From positions 32,001-96,000 of the forward strand of contig CAWBMP010000002.1 of NCBI GenBank assembly GCA_963790025.1: a DNA stretch of 64,000 nt, in the 5' to 3' direction. How positions within the stretch are numbered: position 1 is the first letter of the stretch; every line of letters begins with the position of its first letter. Made by a program: the position numbers and the translations under genes. This DNA is from Nitrospirota bacterium. GTDB taxonomy: Bacteria > Nitrospirota > Thermodesulfovibrionia > Thermodesulfovibrionales > Dissulfurispiraceae. The notes beneath the pieces are model-generated. The model did not search any database and was not told where the DNA came from. It saw only the letters and a program-made list of their open reading frames with translations. Below, in pieces: positions 1 through 64,000 of the stretch.

Positions 1-85
1 GAGGGCATGGACTGTCTTGTGGAAGGACGAAAACCTATCATGAATGACCAGCATCCTTTTACTGATAGCAGGTCATGATAAGTAA

Positions 86-1081
<996 letters not shown>

Positions 1082-1114
1082 AATCTCTCGACCCGGGTTT
1101 TAAGGAGGTCCTTA

Positions 1115-1444
1115 ATGGGAAAGCGTAAATGCGGTAGCGAAACGGAAAAACAAGTCGGTGAAGAATCGACATGCAAGGAGTGCTTGCTTGATACTTGCTT
1201 AAAATGCGGCAGTAAGGAAGTATTTCTGAAAAATGAGGATTCTGACTATTCTTTATGCAAAGCATGCTGGAAAGAGAAAATAAAAGAGTGCACAGGCAGG
1301 ATGAAAGACAGAGTAAAGCAAATGGAAAATGATGAACGTTTTTTGAGTTGTGATTATTCAATTAATACCGATGCCATTGGCTATGCACTTGAAATAATAC
1401 AACAGGAGCTTGAAAAAATCGAAAGTTCCGTGCCGGGTCTTTGA
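1115..1444 (+). CDS. small Cys-rich hypothetical protein (possible zinc finger)
   Basis: AAGGAGG RBS; three CxxC motifs (CKEC, CLKC, CKAC); sits between galE and the DHH gene. Confidence 0.65.
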   Translation: MGKRKCGSETEKQVGEESTCKECLLDTCLKCGSKEVFLKNEDSDYSLCKACWKEKIKECTGRMKDRVKQMENDERFLSCDYSINTDAIGYALEIIQQELEKIESSVPGL

Positions 1445-1457
1445 TAACAATTAACTG

Positions 1458-2510
1458 ATGGCAACGAGAGACAAAGACATGCAGGCAAACGAGACCGGCC
1501 GACACAGGCTTGAGCGCTTGAAGAAGGTTTGCGACAGCGCGAAGCATGTCCTCATAATAATTTACGCTAACCCTGACCCTGACGCGCTCGCCAGCGCGAT
1601 GGCCCTGAAAACTATACTTGAGACAAAAAAACGCGCTGTCACTATAGGCTATACAGGGGCAATCGGAAGGCCTGAAAACGCCTCTATGATAAGGCAGCTA
1701 AAAATACCCGCATTTCCGATCAGCGAGAAAGAGGCGGCCCGGGCCGACTTTATAGCATTAGTTGACTCCCAGCCACAGTTCTTCACTGACTTCACCCTCC
1801 CTCGCTGCAATATAGTGATTGACCACCATCCCCTCCTGGATATAATTCAGGCCGAGTTTGCCGACATACGGCCCAACTACCTGTCCACTTCGTCCATCAT
1901 GACAGAATATCTGAGGGACGCAGGCGTGCGTCTCAGCAAAAACCTCGCAAGCGCTCTCTTTTACGGGATTAAAACGGATACGCGCCATTTCATGGGGACC
2001 ATGAGCCACGGAGACATGGAGGCAATAAAATGGCTTGGAAGCAGGACTGACAGAGACATTGTCAAGCAGATAGAGTTCTCGCAGTTCTCGCGGGAGAGCC
2101 TGGACTATTTCAGCATCGCACTCGTCAGAAGGCGTTTTTTGAACGGCGTCATGTTCTCATACTTGGGTCCGGTACCGTTCTTCGACGTTTGCGTGCAGGT
2201 AGCGGATTTCTTGATCCGGGTGGAGAACGTATCCTGGGCGCTGGTAAGCGGGGTGGTCGGCGACACGCTGGTGGTAGTTTTCCGAAACGACGGAATCAAG
2301 AAGGACGCCGGCTACCTGGCCCGCACAGCCTTCGGAGACAGAGGCAGCGCAGGCGGTCACGAGTCCATGGGGCGTGCCCAAGTGAGGCAGGATGCCTTGC
2401 CAAGAGGTCTTCTTCTGACGGATGACAGGGGCATAGAGGAATTTGTACTTGGCTCACTCGCAAAGATTGATCCCGTCTTTCTGCCTGTTCTTAAATCTTT
2501 CAGGAAATAG
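1458..2510 (+). CDS. DHH family phosphoesterase (NrnA-like)
   Basis: NPDPDA, IDHH, GIKTDT and SAGGH motifs. Confidence 0.9.
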   Translation: MATRDKDMQANETGRHRLERLKKVCDSAKHVLIIIYANPDPDALASAMALKTILETKKRAVTIGYTGAIGRPENASMIRQLKIPAFPISEKEAARADFIALVDSQPQFFTDFTLPRCNIVIDHHPLLDIIQAEFADIRPNYLSTSSIMTEYLRDAGVRLSKNLASALFYGIKTDTRHFMGTMSHGDMEAIKWLGSRTDRDIVKQIEFSQFSRESLDYFSIALVRRRFLNGVMFSYLGPVPFFDVCVQVADFLIRVENVSWALVSGVVGDTLVVVFRNDGIKKDAGYLARTAFGDRGSAGGHESMGRAQVRQDALPRGLLLTDDRGIEEFVLGSLAKIDPVFLPVLKSFRK

Positions 2511-2593
2511 TTTTCCCCCGGATATCGACTTTACCCAATTTGGGACCGATTCGAAAGGATGAGCAACCGTAGCACAACAGGATGGGTACGCTT

Positions 2594-3097
2594 TTACAAT
2601 TTTTGCGTGCCGGTCACAACAGAGGTGCCTGAACTAAAGATTCTGTTTATTGTCTTCGCAACCGAACTTGGTTCGCTGCTATTTTGTGCCACAGTTTTCA
2701 CCTGGTCGTTTTGAGGCATAGTCTGGACAGAGGCCTGAATATTTCCGGTATCATCGTCTGATTGCGGTGCTGCCTTTGTCTGAACAGCAGGACTATAAGG
2801 CTGTTGCACCTTTGTTTCATCCGAGTCTCCTGGCTTTAAATAACTTTCAACAGTTTTAATATCAACATGCAGTTTCATGGCAATCTCGGAGGCGGAATTT
2901 CCCTCTTGACACAAAAGCTGCACCTGGGCAGTAATCGAGAGGTCCACCTTATCCTCTTTCGGGTTTGCCGGTGACGTTTCTATCTGACCGGTCACAGTAC
3001 TCTTCGCATCCGCCGCCTGAAAAGTATTCTTCGCATCCGCCGTCTGAGGCGGGTTATTTGCGGCCATGCTCTGCAGATTGATATCTGTCACTTGCAT
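2594..3097 (-). CDS. low-complexity hypothetical protein, probably flagellar regulon
   Basis: 167 aa ORF with a DKVDLS-x-x-AQ motif, a 9-aa tandem repeat and an upstream sigma28 promoter. Confidence 0.6.
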   Translation of the reverse strand: MQVTDINLQSMAANNPPQTADAKNTFQAADAKSTVTGQIETSPANPKEDKVDLSITAQVQLLCQEGNSASEIAMKLHVDIKTVESYLKPGDSDETKVQQPYSPAVQTKAAPQSDDDTGNIQASVQTMPQNDQVKTVAQNSSEPSSVAKTINRIFSSGTSVVTGTQKL

Positions 3098-3148
3098 AGT
3101 ATTTCTCTTTTTACCTTACTTTTCATACTTTTTTTCCTCTCATGTTAT

Positions 3149-3175
3149 TTATCGGATATTAACTGAAAAACTTTA
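3149..3175 (-). promoter_or_regulatory. sigma28 (FliA) promoter
   Basis: minus strand TAAA-N15-TCCGATAA versus consensus TAAA-N15-GCCGATAA, ~50 bp upstream of the 3097 start. Confidence 0.8.
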
Positions 3176-3300
3176 GCACAGGGCAAAAAAAAATGTAACA
3201 TCCTGATTTTAAATGTTTTAGTCCGGGTCGGGCCACCACCACTCTTTAATATAAGTAAATAAAGTCAAATTTTCGAAGAAATGGGTAATGCTATTAAGTT

Positions 3301-3795
3301 TCATACGCCTCGTTTGTGAAATAGATCCCACCCCCCGGTGTTTTCATAATAACGGCGGCCTGCCTGAACAAGCTTCTTTCCCTGATAGCCGCTTACCTGG
3401 TATTGAAAACTTTTCCCTATTCTACTGAAAAGACGAAAACCGGAAAGGGAAAGAAAATCCGGCAAATATGGTACAACATAGGCATCGGCAAAATAGAGGG
3501 CGTTCTTGGAGATGCCATAAATATTGGGTGGACAATCGATGAGTACGTAGTCGTACTCCTTCACCTCATCTTTAAGCGCCTCGAAAATGGCAGTATAGTA
3601 TGGTGTGTAACGCATGCCGGAAAGATGGCTGCCCTTGAGCAGCCAAAACGTGGAATTGCACTGGGCGTCAATATCCACTATCAGAACCTTTTTCCTGTGA
3701 TATTTCGCAAGGCAAGCGCCAATGTTGACAACATTGGCAGTATTCCCAACTCCTCCCTTAAAATTGATGAATGCAACAATCCAGGGTTTCTTCAT
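3301..3795 (-). pseudogene. internally deleted parA fused in frame to the C-terminus of its downstream partner gene
   Basis: colinear with 38925-37373 minus two deletions; Walker A GKT changed to GNT. Confidence 0.85.
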
Positions 3796-3860
3796 GAATT
3801 TCAGGGTAGTGCAATCTTCTATAAGGTGTCAAGTAGGCAGGGAAATCGGTATATGATATA

Positions 3861-3907
3861 AAAAGGGGACAGACTGTTTTTGAGCAAAAGCAGCCTGTCC
3901 CCTTTTT
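3861..3907. terminator. intrinsic terminator, likely bidirectional
   Basis: AAAAGGGGACAG...CTGTCCCCTTTTT inverted repeat just downstream of the 3919 stop. Confidence 0.75.
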
Positions 3908-3918
3908 CTAAAATGCAG

Positions 3919-5373
3919 TTACAGGGTTTTAATAATTGCCTTCATGGCACTGATCAGGGCATCAATCTGGCTGAAGTCGTTGTAAAGGTGTGTGGAGGCC
4001 CTCAGCGCGTTCCATGTTAAGGAATTCCCTGGAATCGGGTTAAAACTGAGTGTTCTGATGACAATATTATATTTGCTCAACAAGGTGCTTTGGACTGCGG
4101 CTGGCTTGGTCGCGTCCGTCCAGTCACGAAAGGGGTTGAAGCCTGCAATACCACTCATGATCTCCTGAGGAGCATCCGCAGCAGGGGCCAACAGGCTATT
4201 GGCACCCCAGGTAGCCGCGATCTGCTGACGAAGATACCTGCTCATTGCGATGTCCCTGTCCTCAATTTTTTGTTTGCCGATAGCTGTCTGGAAATCCATG
4301 GCATCGCTCATGGCCGCAAATGCAGGCGTGTTAAGCTGTCCCCTGATCTGTAAAATACCGCCTATTGAAGTGTCTAAGCCGGGATACGTGATGTTCAAGT
4401 ATTCGTATGCCTCTGTGAGCATGGGCCAAACATCATTGAGGTTGGGTGAACTGGGAGTAGTCGGAAATTTGCCGGCGGACGGAAGCATCCCGTTGTCTGT
4501 TCCAGGGCGCAGATACAACATGCCGGTCCCGGGAGGAGCGCATAACCATTTGTGACCGGCGCAAGGATAATAATCACAGCCAAGATCGGTCAAGCTGAAA
4601 TTTATCATACCGGGAGCGTGGGCGCCGTCAACTATTGTGATCAGTCCATAGCTGCTCGCCAGGGCACAAAGTGCCTTGACAGGCATTCTCAGTCCGGTCG
4701 TGTAATTAATATGGCTAAATATTAAGGCCTTGACATTGACAGAGGTCTTGATTGCGGCCTGGAATGCATCGACAATTCCCTGGGCACTTACAGCAGGAGT
4801 CGGAAGCGCAATCTCTTTTACAATAATGCCTTTCCTGTCTTGATCGAGTTGGAGCGGAGAGGTTGCAGCGCCATTTTCATGCGTAGTAGTAATAACGGTA
4901 TCGCCGGCCTGGAGGTCGAGCCCGTGAACGACCGCATTCAGTCCCCAGGTCGTGTTGTTGGTGAGAACGATGTTCTCGTAGGAAGGGGCACCGAGGAAAT
5001 CAGCGGCTTTCTGCCTGTTCAGTACCTGGAAAATATTCAGGTTCGTATCATTATTGATAGCATTCCACGGGTTGGACGTAAACAGTTTCGTATATGCGGC
5101 GAAGCTGTCCAAAACGGTCTCGGGTATTGATCCCTCTGTTCCGGTATTCATGTAGATAAGGTCGCCGAGCAAAAACTGCTCTCGCACCTCCCTCCATGTG
5201 CCGGTGCCACTGAAGCTCTGCGTGCTCAGAGCTGCAGCCTTGGAGATTGTCGGAAAGCTGAGCGCCACGCCACCTGCTGTGACGGCAGACACCGCCTTGA
5301 GGAAATCACGGCGGCTGCCCCGAAAATTCATGAGTTTCTCTGTTTCATTCATATCCTTTGACTGGCCTGCCAT
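3919..5373 (-). CDS. Tat-exported class V PLP aminotransferase (isopenicillin N epimerase / cysteine desulfurase-like)
   Basis: SRRDFLK twin-arginine signal; DGAH motif; PLP lysine motif CAGHKWLCAPPGTG; RASTHLYN. Confidence 0.85.
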   Translation of the reverse strand: MAGQSKDMNETEKLMNFRGSRRDFLKAVSAVTAGGVALSFPTISKAAALSTQSFSGTGTWREVREQFLLGDLIYMNTGTEGSIPETVLDSFAAYTKLFTSNPWNAINNDTNLNIFQVLNRQKAADFLGAPSYENIVLTNNTTWGLNAVVHGLDLQAGDTVITTTHENGAATSPLQLDQDRKGIIVKEIALPTPAVSAQGIVDAFQAAIKTSVNVKALIFSHINYTTGLRMPVKALCALASSYGLITIVDGAHAPGMINFSLTDLGCDYYPCAGHKWLCAPPGTGMLYLRPGTDNGMLPSAGKFPTTPSSPNLNDVWPMLTEAYEYLNITYPGLDTSIGGILQIRGQLNTPAFAAMSDAMDFQTAIGKQKIEDRDIAMSRYLRQQIAATWGANSLLAPAADAPQEIMSGIAGFNPFRDWTDATKPAAVQSTLLSKYNIVIRTLSFNPIPGNSLTWNALRASTHLYNDFSQIDALISAMKAIIKTL

Positions 5374-5550
5374 AGTTGTTACCTCCCGTGGACATTATTA
5401 TGATGGAACCACAAAACTGCGTCTCCGAAGACAACGCATTTCCTAATATGCAGCCCTTTTTTCCAGGTCTGCCACATTTGAACCATTTGGTGCCGATTCG
5501 AAAGAACAAACAATTATATCATATCAAGGGCTGTGAAAAGTACAGTATGC

Positions 5551-5603
5551 AAAACAAAAACCTGGACCCATCATTGGTTGTCACCAGGATCGATCCGGGT
5601 TTC
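5551..5603 (-). terminator. putative terminator hairpin in the aminotransferase leader
   Basis: minus strand AACCCGGATCGATC...GATGGGTCCAGG followed by TTTTTGTTTT. Confidence 0.45.
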
Positions 5604-5991
5604 CTAGTTCCTTTATGAGGTCAGCAAAGTGCCCGAAAAATTAAGTACCCAAATGAAAACATATTTTATTTCAGATCTAATACAGAATGATGGCAGCCTG
5701 ACTGAAAGCGGCATTGTCGTTTTCTGAATTAACGTTGGCGTGCCGGGACGAACGATATTACCAACTTTCTTTTCAGGGCCTTCGTTACCCTTTCCAGGAA
5801 TTCCAAAGACGGCATTCTTTTATCATTTGGGTTTTCAAGCCGGGCTATGCTCTGCTGCTTTGTGCCTATCCGCTCGACAAGTTCCGCTTGTGATATCTTC
5901 TGGGCCTTCCTTAAAGTGGCAATTCCTTGCCGGGATAAGCAATCATCAAAACCGGAAGCAGGAAAAAGCGAAAAAAGGCAATAAAATCAAA

Positions 5992-6090
5992 CGGAGGGGT
6001 GAGATTCGAATAGAACGGATTGAAGCACAACTGTTTGATTTCTAAAGCACTCTCGCTCGGCAAAAGCCCATTGGAGACAGATTGGAGACG
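5992..6090 (-). repeat. att site 1: tRNA-Ser 3' core plus one arm
   Basis: core CGGAGGGGTGAGATTCGAA at 5992-6010 (one G short of the other copies); IHF consensus at 6028-6040; TTGGAGAC repeats at 6071 and 6082; ~100 bp similar to 44898-44998. Confidence 0.85.
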
Positions 6091-6183
6091 GCAAGTATTT
6101 ATTGTTCTTCCTCTGCGAGCTTCAAAAGACGCTCACTTCTCCATACACGGTGGCAGTTTCCGTTAAACACTATCGCGCCTTGT

Positions 6184-6351
6184 TCACGGACGCCTGAGGA
6201 ATCTCAAGTAGAAAGCTACGAACACCAAGACAATGCCAATATTCACTGTTAGCCGTTCCCAGAATCGGTTTCTGAAGAACACGAAATCTACACCGACTAT
6301 GACGGCTGCCATCGCCACCACGTAAATCACGACAGCTACCTGTCTGCCCAT
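6184..6351 (-). CDS. small two-helix membrane protein
   Basis: MGRQVAVVIYVV... has two hydrophobic segments; ATG start chosen at 6351. Confidence 0.6.
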   Translation of the reverse strand: MGRQVAVVIYVVAMAAVIVGVDFVFFRNRFWERLTVNIGIVLVFVAFYLRFLRRP

Positions 6352-6604
6352 TTCAGGTAAATCCTCTCCGGCTACGCGGCCGACCGGCACCCGCTATTCT
6401 ATGCGGCGTCAACACCAAACCTCAGTCCCACACACGAGCTTAGTATAATTGTAGCACTCATTGGTTGGTTTCTTAAAGGCTTTTTATCGGGCGAGATGTT
6501 TTCTTATCACTGCTGACGATTGCCGATTTCTACCACTTTTGTTTCATTATCCTTTCAAGCAATGAAAATTAAGGGAAAAATGAGTGGGGTCTACCATAGG
6601 ATTT

Positions 6605-6800
6605 ATGCAGATGACTATGGCAGCTTTATTCATGTAAGATATGCTTAACGGGGGTGTGGCTTGTGGGGTCAGTGGCCTGTTCATTCAGGCTCACTTGAGT
6701 CTGAAATGCCGCCTCCGTCATCTGCATCATCCTCAAAAGGGTCGACCGGGATGGTGCCAAATGTGGCTCTGTAAGTAGACGAGACCTGAGGATGATAATC
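6605..6800 (+). ncRNA. predicted IS110 bridge RNA
   Basis: stems 6605-6615/6717-6727 and 6726-6735/6787-6796; internal loop carries CGGGAT, matching the element right end. Confidence 0.55.
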
Positions 6801-6820
6801 TTGTCTGCAAAGGAGACTAC

Positions 6821-8020
6821 ATGAAAAAAGATGATCCCCTCGAACTGCGTGTAAGCGTCGATATTGGCTGCCGCAGTCACAACGTTGCAATCGGCCTATC
6901 CAGCGGTGAAGTCCTCGATGAATTCTCAATCGTGCATGAACCTGAAGGGTTCCGGCAATTCTTCTGTCGCATCGAGAAGCAGGAGCAAAGGTTTAGTTGT
7001 CCCGTTGCCGTAGCAATGGAGGGCTTCAACGGCTACGCACGTCCGCTGGACACGCTCGTTCGGGCCCGCAATTATCGCCTCTTCAATATCAACAATCTCA
7101 AGCTTGCTCGATTCAAGGAGATATTCCCCGGTGCCGCGAAGACCGATGCAATCGACGCAAGGAAAGGACTGGAGCTTTTTCAGCTTCGAGATCATCTGCC
7201 GATAGCCAAGGATGTGCTGCAGGAGGTACGCAAAACGCCGCGGGACAACGACATTCTAAAGCGGCTATCACGGCGCCGACGTCGTTTGGTCGATGAGCGA
7301 GTACGGGTAGTAAACAACCTACAGGCCGATCTTCACGCTGTATGTCCGGGACTTCTGGAGATTACCGGTGAGGCCGACAATATGTGGTTTCTTGGATTTC
7401 TGACCAGCACGGATGACCTTCGCACGCTTGCACGCATGCGGGAAACAACTATCCGCAAGATCCCGGGCATTGGTAAGAAATATGCCTCTGTTATTGTTGA
7501 ATGGCAGAAAACAGCACAGTTTAGTCACGACGTCGAGTGGGTCGGTGAAATGATCCAGGAAGATGCAATCCGCGTGATGGAACTCCATGCCAAGATAAAA
7601 TCACTTGAAGCAAAGATGGAGGGTGTTGCACACGGCTCGGATATTGCGCAAACGCTCGCAACCATTCCAGGATTCGGTTCCATTTGTACATCTGAACTCG
7701 CCGGAGAGATTGGAACTATCGAGCGCTTTGGCAGCGAAGCAAGTCTGGCTCTGTATATTGGGATGGCGAATCTTGACAATAGTTCAGGCAAGCAAAAAGG
7801 ATCAAAACCACCAACGCAGGTTAATACTCGGGCTAAGGCCGCAATGATGGTTGCCGTAGATCGGCACCGAAAACAAGTTCCGCAGTCTCAACAATATTAT
7901 GAGAAAAAAAGAGCTGAAGGCAAGAAACATAACCAGGCACTACGTGCGCTTGGTCGTCATCTTTGCCGTGTTATTTTCAAGATGCTGAAGGAGAACAGAG
8001 GGTACATCTTATCTAAATAA
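6821..8020 (+). CDS. IS110 family transposase/recombinase
   Basis: SVDIG, AMEG and KTDAIDA (DEDD) motifs, TIPGFG helix-hairpin, SSG serine motif; GGAG RBS. Confidence 0.95.
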   Translation: MKKDDPLELRVSVDIGCRSHNVAIGLSSGEVLDEFSIVHEPEGFRQFFCRIEKQEQRFSCPVAVAMEGFNGYARPLDTLVRARNYRLFNINNLKLARFKEIFPGAAKTDAIDARKGLELFQLRDHLPIAKDVLQEVRKTPRDNDILKRLSRRRRRLVDERVRVVNNLQADLHAVCPGLLEITGEADNMWFLGFLTSTDDLRTLARMRETTIRKIPGIGKKYASVIVEWQKTAQFSHDVEWVGEMIQEDAIRVMELHAKIKSLEAKMEGVAHGSDIAQTLATIPGFGSICTSELAGEIGTIERFGSEASLALYIGMANLDNSSGKQKGSKPPTQVNTRAKAAMMVAVDRHRKQVPQSQQYYEKKRAEGKKHNQALRALGRHLCRVIFKMLKENRGYILSK

Positions 8021-8052
8021 GAAAAAATATATTGAAAATTCCAGCGGGATGT

Positions 8053-8134
8053 TCAGACTTAATACTTGCATTGCTACTGCCCTATTGTTCATTGTCTTTA
8101 GATAACCGAAGGATTAATCAAGTATTAAGTCTGA
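8053..8134. repeat. 16-bp perfect inverted repeat (REP-like)
   Basis: TCAGACTTAATACTTG at 8053-8068 and CAAGTATTAAGTCTGA at 8119-8134. Confidence 0.7.
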
Positions 8135-8371
8135 CCCAAGAGTGATACTCCCTGACACTCCCGGCAGTCTTATCTTTTGTTGATCAACCGGACAATCAAT
8201 TTCATAATGGTTGTTTTTTTTAGGAGCCGGGGAATACAGCGAGGGGTAAACAACCAACCTACCCTCCCTGTCGGATTCAACAGTTTTGTTGTTTTTTGTT
8301 TTAACCATTCCCTAATGTACCAAAACCCTCGGCGGACACACCAAATTAGCTGCGTATTCCATGCAGCTAAA

Positions 8372-8890
8372 TCAGTCAAATAAAATTGATTTGAGTTTGA
8401 TAACATTTTCATCTTCAGGATTACAAAGTTCCGAACATTTATCAAGAGAGACTTCTACTTTGCTCAATGCTGCCGCAAAAGACATACACGTCGGGTATCC
8501 ACATTTCTTACAATTGTTTTTTGGTAATAATTTATAAATATTCAGGGCAGGGATATGCTTGAACTTCTTATCATTAGGTTGCATTGAATCTTTTTTGGAG
8601 TAAATATCATTGAGAAATTCAATGAGCTTTTCAATTGTTGTAATAGCGTGGGCCTTGTTTTCTACCACTGCCAAAACACCATTATCCGGATATAGTGCAC
8701 AGTGGAACTCATTAAAATTAAATTTAATATAATGCGGCTTATCAAAATATAATGGTTTTGTTGCTACCGCATTGATATATGGGAATAACGAAGAAATATC
8801 AGAATTAAATTTAAATTTAACCTTAAATTCTAAACTACCTGCCTCACACTCACGCCTTTCCAAAATAATATCTGAATATTCTATTATCAT
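8372..8890 (-). CDS. putative Fe-S cluster domain protein
   Basis: C-terminal LPKNNCKKCGYPTCMSFA...C motif. Confidence 0.8.
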   Translation of the reverse strand: MIIEYSDIILERRECEAGSLEFKVKFKFNSDISSLFPYINAVATKPLYFDKPHYIKFNFNEFHCALYPDNGVLAVVENKAHAITTIEKLIEFLNDIYSKKDSMQPNDKKFKHIPALNIYKLLPKNNCKKCGYPTCMSFAAALSKVEVSLDKCSELCNPEDENVIKLKSILFD

Positions 8891-8974
8891 AAATTTTCCC
8901 TTTCAGTTAGTCCAGTTCTATTACTCCTCCCCTTGACCTAAAAGATAAAACCTGACCTATCAGTCAACACGGTA

Positions 8975-9811
8975 TTAGATTTCCATGACTATTCCCACAT
9001 TAGCAAAAAAGAAACGCTCTTTCAGCGCGGCATGCAGCAGCGATGCCTTCATCAGCCCAGTGCAATGAGAGACACCTAAATGTTCAATACGATATTTGTC
9101 AATTACCTTTAACGTTCCTTCGAATTGCTCCTCACTTGAAAAGTTCAAGTGCGTGCCGCCGATCACAGCATAAATGGTATCTTTCTTGAATGTCCCGACT
9201 ATATGGTCGAGTATGTTTATTACTCCTGCATGAGCACAGCCCAAAATAATGACCAATCCCTTGTCGGTATCTATAATCAGGGAGAGATCATCGTTCAGCG
9301 GGTCAAGTTTACCTATTATGTCGTTTTCATCACGAATAAACATGTTCCTGTCGCCTTTTTCAAATGCATTCACGCGGGGGATTTCACCCGTAACGTATAC
9401 ATTTTTGCCGATTTCAGTCAACCGGGTGTTGAACCTGAATTCTGCGCCCAGCGATTCCAGATAGGTCCGGGTAAAGGGGATTCCTATGTATTTAAGTATC
9501 CCGTCTTTCTCCCAAAAACGCTCTGTAAAAATTTCCGGATGTGTATAAACAGACTTTTTTCCGGTTATTTGAAGCACCTGAGGCAACCCTCCGGTGTGAT
9601 CATAATGTCCATGGCTGATGATGATCGAATCGATACCGGAAAGGTCTTTTTTCAGGGCAAATGCATTGTTTACGATTCCCAGTCCTTGTCCCGTGTCGAA
9701 AAGATAATTGGCATGTTCGGTCTCTATATAACAAGCAAAACCATGCTCGCCTATGACTGAAAACGGGACTGCGACAGAATTCTCGCATAATATGGTTATC
9801 TTCGTCTTCAT
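8975..9811 (-). CDS. metallo-beta-lactamase fold hydrolase
   Basis: EHGF, FDTG, SHGHYDHTGG, GCAHAG, GGTHL and SHCTG motifs. Confidence 0.9.
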   Translation of the reverse strand: MKTKITILCENSVAVPFSVIGEHGFACYIETEHANYLFDTGQGLGIVNNAFALKKDLSGIDSIIISHGHYDHTGGLPQVLQITGKKSVYTHPEIFTERFWEKDGILKYIGIPFTRTYLESLGAEFRFNTRLTEIGKNVYVTGEIPRVNAFEKGDRNMFIRDENDIIGKLDPLNDDLSLIIDTDKGLVIILGCAHAGVINILDHIVGTFKKDTIYAVIGGTHLNFSSEEQFEGTLKVIDKYRIEHLGVSHCTGLMKASLLHAALKERFFFANVGIVMEI

Positions 9812-9914
9812 GCGCTTTTCCTCCTGGATCCGTTTACGGGATGACCTTTTTTCGGCCCCCCCGTGTATGCAATAAAACCTTAATTCCCGTAAACCATATT
9901 AACGGCAGTAGCAA

Positions 9915-10685
9915 TTATTTGCCAACTACAAATGTTGTCGTGTCCGCTCCGCTATTCCCTGTTACGGGATCAAATGAATAAACAGTGACCTCATAGACGC
10001 CTTCTTTATTTACTTCAAGCATACTTTCAAAGGTACTTGTCTTATTCGCAAAAGATAGAGGGATTACTGTCGATACTGCACCATTAAATTTCACTATTGC
10101 CTTGACTTCGTATTTGTTGGCATCCCATATGCCCCCCGGTGTTATGGGGCAACCACACATCATCATGACATTTGCCCTCACCGATACCCTTATCTTTCCA
10201 TCTACCAGCTTCATCATCTCATTGGCCTGAGGTGCAAGCACGTTGACAGAGAAACCGTAGACATCTAAGATTATTCCATCTCCAGTAATATTCTTACCAG
10301 GTATTAACCATATCTGAGTAGTGTTTTTAGACATAGATTGCCTCTGACCATAAGGCGCATAAATCTCAATTGTGACAAACTTCGGTTCTGCTATATCAAG
10401 CGTTGTCTCGAACTTTGCGGCACTATTATCGCTTATGGGAACTCCTCGGCGAATCGGCTCTGACATGATTTTCTGAGTGTTTCCGGTTTCCCCTGTTGTG
10501 ACCCCTTTGGCAAGCACCTCTCCCGTTTCGGAATCCTTAATAATGACTATGGCACCTGCCATGGTACTGCCGATAAACTTGGCGTCCTTTGCTTTTGCTC
10601 TGACCGTAATCTTTGTCTGAGTTGCCTCCGATACTCCAGCAAAAAGAAAAAACATGAACACAATCATCATTATTTTTTTCAGCAT
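9915..10685 (-). CDS. secreted hypothetical protein
   Basis: N-terminal signal peptide; MMCGCP motif; AAGGAG RBS. Confidence 0.75.
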   Translation of the reverse strand: MLKKIMMIVFMFFLFAGVSEATQTKITVRAKAKDAKFIGSTMAGAIVIIKDSETGEVLAKGVTTGETGNTQKIMSEPIRRGVPISDNSAAKFETTLDIAEPKFVTIEIYAPYGQRQSMSKNTTQIWLIPGKNITGDGIILDVYGFSVNVLAPQANEMMKLVDGKIRVSVRANVMMMCGCPITPGGIWDANKYEVKAIVKFNGAVSTVIPLSFANKTSTFESMLEVNKEGVYEVTVYSFDPVTGNSGADTTTFVVGK

Positions 10686-10756
10686 AAAACTCCTTCTTAA
10701 AAAGATAAATATATTATTTGCATAATTGTATAAAGCTCACCATATGAACTTTATAC

Positions 10757-11338
10757 TCAAAACTTCTTTTTACCTATCAGAAAATTGTGATAGGCCAGAA
10801 TGTCATGCTTTTTTACATCTGAGAAGCCACACATGAACATCTGATGCTCGATTACATTTTCCGCTACCCTGATATCAATGGGAGGGCCTTCGGGAGTCTC
10901 CTCTTTCTTCCAGTCGATAATCATAAGTTTGCCGCCGTTCTTTAACAGTCTGAAAGACTCCCTGATTATCGCAACAGGATCATCAAGTTCGTGGTGAAGA
11001 TTTATCATGTATACTAAGTCTGCCGTACCATCTGCAATAGGAACGGAACTCTCCTCCATCTTTACAGGAATTATGATTGTTTTTGAGTCTACAGGCAGGT
11101 TGTTTTCCATCCAGCCGATAAGTTCTTCGGAAATATCACAGGCATAAACCTTCCCGCTTATCATTTTCTTGCTGAAAAGGAGGGCAAAAAAACCAGTTCC
11201 AGCTCCGATATCAATCAAAACGGAAGGCTTTTCAATATCTGTTTTCTCCCAGATAATTTCAGGATTAAGATATTGCAGTCTCCCCGGATCATTAAGTTTA
11301 TCAAGTTTCTTGGGATCAAATTTCTTTGAATCGTTCAA
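10757..11338 (-). CDS. class I SAM-dependent methyltransferase
   Basis: IDIGAGTG motif I; LHHE; RLLKNGG. Confidence 0.9.
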   Translation of the reverse strand: MNDSKKFDPKKLDKLNDPGRLQYLNPEIIWEKTDIEKPSVLIDIGAGTGFFALLFSKKMISGKVYACDISEELIGWMENNLPVDSKTIIIPVKMEESSVPIADGTADLVYMINLHHELDDPVAIIRESFRLLKNGGKLMIIDWKKEETPEGPPIDIRVAENVIEHQMFMCGFSDVKKHDILAYHNFLIGKKKF

Positions 11339-11394
11339 CGGTTTGATGACCTCCTTAAAGCATCTGAGTTGAATTTCTCAAATCAAAGTTGTCT

Positions 11395-11586
11395 TTATTT
11401 GCATTTTTTGCAAGTTGAAAAACCGAGTAAGGCATATGGGGGGCACCAACCCACCAGCCCTGTCAACAAAGGAACAATCCCCAAAAAAGCCCACGGAGAT
11501 TTCGGGCCTATAAAGGCCAACGATATTATACCGATTCCCGCCACTATTCTTACAACCCTTTCTGCTGATCCAACATTAATTTTCAT
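11395..11586 (-). CDS. DUF2892 (YgaP-like) membrane protein
   Basis: NVGSAERVVR...GWCPPYALLGFSTC; GGAGG RBS before ATG at 11586. Confidence 0.9.
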   Translation of the reverse strand: MKINVGSAERVVRIVAGIGIISLAFIGPKSPWAFLGIVPLLTGLVGWCPPYALLGFSTCKKCK

Positions 11587-11649
11587 CTTAGTCCTCCCCA
11601 CAGTTATTTCAATCTGATTATAGTTTGTCGATAGTACTATGAAAAAGTA

Positions 11650-11664
11650 TGTGACTTTATCACA
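11650..11664. promoter_or_regulatory. palindromic Crp/Fnr-type operator
   Basis: TGTGA-CTTTA-TCACA between the Crp/Fnr gene and the DUF2892 gene. Confidence 0.6.
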
Positions 11665-11677
11665 GAAGAAAAAAATT

Positions 11678-12316
11678 TCAGTTATTCAGCTTAATGCAAC
11701 TTCTTGAGAGAACAATATTCCCCTGTCTTTCAAAATCTTTCAGCAGGCGGCTCACTACCTCTCTTGATGTGCCCAGATCATTTGCTATTTCTTGATGGGT
11801 AGAATGAATTTCTCCATTCTCAGCTTCTTTTTTGAGGTGATCGAGCAATCTCTCATCCATTCTGCCGAATGCAACCTCTTCTATAAGAGCCATAACAGAT
11901 GCCAGTCGCTGACTTAGCAATTTAAAAATGAAGTCCCTCACTTCTCCATATTTTGATATCAACCCTCTAAAAGTATCGGCAGGGATGAGCAGAATTTCCC
12001 CTTCCTTCAGGGCTAGTGCATTTGCCGGATATGGCTCATGAGATAATATGCACGATGCATTGAGGATGCATGTTTCTCCCCTCGTTATCTCATAAAGAGT
12101 AATTTCACGCCCGTTTGCGCCGGTTTTAAAAACTCTTATTTCTCCGGAAAGTACAAAGGCAATGGCTGAACATGAATCGCCTTCTGTATAAATGACAACG
12201 TCTTTAGGAAAGCTCGTATACCGGCAACTTGACAGTATCTCCGTTATCAGAGTTTCCGGACCATTGTTAAATACCGGGAAAATGTCCATAAATTCATTTT
12301 TTGTTATTGCTTTCAT
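11678..12316 (-). CDS. Crp/Fnr family transcriptional regulator
   Basis: cNMP-like domain (GETCIL) plus HTH THQEIANDLGTSREVVSRLL. Confidence 0.92.
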   Translation of the reverse strand: MKAITKNEFMDIFPVFNNGPETLITEILSSCRYTSFPKDVVIYTEGDSCSAIAFVLSGEIRVFKTGANGREITLYEITRGETCILNASCILSHEPYPANALALKEGEILLIPADTFRGLISKYGEVRDFIFKLLSQRLASVMALIEEVAFGRMDERLLDHLKKEAENGEIHSTHQEIANDLGTSREVVSRLLKDFERQGNIVLSRSCIKLNN

Positions 12317-12389
12317 GTAACTCTTTGGCTTGAGCAGAAGTGATTATGATTGTACCATTTCTGACGTTACTGTTGTGAACATACTCTCT

Positions 12390-12726
12390 TTATTTGCGGC
12401 CGGCAATATCTACCACTTTGGCTTCGGCATACTTTGAACCAAGGGCGGCAAATACGACCATCTGTGCGGAAAGGTCGGTGCATGCATAGTTTTCCATGGT
12501 GGTACGGATGTCGGTATGTCCGAGCACTCCCTGAATCGCTTGTATCGGTACCCCGGCTGTAGCCGCCTGGGATGCTACGGAATGCCGGGTTCCATTCTTA
12601 AGCTGAATCTTTACCCCTGCTTGTTTACACGCTTCGTTCCACATATTGTTTACCGGTTTAATGGTATATGGCCTGCCAGTTCGGGGATTCAGGAATATAA
12701 AAGCCTCAGGCAGTTTACCGGCACAC
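12390..12726 (-). pseudogene. C-terminal fragment of tyrosine integrase
   Basis: nearly identical to the last ~110 aa of 50956-52338 (TRHS, LGHTDIRTT, NY). Confidence 0.9.
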
Positions 12727-12877
12727 TGATGAGCTTGATAATGCCCCACAAACGTCCTTTTGCCACAGTAGCGTAGCACAGGATCATGTTAGCCGCTCGT
12801 AAAAAGAATTTTGGTATCAGCTTTTATCTTCCTTATCTCGTCACCAGCTTCCGGAACCAGCGCCACCGCGCTTGCTT

Positions 12878-13315
12878 TCACGGCATTTCCTGTATCAACG
12901 TCTCCATATACTTTCGGAAGCCATCGTGCAGGATCCTCGTCCGGTCGCTCTCCCACATGGCGCGAAAGGCCGGTCGCTTCGCGATAGAAACCATACTGAC
13001 CTCCCACGAGGTAAAGTAATCATCTGTCAACTGGCCATACCTGTGGCTGAACCAGGCGATTTCGAACAAGCTCAGCTGTATAAGGTTATAGTAGTAGCCC
13101 CGCATTTCCTCTTTGGGAACCCCCTCCGGTCCCAGGGTAGGATCGTCGATGACCATCTTCCGGATTTGTAACTGGAGCTCAATAAGTTTGGTGAAATTCG
13201 CCACATACTGGGAGTATCGCCACCCTCGAAACTGCAAGGCCGCATACACCACCCCACCAGCCGCCGCCAGCACAGGAATGGCTTGCACAAGGTCATGGAG
13301 TATCGAGTTGTTCAC
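12878..13315 (-). CDS. hypothetical protein with N-terminal TM helix
   Basis: 145 aa ORF, hydrophobic N-terminus, GTG start. Confidence 0.6.
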   Translation of the reverse strand: MNNSILHDLVQAIPVLAAAGGVVYAALQFRGWRYSQYVANFTKLIELQLQIRKMVIDDPTLGPEGVPKEEMRGYYYNLIQLSLFEIAWFSHRYGQLTDDYFTSWEVSMVSIAKRPAFRAMWESDRTRILHDGFRKYMETLIQEMP

Positions 13316-13547
13316 GGCTTTGTGTCACCATGCAAGGCAGTGAGGATTTCCTCATGAAGAACCATTAAAACATCCTTCATGTAAAAAGCCACTCTCATTT
13401 TCATGACTTCCTACATAATCTTCTGGAAATTTCTACGAGGCCCTATATATAACACCTGAGCTTTAACTAAAGAATATCATAAGAAGAAAATCTGTCAAGA
13501 ATTATGCAAAAAGGTCTTATGAGGATATACTATACTAAATTATTGAA

Positions 13548-13814
13548 ATGATCATGTCGATACTATTTGATTTCGGAGGCGTGTTGGCCGAAGAAGGCTT
13601 CAGAAAAGGACTGAGGGTTATCGCTATAAAGAACCACCTCAATCCTGGTGACTTTTTTACGGCAGCTACCGACTTTATATATCAGACCGGTTACATAAAA
13701 GTCACCTTTTCAAAAGGTTTCCACTTAGATAGTGAACGAATAATTAAACCCAAAAGGAGGAAAGGCGATGCTGACGAAAGAGCAAACAGTACAAATGAAA
13801 AAGGAAATTCGTGA
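13548..13814 (+). pseudogene. truncated HAD-family hydrolase
   Basis: ILFDFGGVLAEEGF motif I present, but HAD-like sequence stops after ~50 aa. Confidence 0.6.
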
Positions 13815-14025
13815 GGAGATGACCGCGCATTATGAATCGCCCGAAATGCAAGCGGCTTTTGAGGCCCTCATTAACGCTGTACACAAATATGAAGACGGTG
13901 AAAAGTCTTCAAAGGATTCCATGAAATTGATAGAAGCAACCTGTGATTTATTTGTGAAACATGTCGAATATTTGAAAACCAACAGCATTGACAGTATAGT
14001 GAAACGCTTTGTACGCGAAAAATAA
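13768..14025 (+). CDS. hypothetical protein
   Basis: AGGAGG RBS; 85 aa ORF predicted helical. Confidence 0.6.
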   Translation: MLTKEQTVQMKKEIREEMTAHYESPEMQAAFEALINAVHKYEDGEKSSKDSMKLIEATCDLFVKHVEYLKTNSIDSIVKRFVREK

Positions 14026-14138
14026 CAGCACTTTAAATTAAGCGCATCGTTTCAGGCTTATCTACGATCGTTTTCTGGTACTATGCACTCTGTTCAGCTC
14101 GGAGAGCAATGCGGATTTGTTTTGTAATTCGCATCCCT

Positions 14139-15695
14139 TCATAGAGATCTTCTACTTCCCAGGCCAAAGGAAATACCCAGATTTCTCATTCTAGCTCTTA
14201 ATGTACTTGAGTTTATCCCCAGCACTTCTGCAGCCCCCCCGTTCCCATGGACTTTGCCCTTCGTAAGGTTTAGAACATATTTAATGTGGCGTGCCATTAC
14301 ATCATCCATTAATAGAGATTCATTGCCTGAAGGCCAAACAATTGTTTTCGTTGTCTCTTTGTGAGGCAGCATACTATCAAAGGATAGCGGTTCTCCTTCC
14401 TTGTGTACTATAAGTGCCCGCTCCACAATGTTTTCAAGCTCCCTTACGTTTCCCGGCCAATCGTACTCCATGAGCAGGTCAATTGCCCCAGGTGAGAGGC
14501 TGGGAGGGTTTTTTATTCCGAGTTCATTTGATTTACGATTAATAAAATGATGCACAAGGGCCGGTATATCAGATGTCCTTTCCCGAAGCGGAGGGACCAT
14601 GATAGGAAATACGTTCAGCCTGAACCAGAGGTCTTCACGGAAGGTTCCTTCCCTGATCATGTCTTTGAGGTTACGGTGGGTTGCAGCGACGATTCTTATA
14701 TCAACCTTTACGGGACCTGATCCTCCGACCCGCTCGAATTCTTTCTGTTGCAGCACACGGAGCATTTTTACCTGCGCCTGCAGCGTCAACTCCCCTATCT
14801 CGTCCAGAAAAACGGTCCCATTATCAGCACGCTCGAAAATGCCGCGTTTTAAGGACATAGCACCCGTAAACGCCCCCTTTTCGTGACCGAATAGCTCACT
14901 ATCAACGAGCGTTTCAGGAATGGCGCCGCAGTTGACCCTTATGAACGGGCCCTCCCGGCGCATTGAAAGATTATGAATCGCGTTGGCAACTATTTCCTTG
15001 CCGACTCCCGTTTCACCGAGCAAAAGTACAGGACTGCTCAGATGGGCAACCTGCGCCGCCTTCTTCATAACATCCTTCATTCCCACTGCACTGCCCGTAA
15101 GTCTGTCCCCGGAAAGCCGCTTCACCTCTACTTGAAGGTGGCGGTTATCATCATCAAGCCTGTCCTTCAGCTTGAGTACTTCCTCATGCCTCAGGGCATT
15201 GGACAACGCGATAGCAAAAGGCTCTTTCAAAAGCGATACGAGTTGTGCATGTTCCTCGGTATGTGTAGTCTCTCCTTCCGTGCTGATAACAAGAGAGCCT
15301 ATTTCGTCGCTCTCCAGAATGAGCGGCATTACAATACTCGATGTGGCGGGTTTTCTTTGAAACTGCCGACCGAAAATATCTGCTATGACAAAAAAAACCG
15401 GATCGGAATTCGAACGGTGAAAAATTCTTACGTTTCCGGGATGAAAAAGTTTCATAACGAAGTCCCGTGCCTCGGGGGGCATATGGGTAAATATGTTTAC
15501 CGCTTTACTTTCCTCTTTTGTTGCGACGACGAGCGTCCTTACAGAAGCCAAATCACTCTGATAAAGGTGAAGGCTCATCCAATCGACCGGCATCATAGGA
15601 GAGAGGTACGAGAAACATCTTCCTACTGCTTTCGAAAGGTCGAGGCTGCTCAGTATCTGGAGCGTTGCTTGTCTGTAAAATTCATTTTCGTCCAT
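14139..15695 (-). CDS. GAF-domain sigma54 enhancer-binding protein (FhlA-like)
   Basis: GETGVGKE, GAFTGA, FLDEIGE and WPGNVRELEN motifs; C-terminal HTH. Confidence 0.93.
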   Translation of the reverse strand: MDENEFYRQATLQILSSLDLSKAVGRCFSYLSPMMPVDWMSLHLYQSDLASVRTLVVATKEESKAVNIFTHMPPEARDFVMKLFHPGNVRIFHRSNSDPVFFVIADIFGRQFQRKPATSSIVMPLILESDEIGSLVISTEGETTHTEEHAQLVSLLKEPFAIALSNALRHEEVLKLKDRLDDDNRHLQVEVKRLSGDRLTGSAVGMKDVMKKAAQVAHLSSPVLLLGETGVGKEIVANAIHNLSMRREGPFIRVNCGAIPETLVDSELFGHEKGAFTGAMSLKRGIFERADNGTVFLDEIGELTLQAQVKMLRVLQQKEFERVGGSGPVKVDIRIVAATHRNLKDMIREGTFREDLWFRLNVFPIMVPPLRERTSDIPALVHHFINRKSNELGIKNPPSLSPGAIDLLMEYDWPGNVRELENIVERALIVHKEGEPLSFDSMLPHKETTKTIVWPSGNESLLMDDVMARHIKYVLNLTKGKVHGNGGAAEVLGINSSTLRARMRNLGISFGLGSRRSL

Positions 15696-15729
15696 TCAAT
15701 ATCTCCTCAGGAACTCTCAAAATGGAATT

Positions 15730-15796
15730 TTGTCATATATCACCATGTTAGCCCATTATTGCCAAATATGGCAATAAAAATTGTGATATATGACAA
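15730..15796. promoter_or_regulatory. putative enhancer (UAS) for the divergent EBP
   Basis: 14-bp perfect inverted repeat TTGTCATATATCAC (15730-15743) / GTGATATATGACAA (15783-15796). Confidence 0.6.
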
Positions 15797-15846
15797 TAGT
15801 GGGATTCTATCTTATATATCACATTGAAAATAAAATATTTTTTGCC

Positions 15847-15862
15847 TGGCACGATAGTCGCA
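15847..15862 (+). promoter_or_regulatory. sigma54 -24/-12 promoter
   Basis: TGGCACGATAGTCGCA (GG-N10-GC), divergent from an EBP gene. Confidence 0.8.
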
Positions 15863-15937
15863 ATAAGCATAAGGCAAGAAGTTAAATAGATGATCACAGC
15901 TCTACACTACGTCTGAAGGTGTCTAAAGGAGATTTTA

Positions 15938-16549
15938 ATGGGAGCCAAGGAAAAAAGAGCCGAGTACAAGGAAGAGGTTCGACGAGAGATTCTCGATGCA
16001 TCACGCGATCTTTTTATGAATGAAGGTTACGAAAAGTTCTCTATGAGAAAGCTCGCTGAAAAAATAGAGTATCCGCCGACAACCATCTGTCTTTATTTCA
16101 AAGATAAGGATGATCTGCTTTTCGCATTATGTGAAGAGGTTGCCGAGCACTTTTTCGCTGACCTGACCAATATCAGAACGGCACAAAGTGATCCGGTCGA
16201 GTCCCTTCGTCAAGCACTGCTCTACCTTGTAGAGTTCAGATTTGATAACCCTAACGAATATAAACTTTTTTTCATCACGAACCCCACAGTATACAGCACC
16301 CTTGAGGATTTCATGGAAAAGGAATCGATGGCACGGAATTCCTATTTCGTATTCAGGGAAATAGTGAGGAACTGCATGGCAACAGGGAAGCTTCAAGAAA
16401 TAGATATCGATGTTCTGGCGCAGGTTCTTACCGTAGCAACGTGTGGATTGGCAGCACAGACCATCGATAAAACAAGTTTCCCCTGGCTCGACCGCAACGT
16501 GCTGGCACATACTCTGGTTGAAGGATTGCTGAGGGGTTTTCGGAAGTGA
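15938..16549 (+). CDS. TetR/AcrR family regulator
   Basis: N-terminal HTH GYEKFSMRKLAEKIEYPPTTICLYFKDK. Confidence 0.9.
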   Translation: MGAKEKRAEYKEEVRREILDASRDLFMNEGYEKFSMRKLAEKIEYPPTTICLYFKDKDDLLFALCEEVAEHFFADLTNIRTAQSDPVESLRQALLYLVEFRFDNPNEYKLFFITNPTVYSTLEDFMEKESMARNSYFVFREIVRNCMATGKLQEIDIDVLAQVLTVATCGLAAQTIDKTSFPWLDRNVLAHTLVEGLLRGFRK

Positions 16550-16591
16550 TTTTCTTATTTTCATTTAAGAACGTTTCAAAGGAGAAAAGTT

Positions 16592-17107
16592 ATGAATACT
16601 TCAATTATCAGCGCAATGGCCGGCGTGTTAGGATCGGTCTTCGGTGCCTCAACAGCGATCGCTATCGCCTGGATCACTCAAAAGACGCTCCATAAGCGCG
16701 AGTTGATTCGAACGGAGATCGACAAGCGTGAAATGCTATACGGCAGATTCATCGCCGAGTGCTCCAAACTCGTTGTTGACGCTTACGGGCATACATTGGA
16801 AAGGCCCGAGACGCTGTTGTCCGCGTATGCACTGCTGAACCGCATTAGGGTTTCGGCATCCGCCGCGGTTCTTGCACGGGCGGAACACATCTTGATGTGG
16901 ATCACGGAACAATACTTCTCGCCCAACCTTTCAACTGATGACATGCGTGCGCTTGTCCATTCGCCGGGGAATGACCCGCTGAAACCGTTCAGCGAGGCCT
17001 GCCGCGACGAACTCAAATCGATCCACTCGATCCACGGGGATTTCGTTACACGTGGGCTAAATGCAATACATCCGACTCATGGTGAGAGGAAGAGGCGATT
17101 TATATGA
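16592..17107 (+). CDS. hypothetical membrane-anchored protein
   Basis: AAGGAG RBS, N-terminal TM helix, ATGA overlap with the next gene. Confidence 0.7.
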   Translation: MNTSIISAMAGVLGSVFGASTAIAIAWITQKTLHKRELIRTEIDKREMLYGRFIAECSKLVVDAYGHTLERPETLLSAYALLNRIRVSASAAVLARAEHILMWITEQYFSPNLSTDDMRALVHSPGNDPLKPFSEACRDELKSIHSIHGDFVTRGLNAIHPTHGERKRRFI

Positions 17108-17919
17108 TTAAGGAATCGAGCATTAAACACAGTTTATATGGGGACCTTTTTTATCATGTCGGTAAAAGGACGACGAAACTCATAAACGATCTTGGAGCCG
17201 CGACCATCTTCTGTGCCCTCGCATTTATGAGAATATTCCGGCGCAAACAGTTCCGGGAGATTGTTCAGCAGGTTTTTTACATCGGCGCAAAGTCGTCGAA
17301 TATCGTCATGCTCATCGGCCTATTTACCGGCATGGTCCTCGGCCTGCAGCTCTATTATACTCTGACAAAAGTAGGCTCGGAGGGATTCCTCGGTTCGGTC
17401 GTTGCCCTCTCGCTTATCAGGGAGTTGGGGCCCGTGCTGACCGCGATCATGATAACCGCGCGGGCAGGCTCCGCGATGACCGCCGAAATCGGTATTCTCC
17501 GCATCTCCGAGCAAATCGACGCTCTGTATACCATGAGGACCGACCCTCTTCAGTATCTTGTCAGCCCGCGCATCGCTGCCTCGATCATCAGCTTTCCCTT
17601 GTTGACCGCCTTTTTTGATCTCATCGGGATTCTCGGCGGTTACCTTACCGGCGTAGTCCTCCTCGGCTTAAATAAAGGCAGCTATTTTTATCGAATACAT
17701 GCGTATGTGGAGATGGCGGACATCAGGGGCGGATTCATTAAATCTCTCGTTTTTGCAGCACTGGTATCAACTATTTGTTGTTACCAGGGATACTTCACTC
17801 ATCTCCGCACTGACAGCTACGGCTCCAAAAGCGTCAGTCTCTCGACAACATCAGCTGTCGTGCTCTCTTCTATCATGATACTCATAGCAGACTATGTTGT
17901 TACATCTTTTCTAATGTAG
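17104..17919 (+). CDS. mlaE: MlaE family ABC permease
   Basis: RELGPVLTAIMITARAGSAMTAEIG...EQIDAL. Confidence 0.9.
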   Translation: MIKESSIKHSLYGDLFYHVGKRTTKLINDLGAATIFCALAFMRIFRRKQFREIVQQVFYIGAKSSNIVMLIGLFTGMVLGLQLYYTLTKVGSEGFLGSVVALSLIRELGPVLTAIMITARAGSAMTAEIGILRISEQIDALYTMRTDPLQYLVSPRIAASIISFPLLTAFFDLIGILGGYLTGVVLLGLNKGSYFYRIHAYVEMADIRGGFIKSLVFAALVSTICCYQGYFTHLRTDSYGSKSVSLSTTSAVVLSSIMILIADYVVTSFLM

Positions 17920-17926
17920 AGGAATT

Positions 17927-18760
17927 ATGGAAACACCATTGATAGAATTCAAGGATGTCTCAAAGAGTTTTGACGAAAACACCGTTCTTGACGGCGTAAA
18001 TCTCAGGATTTATGAAAAAGAAATTACGACTATAATAGGCAAAAGCGGCACAGGAAAGAGCGTCCTGCTCAAGCATATTATCGGCCTTCTCTCTCCCGAT
18101 GAAGGGTGCATAAGCTTCAGAGGGAAACCGGTCAATGAAATGAGCAAAAAACAATGGGACGAATGCAGGATGCAGATCAGCTATATGTTCCAGAACAATG
18201 CCCTCTTCGATTCCATGACTATCTTTGAAAACATTGCTTTTCCGCTCAGACAGACGACGAATCTGAAAAAAATGGATATAAAAAAAAGGGTTATGTTGCG
18301 GCTCGAACAGATGGAGCTTGCTGACGTAGTCAATAAATATCCAACTGAACTCTCCGGCGGGATGCAGAAGCGGGCAGCGTTGGCCCGGGCCCTCGTGACA
18401 GACCCGGCCATCGTGCTCTTTGATGAGCCGACGACAGGGCAGGACCCGATAAGGAAAAACGCAATCCTGAGCATGATCGCCCATTATAGGAAACTGTTCG
18501 GATTTACCGCTGTCCTTGTCAGCCATGAGATCCCGGATGTCTTCTTCGTTTCCGACCGGATACTTCTTCTCTGGGAAGGAAAGATTGCCTTTCACGGGAC
18601 ATATGAGGAGTTGTCGAGGGTCAGGCATCCTATAATCGATGAATTTCTGGAAAGCATCGAAAGCCTGCGGAATGAATTGACGGGACCGTTTTCAAAAGAG
18701 ATATTTAAGTACCGCTACGCTCTGACGCCTGATGACATAAAGGAGGATTATTTGAAATGA
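17927..18760 (+). CDS. mlaF: MlaF family ABC ATPase
   Basis: GKSGTGKS, LSGGMQKR, FDEPTTGQDP. Confidence 0.9.
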   Translation: METPLIEFKDVSKSFDENTVLDGVNLRIYEKEITTIIGKSGTGKSVLLKHIIGLLSPDEGCISFRGKPVNEMSKKQWDECRMQISYMFQNNALFDSMTIFENIAFPLRQTTNLKKMDIKKRVMLRLEQMELADVVNKYPTELSGGMQKRAALARALVTDPAIVLFDEPTTGQDPIRKNAILSMIAHYRKLFGFTAVLVSHEIPDVFFVSDRILLLWEGKIAFHGTYEELSRVRHPIIDEFLESIESLRNELTGPFSKEIFKYRYALTPDDIKEDYLK

Positions 18761-19230
18761 AAAAGTATTCAATGGAATCGGTAGTAGGCATATTTGTGGT
18801 GATCGGCCTTCTATGCGTGGGTTATATGACAATAAAACTCGGCAAGGTATCCCTGTTTGGCGATAATTACTACCCGCTTTATGCCGCATTTAGTTCAGTA
18901 TCGGGACTGAGGGGCGATAGCTCAGTTGAGATTGACGGCATTGAAGTCGGAAGGGTGGCGCGATTGAGCATAAACCAGGAGAAACAGATGGCATCGGTCG
19001 AATTGAAGATCAGGAAAGGTATAAAAATTTACGATGACGCAATAGCATCCGTCAAGACCTCCGGTCTTATCGGCGATAAATTTATCAAGATCGATCCCGG
19101 AGGCGGCGGTGATATCCTGAAGCCCGGAGGCACGATCAGAGAGACATCTTCGCCCCTCGACATAGAGGATTTGATCGGCAAATACGTATTTGGAGATATC
19201 AAAAAAGAAGATAAAGGGGGCGCCAGATGA
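18757..19230 (+). CDS. mlaD: MlaD/MCE protein
   Basis: TM anchor; SVSGL, GIEVGRV, SGLIGDKFI. Confidence 0.9.
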   Translation: MKKYSMESVVGIFVVIGLLCVGYMTIKLGKVSLFGDNYYPLYAAFSSVSGLRGDSSVEIDGIEVGRVARLSINQEKQMASVELKIRKGIKIYDDAIASVKTSGLIGDKFIKIDPGGGGDILKPGGTIRETSSPLDIEDLIGKYVFGDIKKEDKGGAR

Positions 19231-19324
19231 AGAGCGTTCGCGGAATACGTTGCAGATGTAGAAATCAAAGGGATAAAGGAGTACAATTTTTTTAGGGTAT
19301 AAGCGGGGGGAGGAGACATAAGAA

Positions 19325-20434
19325 ATGAAAAGGCTCAGAGCAATCTCAATCATAATTTGCCATTCAATTTTAGTAATTTCACTGACGGCGTGCACAGGGG
19401 AAGGAGACAAGAAGCAAATAAGCAGCGATGCTGTTCCGGTGATAGTGGGCAAAGTCCAAAAAGTGCGGGAACGCGAAGCGATATCGGTGAGTGGCACAGT
19501 CAACACGCCAAACTCACCGACAACTGTTTCGTTTCTCGCCTCGGGAAAGGTCGTCTTTGTAGGCCCGCGGGAAGGTGATTATGTCAAGAGGGGGCAGAGA
19601 CTTGCATCTATCGATCCGACAGATTACCAGCTGACCCTTGCCGCGGCCAAGGCACAAACAGACATGGCCGGAGTTGAGTTTAAACGCGCCGAGGATGAAC
19701 ATCGGCGGATGAAAATGTTGTACGACTCGAATAGTCTTGCTCCGAACGATTACCAGAAATTCAAAGCCAGGTTTGAATCCGCCGAACAGCAGTACGGCCA
19801 GTCCGTAGCCTCGGAAAAACTTTCAAGGAAACACCTTTCGGATGCAACCCTCTGTGCTCCCGTAAGCGGCTTCATCTCAAAGCGATCCATCGAGCCTGGC
19901 GATACCGCTGCTCAGGGGCATCCAGTCTTTGAGATCGTCCAGATGGATCCCCTGGAGGTGAACGTCGGAGTTCCGGAAACGGACGTGCACCTCGTGAGGA
20001 TCGGACAGAAAGCGGCGATTACGGTCCCCGCCCTTCCGGGGAAATCATTCGAAGGAACGGTCCGCATCATCAACGTTTCCGCAGAAGCCGGCACGCGAAC
20101 GTACATGACTAGGATCGCCGTGGCGAATCCCGAACATTTATTGCGAGTCGGGATGGTGGCGGAAGCAAGCATACTCGGGGACCGGAGGGTATCCATGATG
20201 ACGCTCCCGGGGGATGTGGTGGTGCGTGACCCGCAGGGAGCGACGCAGGTATTCGTCTACTACCCCGACCAGAAGCGCGTGTATGCCAAGCGCGTGGAAA
20301 TCGGAGCGGCCATAAATAAGGATGTCCAGGTAAAAAGCGGACTTTCCGGTGATGAGCTGATCGTTCTGGCCGGTCAGATGAAGCTTCAGAGACGGTTCTG
20401 TCGTATCAGCTACAGAGCAACAGAGGGGGCCTGA
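19325..20434 (+). CDS. RND efflux periplasmic adaptor (MFP), with apparent +1 frameshift near the C-terminus
   Basis: LTAC lipobox, EGDYVKRGQ, APVSG; an alternative frame from ~20385 reads LRDGSVVS... and stops at 20465, overlapping the next start. Confidence 0.88.
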   Translation: MKRLRAISIIICHSILVISLTACTGEGDKKQISSDAVPVIVGKVQKVREREAISVSGTVNTPNSPTTVSFLASGKVVFVGPREGDYVKRGQRLASIDPTDYQLTLAAAKAQTDMAGVEFKRAEDEHRRMKMLYDSNSLAPNDYQKFKARFESAEQQYGQSVASEKLSRKHLSDATLCAPVSGFISKRSIEPGDTAAQGHPVFEIVQMDPLEVNVGVPETDVHLVRIGQKAAITVPALPGKSFEGTVRIINVSAEAGTRTYMTRIAVANPEHLLRVGMVAEASILGDRRVSMMTLPGDVVVRDPQGATQVFVYYPDQKRVYAKRVEIGAAINKDVQVKSGLSGDELIVLAGQMKLQRRFCRISYRATEGA

Positions 20435-20461
20435 AGCTACGTTCGGGGGAGGAACTTCAAA

Positions 20462-23400
20462 GTGAACCCAATAAAGTTTTCTCTCCGCTACCCTGCCGTA
20501 ACGCTGATATTGACGGCAATGATTGTAATCGTCGGTGTTCATGCATTCCTGAAAATGCAGCGGACGGAAGATCCGAGTATTACAATCAGAACCGGGCTTG
20601 TGGCAGCGATATACCCGGGAGCTACCTCCGAGCAGGTCGAAAAACAGGTAACGAAAACCCTTGAAAAGCACATCTTCAAGTTCCCCGAGGTGCGGAAGGA
20701 AAAGACCTATTCGACGAGCCGTCCAGGCGTCGCTATCATCAACGTCGAACTCGAAGACAACGTAAAAAATTCCGACTTGTTCTGGGCGAAGCTGCGCCAT
20801 GAGATGAACCTTGTCAGCCAGACCGAACTCCCTTCCGGAGTCAAAGGGCCGGTGGTCGATTCCGATTTCGGCGATACAGTCGCGATGCTGATAGCCATTC
20901 ACGGCAAGCGGTACGGATACCGCGAGCTGCGCGATTTTGCTGACAAGATGCGCGACGAGATGCGCACTGTTCGTGATGTGGGGAAACTCGAAACATACGG
21001 AACGCAGAAAGAGGAAATCTGGATCACGGGCAGCCTCGAAAGGGTATCGCAGTATTTCACCGACCCGCGCCAGGTGGTGAACGCGCTTCAGCAGCGAAAC
21101 GTCATCCAGAGCGCAGGAAATTTCGAAGCCGATCGGACGAAAATCCCAATGAGGACTACCGGAATTTTCAATACTGAAAATGAGATACGAAACGTGCTCG
21201 TGGACGTTTCCAGGGACGGCCACCCGGTATATATCAAAGATTTCGCCGACGTCGAGCGCCGCTACGAGGACCCGACATTCATGGTGCGTTACGACGGCGA
21301 CCCGTGCCTGCTCCTCTCTGTTGAGATGCAGAAAGGAAAGAATATCGTGGAGCTTGGCGAACAACTGGATAAAGTCTTCCAGCGTCTCAAGGTGATCCTA
21401 CCCCCCGACGTTCAGATAGACCTGATCGCGAACCAGCCGGAGGTCGTCAAGGAGCGGATCACGCACCTGTCGCGAGAGTTCCTTTTAGCCATCGCTTCGG
21501 TCATTATGGTTACGATCGTACTCCTCCCCTTTCGGGTCGCTCTCATCGCCGCCCTGGCCATACCGGTTACATTGTGCGGCACCCTCGGCGTTATGAACAC
21601 ACTGGGGATAGCCCTGCACCAGACATCCATCGCAGCGCTCATCGTGGTCCTCGGGATCGTAGTGGACGACGCCATAGTGATAGCCGACAACTATGTCGAG
21701 CTCCTGGACCGGAAGGTGCCGCGACTCGATGCGGCCTGGAGATGTGCCACTGACATGCTGGTGCCGGTGCTTACTGCGACCGTCACGATCATCTGCTCGT
21801 TCCTGCCGCTGCTGATACTTACCGGGGCGGTAGGAGAATTCATCATGGCACTCCCCATCACGGTAACGATCGCGTTGGCGACGTCCTTCTTCGTGGCGAT
21901 TATGCTGACCCCCCTGCTCTGCAGAACATTCATCAAGAAGGGGCTGCACGAGCATGAAGCCGTAGAGACTCACGGGAAGGAGAAGAAGACGCTCCTTGAC
22001 AGGCTCCAGGAGAAATATGGGATATTGATCAACATCTTCATGAAAAGGAAGTGGCTGGCCTTCACTCTCGGGGGGTGTGCGTTTGCATTGGGTGTCATGC
22101 TCTTTGCATTCGTGCCCCAGCAGTTCTTCCCTTCCGCCGAGCGCAACCAGTTCGTGATTGATGTCTGGATGCCACAGGGAACGCGGATCGAGGCCACCGA
22201 CGCAGTCATGGGCCGAATCGAAAAAGTCCTGGGTTCAAGTAAAGGAGTCCTCCACTACGCCACTTTCGTCGGTCAGAGCGCCCCGAGATTTTACTACAAC
22301 GTCAATCCTCAGCAGCCCGACGGCGCCTACGGCCAGTTTATCGTCAACACCACCTCTGTCAAGGATACCGACCGGCTGGTAAAGGCGTTGCGCCGTTCGC
22401 TGACCGCTTTGATCCCTGAGGCGATGGTGATCGTGAAAGAGCTCCAGCAGGGCGCCCAGATGGAGGCTCCAATAGAGGTGCGTATCTCCGGCGACGACAT
22501 CGACGAACTGAAGCGGCTGGGAGAAAAGGTCCAGGGCATTCTGGAGAGCGACCCCTCATCGCAGTACGTGTACAGGGACTACTTCAACGATTCTTATATG
22601 GTCGATTTAAACGTCAATGACGAACTGGCAAACCGCCTCGGAATTACCGAGGCGTCTGTGTCGCAAACCCTGTCAGGGGCATTCTCCGGTGCTGCGGTGA
22701 GTACCTTCTGGGAAGGGGACCGCGCCGTCACCATCAAGCTGCGGCTCGACCCGGCCTACCGCTCTCAGTTCGAGGATATCGGAAACACCTATCTGAACTC
22801 GGAACTCACCCATGCCAGGGTCCCGCTCCGAGCAATTGCCACGTTGGCGCCGGAGTGGCAGACCAGCAGGATAGTCCGCAGAAACGGCGTGCGCACCTTG
22901 ACGGTCCGTGCGTTTGTGAAGCCGGGGTACTACGCCTCACACCTCGTGGAGAAAGCAATGCCGAAGATAAAGGCCCTGGAGCTGCCGGCTGGCTACCGGA
23001 TCTACTACGGTGGGGAGAAGGATAACCAGGGCGAGACTTTTCCGCAGATGATAGTAGCCCTGGGCATCAGCCTGCTGGCGATCTTCCTCGTCCTGCTCGT
23101 GCAATTCAGAAGCATCTCGGAACCTCTTGTGGTGATGGCATCGATCCCACTGATGCTCTTCGGGGCAATATTGGGTCTCATCATCACCCATAATCCCTTC
23201 GGTTTCACCGCGTTCATGGGACTTATAAGCCTGTGCGGCATAGTCGTGAGAAACGGGATCATCCTGGTTGACTACTGCAACGAAAAAGTCGCCGAAGGGG
23301 AGACCCTGGAGCAGGCTGCACAGGACGCGGGGGCACGGCGGATGCGGCCCATCTTCCTGACTACGATGGCTGCCGCAGTCGGTGTAACGCCTATGATCCT

Positions 23401-24874
23401 CTCCAGGTCCAGCCTCTGGAGCCCTCTTGCGAGCGTAATTGCCATAGGGCTGATCTTTTCGATGTTCTTCACGCTTCTAATCATTCCCGTCCTCTTTGTG
23501 GTCATCAAATCTCGCTCGTTAAAGCAGGGGGCAGTGGCTGTCGTGATTGCGGCATGTGTACTTTTTGCTGCGGGACGGGAGGCGTCAGCAGAGCCGGTGA
23601 AACAGTCCCTGACACTCTCGCAGGCGGTTGAACTGGCTCTCAAGCAAAACTCACTGCTCAAAATCTCCCGGACGAAAGTGGAGGAGCGTGATCAGAAGAT
23701 TGTGTCGGAGCGGGCCCAATATTTCCCCCTTCTTTCCAATAACACAAAGTATATGGCCTTGTCGAACAGGCAGCTTATTACCATACCGGCCGGCAGCCTC
23801 GGAAATGTTGGCGTCGGTCCCTTCCCCACTCAGGATATCAAAGTAAACCAGAGTTCCTCCACTATCCTGTACAGCGAAACAACCCTCGCACAGCCGACAA
23901 CACAGCTTTTGAAAATCCATGAAGCCAATGAGATTGCCTGGGCAGATCGCGGCATTGCAGAAGCGGAATTGAAAAGGTTGGAAAACGAAACGGTCCTTGC
24001 GGTACATCAGCTCTACTACGCGTTGCTGGTTGCTTATAAGGAAAAGGATGCCGCCGGGGCCTTGCTTACTGCGGCGCAGGAGAACCTGAGCGAGTCCGAG
24101 GAGGGGCTGAGAGCTGGCAACCTGCTCGATGTGGCGGTCACCGCTGCGAAAGCCAATCTGCTCCAGAGCAGGCAGGCGCTTCTCGTTGCGGAAAACCGCA
24201 TTTCGGACGTAACCTCAGAGCTCAACGACTTATTGGGTCTGCCCAGTGACGCTATCCTGGAAGTGACCGAGACAGGTTTGCCGGAGACGATGGAACCCTT
24301 AAAGAACCAAGCATACGATGAGGCCCGTGACAGAAACGGCGAACTGCTTGCCGCTCGGGAAGCCGTAGAAAAGTCGCACCACGCGGTGAGTGCCGCCCGC
24401 TATGAATACATTCCCGACGTGACGATCTTTGCCAAGCACGGCTACCAGGATGGAGCTCCCTTTCTGCCTACGAACATCGGCATGTTCGGCTTCGAGTTGA
24501 CCTGGAACATTTTCGACTGGGGGAAGCGAAAAGGAGAAATCGGCCAACGGGTCGCCCAACAGTCACAGGCGGAAGAGAACCTGGCACGGATTGACAAACG
24601 GATCGGGATTGAAATCGACAAGGTGTACCGGAAGCTGGAACGCTCTAAAAAAATGGTGGACGTCGCCGATGAGGCGCTTACCCTGTGCAGGGAAAATGCA
24701 CGCCTGAGCGAAAACCGTTTCAAGGCGGGAATCGTGACATCGGCAAAACATGCCGAAACGGTTGCGGCGCTGAAAAAGGCGGAGATGGAGGCACTTCAGG
24801 CTTCTCTTGAATATCGTCTCGCGATAGTCGAGCTTAACAAGACAATCGGGTTGCTTGCGCCATCCAAAAATTAG
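20462..24874 (+). CDS. RND efflux permease fused to a C-terminal TolC-like outer membrane factor
   Basis: AcrB-type motifs GIVVDDAIV and RMRPIFLTTMAA in the first ~1020 aa; then LTLSQAVELALKQN and WNIFDWG OEP motifs; no intervening stop. Confidence 0.9.
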   Translation: MNPIKFSLRYPAVTLILTAMIVIVGVHAFLKMQRTEDPSITIRTGLVAAIYPGATSEQVEKQVTKTLEKHIFKFPEVRKEKTYSTSRPGVAIINVELEDNVKNSDLFWAKLRHEMNLVSQTELPSGVKGPVVDSDFGDTVAMLIAIHGKRYGYRELRDFADKMRDEMRTVRDVGKLETYGTQKEEIWITGSLERVSQYFTDPRQVVNALQQRNVIQSAGNFEADRTKIPMRTTGIFNTENEIRNVLVDVSRDGHPVYIKDFADVERRYEDPTFMVRYDGDPCLLLSVEMQKGKNIVELGEQLDKVFQRLKVILPPDVQIDLIANQPEVVKERITHLSREFLLAIASVIMVTIVLLPFRVALIAALAIPVTLCGTLGVMNTLGIALHQTSIAALIVVLGIVVDDAIVIADNYVELLDRKVPRLDAAWRCATDMLVPVLTATVTIICSFLPLLILTGAVGEFIMALPITVTIALATSFFVAIMLTPLLCRTFIKKGLHEHEAVETHGKEKKTLLDRLQEKYGILINIFMKRKWLAFTLGGCAFALGVMLFAFVPQQFFPSAERNQFVIDVWMPQGTRIEATDAVMGRIEKVLGSSKGVLHYATFVGQSAPRFYYNVNPQQPDGAYGQFIVNTTSVKDTDRLVKALRRSLTALIPEAMVIVKELQQGAQMEAPIEVRISGDDIDELKRLGEKVQGILESDPSSQYVYRDYFNDSYMVDLNVNDELANRLGITEASVSQTLSGAFSGAAVSTFWEGDRAVTIKLRLDPAYRSQFEDIGNTYLNSELTHARVPLRAIATLAPEWQTSRIVRRNGVRTLTVRAFVKPGYYASHLVEKAMPKIKALELPAGYRIYYGGEKDNQGETFPQMIVALGISLLAIFLVLLVQFRSISEPLVVMASIPLMLFGAILGLIITHNPFGFTAFMGLISLCGIVVRNGIILVDYCNEKVAEGETLEQAAQDAGARRMRPIFLTTMAAAVGVTPMILSRSSLWSPLASVIAIGLIFSMFFTLLIIPVLFVVIKSRSLKQGAVAVVIAACVLFAAGREASAEPVKQSLTLSQAVELALKQNSLLKISRTKVEERDQKIVSERAQYFPLLSNNTKYMALSNRQLITIPAGSLGNVGVGPFPTQDIKVNQSSSTILYSETTLAQPTTQLLKIHEANEIAWADRGIAEAELKRLENETVLAVHQLYYALLVAYKEKDAAGALLTAAQENLSESEEGLRAGNLLDVAVTAAKANLLQSRQALLVAENRISDVTSELNDLLGLPSDAILEVTETGLPETMEPLKNQAYDEARDRNGELLAAREAVEKSHHAVSAARYEYIPDVTIFAKHGYQDGAPFLPTNIGMFGFELTWNIFDWGKRKGEIGQRVAQQSQAEENLARIDKRIGIEIDKVYRKLERSKKMVDVADEALTLCRENARLSENRFKAGIVTSAKHAETVAALKKAEMEALQASLEYRLAIVELNKTIGLLAPSKN

Positions 24875-24895
24875 GAAGCCTGAAAGGAGGCCCCG

Positions 24896-27439
24896 ATGTT
24901 ACAAAGAAGTGAAAAGAGACAGGGTATCAAGAGAGACACCGGTCCCGCCGATGTCTCCCCGGCCCGCGAATCACACGAAGACATACGGACGGGTACGAGC
25001 GCTGTTGCGCTGAAGCAGGCCATCCTCGACAACCTGTGTTATGTTCAGGGGAAACCTCCGGATAAAATTCCGGAACTGGCAACGAAAAACGATTGGTACA
25101 TGGCGGTTGCATATACTGTGCGATACAGGCTGATCGAGCATTTTATTCGGTGGATGAAAGAGTTGCGGCGGCCTGAAGTGAAAATTGCCGGCTATCTCTC
25201 TGCAGAGTTCCTTATGGGACCTCATCTCGGGAATAATCTTCTGAATATGGGCCTGACGGACCGTGTAAGGGAAGCGCTGAAAGAACTTGGCCTGGATCTG
25301 GACATCATCCTCGAACTGGAGGTAGAGCCAGGACTCGGCAACGGCGGCTTGGGCAGGCTTGCTGCATGCTATATGGACTCTCTTGCGTCGTTGAATGTTC
25401 CCGCGATCGGCTACGGAATCAGGTATGAATTCGGCATTTTTGATCAGGAGATCCGTGACGGATGGCAGGTCGAAAAGACCGACAAGTGGCTTAATCTGGG
25501 AAACCCCTGGGAGATCTGCCGGCCCGAGATCGCTTATTACGTAAATTTTGGCGGGCGGACTGAGAAATACCGGGACGACGAGGGTCATTTCAGAGTACGC
25601 TGGGTCCCTGACATGGTCATCAAAGGAGTTGCCTATGATACAGCCGTTCCGGCCTACCGGAATGATGTGGTTGACCTGCTCAGGCTCTGGAAATCGGAGG
25701 CGGTCGAATCCTTCGACTTTCAGGCCTTCAATATCGGCGATTACTACAAGGCGGTGAACGAGAAGGTGATTTCGGAGACAGTGAGCAAGGTCCTCTATCC
25801 CAACGATGAGCCTGAGATAGGAAAGACCCTCCGCCTCGGACAGCAGTATTTCTTCGTCTCATGCTCGCTGCAGGACATGATCAGCATACTGATGCTCCGG
25901 GGAAAAAAGATCGAGACATTCCACGAGAGCTTTGCCGTCCAGCTGAACGATACTCATCCCTCCATCGCAGTCGCGGAACTGATGCGGCTTCTCCTGGACG
26001 AGCATCTGATGGACTGGGACACCGCGTGGAAGATAACACTGCAGACGATGGCCTACACCAACCACACGCTGCTGCCCGAGGCGCTTGAAAAATGGCCTCT
26101 GCCGCTTTTCAGCCGCTCGCTTCCGAGGCACACAGAGATCATATATGAGATCAACCGGAGATTTCTCGACGAAGTTCGCCTGAGATATCCCGGCGATGAC
26201 GGACGGGTTTCCCGGCTTTCGCTCATCGAGGAAAGCGGTGAGAAATATGTCCGCATGGCGCATCTTGCGGCGGTGGGAAGCCACCGCATCAATGGAGTCG
26301 CGGCCCTCCATACCGATCTTCTCACGAGAACGGTTCTGAAAGACCTGTACGACATCTACCCTGAGCGCTTCGTTAATGTGACAAACGGCGTGACCCCAAG
26401 GCGGTGGGTTGCCCTGAATAATCCGGGACTTGCCCGGCTGCTCACAAAGACTATCGGCGACCGGTGGATCAAACATTTTGAAGATGAGGCAAGAAAGATA
26501 GAGCCCTATGCGGATGATCCCGGATTCCGTGAGGAATGGGGGAAGATCAAACTCGGCAACAAGGGCAGACTTGCGGCTCTCATAGGGGAAAGGACAGGTA
26601 TAAAGGTCGATCCCCATACGCTGTTCGACATTCAGGTGAAAAGAATCCATGAATACAAGCGCCAGCACCTGAGCGTGCTCCACATCATCACCTTGTATAA
26701 CAGGATCAAAGGGAATCCGGCGATGGAGATTGTCCCGCGAACGTTCATCTTCGGCGGCAAGGCCGCGCCCGGCTACTTCATGGCGAAGCTGATCATCAAG
26801 CTGATCAATTCTGTTGCCGATGTTGTGAACAACGATGCTGATGTGGGCGGGAGGCTGAAGGTCATCTTCTTTCCGAACTTCAATGTAAAGAATGCTCAGT
26901 ATATTTATCCCGCTGCAGATCTCTCGGAGCAGATATCTACGGCAGGAAAAGAGGCGTCAGGCACCGGGAACATGAAGTTCTCGATGAACGGCGCCCTCAC
27001 GATCGGCACTCTTGACGGCGCTAATGTCGAGATCCGGGAAGAGGTGGGAGGCGAAAACTTCTTCCTCTTCGGCCTTACGGCCGGAGAAGTAGAGGACCTG
27101 AAGTCGAGGGGATTTTCTCCGCGAAGCTACTACGAATCGAACTGGAGCCTCAGAGAGGCGATCGATCAGATCCGCTCGGGGCAATTCTCCCGCGGAGATG
27201 GAGAACTCTTCAGGCCTCTGGTCGACAATCTGCTGGACCACGATCCCTTCTTGCTTCTGGCGGATTACCAATCCTACATTGATTGTCAGGATCGGGTAAG
27301 TTCCGCTTATCGCGATCAGGAAAATTGGATCCGCATGTCGGTACTTAATGTGGCCCGCATGGGGAAGTTCTCTTCCGACCGCTCTATACGGGAATATTGC
27401 GACAACATCTGGAAGATAAAACCGGTCAAAGTAGGGTGA
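24896..27439 (+). CDS. glgP: glycogen/alpha-glucan phosphorylase
   Basis: GLGNGGLGRLAAC, KRIHEYKRQ and EASGTGNMK (PLP Lys). Confidence 0.97.
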   Translation: MLQRSEKRQGIKRDTGPADVSPARESHEDIRTGTSAVALKQAILDNLCYVQGKPPDKIPELATKNDWYMAVAYTVRYRLIEHFIRWMKELRRPEVKIAGYLSAEFLMGPHLGNNLLNMGLTDRVREALKELGLDLDIILELEVEPGLGNGGLGRLAACYMDSLASLNVPAIGYGIRYEFGIFDQEIRDGWQVEKTDKWLNLGNPWEICRPEIAYYVNFGGRTEKYRDDEGHFRVRWVPDMVIKGVAYDTAVPAYRNDVVDLLRLWKSEAVESFDFQAFNIGDYYKAVNEKVISETVSKVLYPNDEPEIGKTLRLGQQYFFVSCSLQDMISILMLRGKKIETFHESFAVQLNDTHPSIAVAELMRLLLDEHLMDWDTAWKITLQTMAYTNHTLLPEALEKWPLPLFSRSLPRHTEIIYEINRRFLDEVRLRYPGDDGRVSRLSLIEESGEKYVRMAHLAAVGSHRINGVAALHTDLLTRTVLKDLYDIYPERFVNVTNGVTPRRWVALNNPGLARLLTKTIGDRWIKHFEDEARKIEPYADDPGFREEWGKIKLGNKGRLAALIGERTGIKVDPHTLFDIQVKRIHEYKRQHLSVLHIITLYNRIKGNPAMEIVPRTFIFGGKAAPGYFMAKLIIKLINSVADVVNNDADVGGRLKVIFFPNFNVKNAQYIYPAADLSEQISTAGKEASGTGNMKFSMNGALTIGTLDGANVEIREEVGGENFFLFGLTAGEVEDLKSRGFSPRSYYESNWSLREAIDQIRSGQFSRGDGELFRPLVDNLLDHDPFLLLADYQSYIDCQDRVSSAYRDQENWIRMSVLNVARMGKFSSDRSIREYCDNIWKIKPVKVG

Positions 27440-27481
27440 CGGGATGGCGAAATCCGAGACATTCACCGCAGATACCTTGAG

Positions 27482-28108
27482 GTGACTTCGATGAAGGAAA
27501 AGTTCCATATCGCAGGAATCAAGAAAATCCTGCTCAAGTGGCACAAGCACGCGGACTTGTCGGATACCCCGGATCCGGCGCGCGCGCTGTACGGCCCCCC
27601 TCCGAAAACGGCGGCGGGAGAGAGAGGCCGGGGCCTCGTTGATTTCTTCAAGCAGGTGTCTCTCTTCGAGAACCTCACTCAGGGGGACCTCAGACGGCTC
27701 GCTCGAATCCTCCACGAACGGACCTACCGGGACGGCGAGTACATCTTTAAAGAGGGGCAACCCGGCGCGGCGATGTACATCGTGCGAGGTGGCGTCGTTG
27801 AGATCGTGAGACGAAGGCGGAATGGGGAAGAAGTGCCCCTTGTTACGCTGGAGCCGCCAGCCACCTTAGAAGAGTTGGCAGTCGTGGGAGGGGATATGGT
27901 TCACTGGACCTCGGGCCTGGCTCGCGGCCCGGTCTCATTGGTGGCCATCGGCCGTTCCGACCTGGACGAGCTCGGTCGCAACTTTCCACTCCTGGCGAAT
28001 AAAATTCTCAAGAAGCTGGCCTACATCATCGCCGTGAGACTCCAGATAGTTATGGAGGCTGAATATTTCAATGAGGAAAGGAGCCTGAAAAATGACCTCC
28101 CGCAATGA
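27482..28108 (+). CDS. cyclic nucleotide-binding domain protein
   Basis: GEYIFKEGQPGAAMYIVRGGVVEI; no HTH; phosphate-binding cassette looks degenerate. Confidence 0.8.
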   Translation: MTSMKEKFHIAGIKKILLKWHKHADLSDTPDPARALYGPPPKTAAGERGRGLVDFFKQVSLFENLTQGDLRRLARILHERTYRDGEYIFKEGQPGAAMYIVRGGVVEIVRRRRNGEEVPLVTLEPPATLEELAVVGGDMVHWTSGLARGPVSLVAIGRSDLDELGRNFPLLANKILKKLAYIIAVRLQIVMEAEYFNEERSLKNDLPQ

Positions 28109-29378
28109 CTTCAGCCCTGCCGGGATGCTCTTCAGGTCAGTCGTGGCCGCCGCCGGCGCACTCGTTGCTGCATACCTGCTTTGGAAGCTGCGGAGCCTCA
28201 TCGTTCCCATTGTTGTCAGCAGCTTGATAGCGTACATCTGTCGCCCTCTCGTTATCCACCTGGAGCGTCACCGGATGCCGCGAGGCTTGGCGATTTGGCT
28301 GTTGCTTGTCGTGTTTGTGCTTGCAGCTCTTTTCATCGCGAATCGGGTGCGCACTATCATGCCCAGTGAAATCGGGGCCCTCGAGCTCAGGGTCCGCGCG
28401 ATCTACAAGATCAACGAAGGATACAAGAACCTGATGGGACTTGACCAGTCTCTGACCAGAGGCAATTGGATCTACCGATTGGCGCACGGCGAGCTGGACC
28501 CTATAGTGGATCGGACCAACCGGCTTCTGGCCCTTACGCCGGAAGAGCGCGCCCAGTTCCTCGCCTCGCGCTTTCGTGGTCCCGAGGCGCTGGCCGGGTC
28601 CGACCGTTTGCTCGATTACCTTCGCGCAAATCTCCAGACGCTCAGGGTCCGCGAGCCGGCAGCATTACGGGAAACCGGGGAGGTTAAAACAGCGCTTCCG
28701 GCTGTTGCCCAGACGGCGACATCGCCATTGAAAACTCCTATCGCAACGCTGAGCCACATCCTTTCCACCTGGATCATAGCACCTCTGATCTTCTTATTCC
28801 TGCTGCGGGACACCGGCGAGATCAAGCGAGGCCTTCTCAGAGCGGTCCCCAACCGTCTGTTCGAACCGGCGCTGGCGGTCCTGGCAGATCTCGATCGCGC
28901 GCTGGGTGACTACATGCGCGGCATCTTCCTAGAGTGCGCCTTGCTGGGCCTCACCGTGATGCTGCTTCTCGCCGTCGTGGGCGTCCCCCCCCGCTGGGCG
29001 ATCGCCATCGGCATCTTAGCCGGCGCGACCAACGTGATTCCATACCTGGGCTCGGCGGTCGCCTTGATGGGAGGGCTGGCCTATGCCCTCTTGGCCGAGG
29101 AAATCCATCCTATCCTGCCGATAGTGAACACAGGGAACATCACGATCTGGGTGATTGCCGCCGTGGGACTGGCCGAACTGCTCAAGAACGTTTTTTACGA
29201 ACCGCTCGTCCTCGGTGGCGCGGTCAAGCTTCACCCGCTCGTGGTGGTAATCGGGGTTGTGGGCGGCGGCATCCTGTTCGACCTTGCAGGGGTGCTGCTT
29301 GCGATACCTATGATCACCGTCTTCAAGGTCTTCGTCTCGAGCGCAGCCAGGCAACTCAAAGCCTATGAGCTGATTTGA
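28092..29378 (+). CDS. AI-2E family transporter
   Basis: NVIPYLG and LHPLVVVIGVVGGG motifs; multiple TM helices. Confidence 0.88.
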   Translation: MTSRNDFSPAGMLFRSVVAAAGALVAAYLLWKLRSLIVPIVVSSLIAYICRPLVIHLERHRMPRGLAIWLLLVVFVLAALFIANRVRTIMPSEIGALELRVRAIYKINEGYKNLMGLDQSLTRGNWIYRLAHGELDPIVDRTNRLLALTPEERAQFLASRFRGPEALAGSDRLLDYLRANLQTLRVREPAALRETGEVKTALPAVAQTATSPLKTPIATLSHILSTWIIAPLIFLFLLRDTGEIKRGLLRAVPNRLFEPALAVLADLDRALGDYMRGIFLECALLGLTVMLLLAVVGVPPRWAIAIGILAGATNVIPYLGSAVALMGGLAYALLAEEIHPILPIVNTGNITIWVIAAVGLAELLKNVFYEPLVLGGAVKLHPLVVVIGVVGGGILFDLAGVLLAIPMITVFKVFVSSAARQLKAYELI

Positions 29379-29462
29379 AGGGTGGTCTGATGTCGAGTTT
29401 AGAATCGCGGGGGCATCCTAAAGCAGTTGATGTCTGTTTAGTATTATTATTCGGGAAAGGGT

Positions 29463-30629
29463 TTGTGCTGCCAGATGAATGAAAGATCAGTATTCTTGGG
29501 ACAGAAAGCGGAGCTGATCATGCTGCGTCTTCCTGATGCCACGCTGACAGTGCGTCTATCAGGGGAATGGAAATTGGGGAGGCAGCTTCCGCAGCGTGAG
29601 GAGTTCCTTGGCCGGATCGAGTCTGCAGAGACGGTCAGCCGAATCACCTTTGATACTCAGGCCGTGACGGGATGGGACAGCAGCCTCATAACATTTCTTC
29701 TGGATATCACTGAGATCGGCTCCGAAATGCATCTACCTGTCGAGAAAGACGGGCTGCCGGCAGGCGTACAGCGGCTCCTGGCCCTTGCCTCTGCAGTCCC
29801 TGAAAGGAAAGGGGTCCGCAGAGAAGCAGTCAGAACCTCATTTCTCGAAAAGTTCGGCAACTCTGCGATCGCTTTCTGGTGTTCTACTCTCGAAATGCTC
29901 GGCTTCGTCGGGGAGGCTTCTGTCGCCTTTATGAAGTTGTCCGTCGGAAAGGCCCAGTTCCGCCCCTCCGATCTTCTTCTCACGATGCAGGAATGCGGTG
30001 CGCAGGCTCTTCCGATCGTCTCCCTTATCAGTATCCTTGTCGGGCTGATCCTGGCCTTTATCGGTGCCATTCAGCTCAAGATTTTCGGTGCACAGATTTA
30101 CGTCGCCAGCCTTGTGGGGATCGGGATGGTCCGGGCACTTGCGGCTGTCATGACTGGGATCATCATGGCTGGCCGTACGGGAGCATCATTCGCCGCTCAG
30201 CTCGGTACGATGCAGGTTAATGAGGAAATCGACGCCTTGAAGACCCTCGGCATCTCGCCCATGGAATTTCTCGTGCTCCCGAGAATGGTCGCCCTTTTCC
30301 TCATGATGCCTCTTTTGAGTCTTTATGCAGACTTGATGGGAATGCTCGGCGGCCTGATCGTCGGCGTCTCTATGCTTGACCTGAATTTCATGGAATACTA
30401 CAACAAGACCCGTACATCCGTTCACCTGAACGACTTGTGGGTCGGGCTCTTCAGTGCCGCGGTCTTTGGGGTCCTCGTGGCGCTTGCAGGCTGTCTCCGC
30501 GGAATGCAGTGCGGACGGTCCGCTTCGGCAGTCGGAGAGGCGACAACCTCTGCAGTGGTGACGAGCATAGTCAGCATCGTTGTGGCGATGGCCGTGATAA
30601 CCGTTGTTTGTAATGTGCTGAATATCTGA
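29463..30629 (+). CDS. mlaE: STAS-MlaE fusion ABC permease
   Basis: N-terminal STAS-like region (WDSS); GRTGASFAAQLGTMQVNEEIDAL. Confidence 0.88.
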   Translation: MCCQMNERSVFLGQKAELIMLRLPDATLTVRLSGEWKLGRQLPQREEFLGRIESAETVSRITFDTQAVTGWDSSLITFLLDITEIGSEMHLPVEKDGLPAGVQRLLALASAVPERKGVRREAVRTSFLEKFGNSAIAFWCSTLEMLGFVGEASVAFMKLSVGKAQFRPSDLLLTMQECGAQALPIVSLISILVGLILAFIGAIQLKIFGAQIYVASLVGIGMVRALAAVMTGIIMAGRTGASFAAQLGTMQVNEEIDALKTLGISPMEFLVLPRMVALFLMMPLLSLYADLMGMLGGLIVGVSMLDLNFMEYYNKTRTSVHLNDLWVGLFSAAVFGVLVALAGCLRGMQCGRSASAVGEATTSAVVTSIVSIVVAMAVITVVCNVLNI

Positions 30630-30645
30630 GGAGCGCAGAGCGAAA

Positions 30646-31422
30646 ATGGAAAAATCAGAGCCCCATATCGTTGTACAGGACCTAACCGTGGCCTATGGCA
30701 GCAATGTGATCCAGCATGACCTAACCTTTACCATTAACAGGGGCGACATATTCGTTATCATGGGAGGCAGTGGGTGCGGTAAGAGCACCCTTTTGCGGAG
30801 CATGGTCGGACTTTTGCCCCCGACAAGAGGACAGGTCCTCTATGACGGTCTGAGTTTCTGGTCCTCAGAGCCCGAGGAACAGAAGATCATCATGAGGAAA
30901 TTTGGCATACTATATCAGGGCGGCGCGCTCTGGAGTTCTTTCACTCTTGCTGAGAATGTTGCCCTCCCGCTCCAGCAATACACGAATCTGAGCCGAGATC
31001 AGATCAAGAAAATCGTCGCTCTCAAGCTCGCACTTGTCGGACTCGCCGGCTTCGAGGAGTACTATCCGGCTGAGATCAGTGGAGGGATGAAGAAGCGCGC
31101 AGGACTGGCCCGCGCTATGGCATTAGACCCTGAGATTCTCTTTTTTGACGAACCCTCCGCCGGGCTCGATCCGATCAGCGCGCATCTGCTTGACGAGCTG
31201 ATCATCGAACTGAGAAATAGTCTCGGGGCTACAGTAGTTGTTGTGACCCATGAACTGGCGAGCATCTTTGCGATCGGAAACAATTCGGTCTTTCTTGACG
31301 CCGACACTAAGACGATAATTGCTGCGGGAGAGCCAAGGAAACTCCTTACCGAGTCAAAGGACCCCAAAGTGATCAACTTTCTGACCCGGGGAGAGGGACG
31401 TACGCAAGAAGTGATAAGATAG
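30646..31422 (+). CDS. mlaF: MlaF family ABC ATPase
   Basis: GGSGCGKS, ISGGMKKR, FDEPSAGLDP. Confidence 0.9.
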   Translation: MEKSEPHIVVQDLTVAYGSNVIQHDLTFTINRGDIFVIMGGSGCGKSTLLRSMVGLLPPTRGQVLYDGLSFWSSEPEEQKIIMRKFGILYQGGALWSSFTLAENVALPLQQYTNLSRDQIKKIVALKLALVGLAGFEEYYPAEISGGMKKRAGLARAMALDPEILFFDEPSAGLDPISAHLLDELIIELRNSLGATVVVVTHELASIFAIGNNSVFLDADTKTIIAAGEPRKLLTESKDPKVINFLTRGEGRTQEVIR

Positions 31423-31447
31423 ATACAGATGATTGAGGAGAAAAACA

Positions 31448-32449
31448 ATGAGTAGACAGGCAAGCAAGACGCTCATCGGCGCTTTTATCCTGGGCGCTTT
31501 GGTTCTCGTCGTTGCGGGTGTAGTCGTTTTTGGTTCAGGCAAGTTCTTAAGAAAGGTCAATAAGGACGTGATGTTCTTCGAGGGCTCGGTGAAAGGGCTC
31601 CAGATCGGGGCGCCGGTTGTGTTCCGCGGTGTCCAGATAGGGCACGTGACCAATATCCTCCTGGAGGTCAATGCAAGAAACCTAACCGCTTTCGTACCGG
31701 TTTACACGGAAATCTACCCTCAAAAAATCGTGCCGATAGGGGAGAATCTCAGCTATGACCCGCGGTATCTTCAGGCTTTGATAGATAAAGGCCTGCGAGC
31801 CCAACTCCAGCTGCAGAGTTTTGTTACCGGGCAACTCATGGTCAATCTTGATTTCTATCCAAATACCCCAATAAGGCTTGTGGGCCTCGAAAAGAAGTAT
31901 CATGAAATCCCGACAATTCCTTCGGGTCTGGAGCAACTGACAAAAAGATTAGAGGAGTTGCCGCTGAGGGAGATCGCCGACAGACTAAATGAAACCCTTG
32001 CGGGAATAAACAGGCTCGTCAATTCCCGTGACCTGCAGGCAAGCATCGGCTCGCTGGCTAAGATGCTCAAAGACAGTGATGCGCTTGTGAAGAATCTTAA
32101 TGCCGAAGTCGGACCTCTGGCTGCAAATATAAAGGGAACAACAGCTGCCGCCCGGTCGGCCTTTGTGCAGGCCGAAAAAACACTCAGATTTGACGAAGGC
32201 GCACCCGGGCAGATCGCATCGGGCATCAAAGAAACTCTGTCATCAGCCGACGCTACTTTGAAAGAAACTCGCAGAGCCGTCGAAAATATTAACGTGGTTG
32301 CTGTGCAGAATGCAAATCTCGGATATGATATAAGCAGGACGCTTGAACAGATCGCTGAGCTCTCCCGTTCCATCCGTGTTCTGGCGGATTACCTTGAACG
32401 CCACCCTGAAGCATTGCTTAGAGGGAAGAGCCCTGCTAAAGGAAACTGA
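31448..32449 (+). CDS. MlaD/MCE (PqiB-like) protein with helical tail
   Basis: SVKGLQIGAPVVFRGVQIGHV; LERHPEALLRGK. Confidence 0.88.
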   Translation: MSRQASKTLIGAFILGALVLVVAGVVVFGSGKFLRKVNKDVMFFEGSVKGLQIGAPVVFRGVQIGHVTNILLEVNARNLTAFVPVYTEIYPQKIVPIGENLSYDPRYLQALIDKGLRAQLQLQSFVTGQLMVNLDFYPNTPIRLVGLEKKYHEIPTIPSGLEQLTKRLEELPLREIADRLNETLAGINRLVNSRDLQASIGSLAKMLKDSDALVKNLNAEVGPLAANIKGTTAAARSAFVQAEKTLRFDEGAPGQIASGIKETLSSADATLKETRRAVENINVVAVQNANLGYDISRTLEQIAELSRSIRVLADYLERHPEALLRGKSPAKGN

Positions 32450-32450
32450 T

Positions 32451-33095
32451 ATGAGAACTATTCGTTTGGATCAGCTTTCGCTCTTTGCTCTCGCATTGTT
32501 CGTGGTGAGTCTGACCGGATGTGCTACTTCTCCATCGTCGAAGTTCTATCAGTTAACCCCGGTGCAGAGCAGGACTTCGGTCGCCCGTGATGAGTCAACC
32601 TGCCAGAACCCGGTTATTGCCATAGGTCCTGTTCGCATACCCGACTATCTTGACCGGCCTCAGATAGTGACCCGCTCCGGCAAGAATGAACTCAAACTCT
32701 CGGAATTTGACCGATGGGCTGGTTCTCTTGAGAGCGATGTCAGTCGTGTCCTCGTAGAGGACATCTCCAGCGTTATGCCTGCTGATCGTTTTTCCGTCGT
32801 GCGCTGGGCACCTTACCTGGAGAGTCAACTGCCTGCTTCATACAGAGTCGAAGTGCTTGTGGATCGATTTGAAGGAACACCTGGTGATTCAGTGCTGTTG
32901 AAGGCCCAATGGGGAGTATTCGACGCTAACAGAAGTTTGCTTCTTAAAAGGGAATCGCTGATCAGAGAGCAGATAAATGGCAGTAGTTATGATGCGCTCG
33001 TTGCCGCGATGAGTAGTGCTCTTGAGAGGATGAGCCGGGACATCGCTGGTGGGATCGGGTCTGTTTTCCAGAAGGAGCAAACGGGGGATATATGA
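32451..33095 (+). CDS. PqiC-like ABC auxiliary lipoprotein
   Basis: LTGC lipobox; IPDYLDRPQIV; DRWAG. Confidence 0.85.
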   Translation: MRTIRLDQLSLFALALFVVSLTGCATSPSSKFYQLTPVQSRTSVARDESTCQNPVIAIGPVRIPDYLDRPQIVTRSGKNELKLSEFDRWAGSLESDVSRVLVEDISSVMPADRFSVVRWAPYLESQLPASYRVEVLVDRFEGTPGDSVLLKAQWGVFDANRSLLLKRESLIREQINGSSYDALVAAMSSALERMSRDIAGGIGSVFQKEQTGDI

Positions 33096-33224
33096 CTCTT
33101 AATCTGTCGTCGAGAACATGGACTATCATTGCAAGTTAAAATTCTTATACTTTTCTTCGAACTGACTTCTCCCTGATATTCGGGAGACTTTTTTCTATAA
33201 TGTACTGACAGGACATAGCTACTA

Positions 33225-34385
33225 ATGAAAAAAAGAGATCATAAAGATTTTCCGGCAAAAGTATCTCGCGGAAAATGGGCGTCGTACACAGTGGATGATA
33301 TTGAAGAGATCATTGCATTTTATTTCGGGGCTAAGAGCGGGCCTGAATCAAGACAGACTTTTTCTCAGCCGGACCTGGCTATATACTCAGTGACGCTGGA
33401 AGGCAAATTTACCGATATAAGCCAGTCAGGAGTCAATATGTTAGGTTATGCTTCGAAAGAAGAGATTCTGAAGAGCGGCGAAGCAAGAGCTATTTTTTTG
33501 AACGAAAGAGATGGAGAAAAAATCAAAGAGCTTATTGAAACACAAGGTTATGTTAAAGATTGCGAAGTAATGATGAAGAAAAAAAATGGAGAATTATTGA
33601 ATATTCTTGTAACCGGGACGGCCCTCCATGATGAAACGGGAAAGATTTATGCCTACCGCGGCGTAATCCGGGATATAACACCTCAGAGGCGGCTTGAAAA
33701 ATTCACTCAGGCGCTTGAGACCATTGTGGCTGAACGAACCATGAGCATCATGGCGCTGACCCTTGCAGATAAGGTCAGAAATCCCGCTATCGTAATCGGG
33801 TTGTTGAGTAAGAAGATGCTGGACAGGGAGATGCCGGGTGATTTGAAAGAATCACTTCTGGACATCAAGACCGAAGCCGGGAAACTCGAAGAGATAGTAA
33901 GAGAATTTCAGAGCATACTCAGGGACAGGCGCTCCGTTTTTGTGTACGAGGACGTAAATGCAAGTTTAAAAAGCCTCATTCCCATTATTGAAAAGGAAGT
34001 GGACCGAAAAGGGATAAGGCTTTTTGTCGAAATTCCGGAGAAGCCCCTTAAAATAAATATGCAAAAGGATTTATGGAGTGTGGCTCTCCTGCAAGTCGGC
34101 AAAAACGCAATCGAAGCAACTCCATCAGGAGGGGAGATAACCATAGCAACATATCAAGAGAATGACAATATACTAATTTCCGTGTTGGATACGGGCCAAG
34201 GCATTCCTGAGGATGAGATCGAAAAAATATTCGATCCCCTTTTCACTACGAAGATGCACCGGTACGGAATGGGACTGCCTTTAGTGAAGCAGATAATCTC
34301 AGAACACATGGGTACGGTACAAGTAGAAAGCAACAAAGGCTATGGGACCACGTTTCGCTTGGTTTTCCCTGCGAGATGGCGATAG
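33225..34385 (+). CDS. PAS-domain histidine kinase-like protein lacking the phospho-His
   Basis: PAS domain; H-box reads LADKVRNP; N, G1, F and G2 boxes intact (NAIEA, DTGQGI, FDPLFTTK, GMGL). Confidence 0.85.
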   Translation: MKKRDHKDFPAKVSRGKWASYTVDDIEEIIAFYFGAKSGPESRQTFSQPDLAIYSVTLEGKFTDISQSGVNMLGYASKEEILKSGEARAIFLNERDGEKIKELIETQGYVKDCEVMMKKKNGELLNILVTGTALHDETGKIYAYRGVIRDITPQRRLEKFTQALETIVAERTMSIMALTLADKVRNPAIVIGLLSKKMLDREMPGDLKESLLDIKTEAGKLEEIVREFQSILRDRRSVFVYEDVNASLKSLIPIIEKEVDRKGIRLFVEIPEKPLKINMQKDLWSVALLQVGKNAIEATPSGGEITIATYQENDNILISVLDTGQGIPEDEIEKIFDPLFTTKMHRYGMGLPLVKQIISEHMGTVQVESNKGYGTTFRLVFPARWR

Positions 34386-34438
34386 CGGTCAAATTCAGGG
34401 CTGAGTGGGAAAATCCACACAGCAAGGGGGTAAGGCAA

Positions 34439-34732
34439 ATGAACTCAGATTGCAGGCTCAGCGCTAATGACATCATAAAGGTGCTGGAAGCCCATGGGGT
34501 ATTGCCAGAGAGCACGCTGTTAGATGAGATTCAAGGACTTTTATCACTTTATGATGATATTTTACGGAAACGTCTCGGGGATATCCCCGTCTCATTCAAC
34601 AGGAAAAAAGCCCTGTTGGCTCTTCTCGAAGAGGGGCTCATGCAGGAGGGCTTCATTCCCAATAATCAGCCGAAGCAATTTGAAATTCCTGAGATAGAGG
34701 AACTCTTGAAGAAGGTGCGACTCAAAAGCTAA
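34439..34732 (+). CDS. hypothetical protein
   Basis: 97 aa ORF immediately after the kinase, same strand. Confidence 0.55.
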   Translation: MNSDCRLSANDIIKVLEAHGVLPESTLLDEIQGLLSLYDDILRKRLGDIPVSFNRKKALLALLEEGLMQEGFIPNNQPKQFEIPEIEELLKKVRLKS

Positions 34733-34834
34733 CTAAGGATAAACAAGAATCGGGAAACCAACTAAGGTGCTCTTTTAAAGTGTGTACTAAGATAATCTGG
34801 AAATGAGTGAAATAACGTGGAGACATAGAAAAAT

Positions 34835-36154
34835 ATGCTTGATTTTTATCCGCATGATTTAGTCGAAATACTTCTCGAAAAATGGAATGCTGGAGAATCG
34901 GACAAATTGCCGAACCCGGACGTATTGAATCAGCTTGTTTCCACATGTTACCAGACCAGTATAATGGCAGAAGAGGAAAGATCCTTGAGGTTCAGACTTA
35001 TTTTGATAGACCCGGAAACGCTTTCGACCGAGGATGGACCGCCGGATGGTCTTCACAGGTTAATTTTTGATGAGCCTCGCGCCTTCAGCCAGTATGAGTT
35101 GCGGAAATTGGCGCCTGCTGTGGATTTTTACGGTTCATTGATCGGCGTTAAATTGAATGCCGCAGGGGCACTGCAGATTTGGGGCATTGTACACTCAGGC
35201 CAGCGGTGGATACAGGCGATAAGGGGGGGAAGTCTCGGATATTCGCCGCTGCCTCCTTCGCTTATTTTGTATGTAGTACGAGCCGGCCACATAGTTGTGT
35301 GCAGGGGCTCGGAAATGATCGCTATGCTGAGTGATGGAAGGATTCTGACTCCGTCTAAAAGCGTGTTGAACTCAAGTTGGTTTAGGGAGAGCGTCGGTGA
35401 GGGGACAATGAGCCTCTGGAATCTCCATGATGCTGCGCGGTCAAAAGCGAAGGAACCCTGGGCTTTGCTTGAACGGAATTTTCAGCATTTGATTGGGCGG
35501 CAGATTATAAAACGGATAATCAGTATAGTACGCAATTCTCACCACGGCGGTACTTTAATCTCTCTGTCATCGGAAAGAAGACAGGAGGCCTGTTCGCCGA
35601 ATAATTACTTGAACATCAAGTACCTGTTTAAGGAGGAAGAGCCGCGGAACAGGTTTCGCACACTGCTTCTCAAAATCATGAACACACTTGCGGAGAGCTA
35701 CGGAGACTCGGGTCAGCCTGATCGGATTGTGGGCTGGAAGGAATATATTATCAGCAAAAATGATGTTCTGAGGCAGCTCGATGAGGCTGTCTTTGAATAC
35801 GCCCATTTCATCGCCGGTCTTACTGCTGTTGATGGAGTTGTCGTATTGACGCAACGACAGGAACTCCTCGGTTTCGGGGGAGTCATATTGGGTCCTTCAG
35901 ATAAGATGAAAATAGCACGAGCATTGGATCCTCAGGGTGATAATACAGTATTGGAATCGATGGACAACGTAGGTATGAGGCATAGGGCGGTTTATCACCT
36001 TTGCAATGAGTTGCACGATGCCTTGGCAGTGATTATATCCCAGGATGGAGATGTCGATGTGGTAAAGTGGAAAAGCGGAATTGTCACATGTTGGAATGTT
36101 TTACCGTATCCGCATTTTACTGAAGATTCATCCGCTTGTGAATGGCTGTCGTAG
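34835..36154 (+). CDS. diadenylate cyclase (DisA_N/DAC) domain protein with N-terminal putative sensor domain (DACNV-like)
   Basis: C-terminal VDGVV and GMRHRA equal the DAC DGA/RHR motifs; HGGTL; IISQDG. Confidence 0.8.
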   Translation: MLDFYPHDLVEILLEKWNAGESDKLPNPDVLNQLVSTCYQTSIMAEEERSLRFRLILIDPETLSTEDGPPDGLHRLIFDEPRAFSQYELRKLAPAVDFYGSLIGVKLNAAGALQIWGIVHSGQRWIQAIRGGSLGYSPLPPSLILYVVRAGHIVVCRGSEMIAMLSDGRILTPSKSVLNSSWFRESVGEGTMSLWNLHDAARSKAKEPWALLERNFQHLIGRQIIKRIISIVRNSHHGGTLISLSSERRQEACSPNNYLNIKYLFKEEEPRNRFRTLLLKIMNTLAESYGDSGQPDRIVGWKEYIISKNDVLRQLDEAVFEYAHFIAGLTAVDGVVVLTQRQELLGFGGVILGPSDKMKIARALDPQGDNTVLESMDNVGMRHRAVYHLCNELHDALAVIISQDGDVDVVKWKSGIVTCWNVLPYPHFTEDSSACEWLS

Positions 36155-36437
36155 ATAATTTTACCACGTTGGCAAACTGAATAAAGTACATATAAGAGAG
36201 ATCTATGAGGGCAAGAAAACAAATAGCTCGGCAGCAATTATTAACTGTACTACACAAGTGCCCGCGAGTAATTCCTGTTGAAACAAAGGGTCTTTATTGT
36301 GATGGCCACACTCTCAACCAGTATAAGTAGCAAGTGATAACAAGGAGTTACATTCAGAAGTGTAACAATATGGGCTGTAACAAACGCCCTGTGGTTTTCC
36401 AAGCGGATCTAATTCTGGTGGTACTCTTTTAGCTGAG

Positions 36438-36468
36438 TTCCCGTTGTAGCGGGTCCAGCCATAACGGT
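36438..36468. repeat. palindromic element; inverted copy of 52507-52537
   Basis: TTCCCGTTGTAGCGGGTCCAGCCATAACGGT versus reverse complement TTCCCGTTATGGCGGGACCAGCCATAACGGT. Confidence 0.6.
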
Positions 36469-36518
36469 GGTCTGTCTTCTGATGAGATGAATTATCTTTT
36501 TGTGCCTCCTACACCGTC

Positions 36519-36806
36519 TATCGGCCCGACTGCCCTTTCATCTTTATATCAACTGACTCAAGGAATTCAGAGAATTCCTGCTCAGATGCCCCCGGCAACC
36601 TCCTGCACATCTCCTCAATAGCCACTCCATTCCTGAACCCCTTCCTTTATCTGCCGCAGCCCATCAATCACTTCTCTCTCTGGTGTCCCCCGCCTGATCA
36701 GTTCTCTTCCCATATCTGCAATTGTCATTCTCCGATTTATGGCTACTTCATCGAGACTTTCATACTCATCCTCTGTGAGCCGGATACTTATTACTTTTGT
36801 TCGCAT
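36519..36806 (-). pseudogene. RHH (TrwA/MobC-like) gene with a 59-bp frameshifting deletion
   Basis: colinear with 59880-60224; deletion between two TCCTGA hexamers. Confidence 0.85.
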
Positions 36807-36986
36807 AACATACCTCCTTTTTTACAGAGCATGAATGCGAGGCATGGCTGATTTTTGTAATCGGACGTAAACGCCGAAGGAATGATTTATCACATCGGGT
36901 CGGCAGTCAGTAGTGATTACATACTGTGGCAGGCAGGAAGCGCCGGAACTGGCAAGGGAAGTTGCGTTGGGTGTGAATGGTACCAG
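36807..36986. other. putative oriT, copy in element A
   Basis: similar to 60225-60404; GCAA-GGGAAG-TTGCGTTGGGTGTG resembles the F nic region TTTGCGTGGGGTGT^GG. Confidence 0.65.
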
Positions 36987-37051
36987 TGGCTGTTAGTCCT
37001 TTTTAATCAGAGTTTTTTCAGGCACAGGCATACTTCAAAATAAATATCAGC

Positions 37052-37369
37052 TTAAATCTTTATGCCATGGCGCTTGATCTCGGCAGCAAGAGGATATTCT
37101 TCGATAAAATCCTGCGGCCTGAATGTAACCGGTTCAATGTTCAAATCGACCTTTGCTCTCAAACGGGCTACACGCAACCCGTCCTCAAATCTGTTTCCCG
37201 AGAAATCGTCAGAGATAATTGCTACATCTATATCACTGTCTATTGTTTCCGTATTGCGGGCATATGATCCGTAAAGGTATACTGCCCTGACTTTAATGCC
37301 ACTGGAACTTACCAGCGACTTATATTTCTTTACTAAATCTTTGATATTTTTTCTGACAGCCATGTGCAA
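37052..37369 (-). CDS. minimal nucleotidyltransferase (MNT)
   Basis: YLYGSYARN...DSDIDVAII. Confidence 0.88.
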   Translation of the reverse strand: MHMAVRKNIKDLVKKYKSLVSSSGIKVRAVYLYGSYARNTETIDSDIDVAIISDDFSGNRFEDGLRVARLRAKVDLNIEPVTFRPQDFIEEYPLAAEIKRHGIKI

Positions 37370-37372
37370 GTA

Positions 37373-38026
37373 TCAAGCCCCTTGTTTTTGAAACAGGTCC
37401 CATCCCCCGGTGTTTTCATAATAACGGCGGCCTGCCTGGACAAGCTTCTTTGCAACTGTTTCAGGCTTTGCCGTAAGTCTGTATTTTATTTTTGCTGCAT
37501 CTGCAAGTTTGAACAACTCTTTTTTATGTTTGACCAGGCGTGTTACTTCGAATTTCATTTGTTCTTCATCCAGGCCTCCCAGTGTTCGCACCTGCTCAAG
37601 CAGCCCCAACTCATCGTCGGCGCTCAAGTCGAGCACCGATTTCTTGGGAGGCATTCTGAGGATATGTAGAGCCTCTTCGATTTTGCCGGACTCTACAATT
37701 TTCTTAAATACTTTGGCTAGGTATGTCGCAGGTGTGTCGCTTTTGGATTTAGCAGTTTTTTTGCCCAAAGCCTTTAGCGAAAAATTTGCCGTACCTGAAA
37801 AAGAGTCTTCTGACAGAGGGAAAGAGGTTTGAAGGAGCATCTTCAGGTCCGCCGCCTTCGGAGTCAGTCCCTGCCTCACCGATTCCAAGGCCTGATCGAA
37901 ACGGTCCAGCGCCTTGGCAAAACGGTCCGCTTCTTTAATAAAGCGGCTGTCGTCGAGTTCATCCGCATGCTTCCTGATCGTTTCGGCTGCCCGGGATAAT
38001 TGTTCGGCAAGGCTTAGCATGCCCAT
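37373..38026 (-). CDS. hypothetical protein coupled to parA
   Basis: GAGGAGG RBS inside the parA end; overlaps the parA stop; 217 aa, predicted helical. Confidence 0.75.
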   Translation of the reverse strand: MGMLSLAEQLSRAAETIRKHADELDDSRFIKEADRFAKALDRFDQALESVRQGLTPKAADLKMLLQTSFPLSEDSFSGTANFSLKALGKKTAKSKSDTPATYLAKVFKKIVESGKIEEALHILRMPPKKSVLDLSADDELGLLEQVRTLGGLDEEQMKFEVTRLVKHKKELFKLADAAKIKYRLTAKPETVAKKLVQAGRRYYENTGGWDLFQKQGA

Positions 38027-38925
38027 ATAACCTCCTCGATGTGATTTATAAAAGAGTCGGTCAGTTTAAAATAGTCATAAGACCCTATGCTCTTTTCACT
38101 GTAAATAATAACAGGTTGGTGAAGATTGGAACATTCCGCTATCTTCACGCAGTCCCGGATGTAGGGTGTAAGCACAGCGGCGCACTGGTGGATTAGTTTC
38201 TGTGTCTTCAGATTCCTCATTTCGAGCTTCAGTTCGTTTATGCTCTGATCGAAAACATTCCCTATTGAGCGATAGCGATTGATGATGACCGCCACAATGC
38301 GGGGATTGAGCTTCTTTCCCTGATAGCCGTTCACCTGGTACTGAAAACTTTTCACCATCTTGCTGAAAAGACGAAAACCTGAAAGGGAGAGAAAATCCGG
38401 TAAATAGGGGACAACATAGGCATCGGCAAAATAGAGGGCGTTCTTGGATATGTTATAAATATTGGGCGGACAGTCGATAAGCACGTAGTCATACTCCTTC
38501 ACTGCATCTTTAAGCCCCTCGAACATGGCAGCATAGTACGGGGTGTCATGCAAGCCGGAAAGACGCTCCTCGGTCTCCATAAGACTTATTGAAGAAGGAA
38601 GCAGATCCAGATGTGAGATATATGGGAACCCTTCATCAGAAATAGGAACGCCCCTGATCACTGCGCTGTTAAAATCGAAACTCCTCGTACCGCTAATATG
38701 ATCTGCAAAGACCTGGTAAACAGTTAGGGAAGGGTCTTCCAGCCGCTTGGAAAGATGTCTCCGCTTGAGCAGCCAAAACGTGGCATTGCACTGAGCGTCA
38801 ATGTCTACAATCAGAACCTTTTTCCTGTGATATTTAGCAAGGCAAGCGCCGATGTTCACCACGTTAGCGGTCTTGCCAACTCCTCCCTTAAAATTGATGA
38901 ATGCTACGATCCAGGGTTTCTTCAT
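38014..38925 (-). CDS. ParA/Soj family ATPase
   Basis: KGGVGKT deviant Walker A; DIDAQCNAT; IDCPP. Confidence 0.9.
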   Translation of the reverse strand: MKKPWIVAFINFKGGVGKTANVVNIGACLAKYHRKKVLIVDIDAQCNATFWLLKRRHLSKRLEDPSLTVYQVFADHISGTRSFDFNSAVIRGVPISDEGFPYISHLDLLPSSISLMETEERLSGLHDTPYYAAMFEGLKDAVKEYDYVLIDCPPNIYNISKNALYFADAYVVPYLPDFLSLSGFRLFSKMVKSFQYQVNGYQGKKLNPRIVAVIINRYRSIGNVFDQSINELKLEMRNLKTQKLIHQCAAVLTPYIRDCVKIAECSNLHQPVIIYSEKSIGSYDYFKLTDSFINHIEEVIWAC

Positions 38926-39019
38926 AAGTATTAGGGTAGAGCAATTATCCGGCAATCCAGCGCCCGTCTTCTTCTCTCTCGATTTCTATCTTCATTTTCA
39001 TAAGCTCCGCCATTCTCTT

Positions 39020-39292
39020 TCATTTATGAGACTCCACCAAACGTCCTGATATGTATTTATGTAACACGCTTGAAACCAGACTCTGATATGGCATCCCTTC
39101 CTCTAAAGCCTTTGCTTTTAAGGATTCCAGGTCTCTCTTTGCAATACGGATATTCATCCTCTGATCTTTCAGCATTGTAGCTTTAGCAGCAGCCCGCAGC
39201 TTCTTTTTGAGAGCCGCACTGTCTTTCATCGGTTTCCATTCATCTTTTTCTATCTCTTCAACAAGTTTCTTTTCCTCTTTATCTCTTGCCAT
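39020..39292 (-). CDS. BrnA/CopG-like antitoxin
   Basis: RMNIRI...KALEEGMPYQSLVSSVLHKY RHH motif. Confidence 0.85.
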   Translation of the reverse strand: MARDKEEKKLVEEIEKDEWKPMKDSAALKKKLRAAAKATMLKDQRMNIRIAKRDLESLKAKALEEGMPYQSLVSSVLHKYISGRLVESHK

Positions 39293-39294
39293 AA

Positions 39295-39573
39295 TTACCT
39301 CCTTTTGTCTCCCAGATAGCGTTCGGTATACTTCCTGCTGGGATAAATTGTTTTCAGAAAAAACTCATCTTCTTTTATTACCGTCGGAACAGCATATACA
39401 TACTCATTTATTGACACCAAAATCAATACCTGATTCGGATATCTCTCTTTATTGGGATGATCCAGAATATCGACTAAATTATCTGAATCAATAGCAACAA
39501 GAACTTGCTCAAACGATATATTTCTGTTCTTTTTTAACTCCTCGTTCTTTTTGTTATCCCAATTGAATATCAT
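39295..39573 (-). CDS. BrnT-like toxin
   Basis: FNWDNKKNEELKKNRNISFE...LKTIYPSRK. Confidence 0.85.
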   Translation of the reverse strand: MIFNWDNKKNEELKKNRNISFEQVLVAIDSDNLVDILDHPNKERYPNQVLILVSINEYVYAVPTVIKEDEFFLKTIYPSRKYTERYLGDKRR

Positions 39574-39626
39574 AAATTACAATATATCAATGTATGCCTT
39601 TTGTCAATACATCGATGTGCCGGTTC

Positions 39627-39786
39627 GGAGACAGGTTGGAGACGTGTTTTCTGGGAATAATATCTTTATTTATCAAGGAGATGAAAAACGGAGGGGGTGA
39701 GATTCGAATAGACCCCCCATTCTCGTATCTATTTGATTTTTTAAGGTTATTATGGCTCTCACAATCTTGGGAGACGGACGGGAGAC
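39627..39786 (-). repeat. att site 2 (junction of A and B): arm-core-arm
   Basis: core at 39689-39708; GGAGAC pairs at 39627/39638 and 39770/39781, 11-bp period. Confidence 0.85.
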
Positions 39787-39805
39787 GGATTGGATTTGCT
39801 ATCTT

Positions 39806-40165
39806 TCAGTCTTTCGAACTTTTGCGGTCCTTATGCGATGGAAGCGTGCCCTTCAACAGGCGTTCCTCATATGAGTCTTCTTTCCTGCACCGGTTAATTA
39901 TGGTCGTTTCCTCAAGCGGTGCCCCCATTGTCCAGTAAACCAGTCCGCCATCGTCATAGTAGGTAATGCTTTTCTGATAGAACTTTCCCTCGTATCCGTT
40001 GGCTCGAATGTGGCAAACCAGCAGTACAAAGAGGTTCTCATCTACCAGCTCTCGAACGATATACTCGTGGGGCCATTCTAGCATCGTCTTGGCAAACGTC
40101 CATTGTGAGGAGTCAATGAACTCACGCAGAGCCTTTGTCAACCGAATGGAATTCCCCTTGTTCAA
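39806..40165 (-). CDS. hypothetical protein
   Basis: WTFAKTM..WPHEY...YWTMG looks like a conserved core; start uncertain (TTG at 40165). Confidence 0.65.
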   Translation of the reverse strand: MNKGNSIRLTKALREFIDSSQWTFAKTMLEWPHEYIVRELVDENLFVLLVCHIRANGYEGKFYQKSITYYDDGGLVYWTMGAPLEETTIINRCRKEDSYEERLLKGTLPSHKDRKSSKD

Positions 40166-40184
40166 GCTCCCCCTTTTCTCAATC

Positions 40185-40769
40185 CTATATGTCCAGCCTG
40201 TCAGGGAGCCGGTGGAGTGTATGAATACACTTATTACAAGCCACAATGACTGGCTCGGTTTCCCATCGTGGCGCAAGCATCGTCCCTTTATCTGGAATAT
40301 CGCAGAAAGGCGATGGTTGTTGGTAGAGCCAGTTCATTATTGAAGCCTCAAGCCGTTCAAGGATGCGCGGCTGATTTCCGATATCGGAGACGAAAATACG
40401 GAACCCTTCGAGTTGCCTATTGGCCGCGTCAAGGATCATGGTTTTCCTCTTCTCAAATTCTGTGCGCTTCTCTGGAGACCAGCCCCATCCGTGCCATATT
40501 TCCTCTCGTCTACCTTGTTTCATAGCAGCGATATCAAGAACGGTATAGTCCCCACTCATATACTTGATAGTGTGCTCTCGGAAACGAATTGGGACTGGAC
40601 GCCGGGTAATTCCAGCCGCATAGATCAGGTAACCGTTCAGATATTCAACAGTCATCAGGTAAGCTCCGGGATGTTTTGGAATAGATGGCAACTTCGTTGT
40701 GGTCTCGAACTTCGGCCACGCATAAGGGCCAGTCCATACAACATCTATGACGCATTTATCAGACATCAT
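40185..40769 (-). CDS. GIY-YIG-like nuclease domain protein
   Basis: PGAYL...IYAAGIT...RFREH...LE pattern. Confidence 0.55.
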   Translation of the reverse strand: MMSDKCVIDVVWTGPYAWPKFETTTKLPSIPKHPGAYLMTVEYLNGYLIYAAGITRRPVPIRFREHTIKYMSGDYTVLDIAAMKQGRREEIWHGWGWSPEKRTEFEKRKTMILDAANRQLEGFRIFVSDIGNQPRILERLEASIMNWLYQQPSPFCDIPDKGTMLAPRWETEPVIVACNKCIHTLHRLPDRLDI

Positions 40770-40798
40770 CCGTTATCCATCTTCTCCGAACCTGGAGT

Positions 40799-41129
40799 TC
40801 ACTCTTTACATCCTGCTTCATCTATATTAACAATCTTGGGGGTATCATTCTTAGCCTGTAATGCATTAAAAACTACCTTTTGAGCAGATATATCAGCAGC
40901 GGCATAAATCATTGTGGTACGGATATCCGTATGATTAAGCACTTTCTGTATCGCCGCCACCGGCGCTCCTGGGGCATCCGCAAAAGGCAACACGGCGATT
41001 GTGTCATATTTTGGAGAGTCGTTGGAACCTACATATGGACTAACAGTCGGGTATAGTGTTCTCCGGGATTGGTGCACACATGAGACCAGAACCAAAACCA
41101 GTAAAAACAAACGATATAGCCTTTCGCAT
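40799..41129 (-). pseudogene. chimera: lipoprotein N-terminus joined to integrase C-terminus
   Basis: LVSC lipobox and IAVLPFADAPGAP, then VAAIQKVLNHTDIRTTMIY (integrase box II). Confidence 0.75.
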
Positions 41130-41140
41130 ACTGATCCTCC

Positions 41141-42376
41141 TTATCGCCTTGTCTCATAGCTTGCATCCACTTCTCGAGGTGAGAAATCTATTATCCGGAA
41201 TCCCTTCTGCCCCATGCTGTTAGCCAGATAAACTGTATTCTCCGGATAATCGACAATAAAAACACCAATACCTTTTTCGTCTACGTTCGTTACCCATGCT
41301 ATATTTTGGAGGATATCCTTGACGGCAAAATTGGAGTTCAGGTCAGTAACGCCTTCTACCCTGACTTTGACCTTCTTTGTGATCTCCTTTATGTATAAAC
41401 TTAGCTTATCCAAGACAACAGGGGTAAATTTTTCGGAAAGTGCTTTAAGCCCCTTTGCTGTTGCATCCTCGACATTGTTGGCCATGCCTTTTTCTTCCAT
41501 GAAATCCGCTGCCAGGATTTTCACCTTGCCGGGGCCTTCCTTAGTCACTATCCGATAGGTCAACCTGACAGTCACATTATTGAATGGCATGGAGAGGCCG
41601 TAGCCGATATCCTCTCCTTTTCGCGTCGAAACCGTGTAATCTATTTTCCCTATAACAAGCACGTTCGATAAAAACTTATACATAAGACTTCTGACTGACA
41701 GGAAGCTGTTGCCCTTTATCGCTTTCTCTATTTCGCGCGCATCGGCTGCGTGTGTAGGCGCAATATCGTTAACCGTATAGCCGGCGTCTGCAATCCTGCC
41801 GATAAGGTTTTCGGAAAGAATGTTGGTTTCGTCGTATTCATCACTTGTCAGGATATTGTGTCGCTCTATATTCCTAGTGCCGCTGCTTACAGTGCTGCCA
41901 TATTCCTGAACTACCCTAGGTTTTCTGGTAGGTATAAATACGGCTACGGAATTATTCATGGCCAGAAGAGATGCGGCTTCACGGGCTTTCACCGGTTCGA
42001 CGCAGGCATTGATTTTTACCCACATTACGTCTCTTCTATTTTCCTCTCCGATAAGTTTATAGCTGGAGATTATGCCCCGGATCTGTTTGCTTATCGCATC
42101 GTCAACAAGAACCATATTTTGAACGACACTTTGAGCCTTGACCTCCACACCTGCCACCTGCTCAACAGCTGCCCATTTCGCCCTGGCAATAGCCTCGGTT
42201 TTGGCAGAAGGAATGTCGTCATTATTTATAGCAGCTTCTCCTGTAGAGCCAATGCATTTTGATGAGCATAATCCACTCGATAGAAAGATCGTCATAAAAA
42301 GAACAGAAATTATAATGATTGCTTTAAGAACCATGATTTTCAAGTTGTCTTTCCCCCTATCAGGAATTATCTTCAC
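41141..42376 (-). CDS. exported protein with FlgT-N/LPP20-like domain
   Basis: signal/TM segment; GEAAI...AKTEAIARAKWAAVEQVAGVEV pattern. Confidence 0.6.
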   Translation of the reverse strand: MKIIPDRGKDNLKIMVLKAIIIISVLFMTIFLSSGLCSSKCIGSTGEAAINNDDIPSAKTEAIARAKWAAVEQVAGVEVKAQSVVQNMVLVDDAISKQIRGIISSYKLIGEENRRDVMWVKINACVEPVKAREAASLLAMNNSVAVFIPTRKPRVVQEYGSTVSSGTRNIERHNILTSDEYDETNILSENLIGRIADAGYTVNDIAPTHAADAREIEKAIKGNSFLSVRSLMYKFLSNVLVIGKIDYTVSTRKGEDIGYGLSMPFNNVTVRLTYRIVTKEGPGKVKILAADFMEEKGMANNVEDATAKGLKALSEKFTPVVLDKLSLYIKEITKKVKVRVEGVTDLNSNFAVKDILQNIAWVTNVDEKGIGVFIVDYPENTVYLANSMGQKGFRIIDFSPREVDASYETRR

Positions 42377-42437
42377 CGATGTAATTCTTTCCTTCCCAGC
42401 AATGAAGAATTTCGTGATGCTTACAGATTTTCAGATG

Positions 42438-44042
42438 CTAATAGTTTACAAGTATTCCTAAGTCTCCGTTTGCAGTACTTACATTCTCAACATTTAACCA
42501 GGTCGTACCGGAAAATCGGAAAAAACTTCTATTTCTGTACTTAAGGGTGCGGTCTCTGCATAAAAAGAAAGAGTTGGCACCAGATACCAAAGATAAGGGT
42601 TTTGTTACCCACTCAACGGCAATATTGAAACTTCCGCTCGAAATTGTCGTTGCGGGTATAGTGATTGTTGTTTTCGAACATGAAGTGTGGTTTTTTGAGA
42701 TGATCTGGTTCCGAACAGGGGTAAATATTTCCGTTTCTACAGAAAGATTTTCGCTGAATCCATATAAATTAAACAGCATATCGGAGTCGGTATTGTTTAC
42801 AGCATAAATATCAACCGATGTTATCGTGATCGGATAGGAGGTCGGCGTAAATTTTACCGCCATCGCGGGTCGATGTGTTAAAGACCCATCACCCCATGGA
42901 GATGAACGAGTGCCATTTTCACCCACTGTATAATAGCTGATAGTGCCGCTGATGGATGTATTGCTACTGTCACCTCTGTTTCGCAAGTTTTGCGCAGCAG
43001 CAGTTTCTTTTTTCTGCAAAAGATTGGAGGGTCCGGTTACAGATGAGACAAAAAGCTCCTTATCGAAATCGTAGGTCAACCTATAATGTCCTTCAGTAGT
43101 TTGGGTATCTGCATAGCCACTTGTATTAAATTGATCGATCATGCGTCCCCACTCGCTTTGGCTGATCTTATGCCTTGAGAATATTTCACCAATATCTTTT
43201 TGATACTTTGAAATTTTTGAACTTCTGATTTTACCGTCATCGTCCAGCACAAATAAAAATTTAACATTCTTTTGCCCATCTTGAGAAATCAGCATCCCCC
43301 GGCCTTTATTCTTGTTTAACGAATTCATCTGTCCATCAGCGTTAATGTCAACCCGGGATACGGGAAAAAAATTATCTTTTTCAGCGAGGTCCCGGACACG
43401 TTTGATCACCTCTTCTTTGATAGATTTTCTTTTATCGGGCGATTTTGGTAACCAGTCCCCACCGGCAAGGTCACTAATACTGCCAGCGGGTAAAGATACT
43501 TCTCTTTTCGCGGGGGCTGATGGAGCATTTGCTTTCTGTGGTATCTCTGAAATTTGCTCTCCCAGCAGCTTTTTTGCGAGTCTCTTGCTTGATTTCAACA
43601 GGTCGTCTACTTCGCATTTGCAATCATCTTCTGCTATCATCTCTATCTTTCCTGTCTTTACATTTATAAGCGACAAAGAGAGATAATACGTCTTGCCGAG
43701 CATACTCACAGAACCAGCAACTATCTTACCAACTCCAAGAAGCTGCCCGGCCTCAACTATGCATTGCCCCGATACACAGCCCGACATCTGGAATTTCTGT
43801 TCACCCAATATTTTATTCATATTTCCACGGTCTATTACTTCATACTTGTTGGACAGAACAAGCTCAAGCCTTATACTTTCAGTAAGCGGATGAGAAATCT
43901 TTTTGTCCACATCAACTGCTTCAAGATCAAAGACAGCGATATAATTGTCCATCCTTTTGGCGGGTTTGTCTTCAGCATAAACAGCACCTGTGAAAATAAC
44001 TAGGAATAGCACCAAAAATGTCAAAAGCTTACGCATCGCCAT
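42438..44042 (-). CDS. secreted CsgG/TolB-N-like domain protein
   Basis: signal peptide; IAVFDL, VIDRGNMNKILGEQKFQMSGC..CIVEAGQLLGV. Confidence 0.7.
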   Translation of the reverse strand: MAMRKLLTFLVLFLVIFTGAVYAEDKPAKRMDNYIAVFDLEAVDVDKKISHPLTESIRLELVLSNKYEVIDRGNMNKILGEQKFQMSGCVSGQCIVEAGQLLGVGKIVAGSVSMLGKTYYLSLSLINVKTGKIEMIAEDDCKCEVDDLLKSSKRLAKKLLGEQISEIPQKANAPSAPAKREVSLPAGSISDLAGGDWLPKSPDKRKSIKEEVIKRVRDLAEKDNFFPVSRVDINADGQMNSLNKNKGRGMLISQDGQKNVKFLFVLDDDGKIRSSKISKYQKDIGEIFSRHKISQSEWGRMIDQFNTSGYADTQTTEGHYRLTYDFDKELFVSSVTGPSNLLQKKETAAAQNLRNRGDSSNTSISGTISYYTVGENGTRSSPWGDGSLTHRPAMAVKFTPTSYPITITSVDIYAVNNTDSDMLFNLYGFSENLSVETEIFTPVRNQIISKNHTSCSKTTITIPATTISSGSFNIAVEWVTKPLSLVSGANSFFLCRDRTLKYRNRSFFRFSGTTWLNVENVSTANGDLGILVNY

Positions 44043-44112
44043 ATTCTCTCCTTCGTCTCGCCGTCAGGAAGTATCATTGTCGGCGTCCCGATGATTCCCA
44101 TCGAATGTTCTC

Positions 44113-44622
44113 CTACTTAAAAAGCCTGGCAGCTTTATCTCTAATCACCTTGCCGATATTCGGCAGTTCGCCTCTTATGATGTCTTTCACTTTGCTATCA
44201 CTACCTATGAAAACAGTCAGGGGCAAGCCAATTACGCCATAATTCTGACCTACCTTGCCGTACGGGTCACTGAGGATAACAGGGTTGTTTACCTTCAGAG
44301 CATCGAGCATCCCGCTGATCGCATCAAAATCCTCTCTATACCCTATTATCACTACCTTTACGCCTTTCTTCTCAAACTCGGGTACGAGAGAATTCAATAC
44401 AGGAAGTTCATCCTTGCAGGGCACGCAGGTGGGGGCAAAGAAATTGACGATAACACCCGTGACCGCCTTTTTCTTCTTAGCTCCGATATAATCGCTCAGA
44501 TAGAAAAAGGAACCATTGCTGTCTCTAAGCGAAAACAGCGGTGCGTCGTCGTTTATCTTGAGTGCTAATGAGGTGGATGCAGAAAGCAGCAAGAGACAGA
44601 GAAATAGAAGAATGGTTTTCAT
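44113..44622 (-). CDS. TlpA family thiol-disulfide oxidoreductase
   Basis: signal peptide; FFAPTCVPCKDELP; YGVIGLP. Confidence 0.88.
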   Translation of the reverse strand: MKTILLFLCLLLLSASTSLALKINDDAPLFSLRDSNGSFFYLSDYIGAKKKKAVTGVIVNFFAPTCVPCKDELPVLNSLVPEFEKKGVKVVIIGYREDFDAISGMLDALKVNNPVILSDPYGKVGQNYGVIGLPLTVFIGSDSKVKDIIRGELPNIGKVIRDKAARLFK

Positions 44623-44785
44623 AGAATAAACAATACTATATCCAACTGCACCGACGCAAGGTATTTTTCACACTTTTTTTAGGCTGGATTCACTTTTTTA
44701 GGTGGGCGACAGGACGAGGCCGACATGCTGAATCATCCTATCGGCAACCCTGAATCCGGCGGCAAGAATAGCTGAATGAATGTTT

Positions 44786-44998
44786 GTCTCCGGAGACGTG
44801 TTGGAGACAGTTTTATGTTGAGGCAGTTTCTTTATTTATCAACGAGTTGTGAAAGTGGCTATTTTGTAATTCCTTTATTTATCAAGTAGATGAAAAACGG
44901 AGGGGGTGAGATTCGAATAGAACGGAGCCGACTGCAACTGTTTGATTTCTAAAGCACTTCCACTCGGTAAAACGCCATTGGAGACAGAGTGGAGACAG
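44786..44998 (-). repeat. att site 3 (junction of B and C): arm-core-arm
   Basis: core at 44898-44917; GGAGAC pairs at 44792/44803 and 44980/44991; IHF consensus at 44837-44849 and 44935-44947. Confidence 0.88.
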
Positions 44999-45013
44999 TG
45001 TTTTTTTGTCATT

Positions 45014-46807
45014 TTAATTAAGATGGCCTACTGCATCATTGGAATATAAAGAAGGGTTAATAATAAAATCTATAGAGCTGCCACATTTTGTTTTATCAAG
45101 AATTGTCCCAAGTCCACAGCGAACACCCTTAGAATTATAGAACCTCCCTGCACTGGCATAGATTTTTACGGTCTCCAATTCCCTTTTAAGCCCATTCCAC
45201 GCAGCCGTCCACGTCATCACTGAGTCTGTTGTGTGCGGGTGCTGGAACACAATCTCTGGCCTCTCTGCTCTTGCTATACCATGAAAATCCTTATTAACTC
45301 TTGCACGCCATCCTTTTGCATTTCCAGACCGAGGATTAAATACCGTCAAATCGTGGCACCCTAAAATCATAACTTTCCCGATGCTATCAATTTCAACAAA
45401 ATGGGATTTCAAATCGGCGAAGCGTACAAGTCCATTCTGTTGATTGGGGGTAGGATATGATTTCCCAATCCAATGAATTGTACCGCTTTTGATGTCAATT
45501 AAAGCCACCAATTCAATATGGAGTTGTCCTATGTAGTTCTGGGTCGTCGATATTTTTTCCTTAAAAGAATCTATGCCAATGGTTACAAAGCGAGTAAACT
45601 TACTCAACTTTATGCTCAATTCTTCAGATAAAATAGCTTTTATGCACTTCTCAGCTTCCAGGATTAGTCTATCTAAAGCCGCCTGGGGTGGATACTTGTT
45701 ATCTCCTACATCCCGCTGTGTCAGCGATGAGGGCCATTCAAATTGAACAAAGCCACCACAAGTAATTAGAAACTGCACTTTTTCCCCTGCTGGCCATTTG
45801 TCGCACACTGCCTCAAGAAGCCTTTTAGCTGTTTTTGAATCTCCGGACCACTCTCCAGCGATTATTACTCTTGCAAAAAAAGGATTGGGGTCTACCTTTA
45901 TTTCAATGCTTGGGCTTTCATTCTTTCCTTTGAGAATTGCCTCGAATGACTCGACATCTGAGGGATTATCGGGATCCATATGGCACCATACATAATCTTT
46001 GGAGAATAACCTTATGGTCGGCTTCAATCCTACCATGACAGGGAGGAAATCCCTAAGAGTATCGTACCATGCGCGCTGCTCATCTCTAAATATCGGAGTA
46101 TTATCTTTCGCATTAATCTGCTGACAAAGAGATAACCATTTAGTCCTGTCAAAATTAATATCGAGGCCATTTGGGTAACAACGCAGAGCTATCTCCCTTG
46201 CCCTTGTGAAATGTTGTGACTCGTCGAACTCAACAATGAATCCGGGGTCGGGAATAAAGAAATCACAGTTCGGAAGAGTTTCAGTCTTTACAAATAGTTT
46301 GTGTCCTCGATAATCTTGAAGACATTCATAAATTCTCCGAATATCTGTAACATATCGTGTAGTCGCAAAAACCTCAGAAGAGGTACCGATATTAAATTTA
46401 TATTGAGTTTCTACTCTTCCATAAATCTTTCTGAGAAAGTTTTCTACAGTTTTTTTGCAGTCAGGACATCTTTCATTATGATATGGCATTTTTGTCATCG
46501 GCTTCTCACGATGGCTGCGCATGTGGGCGGCTCTGCCAACAGATACAGCCGCCATATTTTCTATATCGAAGCCTAGCGCTGTAAGAAAATTATTTGTCTC
46601 TCTTCCCCCATTAAAATATAACGTATCTAGCTCGCTTCCATTGGCAAACTTATTTGCCAGAGAAATAATGTATTTTGGCGGATAAGAGCGTCCATTGAAC
46701 TGCATTCGGTATTTTTTTGATGCATGCCTACTGGGGATTTGGCTTTGTTCCACCTCCTCAATTGCTCTTAAAATATGAGCGCGCGTTATATTATCGGGAA
46801 TAGGCAT
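45014..46807 (-). CDS. three-domain protein: ScoMcrA-head-like + Vsr/PD-(D/E)xK-like nuclease + nitrilase-like domain
   Basis: ITRAHILRAIEE...YPPKYIISLA...FNGG; CDFFI...VEFDESQHF...QRAWYD; LITCGGF...ILGCHDL. Confidence 0.6.
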   Translation of the reverse strand: MPIPDNITRAHILRAIEEVEQSQIPSRHASKKYRMQFNGRSYPPKYIISLANKFANGSELDTLYFNGGRETNNFLTALGFDIENMAAVSVGRAAHMRSHREKPMTKMPYHNERCPDCKKTVENFLRKIYGRVETQYKFNIGTSSEVFATTRYVTDIRRIYECLQDYRGHKLFVKTETLPNCDFFIPDPGFIVEFDESQHFTRAREIALRCYPNGLDINFDRTKWLSLCQQINAKDNTPIFRDEQRAWYDTLRDFLPVMVGLKPTIRLFSKDYVWCHMDPDNPSDVESFEAILKGKNESPSIEIKVDPNPFFARVIIAGEWSGDSKTAKRLLEAVCDKWPAGEKVQFLITCGGFVQFEWPSSLTQRDVGDNKYPPQAALDRLILEAEKCIKAILSEELSIKLSKFTRFVTIGIDSFKEKISTTQNYIGQLHIELVALIDIKSGTIHWIGKSYPTPNQQNGLVRFADLKSHFVEIDSIGKVMILGCHDLTVFNPRSGNAKGWRARVNKDFHGIARAERPEIVFQHPHTTDSVMTWTAAWNGLKRELETVKIYASAGRFYNSKGVRCGLGTILDKTKCGSSIDFIINPSLYSNDAVGHLN

Positions 46808-46874
46808 TCCTTAGAGTTCCTATGTAATCCGTAACAATTCGATTGCGATTCTTTGCGACAATCATAATCAACAT

Positions 46875-47810
46875 TTATGAATTCTTTTTTATGAGCCAGT
46901 CAGACAGTCCAGAACTTACCACAAGATCAGCAAGCTGTTCTACAAATATCAAATGTATATTATTCTTAGCTGATATCTTCAGTAGTGTTTTGTCAGGCGT
47001 GTGAACAATGTAAAAGAGTTTGGTGAAATCCTTTGTCTGACTGAATCTATTACTGTAATCCTTAAACTCTTTGGCCGTTGAGGAGGATTTTACCTGAACG
47101 AAAATCTTTTCTTTGGTTACCGGAGATATCAAATCAAGATCCAGGTCTTTTTCAGTCTTACCAAGGACACTAACTCTCTGCCAACCGGCATTAGAAAATA
47201 CGAGGTCAACGAGCAATTCGAAATCCTTGGGGGTAAGTTGCTGAATGAGGGGAACAAAATTGTTTTTGAGTGCCTCAAGAGCCTGTTCTGCCTTTACCAC
47301 TTCTATCGGCTTCTTGCCGTTGATCTTGTTGATTATATATTGCTCATCAACAGAACAGATTGTCCCCTGGAATCTTCGAACCTTTGAGAAATTGCCGCTT
47401 ATAGAATCAATTGATAGAGGAGAGCCGTGGATGTCGGTATCGTGCCACTGTCCTATTACCTTTCGTATTTTACTTCCGTCAGATAGTCTTTTAACCCTTT
47501 TTTCGGCAAAGCACCACCATAACCTATTAGCATAAAAAGTAACCCAGAGGGTGTTTTCGTCTGACTCGTAAAAATGCCGTATTTCATTTTTTATCTCGGT
47601 GGCTTTCCCCTTTATCTTGCCTTTATTTTTAAGATAAAAGTCGCGTATCTTTTCCCAGTCACCATTAAGGCAATCCGCATGGTCTGAAGATGCGAAACCA
47701 AGCCTAATTGTATTGTCCTTGGTAATACAATCCTGCTCCCATCGACCTCCGGAGCCCAATTTGATAAAAAAAGCCTTGTTTGGATTAATAGTTGTCATTG
47801 ACGGCACCAT
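46875..47810 (-). CDS. Mrr-like restriction endonuclease
   Basis: LTPKDFELLVDLVF...DLDL...VQVKS Mrr_cat motif at the C-terminus. Confidence 0.8.
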   Translation of the reverse strand: MVPSMTTINPNKAFFIKLGSGGRWEQDCITKDNTIRLGFASSDHADCLNGDWEKIRDFYLKNKGKIKGKATEIKNEIRHFYESDENTLWVTFYANRLWWCFAEKRVKRLSDGSKIRKVIGQWHDTDIHGSPLSIDSISGNFSKVRRFQGTICSVDEQYIINKINGKKPIEVVKAEQALEALKNNFVPLIQQLTPKDFELLVDLVFSNAGWQRVSVLGKTEKDLDLDLISPVTKEKIFVQVKSSSTAKEFKDYSNRFSQTKDFTKLFYIVHTPDKTLLKISAKNNIHLIFVEQLADLVVSSGLSDWLIKKNS

Positions 47811-47816
47811 TGTCCT

Positions 47817-48347
47817 TCATAATTCTCTTCTAACTTTTAAATCAAACAACAATTCCAGCAACTCTCCCATCCCAGTTAATTTTCTAAATTGACTTTTGGG
47901 AATTTCACGGATCGCTGGCCGCTCTTTCTTTTCGCCAAGAGCATTCGCTTTCGTATGTTTAGCTATCTTGAAATGATTTAATGAGGGTAGCGGCTTGCCT
48001 GCAGCATCGCCATAGTAGAGATACTTCAAGCTCATTCTGTGGCTTTCTGAAGATTCATGTCGAATTATCCATACCACACAACTGCTTGGTTTCTGAGCCA
48101 ACGCTGTATTAACCTTTTGTGAAGCTGTCTTGCCCTCCGCGCGAGAATTTTTAAGTTGAACATGCCTCAATATATTATTGCATTCAAGGACCAGATCATA
48201 TCCTGAACTATCGATTTCAGAACGCAAAACCTCTACTGTTGATCCGTAGCTAAACCACGCTTCCTGCAGGAGTTCCGAAATGAAGACATGTTCCACGAGC
48301 TGTTCATAAAAGCCCGATTTTACTGAACATAAAGTTTGCTCGTTCAC
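47817..48347 (-). CDS. PD-(D/E)xK nuclease-like protein
   Basis: E...DSSGYDLVL...HVQLK. Confidence 0.7.
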   Translation of the reverse strand: MNEQTLCSVKSGFYEQLVEHVFISELLQEAWFSYGSTVEVLRSEIDSSGYDLVLECNNILRHVQLKNSRAEGKTASQKVNTALAQKPSSCVVWIIRHESSESHRMSLKYLYYGDAAGKPLPSLNHFKIAKHTKANALGEKKERPAIREIPKSQFRKLTGMGELLELLFDLKVRREL

Positions 48348-48476
48348 AATTCCACCTCCATTGGGGATAGAGCAAAGTTATATATATGGAATAATAGAAA
48401 AATGAAAGGGTTCCAGCTGATCTTGCGGCAGAAAGTTCACGATCTAAAGAGCGTCGTTGAATCAGCCTTTTTTTCG

Positions 48477-49226
48477 CTACCATATTAATTTGTCTTCCGG
48501 CCAATCCTCGTCAAAACTTGAAAAGATAGCCGCATCCATTACACAAGGGAAAATGTCACATGCATCACAAATTCTTTGGAAGCCGTCCAAAACAAAATTA
48601 TAATAATTCTTATCCGACAATGACGTTGCCGACAATTTAATAGGGAAACCGAAATCGGTCAGCCATTTTGTAATTCTGCTATCAATTGGAATCTCAAACC
48701 GCGTAAGACCGAGAGATTGCAGTAAATTTCTGGACTGCTTGGGACCAAAACCTTTCAGGCTGTCAATAATAATCTCAGCAGATTTTCTTTCTGTTTCAGT
48801 CGTCTGATGCCTAGTCATATCTTCAACTATTCCATGTACGATGTCCCATCCCCCATTTTCTAACCACTTACAGTTGACCTTAACCTCTTCGCCAATAGTT
48901 TTGCCTCTTCTCAATCCTCCGAATGCCGTTATAGTTTTTTCTACAGTATTTTGCAGATCGATAGATCCCATGCATTTCGAATAATTCAAGGGAAACGGAG
49001 CTGTGCAAATAAACTTTGTCACGGGACTATTTGGGCCAGACCGTTGTTGAGTAGTGATTAGGCATGAAATCATGGCTTCCCAGAAAAGTTCTTTGGAAAA
49101 TGGAGGAAGGACTTTATTAACATTCCGTTTGATTCGATTTATAACAAAGGCTTTGTTTTTTTGAATCTCGTAAAATGATTTAACCTTTTGAATATCGTTA
49201 TCCTCAATTTGCCAGACTATTTGCAT
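48477..49226 (-). CDS. HhH DNA glycosylase-like protein (Ogg/AGOG-like, no Fe-S)
   Basis: LKGFGPKQSRNLL helix-hairpin-helix with Lys; IPIDSRI Asp. Confidence 0.65.
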   Translation of the reverse strand: MQIVWQIEDNDIQKVKSFYEIQKNKAFVINRIKRNVNKVLPPFSKELFWEAMISCLITTQQRSGPNSPVTKFICTAPFPLNYSKCMGSIDLQNTVEKTITAFGGLRRGKTIGEEVKVNCKWLENGGWDIVHGIVEDMTRHQTTETERKSAEIIIDSLKGFGPKQSRNLLQSLGLTRFEIPIDSRITKWLTDFGFPIKLSATSLSDKNYYNFVLDGFQRICDACDIFPCVMDAAIFSSFDEDWPEDKLIW

Positions 49227-49394
49227 AGGTTCCTTTGTGTATAGCCTATATTATTTTTTTTGTATTCGTATAGCACGCTGCTTACTAGTACCGCCTTTGC
49301 CGCGCCGTCGACCAGATAAACTCCGCCGACTATTTTAACAATTCCCATTGCCTTGGTGTGTCACTATTATAGCCCTGCCATTTCCAAATAAGAT

Positions 49395-50861
49395 TTATGC
49401 TTCCTTAAATAATCCATCGAATAAATGATTGTATTTTTCAAGGTACCTGATTTCTGTAACCGGTGCACATCTGTCAATCATGTGAGTGAATTCCTTTCCC
49501 TCAGCGATTTGGGCACTCGCCTCATACTCAATTTTTGTTTCAATGATTTTATTGAAAGCAGCCATATCGTCAGATAGCACCTGCATTAATTTCTCAAATT
49601 CCTCAGTGTCGATAAAGAAATAGTTTGTCAGGTCTTCCAGGCAATCCTTGCACATGCTGCTGACGCGGTCCTTAATTATGGCCTCACCTATATAAAACTT
49701 TTCGAAATGTAGAATAAGCTTAATTATAGTTTTATCTGTTTCACCTATTTCTTTGACTGTATCAGCGATCTGAATGTATGCCTCTTTGAAATTATTTAAA
49801 TACTTATCCAGCTGTGCCATCGACGGATATTCCTCTTTCAGAGCTATTGTCATTAGACAAGATTTTTGCTCAACAACTAAGGTATATCGACCAGCATGAA
49901 TAAGCCAGTCAGCCTTTTTTTTGTCACCTACAGTAATGCGTTCAAATTGTCCTGGATTCAAATAGAATCCGAGCACCTCTTCAATGTATTTTTCATAATA
50001 TTCTCCAAAATTGTTTGTAAATGCTTGCGATTGTATTTTCATGTGCTTATCACGAATTAACCAATAAATACCTTCATAGAATTTCCTTGCCCAAATAAAA
50101 GCATTCGAAATGATATATTTGTTTGTGCTCGTCTTTACAATGGGCTTAAAAAATAAAGGGTTGTTTGGGAAAGATGCACCTCTATAATAATTATAATCGC
50201 CAGTGAAATGACCTATGCAAGATCTAAGATTTTCCTCAGTCAAAACAGGGTAAGATTCCTTCAATTCATCTGATATTGTAAACTTAATCACTGAGGAAAC
50301 CTGTAACACTGAGAAGCCAGCCATCTGCAGTTGAGCAAAGCTCTTTATATCAAATCCGGAAAGCTCAACTAAATCATTGTTTGGCTGTATATGATGCTGA
50401 AAATAATTCCTTGGAATCTCCGATAATAGAATAAAATATCTCAGAAAGTTGTAATACAGCTTACCTCCCCTGATTATCTCCTGATACCAAAATTGCTTTT
50501 GCGTTAGCCCAAGTAATATATGCGCTTTCAAATCCTCGCTCGGGATTTCTTCTTTGCTCTTTGCTGCCAATTCATCCGAAACTTTAGCTGATAGGTTGGC
50601 CAGCTTACAAATGTCTTCAGAAGAAGGCATAAGCGATCTATGGTCGTTTGAACTCTTTATCGCAGCATAAGATAAATCCGCCAGAACCCATGCTGGAATC
50701 CACTGCTCATATTTGCGCTGAAAACCTCCAAGGGGAATATCCCATATTACTTTCTTAAAAAAACCGTTACTTAAGAAAATTTCTCTCGATAGTTCCGCCA
50801 GGCAGTATAAAAGCTCATCCAGTTTGAATTTCTTAATTTCTTTCTCTAATTCTTCTAACAT
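49395..50861 (-). CDS. hypothetical protein with C-terminal PD-(D/E)xK-like motif
   Basis: GEYYEKYI...KADWLI...VVEQKS. Confidence 0.6.
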   Translation of the reverse strand: MLEELEKEIKKFKLDELLYCLAELSREIFLSNGFFKKVIWDIPLGGFQRKYEQWIPAWVLADLSYAAIKSSNDHRSLMPSSEDICKLANLSAKVSDELAAKSKEEIPSEDLKAHILLGLTQKQFWYQEIIRGGKLYYNFLRYFILLSEIPRNYFQHHIQPNNDLVELSGFDIKSFAQLQMAGFSVLQVSSVIKFTISDELKESYPVLTEENLRSCIGHFTGDYNYYRGASFPNNPLFFKPIVKTSTNKYIISNAFIWARKFYEGIYWLIRDKHMKIQSQAFTNNFGEYYEKYIEEVLGFYLNPGQFERITVGDKKKADWLIHAGRYTLVVEQKSCLMTIALKEEYPSMAQLDKYLNNFKEAYIQIADTVKEIGETDKTIIKLILHFEKFYIGEAIIKDRVSSMCKDCLEDLTNYFFIDTEEFEKLMQVLSDDMAAFNKIIETKIEYEASAQIAEGKEFTHMIDRCAPVTEIRYLEKYNHLFDGLFKEA

Positions 50862-50955
50862 GTAATTTTTTATCGAGCGAAACGGTTCCGAGTTGTTCTA
50901 TTGTAATCTATTTGCAGATTTCAGAATAGACTCGTAGACAATCATTTTACGGTAG

Positions 50956-52338
50956 TTACTTTTTACGGTTGGCTTTATCTACCACCTTGGCTTCAGTATC
51001 CTTTGAACCGAGGGCGGCAAATACAACCATCTGTGCTGTGAGGTCAGTGCAGGCATAGTTTTCCATCGTGGTTCGGATGTCAGTATGCCCCAGCACTCCT
51101 TGAATCGCCTGTATCGGCACTCCGGCTGTGGCCGCCTGTGATGCCACGGAATGCCTTGTGCCGTTCTTAAGTTTTATCTGAACCTCTGCTTGTTTACACG
51201 CTTCATTCCACATATTGTTTACCGGCTTGATGGTGTATGGCCTGCCGGTCCTGGGGTTCAGGAATACATAGGCTTCGGGGAGTTTGTCTGCACACAGGTT
51301 CCTTAACATGGGTATCAATTCAGGGTTGATCATCCGAGGCTTCACCATTCTGGGCTTGGGACATTCTCTGATGATACGGTCTGAAAAGGTTCTGGCAACA
51401 GTGATAATGCCTCTTTCAAAATCAAAGTCTTTCACCTTCAGTGATCGTGCTTCTCCTGGGCGTATCCCCTGTCGTGTCAGGAATGTGAATATTGGTCTAT
51501 CAGGCTCGGGTATGAAGGAAAGTATTTTATCCTGGGTTTCCCGATCGGTCCACTTTGGTGGAGCTTTTAGGACTGAGATTCTTGGGAAGCCCTGTGGCTT
51601 TGTCTTTATAAACTCAAATTCGAGCATATCGTTAAAAAAGTTCTCCAGACAGTCCATAATGCCCTTCTGGTATTTGGGTCTATACTTACTGTTCAAGGAC
51701 TCGTAAAACTGCCGGATGTCATAAGAACGGATATTCCTGATATCCTTGTCTCTGAAATACTTCTTGTAAAAGTTCCTGATGTATGTTTTGTATGTTTTCA
51801 AGGTGCTGGGAGCCAGGTTATCCCGCTCTTTTCCATTTATCCATTCCTGTATCCGGGTTGAGAAGTAATATTTCGCCAGTTCGGCCTTCAAATAATCTTT
51901 CGGGTCGAAGGTATGTTTTTCAATTTCAGCTTCCATGCTTGAAAGGAGGTTATAGGCTCTCTGGAATGTATCGAGCGGCTGCCCCTGTTTGTCGCTAAAG
52001 AACCGTTGACGAGAGCCGTTCCAGCTAAGGTCAACATAGAAGTGTTTGGGGACGGTTTTATGTTTTGGGCAGATAAAGCCGTTCCTGCCTATAAGCATAA
52101 AAGGTCCATCGCATTTGGGGCATCTGCCCTTCGCCCTTATAGCTCCTGCCATGTCTAATCCTTCATTGACAAGTCCTAAAATGTTCTGAATAGCCTCAAG
52201 GCTATCCTCTGTCAACGCCCTTTTTTTCTTTCTCTGTACAGGACCATAGACCAGTTTATCGGGATCAGTCAAGCCTTGGATGCCGGTAGTTTGAGTCTTC
52301 TCCGGCTCATTGTTTTTCACTGTTTTTACAGACTTCAT
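50956..52338 (-). CDS. tyrosine recombinase/integrase
   Basis: GIRPGEA (R), KP (K), TRHS (R), LGH, NY (Y); N-terminal CPKC..CPKH; GGGAGG RBS. Confidence 0.93.
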   Translation of the reverse strand: MKSVKTVKNNEPEKTQTTGIQGLTDPDKLVYGPVQRKKKRALTEDSLEAIQNILGLVNEGLDMAGAIRAKGRCPKCDGPFMLIGRNGFICPKHKTVPKHFYVDLSWNGSRQRFFSDKQGQPLDTFQRAYNLLSSMEAEIEKHTFDPKDYLKAELAKYYFSTRIQEWINGKERDNLAPSTLKTYKTYIRNFYKKYFRDKDIRNIRSYDIRQFYESLNSKYRPKYQKGIMDCLENFFNDMLEFEFIKTKPQGFPRISVLKAPPKWTDRETQDKILSFIPEPDRPIFTFLTRQGIRPGEARSLKVKDFDFERGIITVARTFSDRIIRECPKPRMVKPRMINPELIPMLRNLCADKLPEAYVFLNPRTGRPYTIKPVNNMWNEACKQAEVQIKLKNGTRHSVASQAATAGVPIQAIQGVLGHTDIRTTMENYACTDLTAQMVVFAALGSKDTEAKVVDKANRKK

Positions 52339-52507
52339 AAATAAATAATCCTCCCATAAAATTTATACTCCTATTAGGCACGATCTCGAGCGCGGAAGCC
52401 AAGTTAAATCTGCATCCATTGCAATATTTTTTATTCCTCATAGTCCTATGACGCCATACAATCGGAGCGGAAGCCAAGCTCTTTCTTGCCATTGCAATTA
52501 AACAATA

Positions 52508-52534
52508 CCGTTATGGCTGGTCCCGCCATAACGG
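52508..52534. repeat. 10-bp-stem hairpin between T4CP and integrase
   Basis: CCGTTATGGC-TGGTCCC-GCCATAACGG. Confidence 0.65.
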
Positions 52535-52541
52535 GAAACAC

Positions 52542-54354
52542 CTACCACCTGATTTCACCTATTTCAGGCACCTCATCCTTGCCATAATCGACTCTATCCT
52601 TGTTCCCGGGGCCTCGCTTTTTCTTATTCACATTGACCACTTCTTTTTGTATTTCTACCTGTTGTTTTATGATGTTCTCCATGAGAAAGTCAGACTTTAA
52701 GAGAAATGATTCATTTCTGTCCCGATATGATTTATAGGCGAGTTTTGTCTTAGTAATATCGTAATTGGCTATCTTTACAAGGCATTCCAAGTCCCGGAGG
52801 CTCATAATGTCGGAGGGGAGGATAAGTCTTTCTGTTTTTCTTCTTTTGGTCTGGGAGTAGCCGTCTTTCGTGTGGGACACCCCATCGGAATAGGTTTCCT
52901 CCGTCTCCCAAAATTCCGTCTCACCTATCTTTCGGGATAGAAAATCAGCGGTAGTCGGGTCGGCAACCGAAAACAGAACGCTGTTCCCACAGGCGTTAAC
53001 AATTGCCTGGCGCAGCTGCTCGCTATAAATCTTATCCAGCTGCCCGATATCCTGAATACCCAGCCAGCAGGAGCCGCCCTTAGATCGAGAGAGCGTTAAT
53101 AGCCTCACGATAGTTGAAAGCTTCTGGAGAGTGCCCAGTTCATCCAGAAAAAAGAATATCCGCCGGTGGTAGTCATCTTTCATCGACAGGAGCCTTCTAC
53201 CCATAAGGTCGATAAAGAGGGACAGGATAGGCTTTAGTGTATCCTGCACATCAGCATAATTTGTTACGAATATCCACCCCTTCCCTCTTTCAAGCCAGTC
53301 AACTATTGAAAAGGATACCATCCAACTTCGACATATATTCAAAACTCTTCGTGAACTGCATAAGAACAGAAAACACTGACAGTGCCTGCTTGCTGGTGGG
53401 ATCCTCTATATACCTGCACCCTCTTTGCCCTCCGACAGTATGATTCATCCTTTCGGCAATATCTATGCCGGGGGCCGTGATTTCTTTCCAGATGTCGGCA
53501 TTGGATTTAGCTCCCCCCTGGTAAAGGTAGTGCAGAATACCGGCAAACACATCCCGGGCGGCATCGTTCCAAAAAGGATCTCCCATTAGAGCTTGAGGTA
53601 TCAGGCTGTGCGCGATGGCGTCGATATCCATGGCTGTGGTGATTTCATTAAAAATGCTCCAGCCCAGGCAGCGCCGGTCCAGAGGATTGAATAAGATGTC
53701 CGTATCCGGATTATAAAACCGGCTTACATAGTCCCCTTTGAAGTCATACACGATACCACGTTCACCTCGCTCTTTGAGCCTCTCCAGCACTTGGGACAGA
53801 AAAACCGTCTTACCGACGCCGGGCCGTCCAACAATAAAAGCATGTTTTGGCTCTGCCGATACCGGCAACCTGACTTCTCCAAGAGGCAGGGCTGCTTTCT
53901 CCTTATCTTTTTTAATTTGCTTCATTACCTCACGTTCAGTGATCAGGCTGGCTCCACGTTCATATTTCCGCTTCCTCTGCTTAACCGCTCGGAATTTGAA
54001 TATTCCAATAGCAAGGGGATAGAAAATATATACCACCCCGCACAGGAGGAAAATCCGCTTCATCCTATTACAATATTCATCCGCATAGGGAGCAACCACT
54101 TCACGCAATTTGCCTGCTGTCATGTGATATTCGGCACCGGATTCTCCTACAAGAGACATTTTGTAACTGTCTGGGACAAACTGAGCGAAGAGATATTTGA
54201 AGGAAATGTTTGTTTCTGTCCTGTATACAACCAGCCCCATAACCATGAATACTGATATATGAGCCATCACGAGTAACAACATCGTGTATAGGTGCATCTT
54301 CGCATTTAGCCTGACTGCATTCCACCAGAGTCCGAAGCCCTTGTATGATTCCAT
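52542..54354 (-). pseudogene. TrwB/TraD-like type IV coupling protein, +1 frameshift at ~53316
   Basis: two TM helices, Walker A GRPGVGKT, YDFKG, FNPLDRR and FWNDAAR in one frame; Walker B FFLDELG and GIQDIGQL in the next; span is 3n+1. Confidence 0.88.
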
Positions 54355-54623
54355 GTGCGCTCCCCTGATTAATATTGTGCTACCAGGGAGGTGAATGCTT
54401 ACAGGATAGGAGTTTTAGGGGCATCAATGCCCTGATCCTCATATACTTCTCTACTTTGCTTTCTGCATCGTAAGATAGCTGTTCTTCCTGCTAATAAACA
54501 TCGTTGCTTTTTGGTATAATGAGGCAGATTACAAAAGGGAACTGCCTCAAAAACACATGAATTGCCCAAAAAGTAAAGCATGAGGGTCAGGCAAAATTGC
54601 TAACTTATATTGGAGAATTGTAA

Positions 54624-56057
54624 ATGTCAACATTTTCGAAATTTTTTGGCATAAATAAAACCCAGGCTGAACTGGATTTTGTAGATGTGCCACTTAACAA
54701 GGATACGGCTCTCTTTATTGACCCATACGCCATATCGCAGAGAAGGGACTCTTGGAGCCAGTCATGTCATGAACTAATTAAGTACTTTTTTCAGTTGATC
54801 ATTGAAAGTATTCGGGCTGGCAACTATGATAAGGCTAAGGAATTATTGCTTTACCTAAAAGAACCGAATGAAACACGTCTTGGGTTCTCCAAGAATCGAC
54901 CACAAGGGGCCGGGATAGGTCACTTTCAAGCCGAGCAGCTTTACCGAGCAATCAGCGAGTCCACCGCTGTAAAAACTGGTTTTCTCTCTTCTCTAGAGGA
55001 ATGTGAGTTGATGATTGATGGCATTAGTAGAGATAAGATTTCAGACCTTACAACAAACATTATACGCAAAAAAATCGAAGAGTATACTATTGAACAATGT
55101 AAGCTCTATGATATATCGCTCCAAGAAGTTGCTCTTCCCCCGTATTTTTCGATAGAGGAGAACACTTGGGTAAGCGATTATTACCACCTCCCAGTCCATA
55201 AAAACAGGCCCATCCTTCTGGTTCCAAAGTTTGTTGCAAGATATTCACTTGATTATAATTCGGGTGATTATTATAACAATTACGTTATCAACTTTCTTCA
55301 AGCAGAAAACTTATCAGCTGGGAGCAGCCTTGTTAGAACTCTTAGGAATGGCAAAAGGGTCATTTACAGAAAAGATTTAAAAGCAAGATACCCTTTTTCC
55401 AAAAAATTTCTCTTTGAGTTTTCAAAGAGTAATCCAACAATTCTTGCAAACTATAGGGCAGCCTTGCGTGCCTTTGAAAAAAAACACCATGAGATAAACG
55501 AGGGATCAGAAGATGAGCAATTATTAGCTGATTCTCTGTCAATAGCTTTGCATAATATTCCTCCAGGTTCTGAATATGCTTCTTCTTATCACAATCTTAT
55601 GCTTGGTATTCTTGAATTTATATTTTATCCATATCTTATTTATCCGAGAAAAGAGAATGAAATTCACCAAGGACGGAGGCGTATAGATATTGTGATGGAG
55701 AATGGTGCTAAGTCTGGAATATTCAGAAGATTGCATGAGATACGTAAGATTCACTGCCCCTTTATATCAATTGAATGCAAGAATTATAAAACGGATGTAA
55801 CAAATCCAGAAATTGACCAATTGTCTGGTCGGTTTTCGCGTGATAGAGGAATCGTCGGTGTTCTATGCTGTCGAAGTTTTGAAGATGATAATCTTTTCAT
55901 AAAGCGGTGTGTTGATACTTTTAAGGATGGAAGAGGTCTCATAATTCATCTTGATGATAATAGGATAGAAGAGCTTCTCAGTTTAACGAGAAATAATAAG
56001 CGGAATCAGATGGATTCAAAAGTCACTGGCTACTTTGATGCAGTGCACTTTTCATAG
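54624..56057 (+). CDS. hypothetical protein with C-terminal restriction-endonuclease fold
   Basis: ENEIHQGRRRIDIV...IECKNY...IDQL. Confidence 0.7.
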   Translation: MSTFSKFFGINKTQAELDFVDVPLNKDTALFIDPYAISQRRDSWSQSCHELIKYFFQLIIESIRAGNYDKAKELLLYLKEPNETRLGFSKNRPQGAGIGHFQAEQLYRAISESTAVKTGFLSSLEECELMIDGISRDKISDLTTNIIRKKIEEYTIEQCKLYDISLQEVALPPYFSIEENTWVSDYYHLPVHKNRPILLVPKFVARYSLDYNSGDYYNNYVINFLQAENLSAGSSLVRTLRNGKRVIYRKDLKARYPFSKKFLFEFSKSNPTILANYRAALRAFEKKHHEINEGSEDEQLLADSLSIALHNIPPGSEYASSYHNLMLGILEFIFYPYLIYPRKENEIHQGRRRIDIVMENGAKSGIFRRLHEIRKIHCPFISIECKNYKTDVTNPEIDQLSGRFSRDRGIVGVLCCRSFEDDNLFIKRCVDTFKDGRGLIIHLDDNRIEELLSLTRNNKRNQMDSKVTGYFDAVHFS

Positions 56058-56076
56058 CCTTGAATGCTAAAGCATC

Positions 56077-57108
56077 ATGAGACAATTTACAGTCATAATA
56101 GAACAAATTAATCAGAGTAAGAACCTTATTCTTGAGAATGATACTGCCTCCCTCCGTATGGCGCTGATTTTACTTGATAATGCCGCCGAAATTCTCATGT
56201 ACAGAAAGGTGTTAAGTGAATTCGGCGATAACGAAATATGCCGAAAGATTCGCGAGCAGGCAAAGTCAGCACTGCCACCAGACGTTTTCGACAAATTTTT
56301 ATCTGAACACGCAGTACCGGAAATTCTTGAGGAAAAGAAAAAGAGAAAGATTATAAAGTATTTTGATGAAAAAATAACTTTTTTATGTGATGCCTGCGGT
56401 CATATCCCCGGCCCCGTGGGGGCAGTATTGTCTTCACTTCACAGGTACAGGAATGAAACATATCATCGTGACATAATACGAAACGAGATACTGCGTCCCA
56501 TTGCCATTCTTTATTTTGAATTGGTTTGTGAGCTTCTGACTTATCTACAACAAAGTGCCGTTAGTTACCATAGCGAAGACGATTGGTCGCATTTTTTCAC
56601 GAAGTTTGGCTTCGGCGAGAGGCAATATAAAATGAGGATGCTAAGTGATGAAGACATTGAAACAATCTTGAATAGATTCCGGGCGGAATTGTCAATCAAC
56701 TTAAATGAGCTAAGGGAGACTCTCCAAGAATATGCAATTAACAGACTCGACGAAACTTTAGACAGGCTCAACTTTATATCAGACACGATGGGTATCAAAT
56801 CATGCGATACCACTTTAAAACTCATGCAGTTCACGCAAACAAGTGAGTCTCTAAAATATAATAATAGAAACCTACTCCTCCAAAGCAAGAAATTTAATGA
56901 ATACGCAGCCCCGATTACAGCGGTCGTTTTCTTAAATTGGAAGACAAATGCACAGCATTTTGTTAGTCTCCAGGATAAACTTGACCTATTTATTGCCTTC
57001 AAGAACTTAGAAGATCAGTTTGAACCTATTGAACATAGAATATATGATGTCGCAGATAAATTAGATCAGGAAATTCAGTTTGCTATAGATTTGGCGCGAG
57101 GAAAATAG
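56077..57108 (+). CDS. HEPN-like domain protein
   Basis: LDNAAE helix and RNETYH (RxxxxH) motif. Confidence 0.55.
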   Translation: MRQFTVIIEQINQSKNLILENDTASLRMALILLDNAAEILMYRKVLSEFGDNEICRKIREQAKSALPPDVFDKFLSEHAVPEILEEKKKRKIIKYFDEKITFLCDACGHIPGPVGAVLSSLHRYRNETYHRDIIRNEILRPIAILYFELVCELLTYLQQSAVSYHSEDDWSHFFTKFGFGERQYKMRMLSDEDIETILNRFRAELSINLNELRETLQEYAINRLDETLDRLNFISDTMGIKSCDTTLKLMQFTQTSESLKYNNRNLLLQSKKFNEYAAPITAVVFLNWKTNAQHFVSLQDKLDLFIAFKNLEDQFEPIEHRIYDVADKLDQEIQFAIDLARGK

Positions 57109-57158
57109 AGTTCTGAAATATGAAAATGCTAAAGAGATGTTAGAAGCTTGTACCGTCA

Positions 57159-59612
57159 TCACGTTTTCGACTGCAAATTCCAGAAAATATTCCCGCAGGG
57201 ACACTTTACATTCGCTGGAATCGTGCCTGCCATGTTAAGTCCAATTACTCCAGGGCACTCAGAACATCTGAATATCCCTTCCATATCCTGAAATGCTTCC
57301 ACTATCGGTAGAAAATCCTCTTTCGAGAAATCTCCCCATTTAGAATAATGGACATTTTCATTTATTCCCCATTGCTCCATCTGTGTACGCTGAATGATCT
57401 CAGCGGCCTGCGATTCCATTTCAGTATACTTTTCGACTTCTTCACGCTTGTTCCAGCTGTTTGCAGCATTCTTAGCTGATTTAAGGTGCTCCTTAAACGC
57501 CTTCTTCGCTCCATTAAGAAAATCCCCTAGCTCCCATCTGCCGTCACTCTTGTAGCAGACTTCCGCCTTCAGCGAGTCGCACACATTCTCATAGAAGAAT
57601 TCTAAGTGCTCTCTGAGTTGGTGAGCTGCTGACGCTATCTCGTTATTTTCCAATTTTCTTCGGATACCTTCCCACACATCACTATGCCCTTCTTGTCTTG
57701 GTCCGCTCTCTACCGTCCATGCCCTGAATTCAACCATGTTACGGCTGCGCACCACGCCATCAGTACTAAGCTGCCTTGCCCACGTCCTGTTGTGTGTTGT
57801 TATTATGAACTGGCTATCGGGAAAATGATGCTTTAGGAGTTTGCATATGTTTCTTCGATGGTTGCTGTCGATAGACATAACCACATCGTCAAGCATAATA
57901 AGTTTGACCTTATCCTCAGATATTTTTTTATTTAACGCTAAGTAAAGGCAGAGACCCATGCTGTCCTGATGCCCCTCGCTGTGAAGCGCTCGCGGGTGAT
58001 GTATGCCCCTACCATAGAAGGCCACCTTGAATTCAAGTTGGGCGCCTTCCGGTTTAAGTTCTGCATAAAAGTCTTTTTCGTCTTCACCATGCAAAAACTT
58101 GTAAAAGACGGTGAAATCCTGATTTACTGAATCATACAGATTTTCCAGAACCTTATCCTTGGTTTCGGTATAAGTCTTTGACAAAACAGTGGCGCGCTCG
58201 GCGAATTTAGTCGAACTCTCGTATTTTCCCTTTTCGCCAAAATACCTTGTGAGAATAGGCTTGAGTGCTGTCAACGCATCCCACGCTTCTTGTTCCGGCG
58301 TAAGCTTCACGACCCCTTCCGTAATCTTCTCAAGTTCTTTACAGTATGACTCGCAATTTTCACCAGCAATAAACATAGTGATGTCATCCTTATTAGGTTC
58401 TTCTAGCGGATAATCCTCCAATGCTTGCCTTAATGCATCAGCCCATGCAGTCAGCCTCTTTTTCCAGGCCTCCAAAGTATTCTTAATATTTTCCTGCCCG
58501 AGTTTTTCAGAAGCATCCACTATGGTACTTAAATAGCCAATGAGCTTCGTGATTTCGGTATCATTCTGAGTTGTGAGTTTGCGAATCTTTTCCTCTATTT
58601 CCTCTGCCTCTTTTGCCGTAAGAAGTCTCTGCCGAAGGAATATCTCAAGTTTACCAGGTTCCCATTTTGTCAGGCAAAGCGGACAAGAGCCTGTTTCATC
58701 AATCAAAGATATCCCCAAGTCAAGAAGCCTCTTGCCTGCAAGATCTCTCTTAAGCTTTTCATTTTCCTTCAATGTCCTGATTGTCTCTCTGAGATTTTTT
58801 TCTGTCTCATAAACTTGAGAGCCCATTTCGCGAATCAATTTATCTAAGGCGAACAAAGTCCTTTTAAGCGACTCCGGATCCACCTGGGTCTTTTCGTCCT
58901 TCGTTAACGGGCTTATGTACTCCTTCAGCTTATGTGATTCTAGGGAGTCAAGCGGATCTCCTTTGAGAATTGCTCGACAGGCATTTACCTTTTTCAATAC
59001 ACCTTCTTCCGAGAATCCTCCCAGTCCCAATGTCGTTTTTATGCTCGCCATAGAGGTCTCGTAGTTGGCCTTATCAGTCTGTACAGCCCTGTCCGCTTCT
59101 CTCTTTATTGTCACAAATACTTTTCGTATTTCCTCCAACCTGTCCAGATTGAGGATAGCCTGAATTTCTTCGGCTCTTTTGCCGGACTCTGCCGCTATGT
59201 ATTTCAATATTTCAGACCGAGATAGGACATGCTGGCCTTTCTCAGCAATCTCAAGGGTTTCTCCAAATATTTCCTGCGCTATATTTGGACAAATCAATTC
59301 TTTCGGCTTAGACATCTCTCTTCTCAATGGAATAGGCTCGTCAATTCCAGCTATCTCGATTTTTGCAGTTACCACTGCTGCCTCAGGCTCTGCGTCTATG
59401 TGAGGGCCGTGGTCTTTCAGGCTTATCCCTCTCGTTCCCCTTCCTGTCAGCCTGGATATATCTCCAGTGAAAAGGAATTCTATTGCATCTATGACAGCGC
59501 TTTTGCCGGTGCCGTTTGGCCCGTAAATCACGAGATTTTCGCCATTCGGCTTAAGGGAAATCCTATTTCTTATCCCTCTGACGTTTTCTATTTCAAACTC
59601 AAGAATTTTCAT
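57159..59612 (-). CDS. SMC/Rad50-like ABC ATPase with zinc hook and C-terminal CxxC..CxC
   Basis: GPNGTGKS, CPLC, HSEGH signature, LDDVV, TTH, CSEC...CPC; start MKILEF at 59612. Confidence 0.85.
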   Translation of the reverse strand: MKILEFEIENVRGIRNRISLKPNGENLVIYGPNGTGKSAVIDAIEFLFTGDISRLTGRGTRGISLKDHGPHIDAEPEAAVVTAKIEIAGIDEPIPLRREMSKPKELICPNIAQEIFGETLEIAEKGQHVLSRSEILKYIAAESGKRAEEIQAILNLDRLEEIRKVFVTIKREADRAVQTDKANYETSMASIKTTLGLGGFSEEGVLKKVNACRAILKGDPLDSLESHKLKEYISPLTKDEKTQVDPESLKRTLFALDKLIREMGSQVYETEKNLRETIRTLKENEKLKRDLAGKRLLDLGISLIDETGSCPLCLTKWEPGKLEIFLRQRLLTAKEAEEIEEKIRKLTTQNDTEITKLIGYLSTIVDASEKLGQENIKNTLEAWKKRLTAWADALRQALEDYPLEEPNKDDITMFIAGENCESYCKELEKITEGVVKLTPEQEAWDALTALKPILTRYFGEKGKYESSTKFAERATVLSKTYTETKDKVLENLYDSVNQDFTVFYKFLHGEDEKDFYAELKPEGAQLEFKVAFYGRGIHHPRALHSEGHQDSMGLCLYLALNKKISEDKVKLIMLDDVVMSIDSNHRRNICKLLKHHFPDSQFIITTHNRTWARQLSTDGVVRSRNMVEFRAWTVESGPRQEGHSDVWEGIRRKLENNEIASAAHQLREHLEFFYENVCDSLKAEVCYKSDGRWELGDFLNGAKKAFKEHLKSAKNAANSWNKREEVEKYTEMESQAAEIIQRTQMEQWGINENVHYSKWGDFSKEDFLPIVEAFQDMEGIFRCSECPGVIGLNMAGTIPANVKCPCGNIFWNLQSKT

Positions 59613-59778
59613 CGTTCTCTTCAATTTTAAGCAGCTTCGCTATATCATCTTTCCTTAAATCCCGGGAATGGAGGATCTTTTTAAGGGATTCGAGGTGCCC
59701 TTCATTTAGAAAGCCGGTTACTTCTAACTCTTCTATGAACTTATTTATTACTTGCTTGGATACAGATGTTAAAGCCAT
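59599..59778 (-). CDS. 59-aa small protein coupled to the ATPase (below the ORF-track cutoff)
   Basis: GGAG RBS; MALTSVSKQVINKFIEELEVTGFLNEGHLESLKKILHSRDLRKDDIAKLLKIEENDENS; overlaps the ATPase ATG. Confidence 0.75.
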   Translation of the reverse strand: MALTSVSKQVINKFIEELEVTGFLNEGHLESLKKILHSRDLRKDDIAKLLKIEENDENS

Positions 59779-59879
59779 CTTTTCTTCTCCAAAGAGATGT
59801 TCAGAACGCCTGAAATATTAATTGCTTCAGTATATCTCGTAAGTCTGCTGATACTCAAGGGGAAATCAAATATCATCTA

Positions 59880-60224
59880 CTACTCGGACTGTTCTTTCAC
59901 CTTCTTATCCACTGTCTCAAGGTATTCAGAAAATTCCTGCGCTGATGCCCCCTGCAGTCTCCTGAACATCTCCTCAATAGCCACTCCGTTCCTGACGGCG
60001 TAATACAGATTTTTCCTAAGCCCCCTATCCAGCGCCATATCCCTTAACTCCTGAACTCCCTCCATTATCTGCCGTAGCCCGTGAATCACTTCTCTTTCCG
60101 GCACCCCTTGCCTGATGAGTTCCCTTACCATATCCGCAATTGTCATTCTCCTGTTGATGGCAATTTCATCCAAGCGCTCGTATTGATCCTCCGTCAGCCT
60201 TATACTTACCACTTTCGTTCGCAT
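59880..60224 (-). CDS. ribbon-helix-helix relaxosome accessory-like protein (TrwA/MobC-like)
   Basis: MRTKVVSIRLTEDQYERLDEIA...IADMVRELI; AAGGAGG RBS; adjacent to oriT-like site. Confidence 0.75.
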   Translation of the reverse strand: MRTKVVSIRLTEDQYERLDEIAINRRMTIADMVRELIRQGVPEREVIHGLRQIMEGVQELRDMALDRGLRKNLYYAVRNGVAIEEMFRRLQGASAQEFSEYLETVDKKVKEQSE

Positions 60225-60404
60225 GCTCTGCCTCCTTTTTATGGGGCATGAATGCGAGGGCATGGCTGATTTTTGTAATCGGACGCAATCGCCGAAAGGA
60301 TGAATCATCTTTTCGGCGCGGCTGCCGGTGGCGATTACAGAAGGTGGCAGGCGGGCAGTGCCGGGAGTGGCAAGGGAAGTTGCGTTGGGTGTGAATGGTA
60401 CCAG
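60225..60404. other. putative oriT, copy in element C
   Basis: TTGCGTTGGGTGTG at 60380-60393 with a GCAA/TTGC hairpin; conserved with 36807-36986. Confidence 0.65.
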
Positions 60405-60774
60405 AGGTCTCAACCGTGGTGAACAATACCCAACGCTCTGATTGTATTTTGTCGGCTATACCGACACATTTCGGGAACAGGTCCAACATTGCCAGAACCT
60501 AAAAATTATGTGAATTGAAAAATCCAATAAATACAGAGCTGTTCTGTTTTACATATATTGATATTATCAGACGTTCGCCTTTGACGACTCCCGTGCCGGG
60601 ACACAAAATCCTGTCCTGAACCGGCATAGTAGGATTATTGTCACTTTGCCACGTTTGAACAAGCAGGAAAGTTCTATAATTCCAGCTTTACTTCTTCATC
60701 TGGCCTCCATGTATCGGCAGCCCCTTAAAGGAAACGCCCGGTTCGCATTCACCCATTACAAAGGAGAAATGACG

Positions 60775-61167
60775 ATGAAGAAAAAGATAAGGTTGACATT
60801 CAATGATAGTAACGACTTCGATGCTGTAATTATGAGCGCTCTATTACCGGGTAGTCTGCGCAGTACTACTATCAAGAGGCTAATGTATGATGCCATTATT
60901 GGCCCCCGGCGAGCCCCCGAAAGGACTCCAGCGAGGCTCCAAAGAGATACTGAAAAGCCCCATTATGAGACATCAGAGCGGCCCCGCCGAGACACTGAAC
61001 AGCCCCAGGGGAAACACACTTCTCTAGATACCAAGAAGAGCACTCTGTCGAGCGTCATGGGGGATTTCCTTGAAGATGAGCCCCTAACACCTCAAGCCGG
61101 GCAACGATTTACAAGCGAAGAGGACAGGAGAATCAATGAGAAATTGAAAAGACTGTCGATAATTTGA
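60775..61167 (+). CDS. hypothetical backbone protein (possible RHH N-terminus, disordered middle)
   Basis: AAGGAG RBS; MKKKIRLTF...; divergent from the RHH gene across oriT. Confidence 0.6.
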   Translation: MKKKIRLTFNDSNDFDAVIMSALLPGSLRSTTIKRLMYDAIIGPRRAPERTPARLQRDTEKPHYETSERPRRDTEQPQGKHTSLDTKKSTLSSVMGDFLEDEPLTPQAGQRFTSEEDRRINEKLKRLSII

Positions 61168-61238
61168 AATGTTGACCCACACACAGAAGACCTCGCAAAC
61201 GTCGGGCATGATCAGCAACCTATGAGGCACAAGCCGCG

Positions 61239-62027
61239 CTATGAGTGACGATACCATTTGAGAAGCACCTCCGGCTGTAAATATTCTTTATCAGGAGAAG
61301 GGGTGAGAGTATGCGCCCAAACCATGTCCAGACCAATATTGCTTTCAGAAAACAGATTCGGTGGTGGTGGAATATCAGCACCATGCAAATAATCAAGCAG
61401 TAATAGCGGAATAACAGATTGCTCAGATTTCAGAAAACATAATAATATTCCAGTTGAAGCACCTTGCAAAGAACCCGAGAGAACGGCCTTCTTGAATTTA
61501 TCAGTATACTTTTTGATTGCCCGATTAGCTAAGGCGGAAATAATTGCTTCTCTTGATCGATGTATATGATGCAATTCCACATTAACAATATCGAGCCAGA
61601 ATTCTTTCTCTTTGATAATCAAAACAACATCAGCATCTTTTGAGTTAGTGCCGGTCTCAAAGGGCATTTCCATTTTAACTTGCTGGCCACCATTAATAAA
61701 GTGAATAGCCCAAGCTGCCTCGGCAACAGTATCCAAGAATATACTCGGTGTTTTTCTAAATAGGTTTTGGCTGACCAGCTTTTGCCATACCTTTATCTGC
61801 GCCAGTTTATTACACTGAAGTCGTCTAATAAGTTCATCTATAGTCGCCAAGTAATGATAATAGTCTACACGCCAGCGGGGATAATCGTCGCGCGCCATTT
61901 GGCAGCAATCGCAAAGACGCAATAACTTGTCTGTTTGAGGACAAGCGGATAGGGCAAGTTGTTCTAATGTAGCCCCTTGACTTTGAGCCAAAGATGAAAG
62001 AGCAGGATATTGAAAGTCAATGTTCAT
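61239..62027 (-). CDS. hypothetical protein, possible degenerate PD-(D/E)xK fold
   Basis: AEAAWA...KDADVVL...FWLDIV. Confidence 0.6.
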   Translation of the reverse strand: MNIDFQYPALSSLAQSQGATLEQLALSACPQTDKLLRLCDCCQMARDDYPRWRVDYYHYLATIDELIRRLQCNKLAQIKVWQKLVSQNLFRKTPSIFLDTVAEAAWAIHFINGGQQVKMEMPFETGTNSKDADVVLIIKEKEFWLDIVNVELHHIHRSREAIISALANRAIKKYTDKFKKAVLSGSLQGASTGILLCFLKSEQSVIPLLLLDYLHGADIPPPPNLFSESNIGLDMVWAHTLTPSPDKEYLQPEVLLKWYRHS

Positions 62028-62058
62028 ATACGGCTATCACCTGAAGCAAAGGAACGAG

Positions 62059-62084
62059 TTACGAGCTAAGAGGACAAGAGAATC
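62059..62084 (+). repeat. 26-bp copy of the 3' region of gene 60775-61167
   Basis: TTACGAGCTAAGAGGACAAGAGAATC versus 63079-63104 (1 mismatch) and 61109-61134. Confidence 0.8.
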
Positions 62085-62101
62085 CTTGACCTTGCCTCTT
62101 A

Positions 62102-62857
62102 TTATTTTTCTGCTGGACCAAAATCCTTATCCATTCTGGCCAATGCTAGAAATGCTTGTGAAATAGATTCTATTTCTTTTTCGGCCAGCTTCTTCCCTTT
62201 CTTATTCTCAACAATGTAATCGTAGAGCTGCTCATCCTTGACGCAATGAATATAGCCGGTCGTACCCCATCTTGCCTCCACGTAAGCTGAAGGAAAGGCA
62301 AAAACGCCTTGGACATAGGGGTCCAGAGGAGAGAGAACTTTTATTTTTTCCTTGATACTCATTATTCTACGTGTGAGATTTTTGATTTCTGTTTTCTGAG
62401 TCGGATTTCCATTTAACAAAAGCTCCCCATTGCCGTCAGCGGCTACAACTCCCTTCCAATTCTTTGCATCAATGACGTAAGCCCCGGTGGGGCCGATAAC
62501 CACATGGTCGATGTTTCCGAAAGGAGTCGTCAGATCATGGATAACCCTGTAGTCGTCCGGAAACCCTTCGAGGACGTAGCCGATAACTGCCTCGCCAACT
62601 GCCCCTTTCCGGAAGTTGATCCTCTCGATTTCCAATGCCTTAAGTTTCTTGTTCGTCCATCTCATAATCAGTGGAATAGCTATAACGAAAATGACTATTA
62701 GGATGAGCGCAAATGAGACTTTTCGACCGCCAAATAAACAACCGTCGATAAACGCTAAGCCCCAGAAAACTAAGAAGATTACAAGAAACTGCCTTTGAAA
62801 CTTTTTTATAGACTGTTCCGTTACATACCGCGCTGTCTCACCTAACACTTTCGCCAC
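62102..62857 (-). CDS. membrane-anchored NERD domain protein
   Basis: two TM helices; GAVGE, HDL, NIDHVVIGPTGAYVIDAKNW. Confidence 0.85.
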   Translation of the reverse strand: MAKVLGETARYVTEQSIKKFQRQFLVIFLVFWGLAFIDGCLFGGRKVSFALILIVIFVIAIPLIMRWTNKKLKALEIERINFRKGAVGEAVIGYVLEGFPDDYRVIHDLTTPFGNIDHVVIGPTGAYVIDAKNWKGVVAADGNGELLLNGNPTQKTEIKNLTRRIMSIKEKIKVLSPLDPYVQGVFAFPSAYVEARWGTTGYIHCVKDEQLYDYIVENKKGKKLAEKEIESISQAFLALARMDKDFGPAEK

Positions 62858-63042
62858 GAGCTATTCTCCAATTTGTTTATGGCAGGCTGTCTGACTTGCC
62901 ACGAATCATTGTACCACACTTAGAGAAGCCAATAATGCTCAAAAGAATCATTGGGAACCTGCAAATTACCGCTGCTATTGATACATCCAACCCGGCACCA
63001 CAAACAGCTTCCCATACTTCAGCACGCTATGAAAAAGCCATT

Positions 63043-63137
63043 GAGAATAAGCCCCTGCCACCTCAAACTGGCAACGCTTTACGAGCGAAGAGGACAAGAG
63101 AATCAATGAGAAATTGAAGAGGCTGTCGCTAATATAA
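63043..63137 (+). repeat. ~95-bp copy of the 3' end of gene 60775-61167
   Basis: encodes FTSEEDKRINEKLKRLSLI* versus FTSEEDRRINEKLKRLSII*. Confidence 0.85.
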
Positions 63138-63148
63138 CATGACAACTT

Positions 63149-63838
63149 CTAGCAATATTCCTTGATCTTCTTCTTACAGTAAGAGACTATTACACAGTCG
63201 TCACACTCTGGGGAGAGCGCAGTGCATATCTTGCGACCGTGTGAAACCATATTCACGTGTAAAGGGAAGCGCAAAGCTGGAGGAATAAGGTCCTGTAAAT
63301 AGTCCATGGCCATGTCGGAAACACGACTAGCATTGCAGCGATTGCCGTTCCACCCTAATCTGCCGGCAATTCTCCAGCAGTGGGAGTCAACCGGGAAAAC
63401 TTGTCGGTCAAGCGAATAAAGCATCACACAGCGGGCAACTTTACTCCCGACGCCTGGGAGACTAGTGAGAAATCTTTCGCATTCCTCGTCTGACATTTTT
63501 TTGAGCGGGGCTAATGTAGGCCTGCCGAAATTCTTTATCAGACATTGAACAATCGCCTTAGCAGAACCCGCTTTCCGATTTTGCAAGCCGCCCCAGGAGA
63601 CGACTTTGCTTAGCTCTTGAACTGAAGTGGTAGCAAGGAGTTCATATCTTGGAAAGTTTTGCTTCAGGGATTTGAAGGCTTTGAAGTAAACCTTCTCGCT
63701 CCTCTTTATGCTACAAAGAATAAAGAACAGCTCATCCAAAGGATTTCGTTTATTGCGGTGTGAAAAATTATTATACTGACTGCTGAGACGCCGGGTAATT
63801 TCGTAAATATTTGTAGCTAATGCTTTTTTCGTCTTCAC
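63149..63838 (-). CDS. endonuclease III-like HhH-GPD DNA glycosylase with Fe-S cluster
   Basis: LPGVGSKVA, FPVDSH, C-x6-C-x2-C-x5-C. Confidence 0.88.
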   Translation of the reverse strand: MKTKKALATNIYEITRRLSSQYNNFSHRNKRNPLDELFFILCSIKRSEKVYFKAFKSLKQNFPRYELLATTSVQELSKVVSWGGLQNRKAGSAKAIVQCLIKNFGRPTLAPLKKMSDEECERFLTSLPGVGSKVARCVMLYSLDRQVFPVDSHCWRIAGRLGWNGNRCNASRVSDMAMDYLQDLIPPALRFPLHVNMVSHGRKICTALSPECDDCVIVSYCKKKIKEYC

Positions 63839-64000
63839 TCAGTTCTATTCGCTATCCATTTTAACTAGCACTGTGCTTGCGTAGGCACGGATGTGGTGAA
63901 ATGCGGCCCTGAAAAGGCAGTCTTTCCATCATATTCAATTAAATCGAGGTTAGGCTGTTGTGATAGAGTGGATGACGTACCTCTTGAATTGTTGAGAGAA

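Follow-up and report, generated by a model that had tools for sequence, protein, structure and literature searches.

R388-type mobilisation regions follow the order oriT-trwA-trwB-trwC. Elements that carry a coupling protein (T4CP) of their own include MOB_F IMEs of Mesorhizobium (PMC8627217) and MobC+VirD4 IMEs of Streptococcus (PMC5704250). Relaxase-less integrative elements with an oriT, the iOriTs, are described as unrelated to their helpers beyond oriT (bioRxiv 10.64898/2026.01.13.699239), and the available part of Table 2 in PMC5704250 lists no relaxase-less IME with VirD4. Relaxases that resemble tyrosine recombinases are also known: the MOB_M proteins TcpM, MpsA and MobK are without core-binding and arm-binding domains (PMC8152469), and 96% of MOB_M relaxases have a separate integrase nearby.

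Element C, the locus described here, is a ~23-kb mobile island in an environmental bacterium (genome G000, 98.8% complete) and an integrative element at the 3' end of a tRNA-Ser gene. It is probably derived from a MOB_F IME family of Nitrospirota by loss of trwC, so that only mobilisation in trans would be left to it. The window, i.e. the whole 64-kb stretch of DNA that was analysed, holds the element at 44894..64000 on the minus strand; it continues for 3.7 kb past the window end and measures 22.8 kb from att to att (ARAGORN and repeat search), thus extending past both sides of the module that the earlier note had drawn at 50956..61167. The integration target is tRNA-Ser(TGA) (G000:C2:99698-99785), and the 3' end of this gene supplies the other att core; since the gene sits outside the window, a tRNA search within the 64 kb returned none, and Rfam at gathering thresholds gave 0 matches. 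The att that closes the element repeats the 3' end of tRNA-Ser over 24 bp in direct orientation (44894..44917, minus strand); it lies 6 kb beyond the integrase stop and was located starting from the tRNA, whereas att repeats sought directly after integrase stop codons were not found. Its 100-bp flanks share 89-95% identity with those of the att sites in two related genomes, G008 and G009. Two GTCTCC hexamers with a spacing of 11 bp (44980..44996, minus strand) may provide arm-type integrase sites, and similar pairs occur next to the att at 39685 and at the tRNA end (0.068 hexamers expected per 310 bp).

Element C is the tRNA-proximal member, and the first, of three tandem related, partly decayed att-delimited elements. 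The second att repeat (39685..39708, minus strand, repeat search) closes the 5.2-kb element B, which retains an integrase remnant at 40799-41110. Element A is represented by a broken RHH copy (36527..36977, minus strand), a second identical oriT core (36961-36977, plus strand) and an integrase remnant (12390..12779, minus strand) whose C-terminal 111 residues are 90% identical to the intact integrase; an imperfect third att repeat, one base short, marks the far end of the array at 5989..6010 (minus strand). The arrangement, with three tandem elements and decayed integrases, is of the same kind as the IME/CIME tandem accretion described at tRNA ends (PMC5704250).

The transfer genes of element C in part bear out the earlier note, which had listed an oriT-like site at 60380, a ribbon-helix-helix (RHH) gene, a TrwB-like coupling protein, a divergent small gene and, some 200 bp further on and in the same orientation as the coupling gene, a tyrosine recombinase with an extra N-terminal CxxC..CxxH module. 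The oriT core at 60379..60394 (plus strand) is of the F type, with a predicted nic between 60392 and 60393 from alignment to the F plasmid site, and 12 of the 14 bases before the predicted nic are the same as in F (PMC2504302). A second exact copy of the 16-mer at about 36962 compares with 0.03 expected at 2 mismatches; the first copy is present by construction and only the second counts, and at the sequence level the motif is above chance. The RHH protein (59880..60224, minus strand; PF01402) has 114 aa with the likely start at 60224, while a 177-aa version of the ORF reads through oriT; it is probably a relaxosome accessory protein, and the gene has the same position in TrwC elements. The divergent gene (likely extent 60769..61167, plus strand) encodes a ParR-like protein that matches the gene after ParM in L051, one of the other loci, at E 5e-5; no ParM match was found in the island.

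The TrwB/TraD-type coupling protein (52542..54354, minus strand) matches PF10412 and, partially, TIGR02759, so that by sequence match element C combines an F-type nic site with a T4CP of this type. Its gene was assembled as two ORFs (53299-54354 and 52542-53342) with a one-base frameshift near 53317, which the earlier note does not mention. We initially read the frameshift as decay and dropped this reading after finding one short-read contig (depth 2.8) without the extra base; more probably the assembly is in error at this point, and the frameshift is no sign of decay. The RHH and coupling genes, which the earlier note had taken for neighbours, are separated by three cargo genes (54624..59624, 5.5 kb) overlooked at first: a PDC-M36A-like gene and a gene for a 343-aa protein without assigned family on the plus strand and an SMC/LmuB-like ATPase gene on the minus strand. 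Further cargo comprises five genes from the integrase to the att (45014..50861, minus strand; nuclease-like, weak Pfam hits) and, in the leading region (61239..63838, minus strand), genes for a 262-aa protein without assigned family, a NERD protein and an HhH-GPD protein. Past the window and up to the tRNA lie a 308-aa gene and DGQHR-like, restriction enzyme-like and methyltransferase-like genes, named by eye.

The integrase (460 aa, 50956..52338, minus strand) starts 203 bp after the coupling gene and consists of an N-terminal Cys3His module (beta-sheet plus helix; C73-x2-C76 / C90-x2-H93), a core-binding domain and a catalytic domain. PF14659 and PF13495 are over cut-off at residues 159-240, and the structure model matches CB+CAT integrases, with a fold like that of the Tn1549 and lambda integrases. 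Its catalytic set is R293, K328, R395, H418 and Y428, with the first His replaced; R395 is present in 15 of 16 family members and the other four residues in all 16. A tyrosine four residues before R395 occurs in 12/16 members. A replaced first His is also a feature of IntDes, an arm-binding tyrosine recombinase subgroup marked by a shifted first Arg, Tyr in place of that His and a match to its profile, and reported only from Desulfovibrio; the available part of its description (PMC8138268) mentions no zinc module, and the window's protein differs in having lysine at the tyrosine position. The N-terminal module is modelled confidently (pLDDT 90), with a best Z of 5.5 to unrelated folds and of 4.0 to the GCC-box fold; Foldseek returned no match at E 0.001, a result that speaks neither for a new fold nor for a difference, and a literature search for a tyrosine recombinase combining a zinc/CXXC module with arm-binding found nothing. 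Two marks of a tRNA-targeting tyrosine integrase are present, namely the catalytic set and flanking repeats of the tRNA 3' end; the N-terminal module may correspond to a third, an arm-binding domain. Of 316 other genomes, 57 contain homologues; a T4CP hit was obtained in 9 of the 57, on the same contig in 2. Among 13 homologue loci that were read, none matched T4CP or TrwC and six included a tRNA or tmRNA, and two further homologues (L094, L095) lie directly at the same tRNA-Ser. Judging from the anatomy of the element, this protein would have the ordinary job of excising and integrating it at the 24-bp att core.

The earlier note had seen no HUH relaxase in the window. No relaxase was found in the window, in the end of element C past it, which the note had named as a place where one might lie, or in the rest of the genome. 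Fourteen relaxases used as tblastn queries against G000 gave no hit at E 0.01; the PF13814 search of the genome had no working control. It is extremely improbable that a relaxase hides among the cargo or that trwC was dropped by the assembly, even with several cargo ORFs without family match and at least one probable base error. Against this reading, in addition to the negative tblastn search, the cargo between RHH and T4CP is different in every close relative, and element C runs unbroken on one 772-kb contig; no joints appeared in one short-read run, whose coverage of the element was patchy and left the tRNA end uncovered.

The earlier note had proposed to check whether homologous elements consistently go without a relaxase; the related loci do not. 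Outside G000, a MOB_F TrwC is encoded on the same contig in 24 of 29 related T4CP loci; the five without include two of genome G195, which are not treated as relaxase-less, given a short gene there whose MobL/PF03432 hits stay below threshold (E about 1e-3). By coordinates, TrwC is upstream in 24/24 loci (22 co-oriented, 2 divergent), and a relaxase after the T4CP, as in the R388 order that had served as template, is found in 0/24. The oriT motif recurs in other genomes between trwC and the RHH gene: the 16-mer with 0-3 mismatches in 7 of 10 TrwC loci, and a 13-mer with at most 1 mismatch in 6 of 8 further ones, with a close match absent from 3/10 and 2/8, respectively. The parent family is laid out as trwC (a MOB_F relaxase-helicase), oriT, RHH, coupling protein, integrase, and cargo appears to have been inserted between these modules in the sub-lineage of element C. 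Further T4CP relatives (P0001, P0003, P0004) are 74-89% identical, and only one new close member came from scanning with single close queries. Most of the T4CP tree lacks resolution, and its branching is not matched by that of the relaxase tree.

The short distance from coupling gene to integrase is likewise found with a relaxase present. Loci in which the integrase follows the T4CP after 160-260 bp include TrwC-bearing ones, with gaps of 196, 257, 257 and 163 bp in L058, L110, L111 and L112. The earlier note had placed the integrase in the relaxase slot and proposed that it may double as relaxase; given that the slot is upstream of oriT and that relaxase-bearing relatives share the adjacency, this proposal is unsupported. 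A bifunctional enzyme that recombines att, nicks oriT and pilots the strand via the T4CP like a MOB_M relaxase would fit the adjacency kept in four close members, the lack of any other relaxase in the genome and the very existence of tyrosine-recombinase-like relaxases. We regard it as very unlikely: although the protein shares with MOB_M relaxases a tyrosine-recombinase catalytic domain near oriT, it contains a core-binding domain and, as the single recombinase between the att sites, has no separate integrase beside it. In addition, the oriT is of the kind found beside TrwC, most homologues occur without a T4CP, and the adjacency is the same where trwC is present. Element C is thus most likely a stripped-down element of a known kind and not the undescribed transfer system that had been suspected.

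Four close members are available, namely G000, G008, G009 and locus L083, the last two cut by contig or locus ends; only G008, with trwC, and G000, without it, are seen end to end. G008 is the closest complete relative (integrase 85%, T4CP 85%, same tRNA-Ser) and shows the adjacency as well. Its trwC (175996-178848) lies inside the first att interval (162408-197075) and encodes 950 aa with PF08751 at 2e-85 and NF041492 over cut-off; the relaxase domain clusters (support 85/89) with its counterparts from L054 and L059, two loci that have exactly the oriT 16-mer of the window. The earlier note had asked for relatives with trwC between T4CP and integrase; G008 does carry the gene within the element, but upstream and not between these two. 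As trwC is 8.4 kb away from oriT, it might be part of a nested element; the stretch between them holds no att core, but it does hold a 14-bp match to the tRNA variable arm (179751, within a gene). In G009:C203, trwC is absent from the 7.1 kb that separate oriT from the end of the contig, and in L083 from the 10 kb upstream of the T4CP. We infer loss rather than gain: trwC and parM would have disappeared from the G000 copy, plausibly when repeated segments of the tandem neighbours recombined.

Such a loss could also be a strategy. A stable lineage that keeps oriT, RHH and T4CP under selection and borrows TrwC and the mating channel is conceivable but rather unlikely. Three of the four close members are without trwC in the DNA seen, but two of these three are the truncated ones and the only other complete member carries it. 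Three close relatives have an unbroken coupling protein of 603-605 aa, as G000 probably does too, and dN/dS of T4CP, RHH and integrase against three relatives is 0.05-0.12 (about 0.1), i.e. without relaxed selection on the module, although these pairwise values reflect mostly a long shared past. Additional oriT cores without an adjoining T4CP match occur in the DNA examined in G000, G009 and G004, and G009 has a TrwC as part of another element, the only one in that genome. That TrwC (L055), however, matches the oriT of element C poorly (5 mismatches in 16), and in G000 neither a TrwC nor a VirB4 helper was found (PF03135, the sole VirB4 family searched). Our preferred reading remains that of a trwC-less derivative.

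Such a derivative would be unable to nick its own oriT. It might move only with a cognate TrwC from a sister element and a mating channel from another, or alternatively if a complete neighbour carried it along in cis. The borrowing of a MOB_F relaxase in trans with a T4CP of its own, raised by the earlier note, may take place, but no helper was found in G000. Element C shares with R388 and F the succession of oriT, RHH gene and TrwB/TraD-type protein. It differs in that R388 has trwC after the T4CP, whereas the family of element C has it on the far side of oriT and the divergent gene is ParR-like. With iOriTs and MGIs (PMC5704250, section 3.2), the element has in common an att-bounded island, a tyrosine integrase, an oriT, defence-type cargo near oriT and no relaxase or mating-pair genes found. 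In contrast to iOriTs, it keeps its own RHH and coupling proteins and is itself a close relative of its likely helpers. The Nitrospirota parent family, with relaxase, T4CP and integrase and several members at tRNA genes, is like the IMEs of Mesorhizobium and Streptococcus mentioned above; element C departs from these in having no TrwC/TraI relaxase of its own, and its family in the order trwC-oriT-RHH-T4CP-int.

A narrow literature search found no description of a Nitrospirota MOB_F plus T4CP family. An integrase that doubled as relaxase would have been a major result, and the evidence points away from it. If a stable relaxase-less lineage with a T4CP were real, it would add one more strategy for hitching on conjugation, in which movement would take three parties, with TrwC supplied by a sister MOB_F element and the channel by another. 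Element C itself illustrates how islands decay and accrete at a tRNA, and it points to a family of elements that combine MOB_F with a coupling protein, share a conserved and alignable oriT and occur in about 24 of the 316 genomes from this Nitrospirota order.

The source genome (G000) comprises 3.45 Mb in 5 contigs and is 98.8% complete; the window covers 32001-96000 of contig 2. A tRNA-Ser(TGA) gene lies 3.7 kb past the window end (contig 2, 99698-99785), and copies of its 3' end occur as 24-bp direct repeats at window positions 44894-44917 and 39685-39708, with an imperfect one near 5989-6010. These repeats delimit three tandem elements: C (22.8 kb), which holds the mobilisation genes, and B (5.2 kb) and A (about 33.7 kb), each with an integrase remnant; A in addition has a broken ribbon-helix-helix (RHH) gene and a second oriT core. 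Tandem accretion and decay at tRNA ends are described in part of PMC5704250. Pairs of GTCTCC with 11 bp spacing occur at either end of elements C and B, and are candidate sites placed as arm-type integrase sites would be. Element A also includes about 23 kb of host-like genes (13000-36150; ABC transporters, RND efflux pump and glycogen phosphorylase, named by eye), and its G+C is higher (0.51-0.59 across 20001-33000). Two ParA-like genes were noted at 3301-3795, resembling an internally deleted copy, and at 38014-38955; a 97% identical ParA-like gene lies near tRNA-Ser in genome G007.

On the minus strand, element C encodes an RHH protein (59880-60224, PF01402), a TrwB/TraD-type coupling protein (T4CP; 52542-54354) and, 203 bp past the coupling gene, a 460-aa tyrosine recombinase (50956-52338), the sole recombinase and only candidate for the att sites. 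The genes of the oriT-RHH-T4CP-integrase module proposed in the earlier note are thus present, though not as a compact unit: three cargo genes (54624-59624) separate the RHH and coupling genes. The coupling gene itself is in two ORFs (PF10412 positions 4-187 and 191-384), owing to one extra base relative to three intact relatives. Neither the intervening cargo nor this split is mentioned in that note. This base (53317) is missing in one contig (depth 2.8) among 42 aligned from sequencing run X1, which may derive from the source sample; 40 of the 42 are at least 99% identical. An assembly error is the likeliest cause, with coverage thin.

The cargo includes a PDC-M36A-like protein (54624-56057; E 3e-48) and an LmuB-like SMC ATPase (57159-59624; E 9e-31), both candidate anti-phage functions. 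This slot carries different cargo in each of four close members, a hot spot for which no mechanism was found; two RHH copies bracket the cargo in G008 (L022:7230-9723; a radical-SAM gene) and in locus L083 (198-7233; five or six genes). Between the coupling gene and integrase, two imperfect ~35-bp copies (52390-52505, + strand; core GCGGAAGCCAAG ... CATTGCAAT) form a possible operator or promoter. A related 48 bp repeats elsewhere in the G008 element (166811-166858), and the gap holds about 800 extra bases in G009.

Element C has no recognisable relaxase, since profile searches of G000 returned no PF08751, PF03432, PF07514, PF03389 or PF01076 match (controls positive) and tblastn with 14 relaxases found none, which bears out the absence stated for the window in the earlier note. 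The four genes of C beyond the window are by eye not relaxase-like, and VirB4 (PF03135) was likewise unmatched in G000, with a positive control.

The closest complete relative, in G008, sits at the same tRNA target. Its integrase and its intact coupling protein are each 85% identical to those of element C, and it encodes a 950-aa MOB_F relaxase-helicase (TrwC; 175996-178848) inside its first att interval. Order-wide, 29 related coupling-protein loci occur in 25 of 316 other genomes; 24 of these 25 have TrwC, though the genomes are kin and not independent draws. TrwC shares the contig in 24 of the 29 loci and is always upstream; the exceptions are three short contigs (G009:C203, G076:C25, G077:C62) and two loci in G195 with weak matches to another relaxase type. 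The family order is trwC - oriT - RHH - T4CP - integrase, so R388 does not serve as a model for the gene order here. Nor is it supported that the integrase occupies the relaxase slot, as the earlier note inferred: four TrwC-bearing elements have it 163-257 bp past the coupling gene, the ordinary end of such elements, while others carry further genes in between.

Relative to the predicted nic, trwC in loci L051-L059 and L102-L112 is on the leading side and would enter the recipient first, whereas R388 and F have the opposite arrangement. No mating-pair genes were recognised in this family in a partial test. Downstream of the coupling gene, L051, L052, L053, L056, L104 and L105 have a gene run with signal-peptide-like starts and, among genes scanned, no or only weak Pfam matches (with one gene sharing a 'DT..TGK' stretch close to the start). 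This run may be cargo, or else a mating or surface module that has escaped recognition. In G195, two tRNA-adjacent elements with a distant T4CP encode a 177-aa protein (L113:10520-11053; L114:10285-10818) with sub-threshold MobL/PF03432 matches, possibly a minimal or split relaxase.

The oriT-like site of the earlier note was borne out. Its core (60379-60394) recurs between trwC and RHH, on the strand opposite RHH, with 0-3 mismatches in seven of ten TrwC loci (4-6 in the other three), and its 13-mer in six of eight further ones. The G008 relaxase domain groups with relaxases whose oriT 16-mer is identical to that of the window (support 85/89). Compared with the F site as given in part of PMC2504302, 12 of 14 bases before nic are identical and the three interacting bases are kept; by sequence, this oriT is a MOB_F substrate. 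An inverted near-copy adjoins the core at L054:3100-3165 and L056:6485-6530, with none in the window. The divergent gene resembles the gene after ParM in L051 (E 5e-5); ParM is absent from the island. A 102-bp repeat of the 3' end of this ParR-like divergent gene (61070-61171 and 63041-63141, 83% identical) has similar remnants in G008 and G009.

That the integrase might also act as the relaxase is highly improbable given this MOB_F-type oriT, its domains and its homologues. Profile searches identified core-binding (PF14659, PF13495) and catalytic domains, with XerA, Tn1549 and lambda integrases as structural matches of the predicted model; in contrast, the MOB_M relaxases TcpM, MpsA and MobK have no core- or arm-binding domains (PMC8152469, in part), and a separate integrase is near 96% of MOB_M relaxases (bioRxiv 10.64898/2026.01.13.699239, in part). 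With five candidates scored in each genome, 57 of 316 other genomes carry homologues of the integrase; nine of the 57 also have a coupling-protein match, which is on the same contig in two. No T4CP or TrwC match came up in the 13 homologue loci read; six of these had a tRNA or tmRNA within the stretch, and two more homologues abut the same tRNA-Ser. The N-terminal cysteine module is real but not particular to mobilisation: three Cys are invariant in 16 of 16 aligned sequences, the fourth ligand being Cys in 10, His in 5 and Asn in 1, and the module is a trait of the family. Fold searches of its model gave no assignment. The family appears to resemble IntDes as described in part of PMC8138268.

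Relaxase-less islands with oriT are common (bioRxiv 10.64898/2026.01.13.699239; PMC5704250), relaxase inactivation in decaying elements being one source (PMC3158045), and MOB_F integrative mobilisable elements (IMEs) with T4CP occur in Mesorhizobium (PMC8627217), according to the parts of these sources covered. A limited search of the literature on Nitrospirota elements and on MOB_F/IME/T4CP gave no account of this Nitrospirota family. A stable lineage that keeps its own coupling protein and borrows TrwC seems unlikely, with no helper for trans mobilisation found in G000, but it would fit two intact coupling genes without trwC in the DNA seen (7.1 kb upstream of oriT in G009:C203; 10 kb upstream of T4CP in L083). 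It would also fit dN/dS of 0.05-0.12 for T4CP, RHH and integrase, which indicates no relaxation and does not date the loss of trwC. Close members number four, only two seen whole. In G008, 8.4 kb separate trwC from oriT, and the branching of the T4CP tree differs from that of the relaxase tree. Element C is probably an offshoot of a family of MOB_F IMEs, one that lacks the relaxase. Its left arm resembles the small second element of G008 (HhH-GPD gene and ParR remnant, 74% identical), which suggests that trwC may have been lost through recombination between tandem neighbours.
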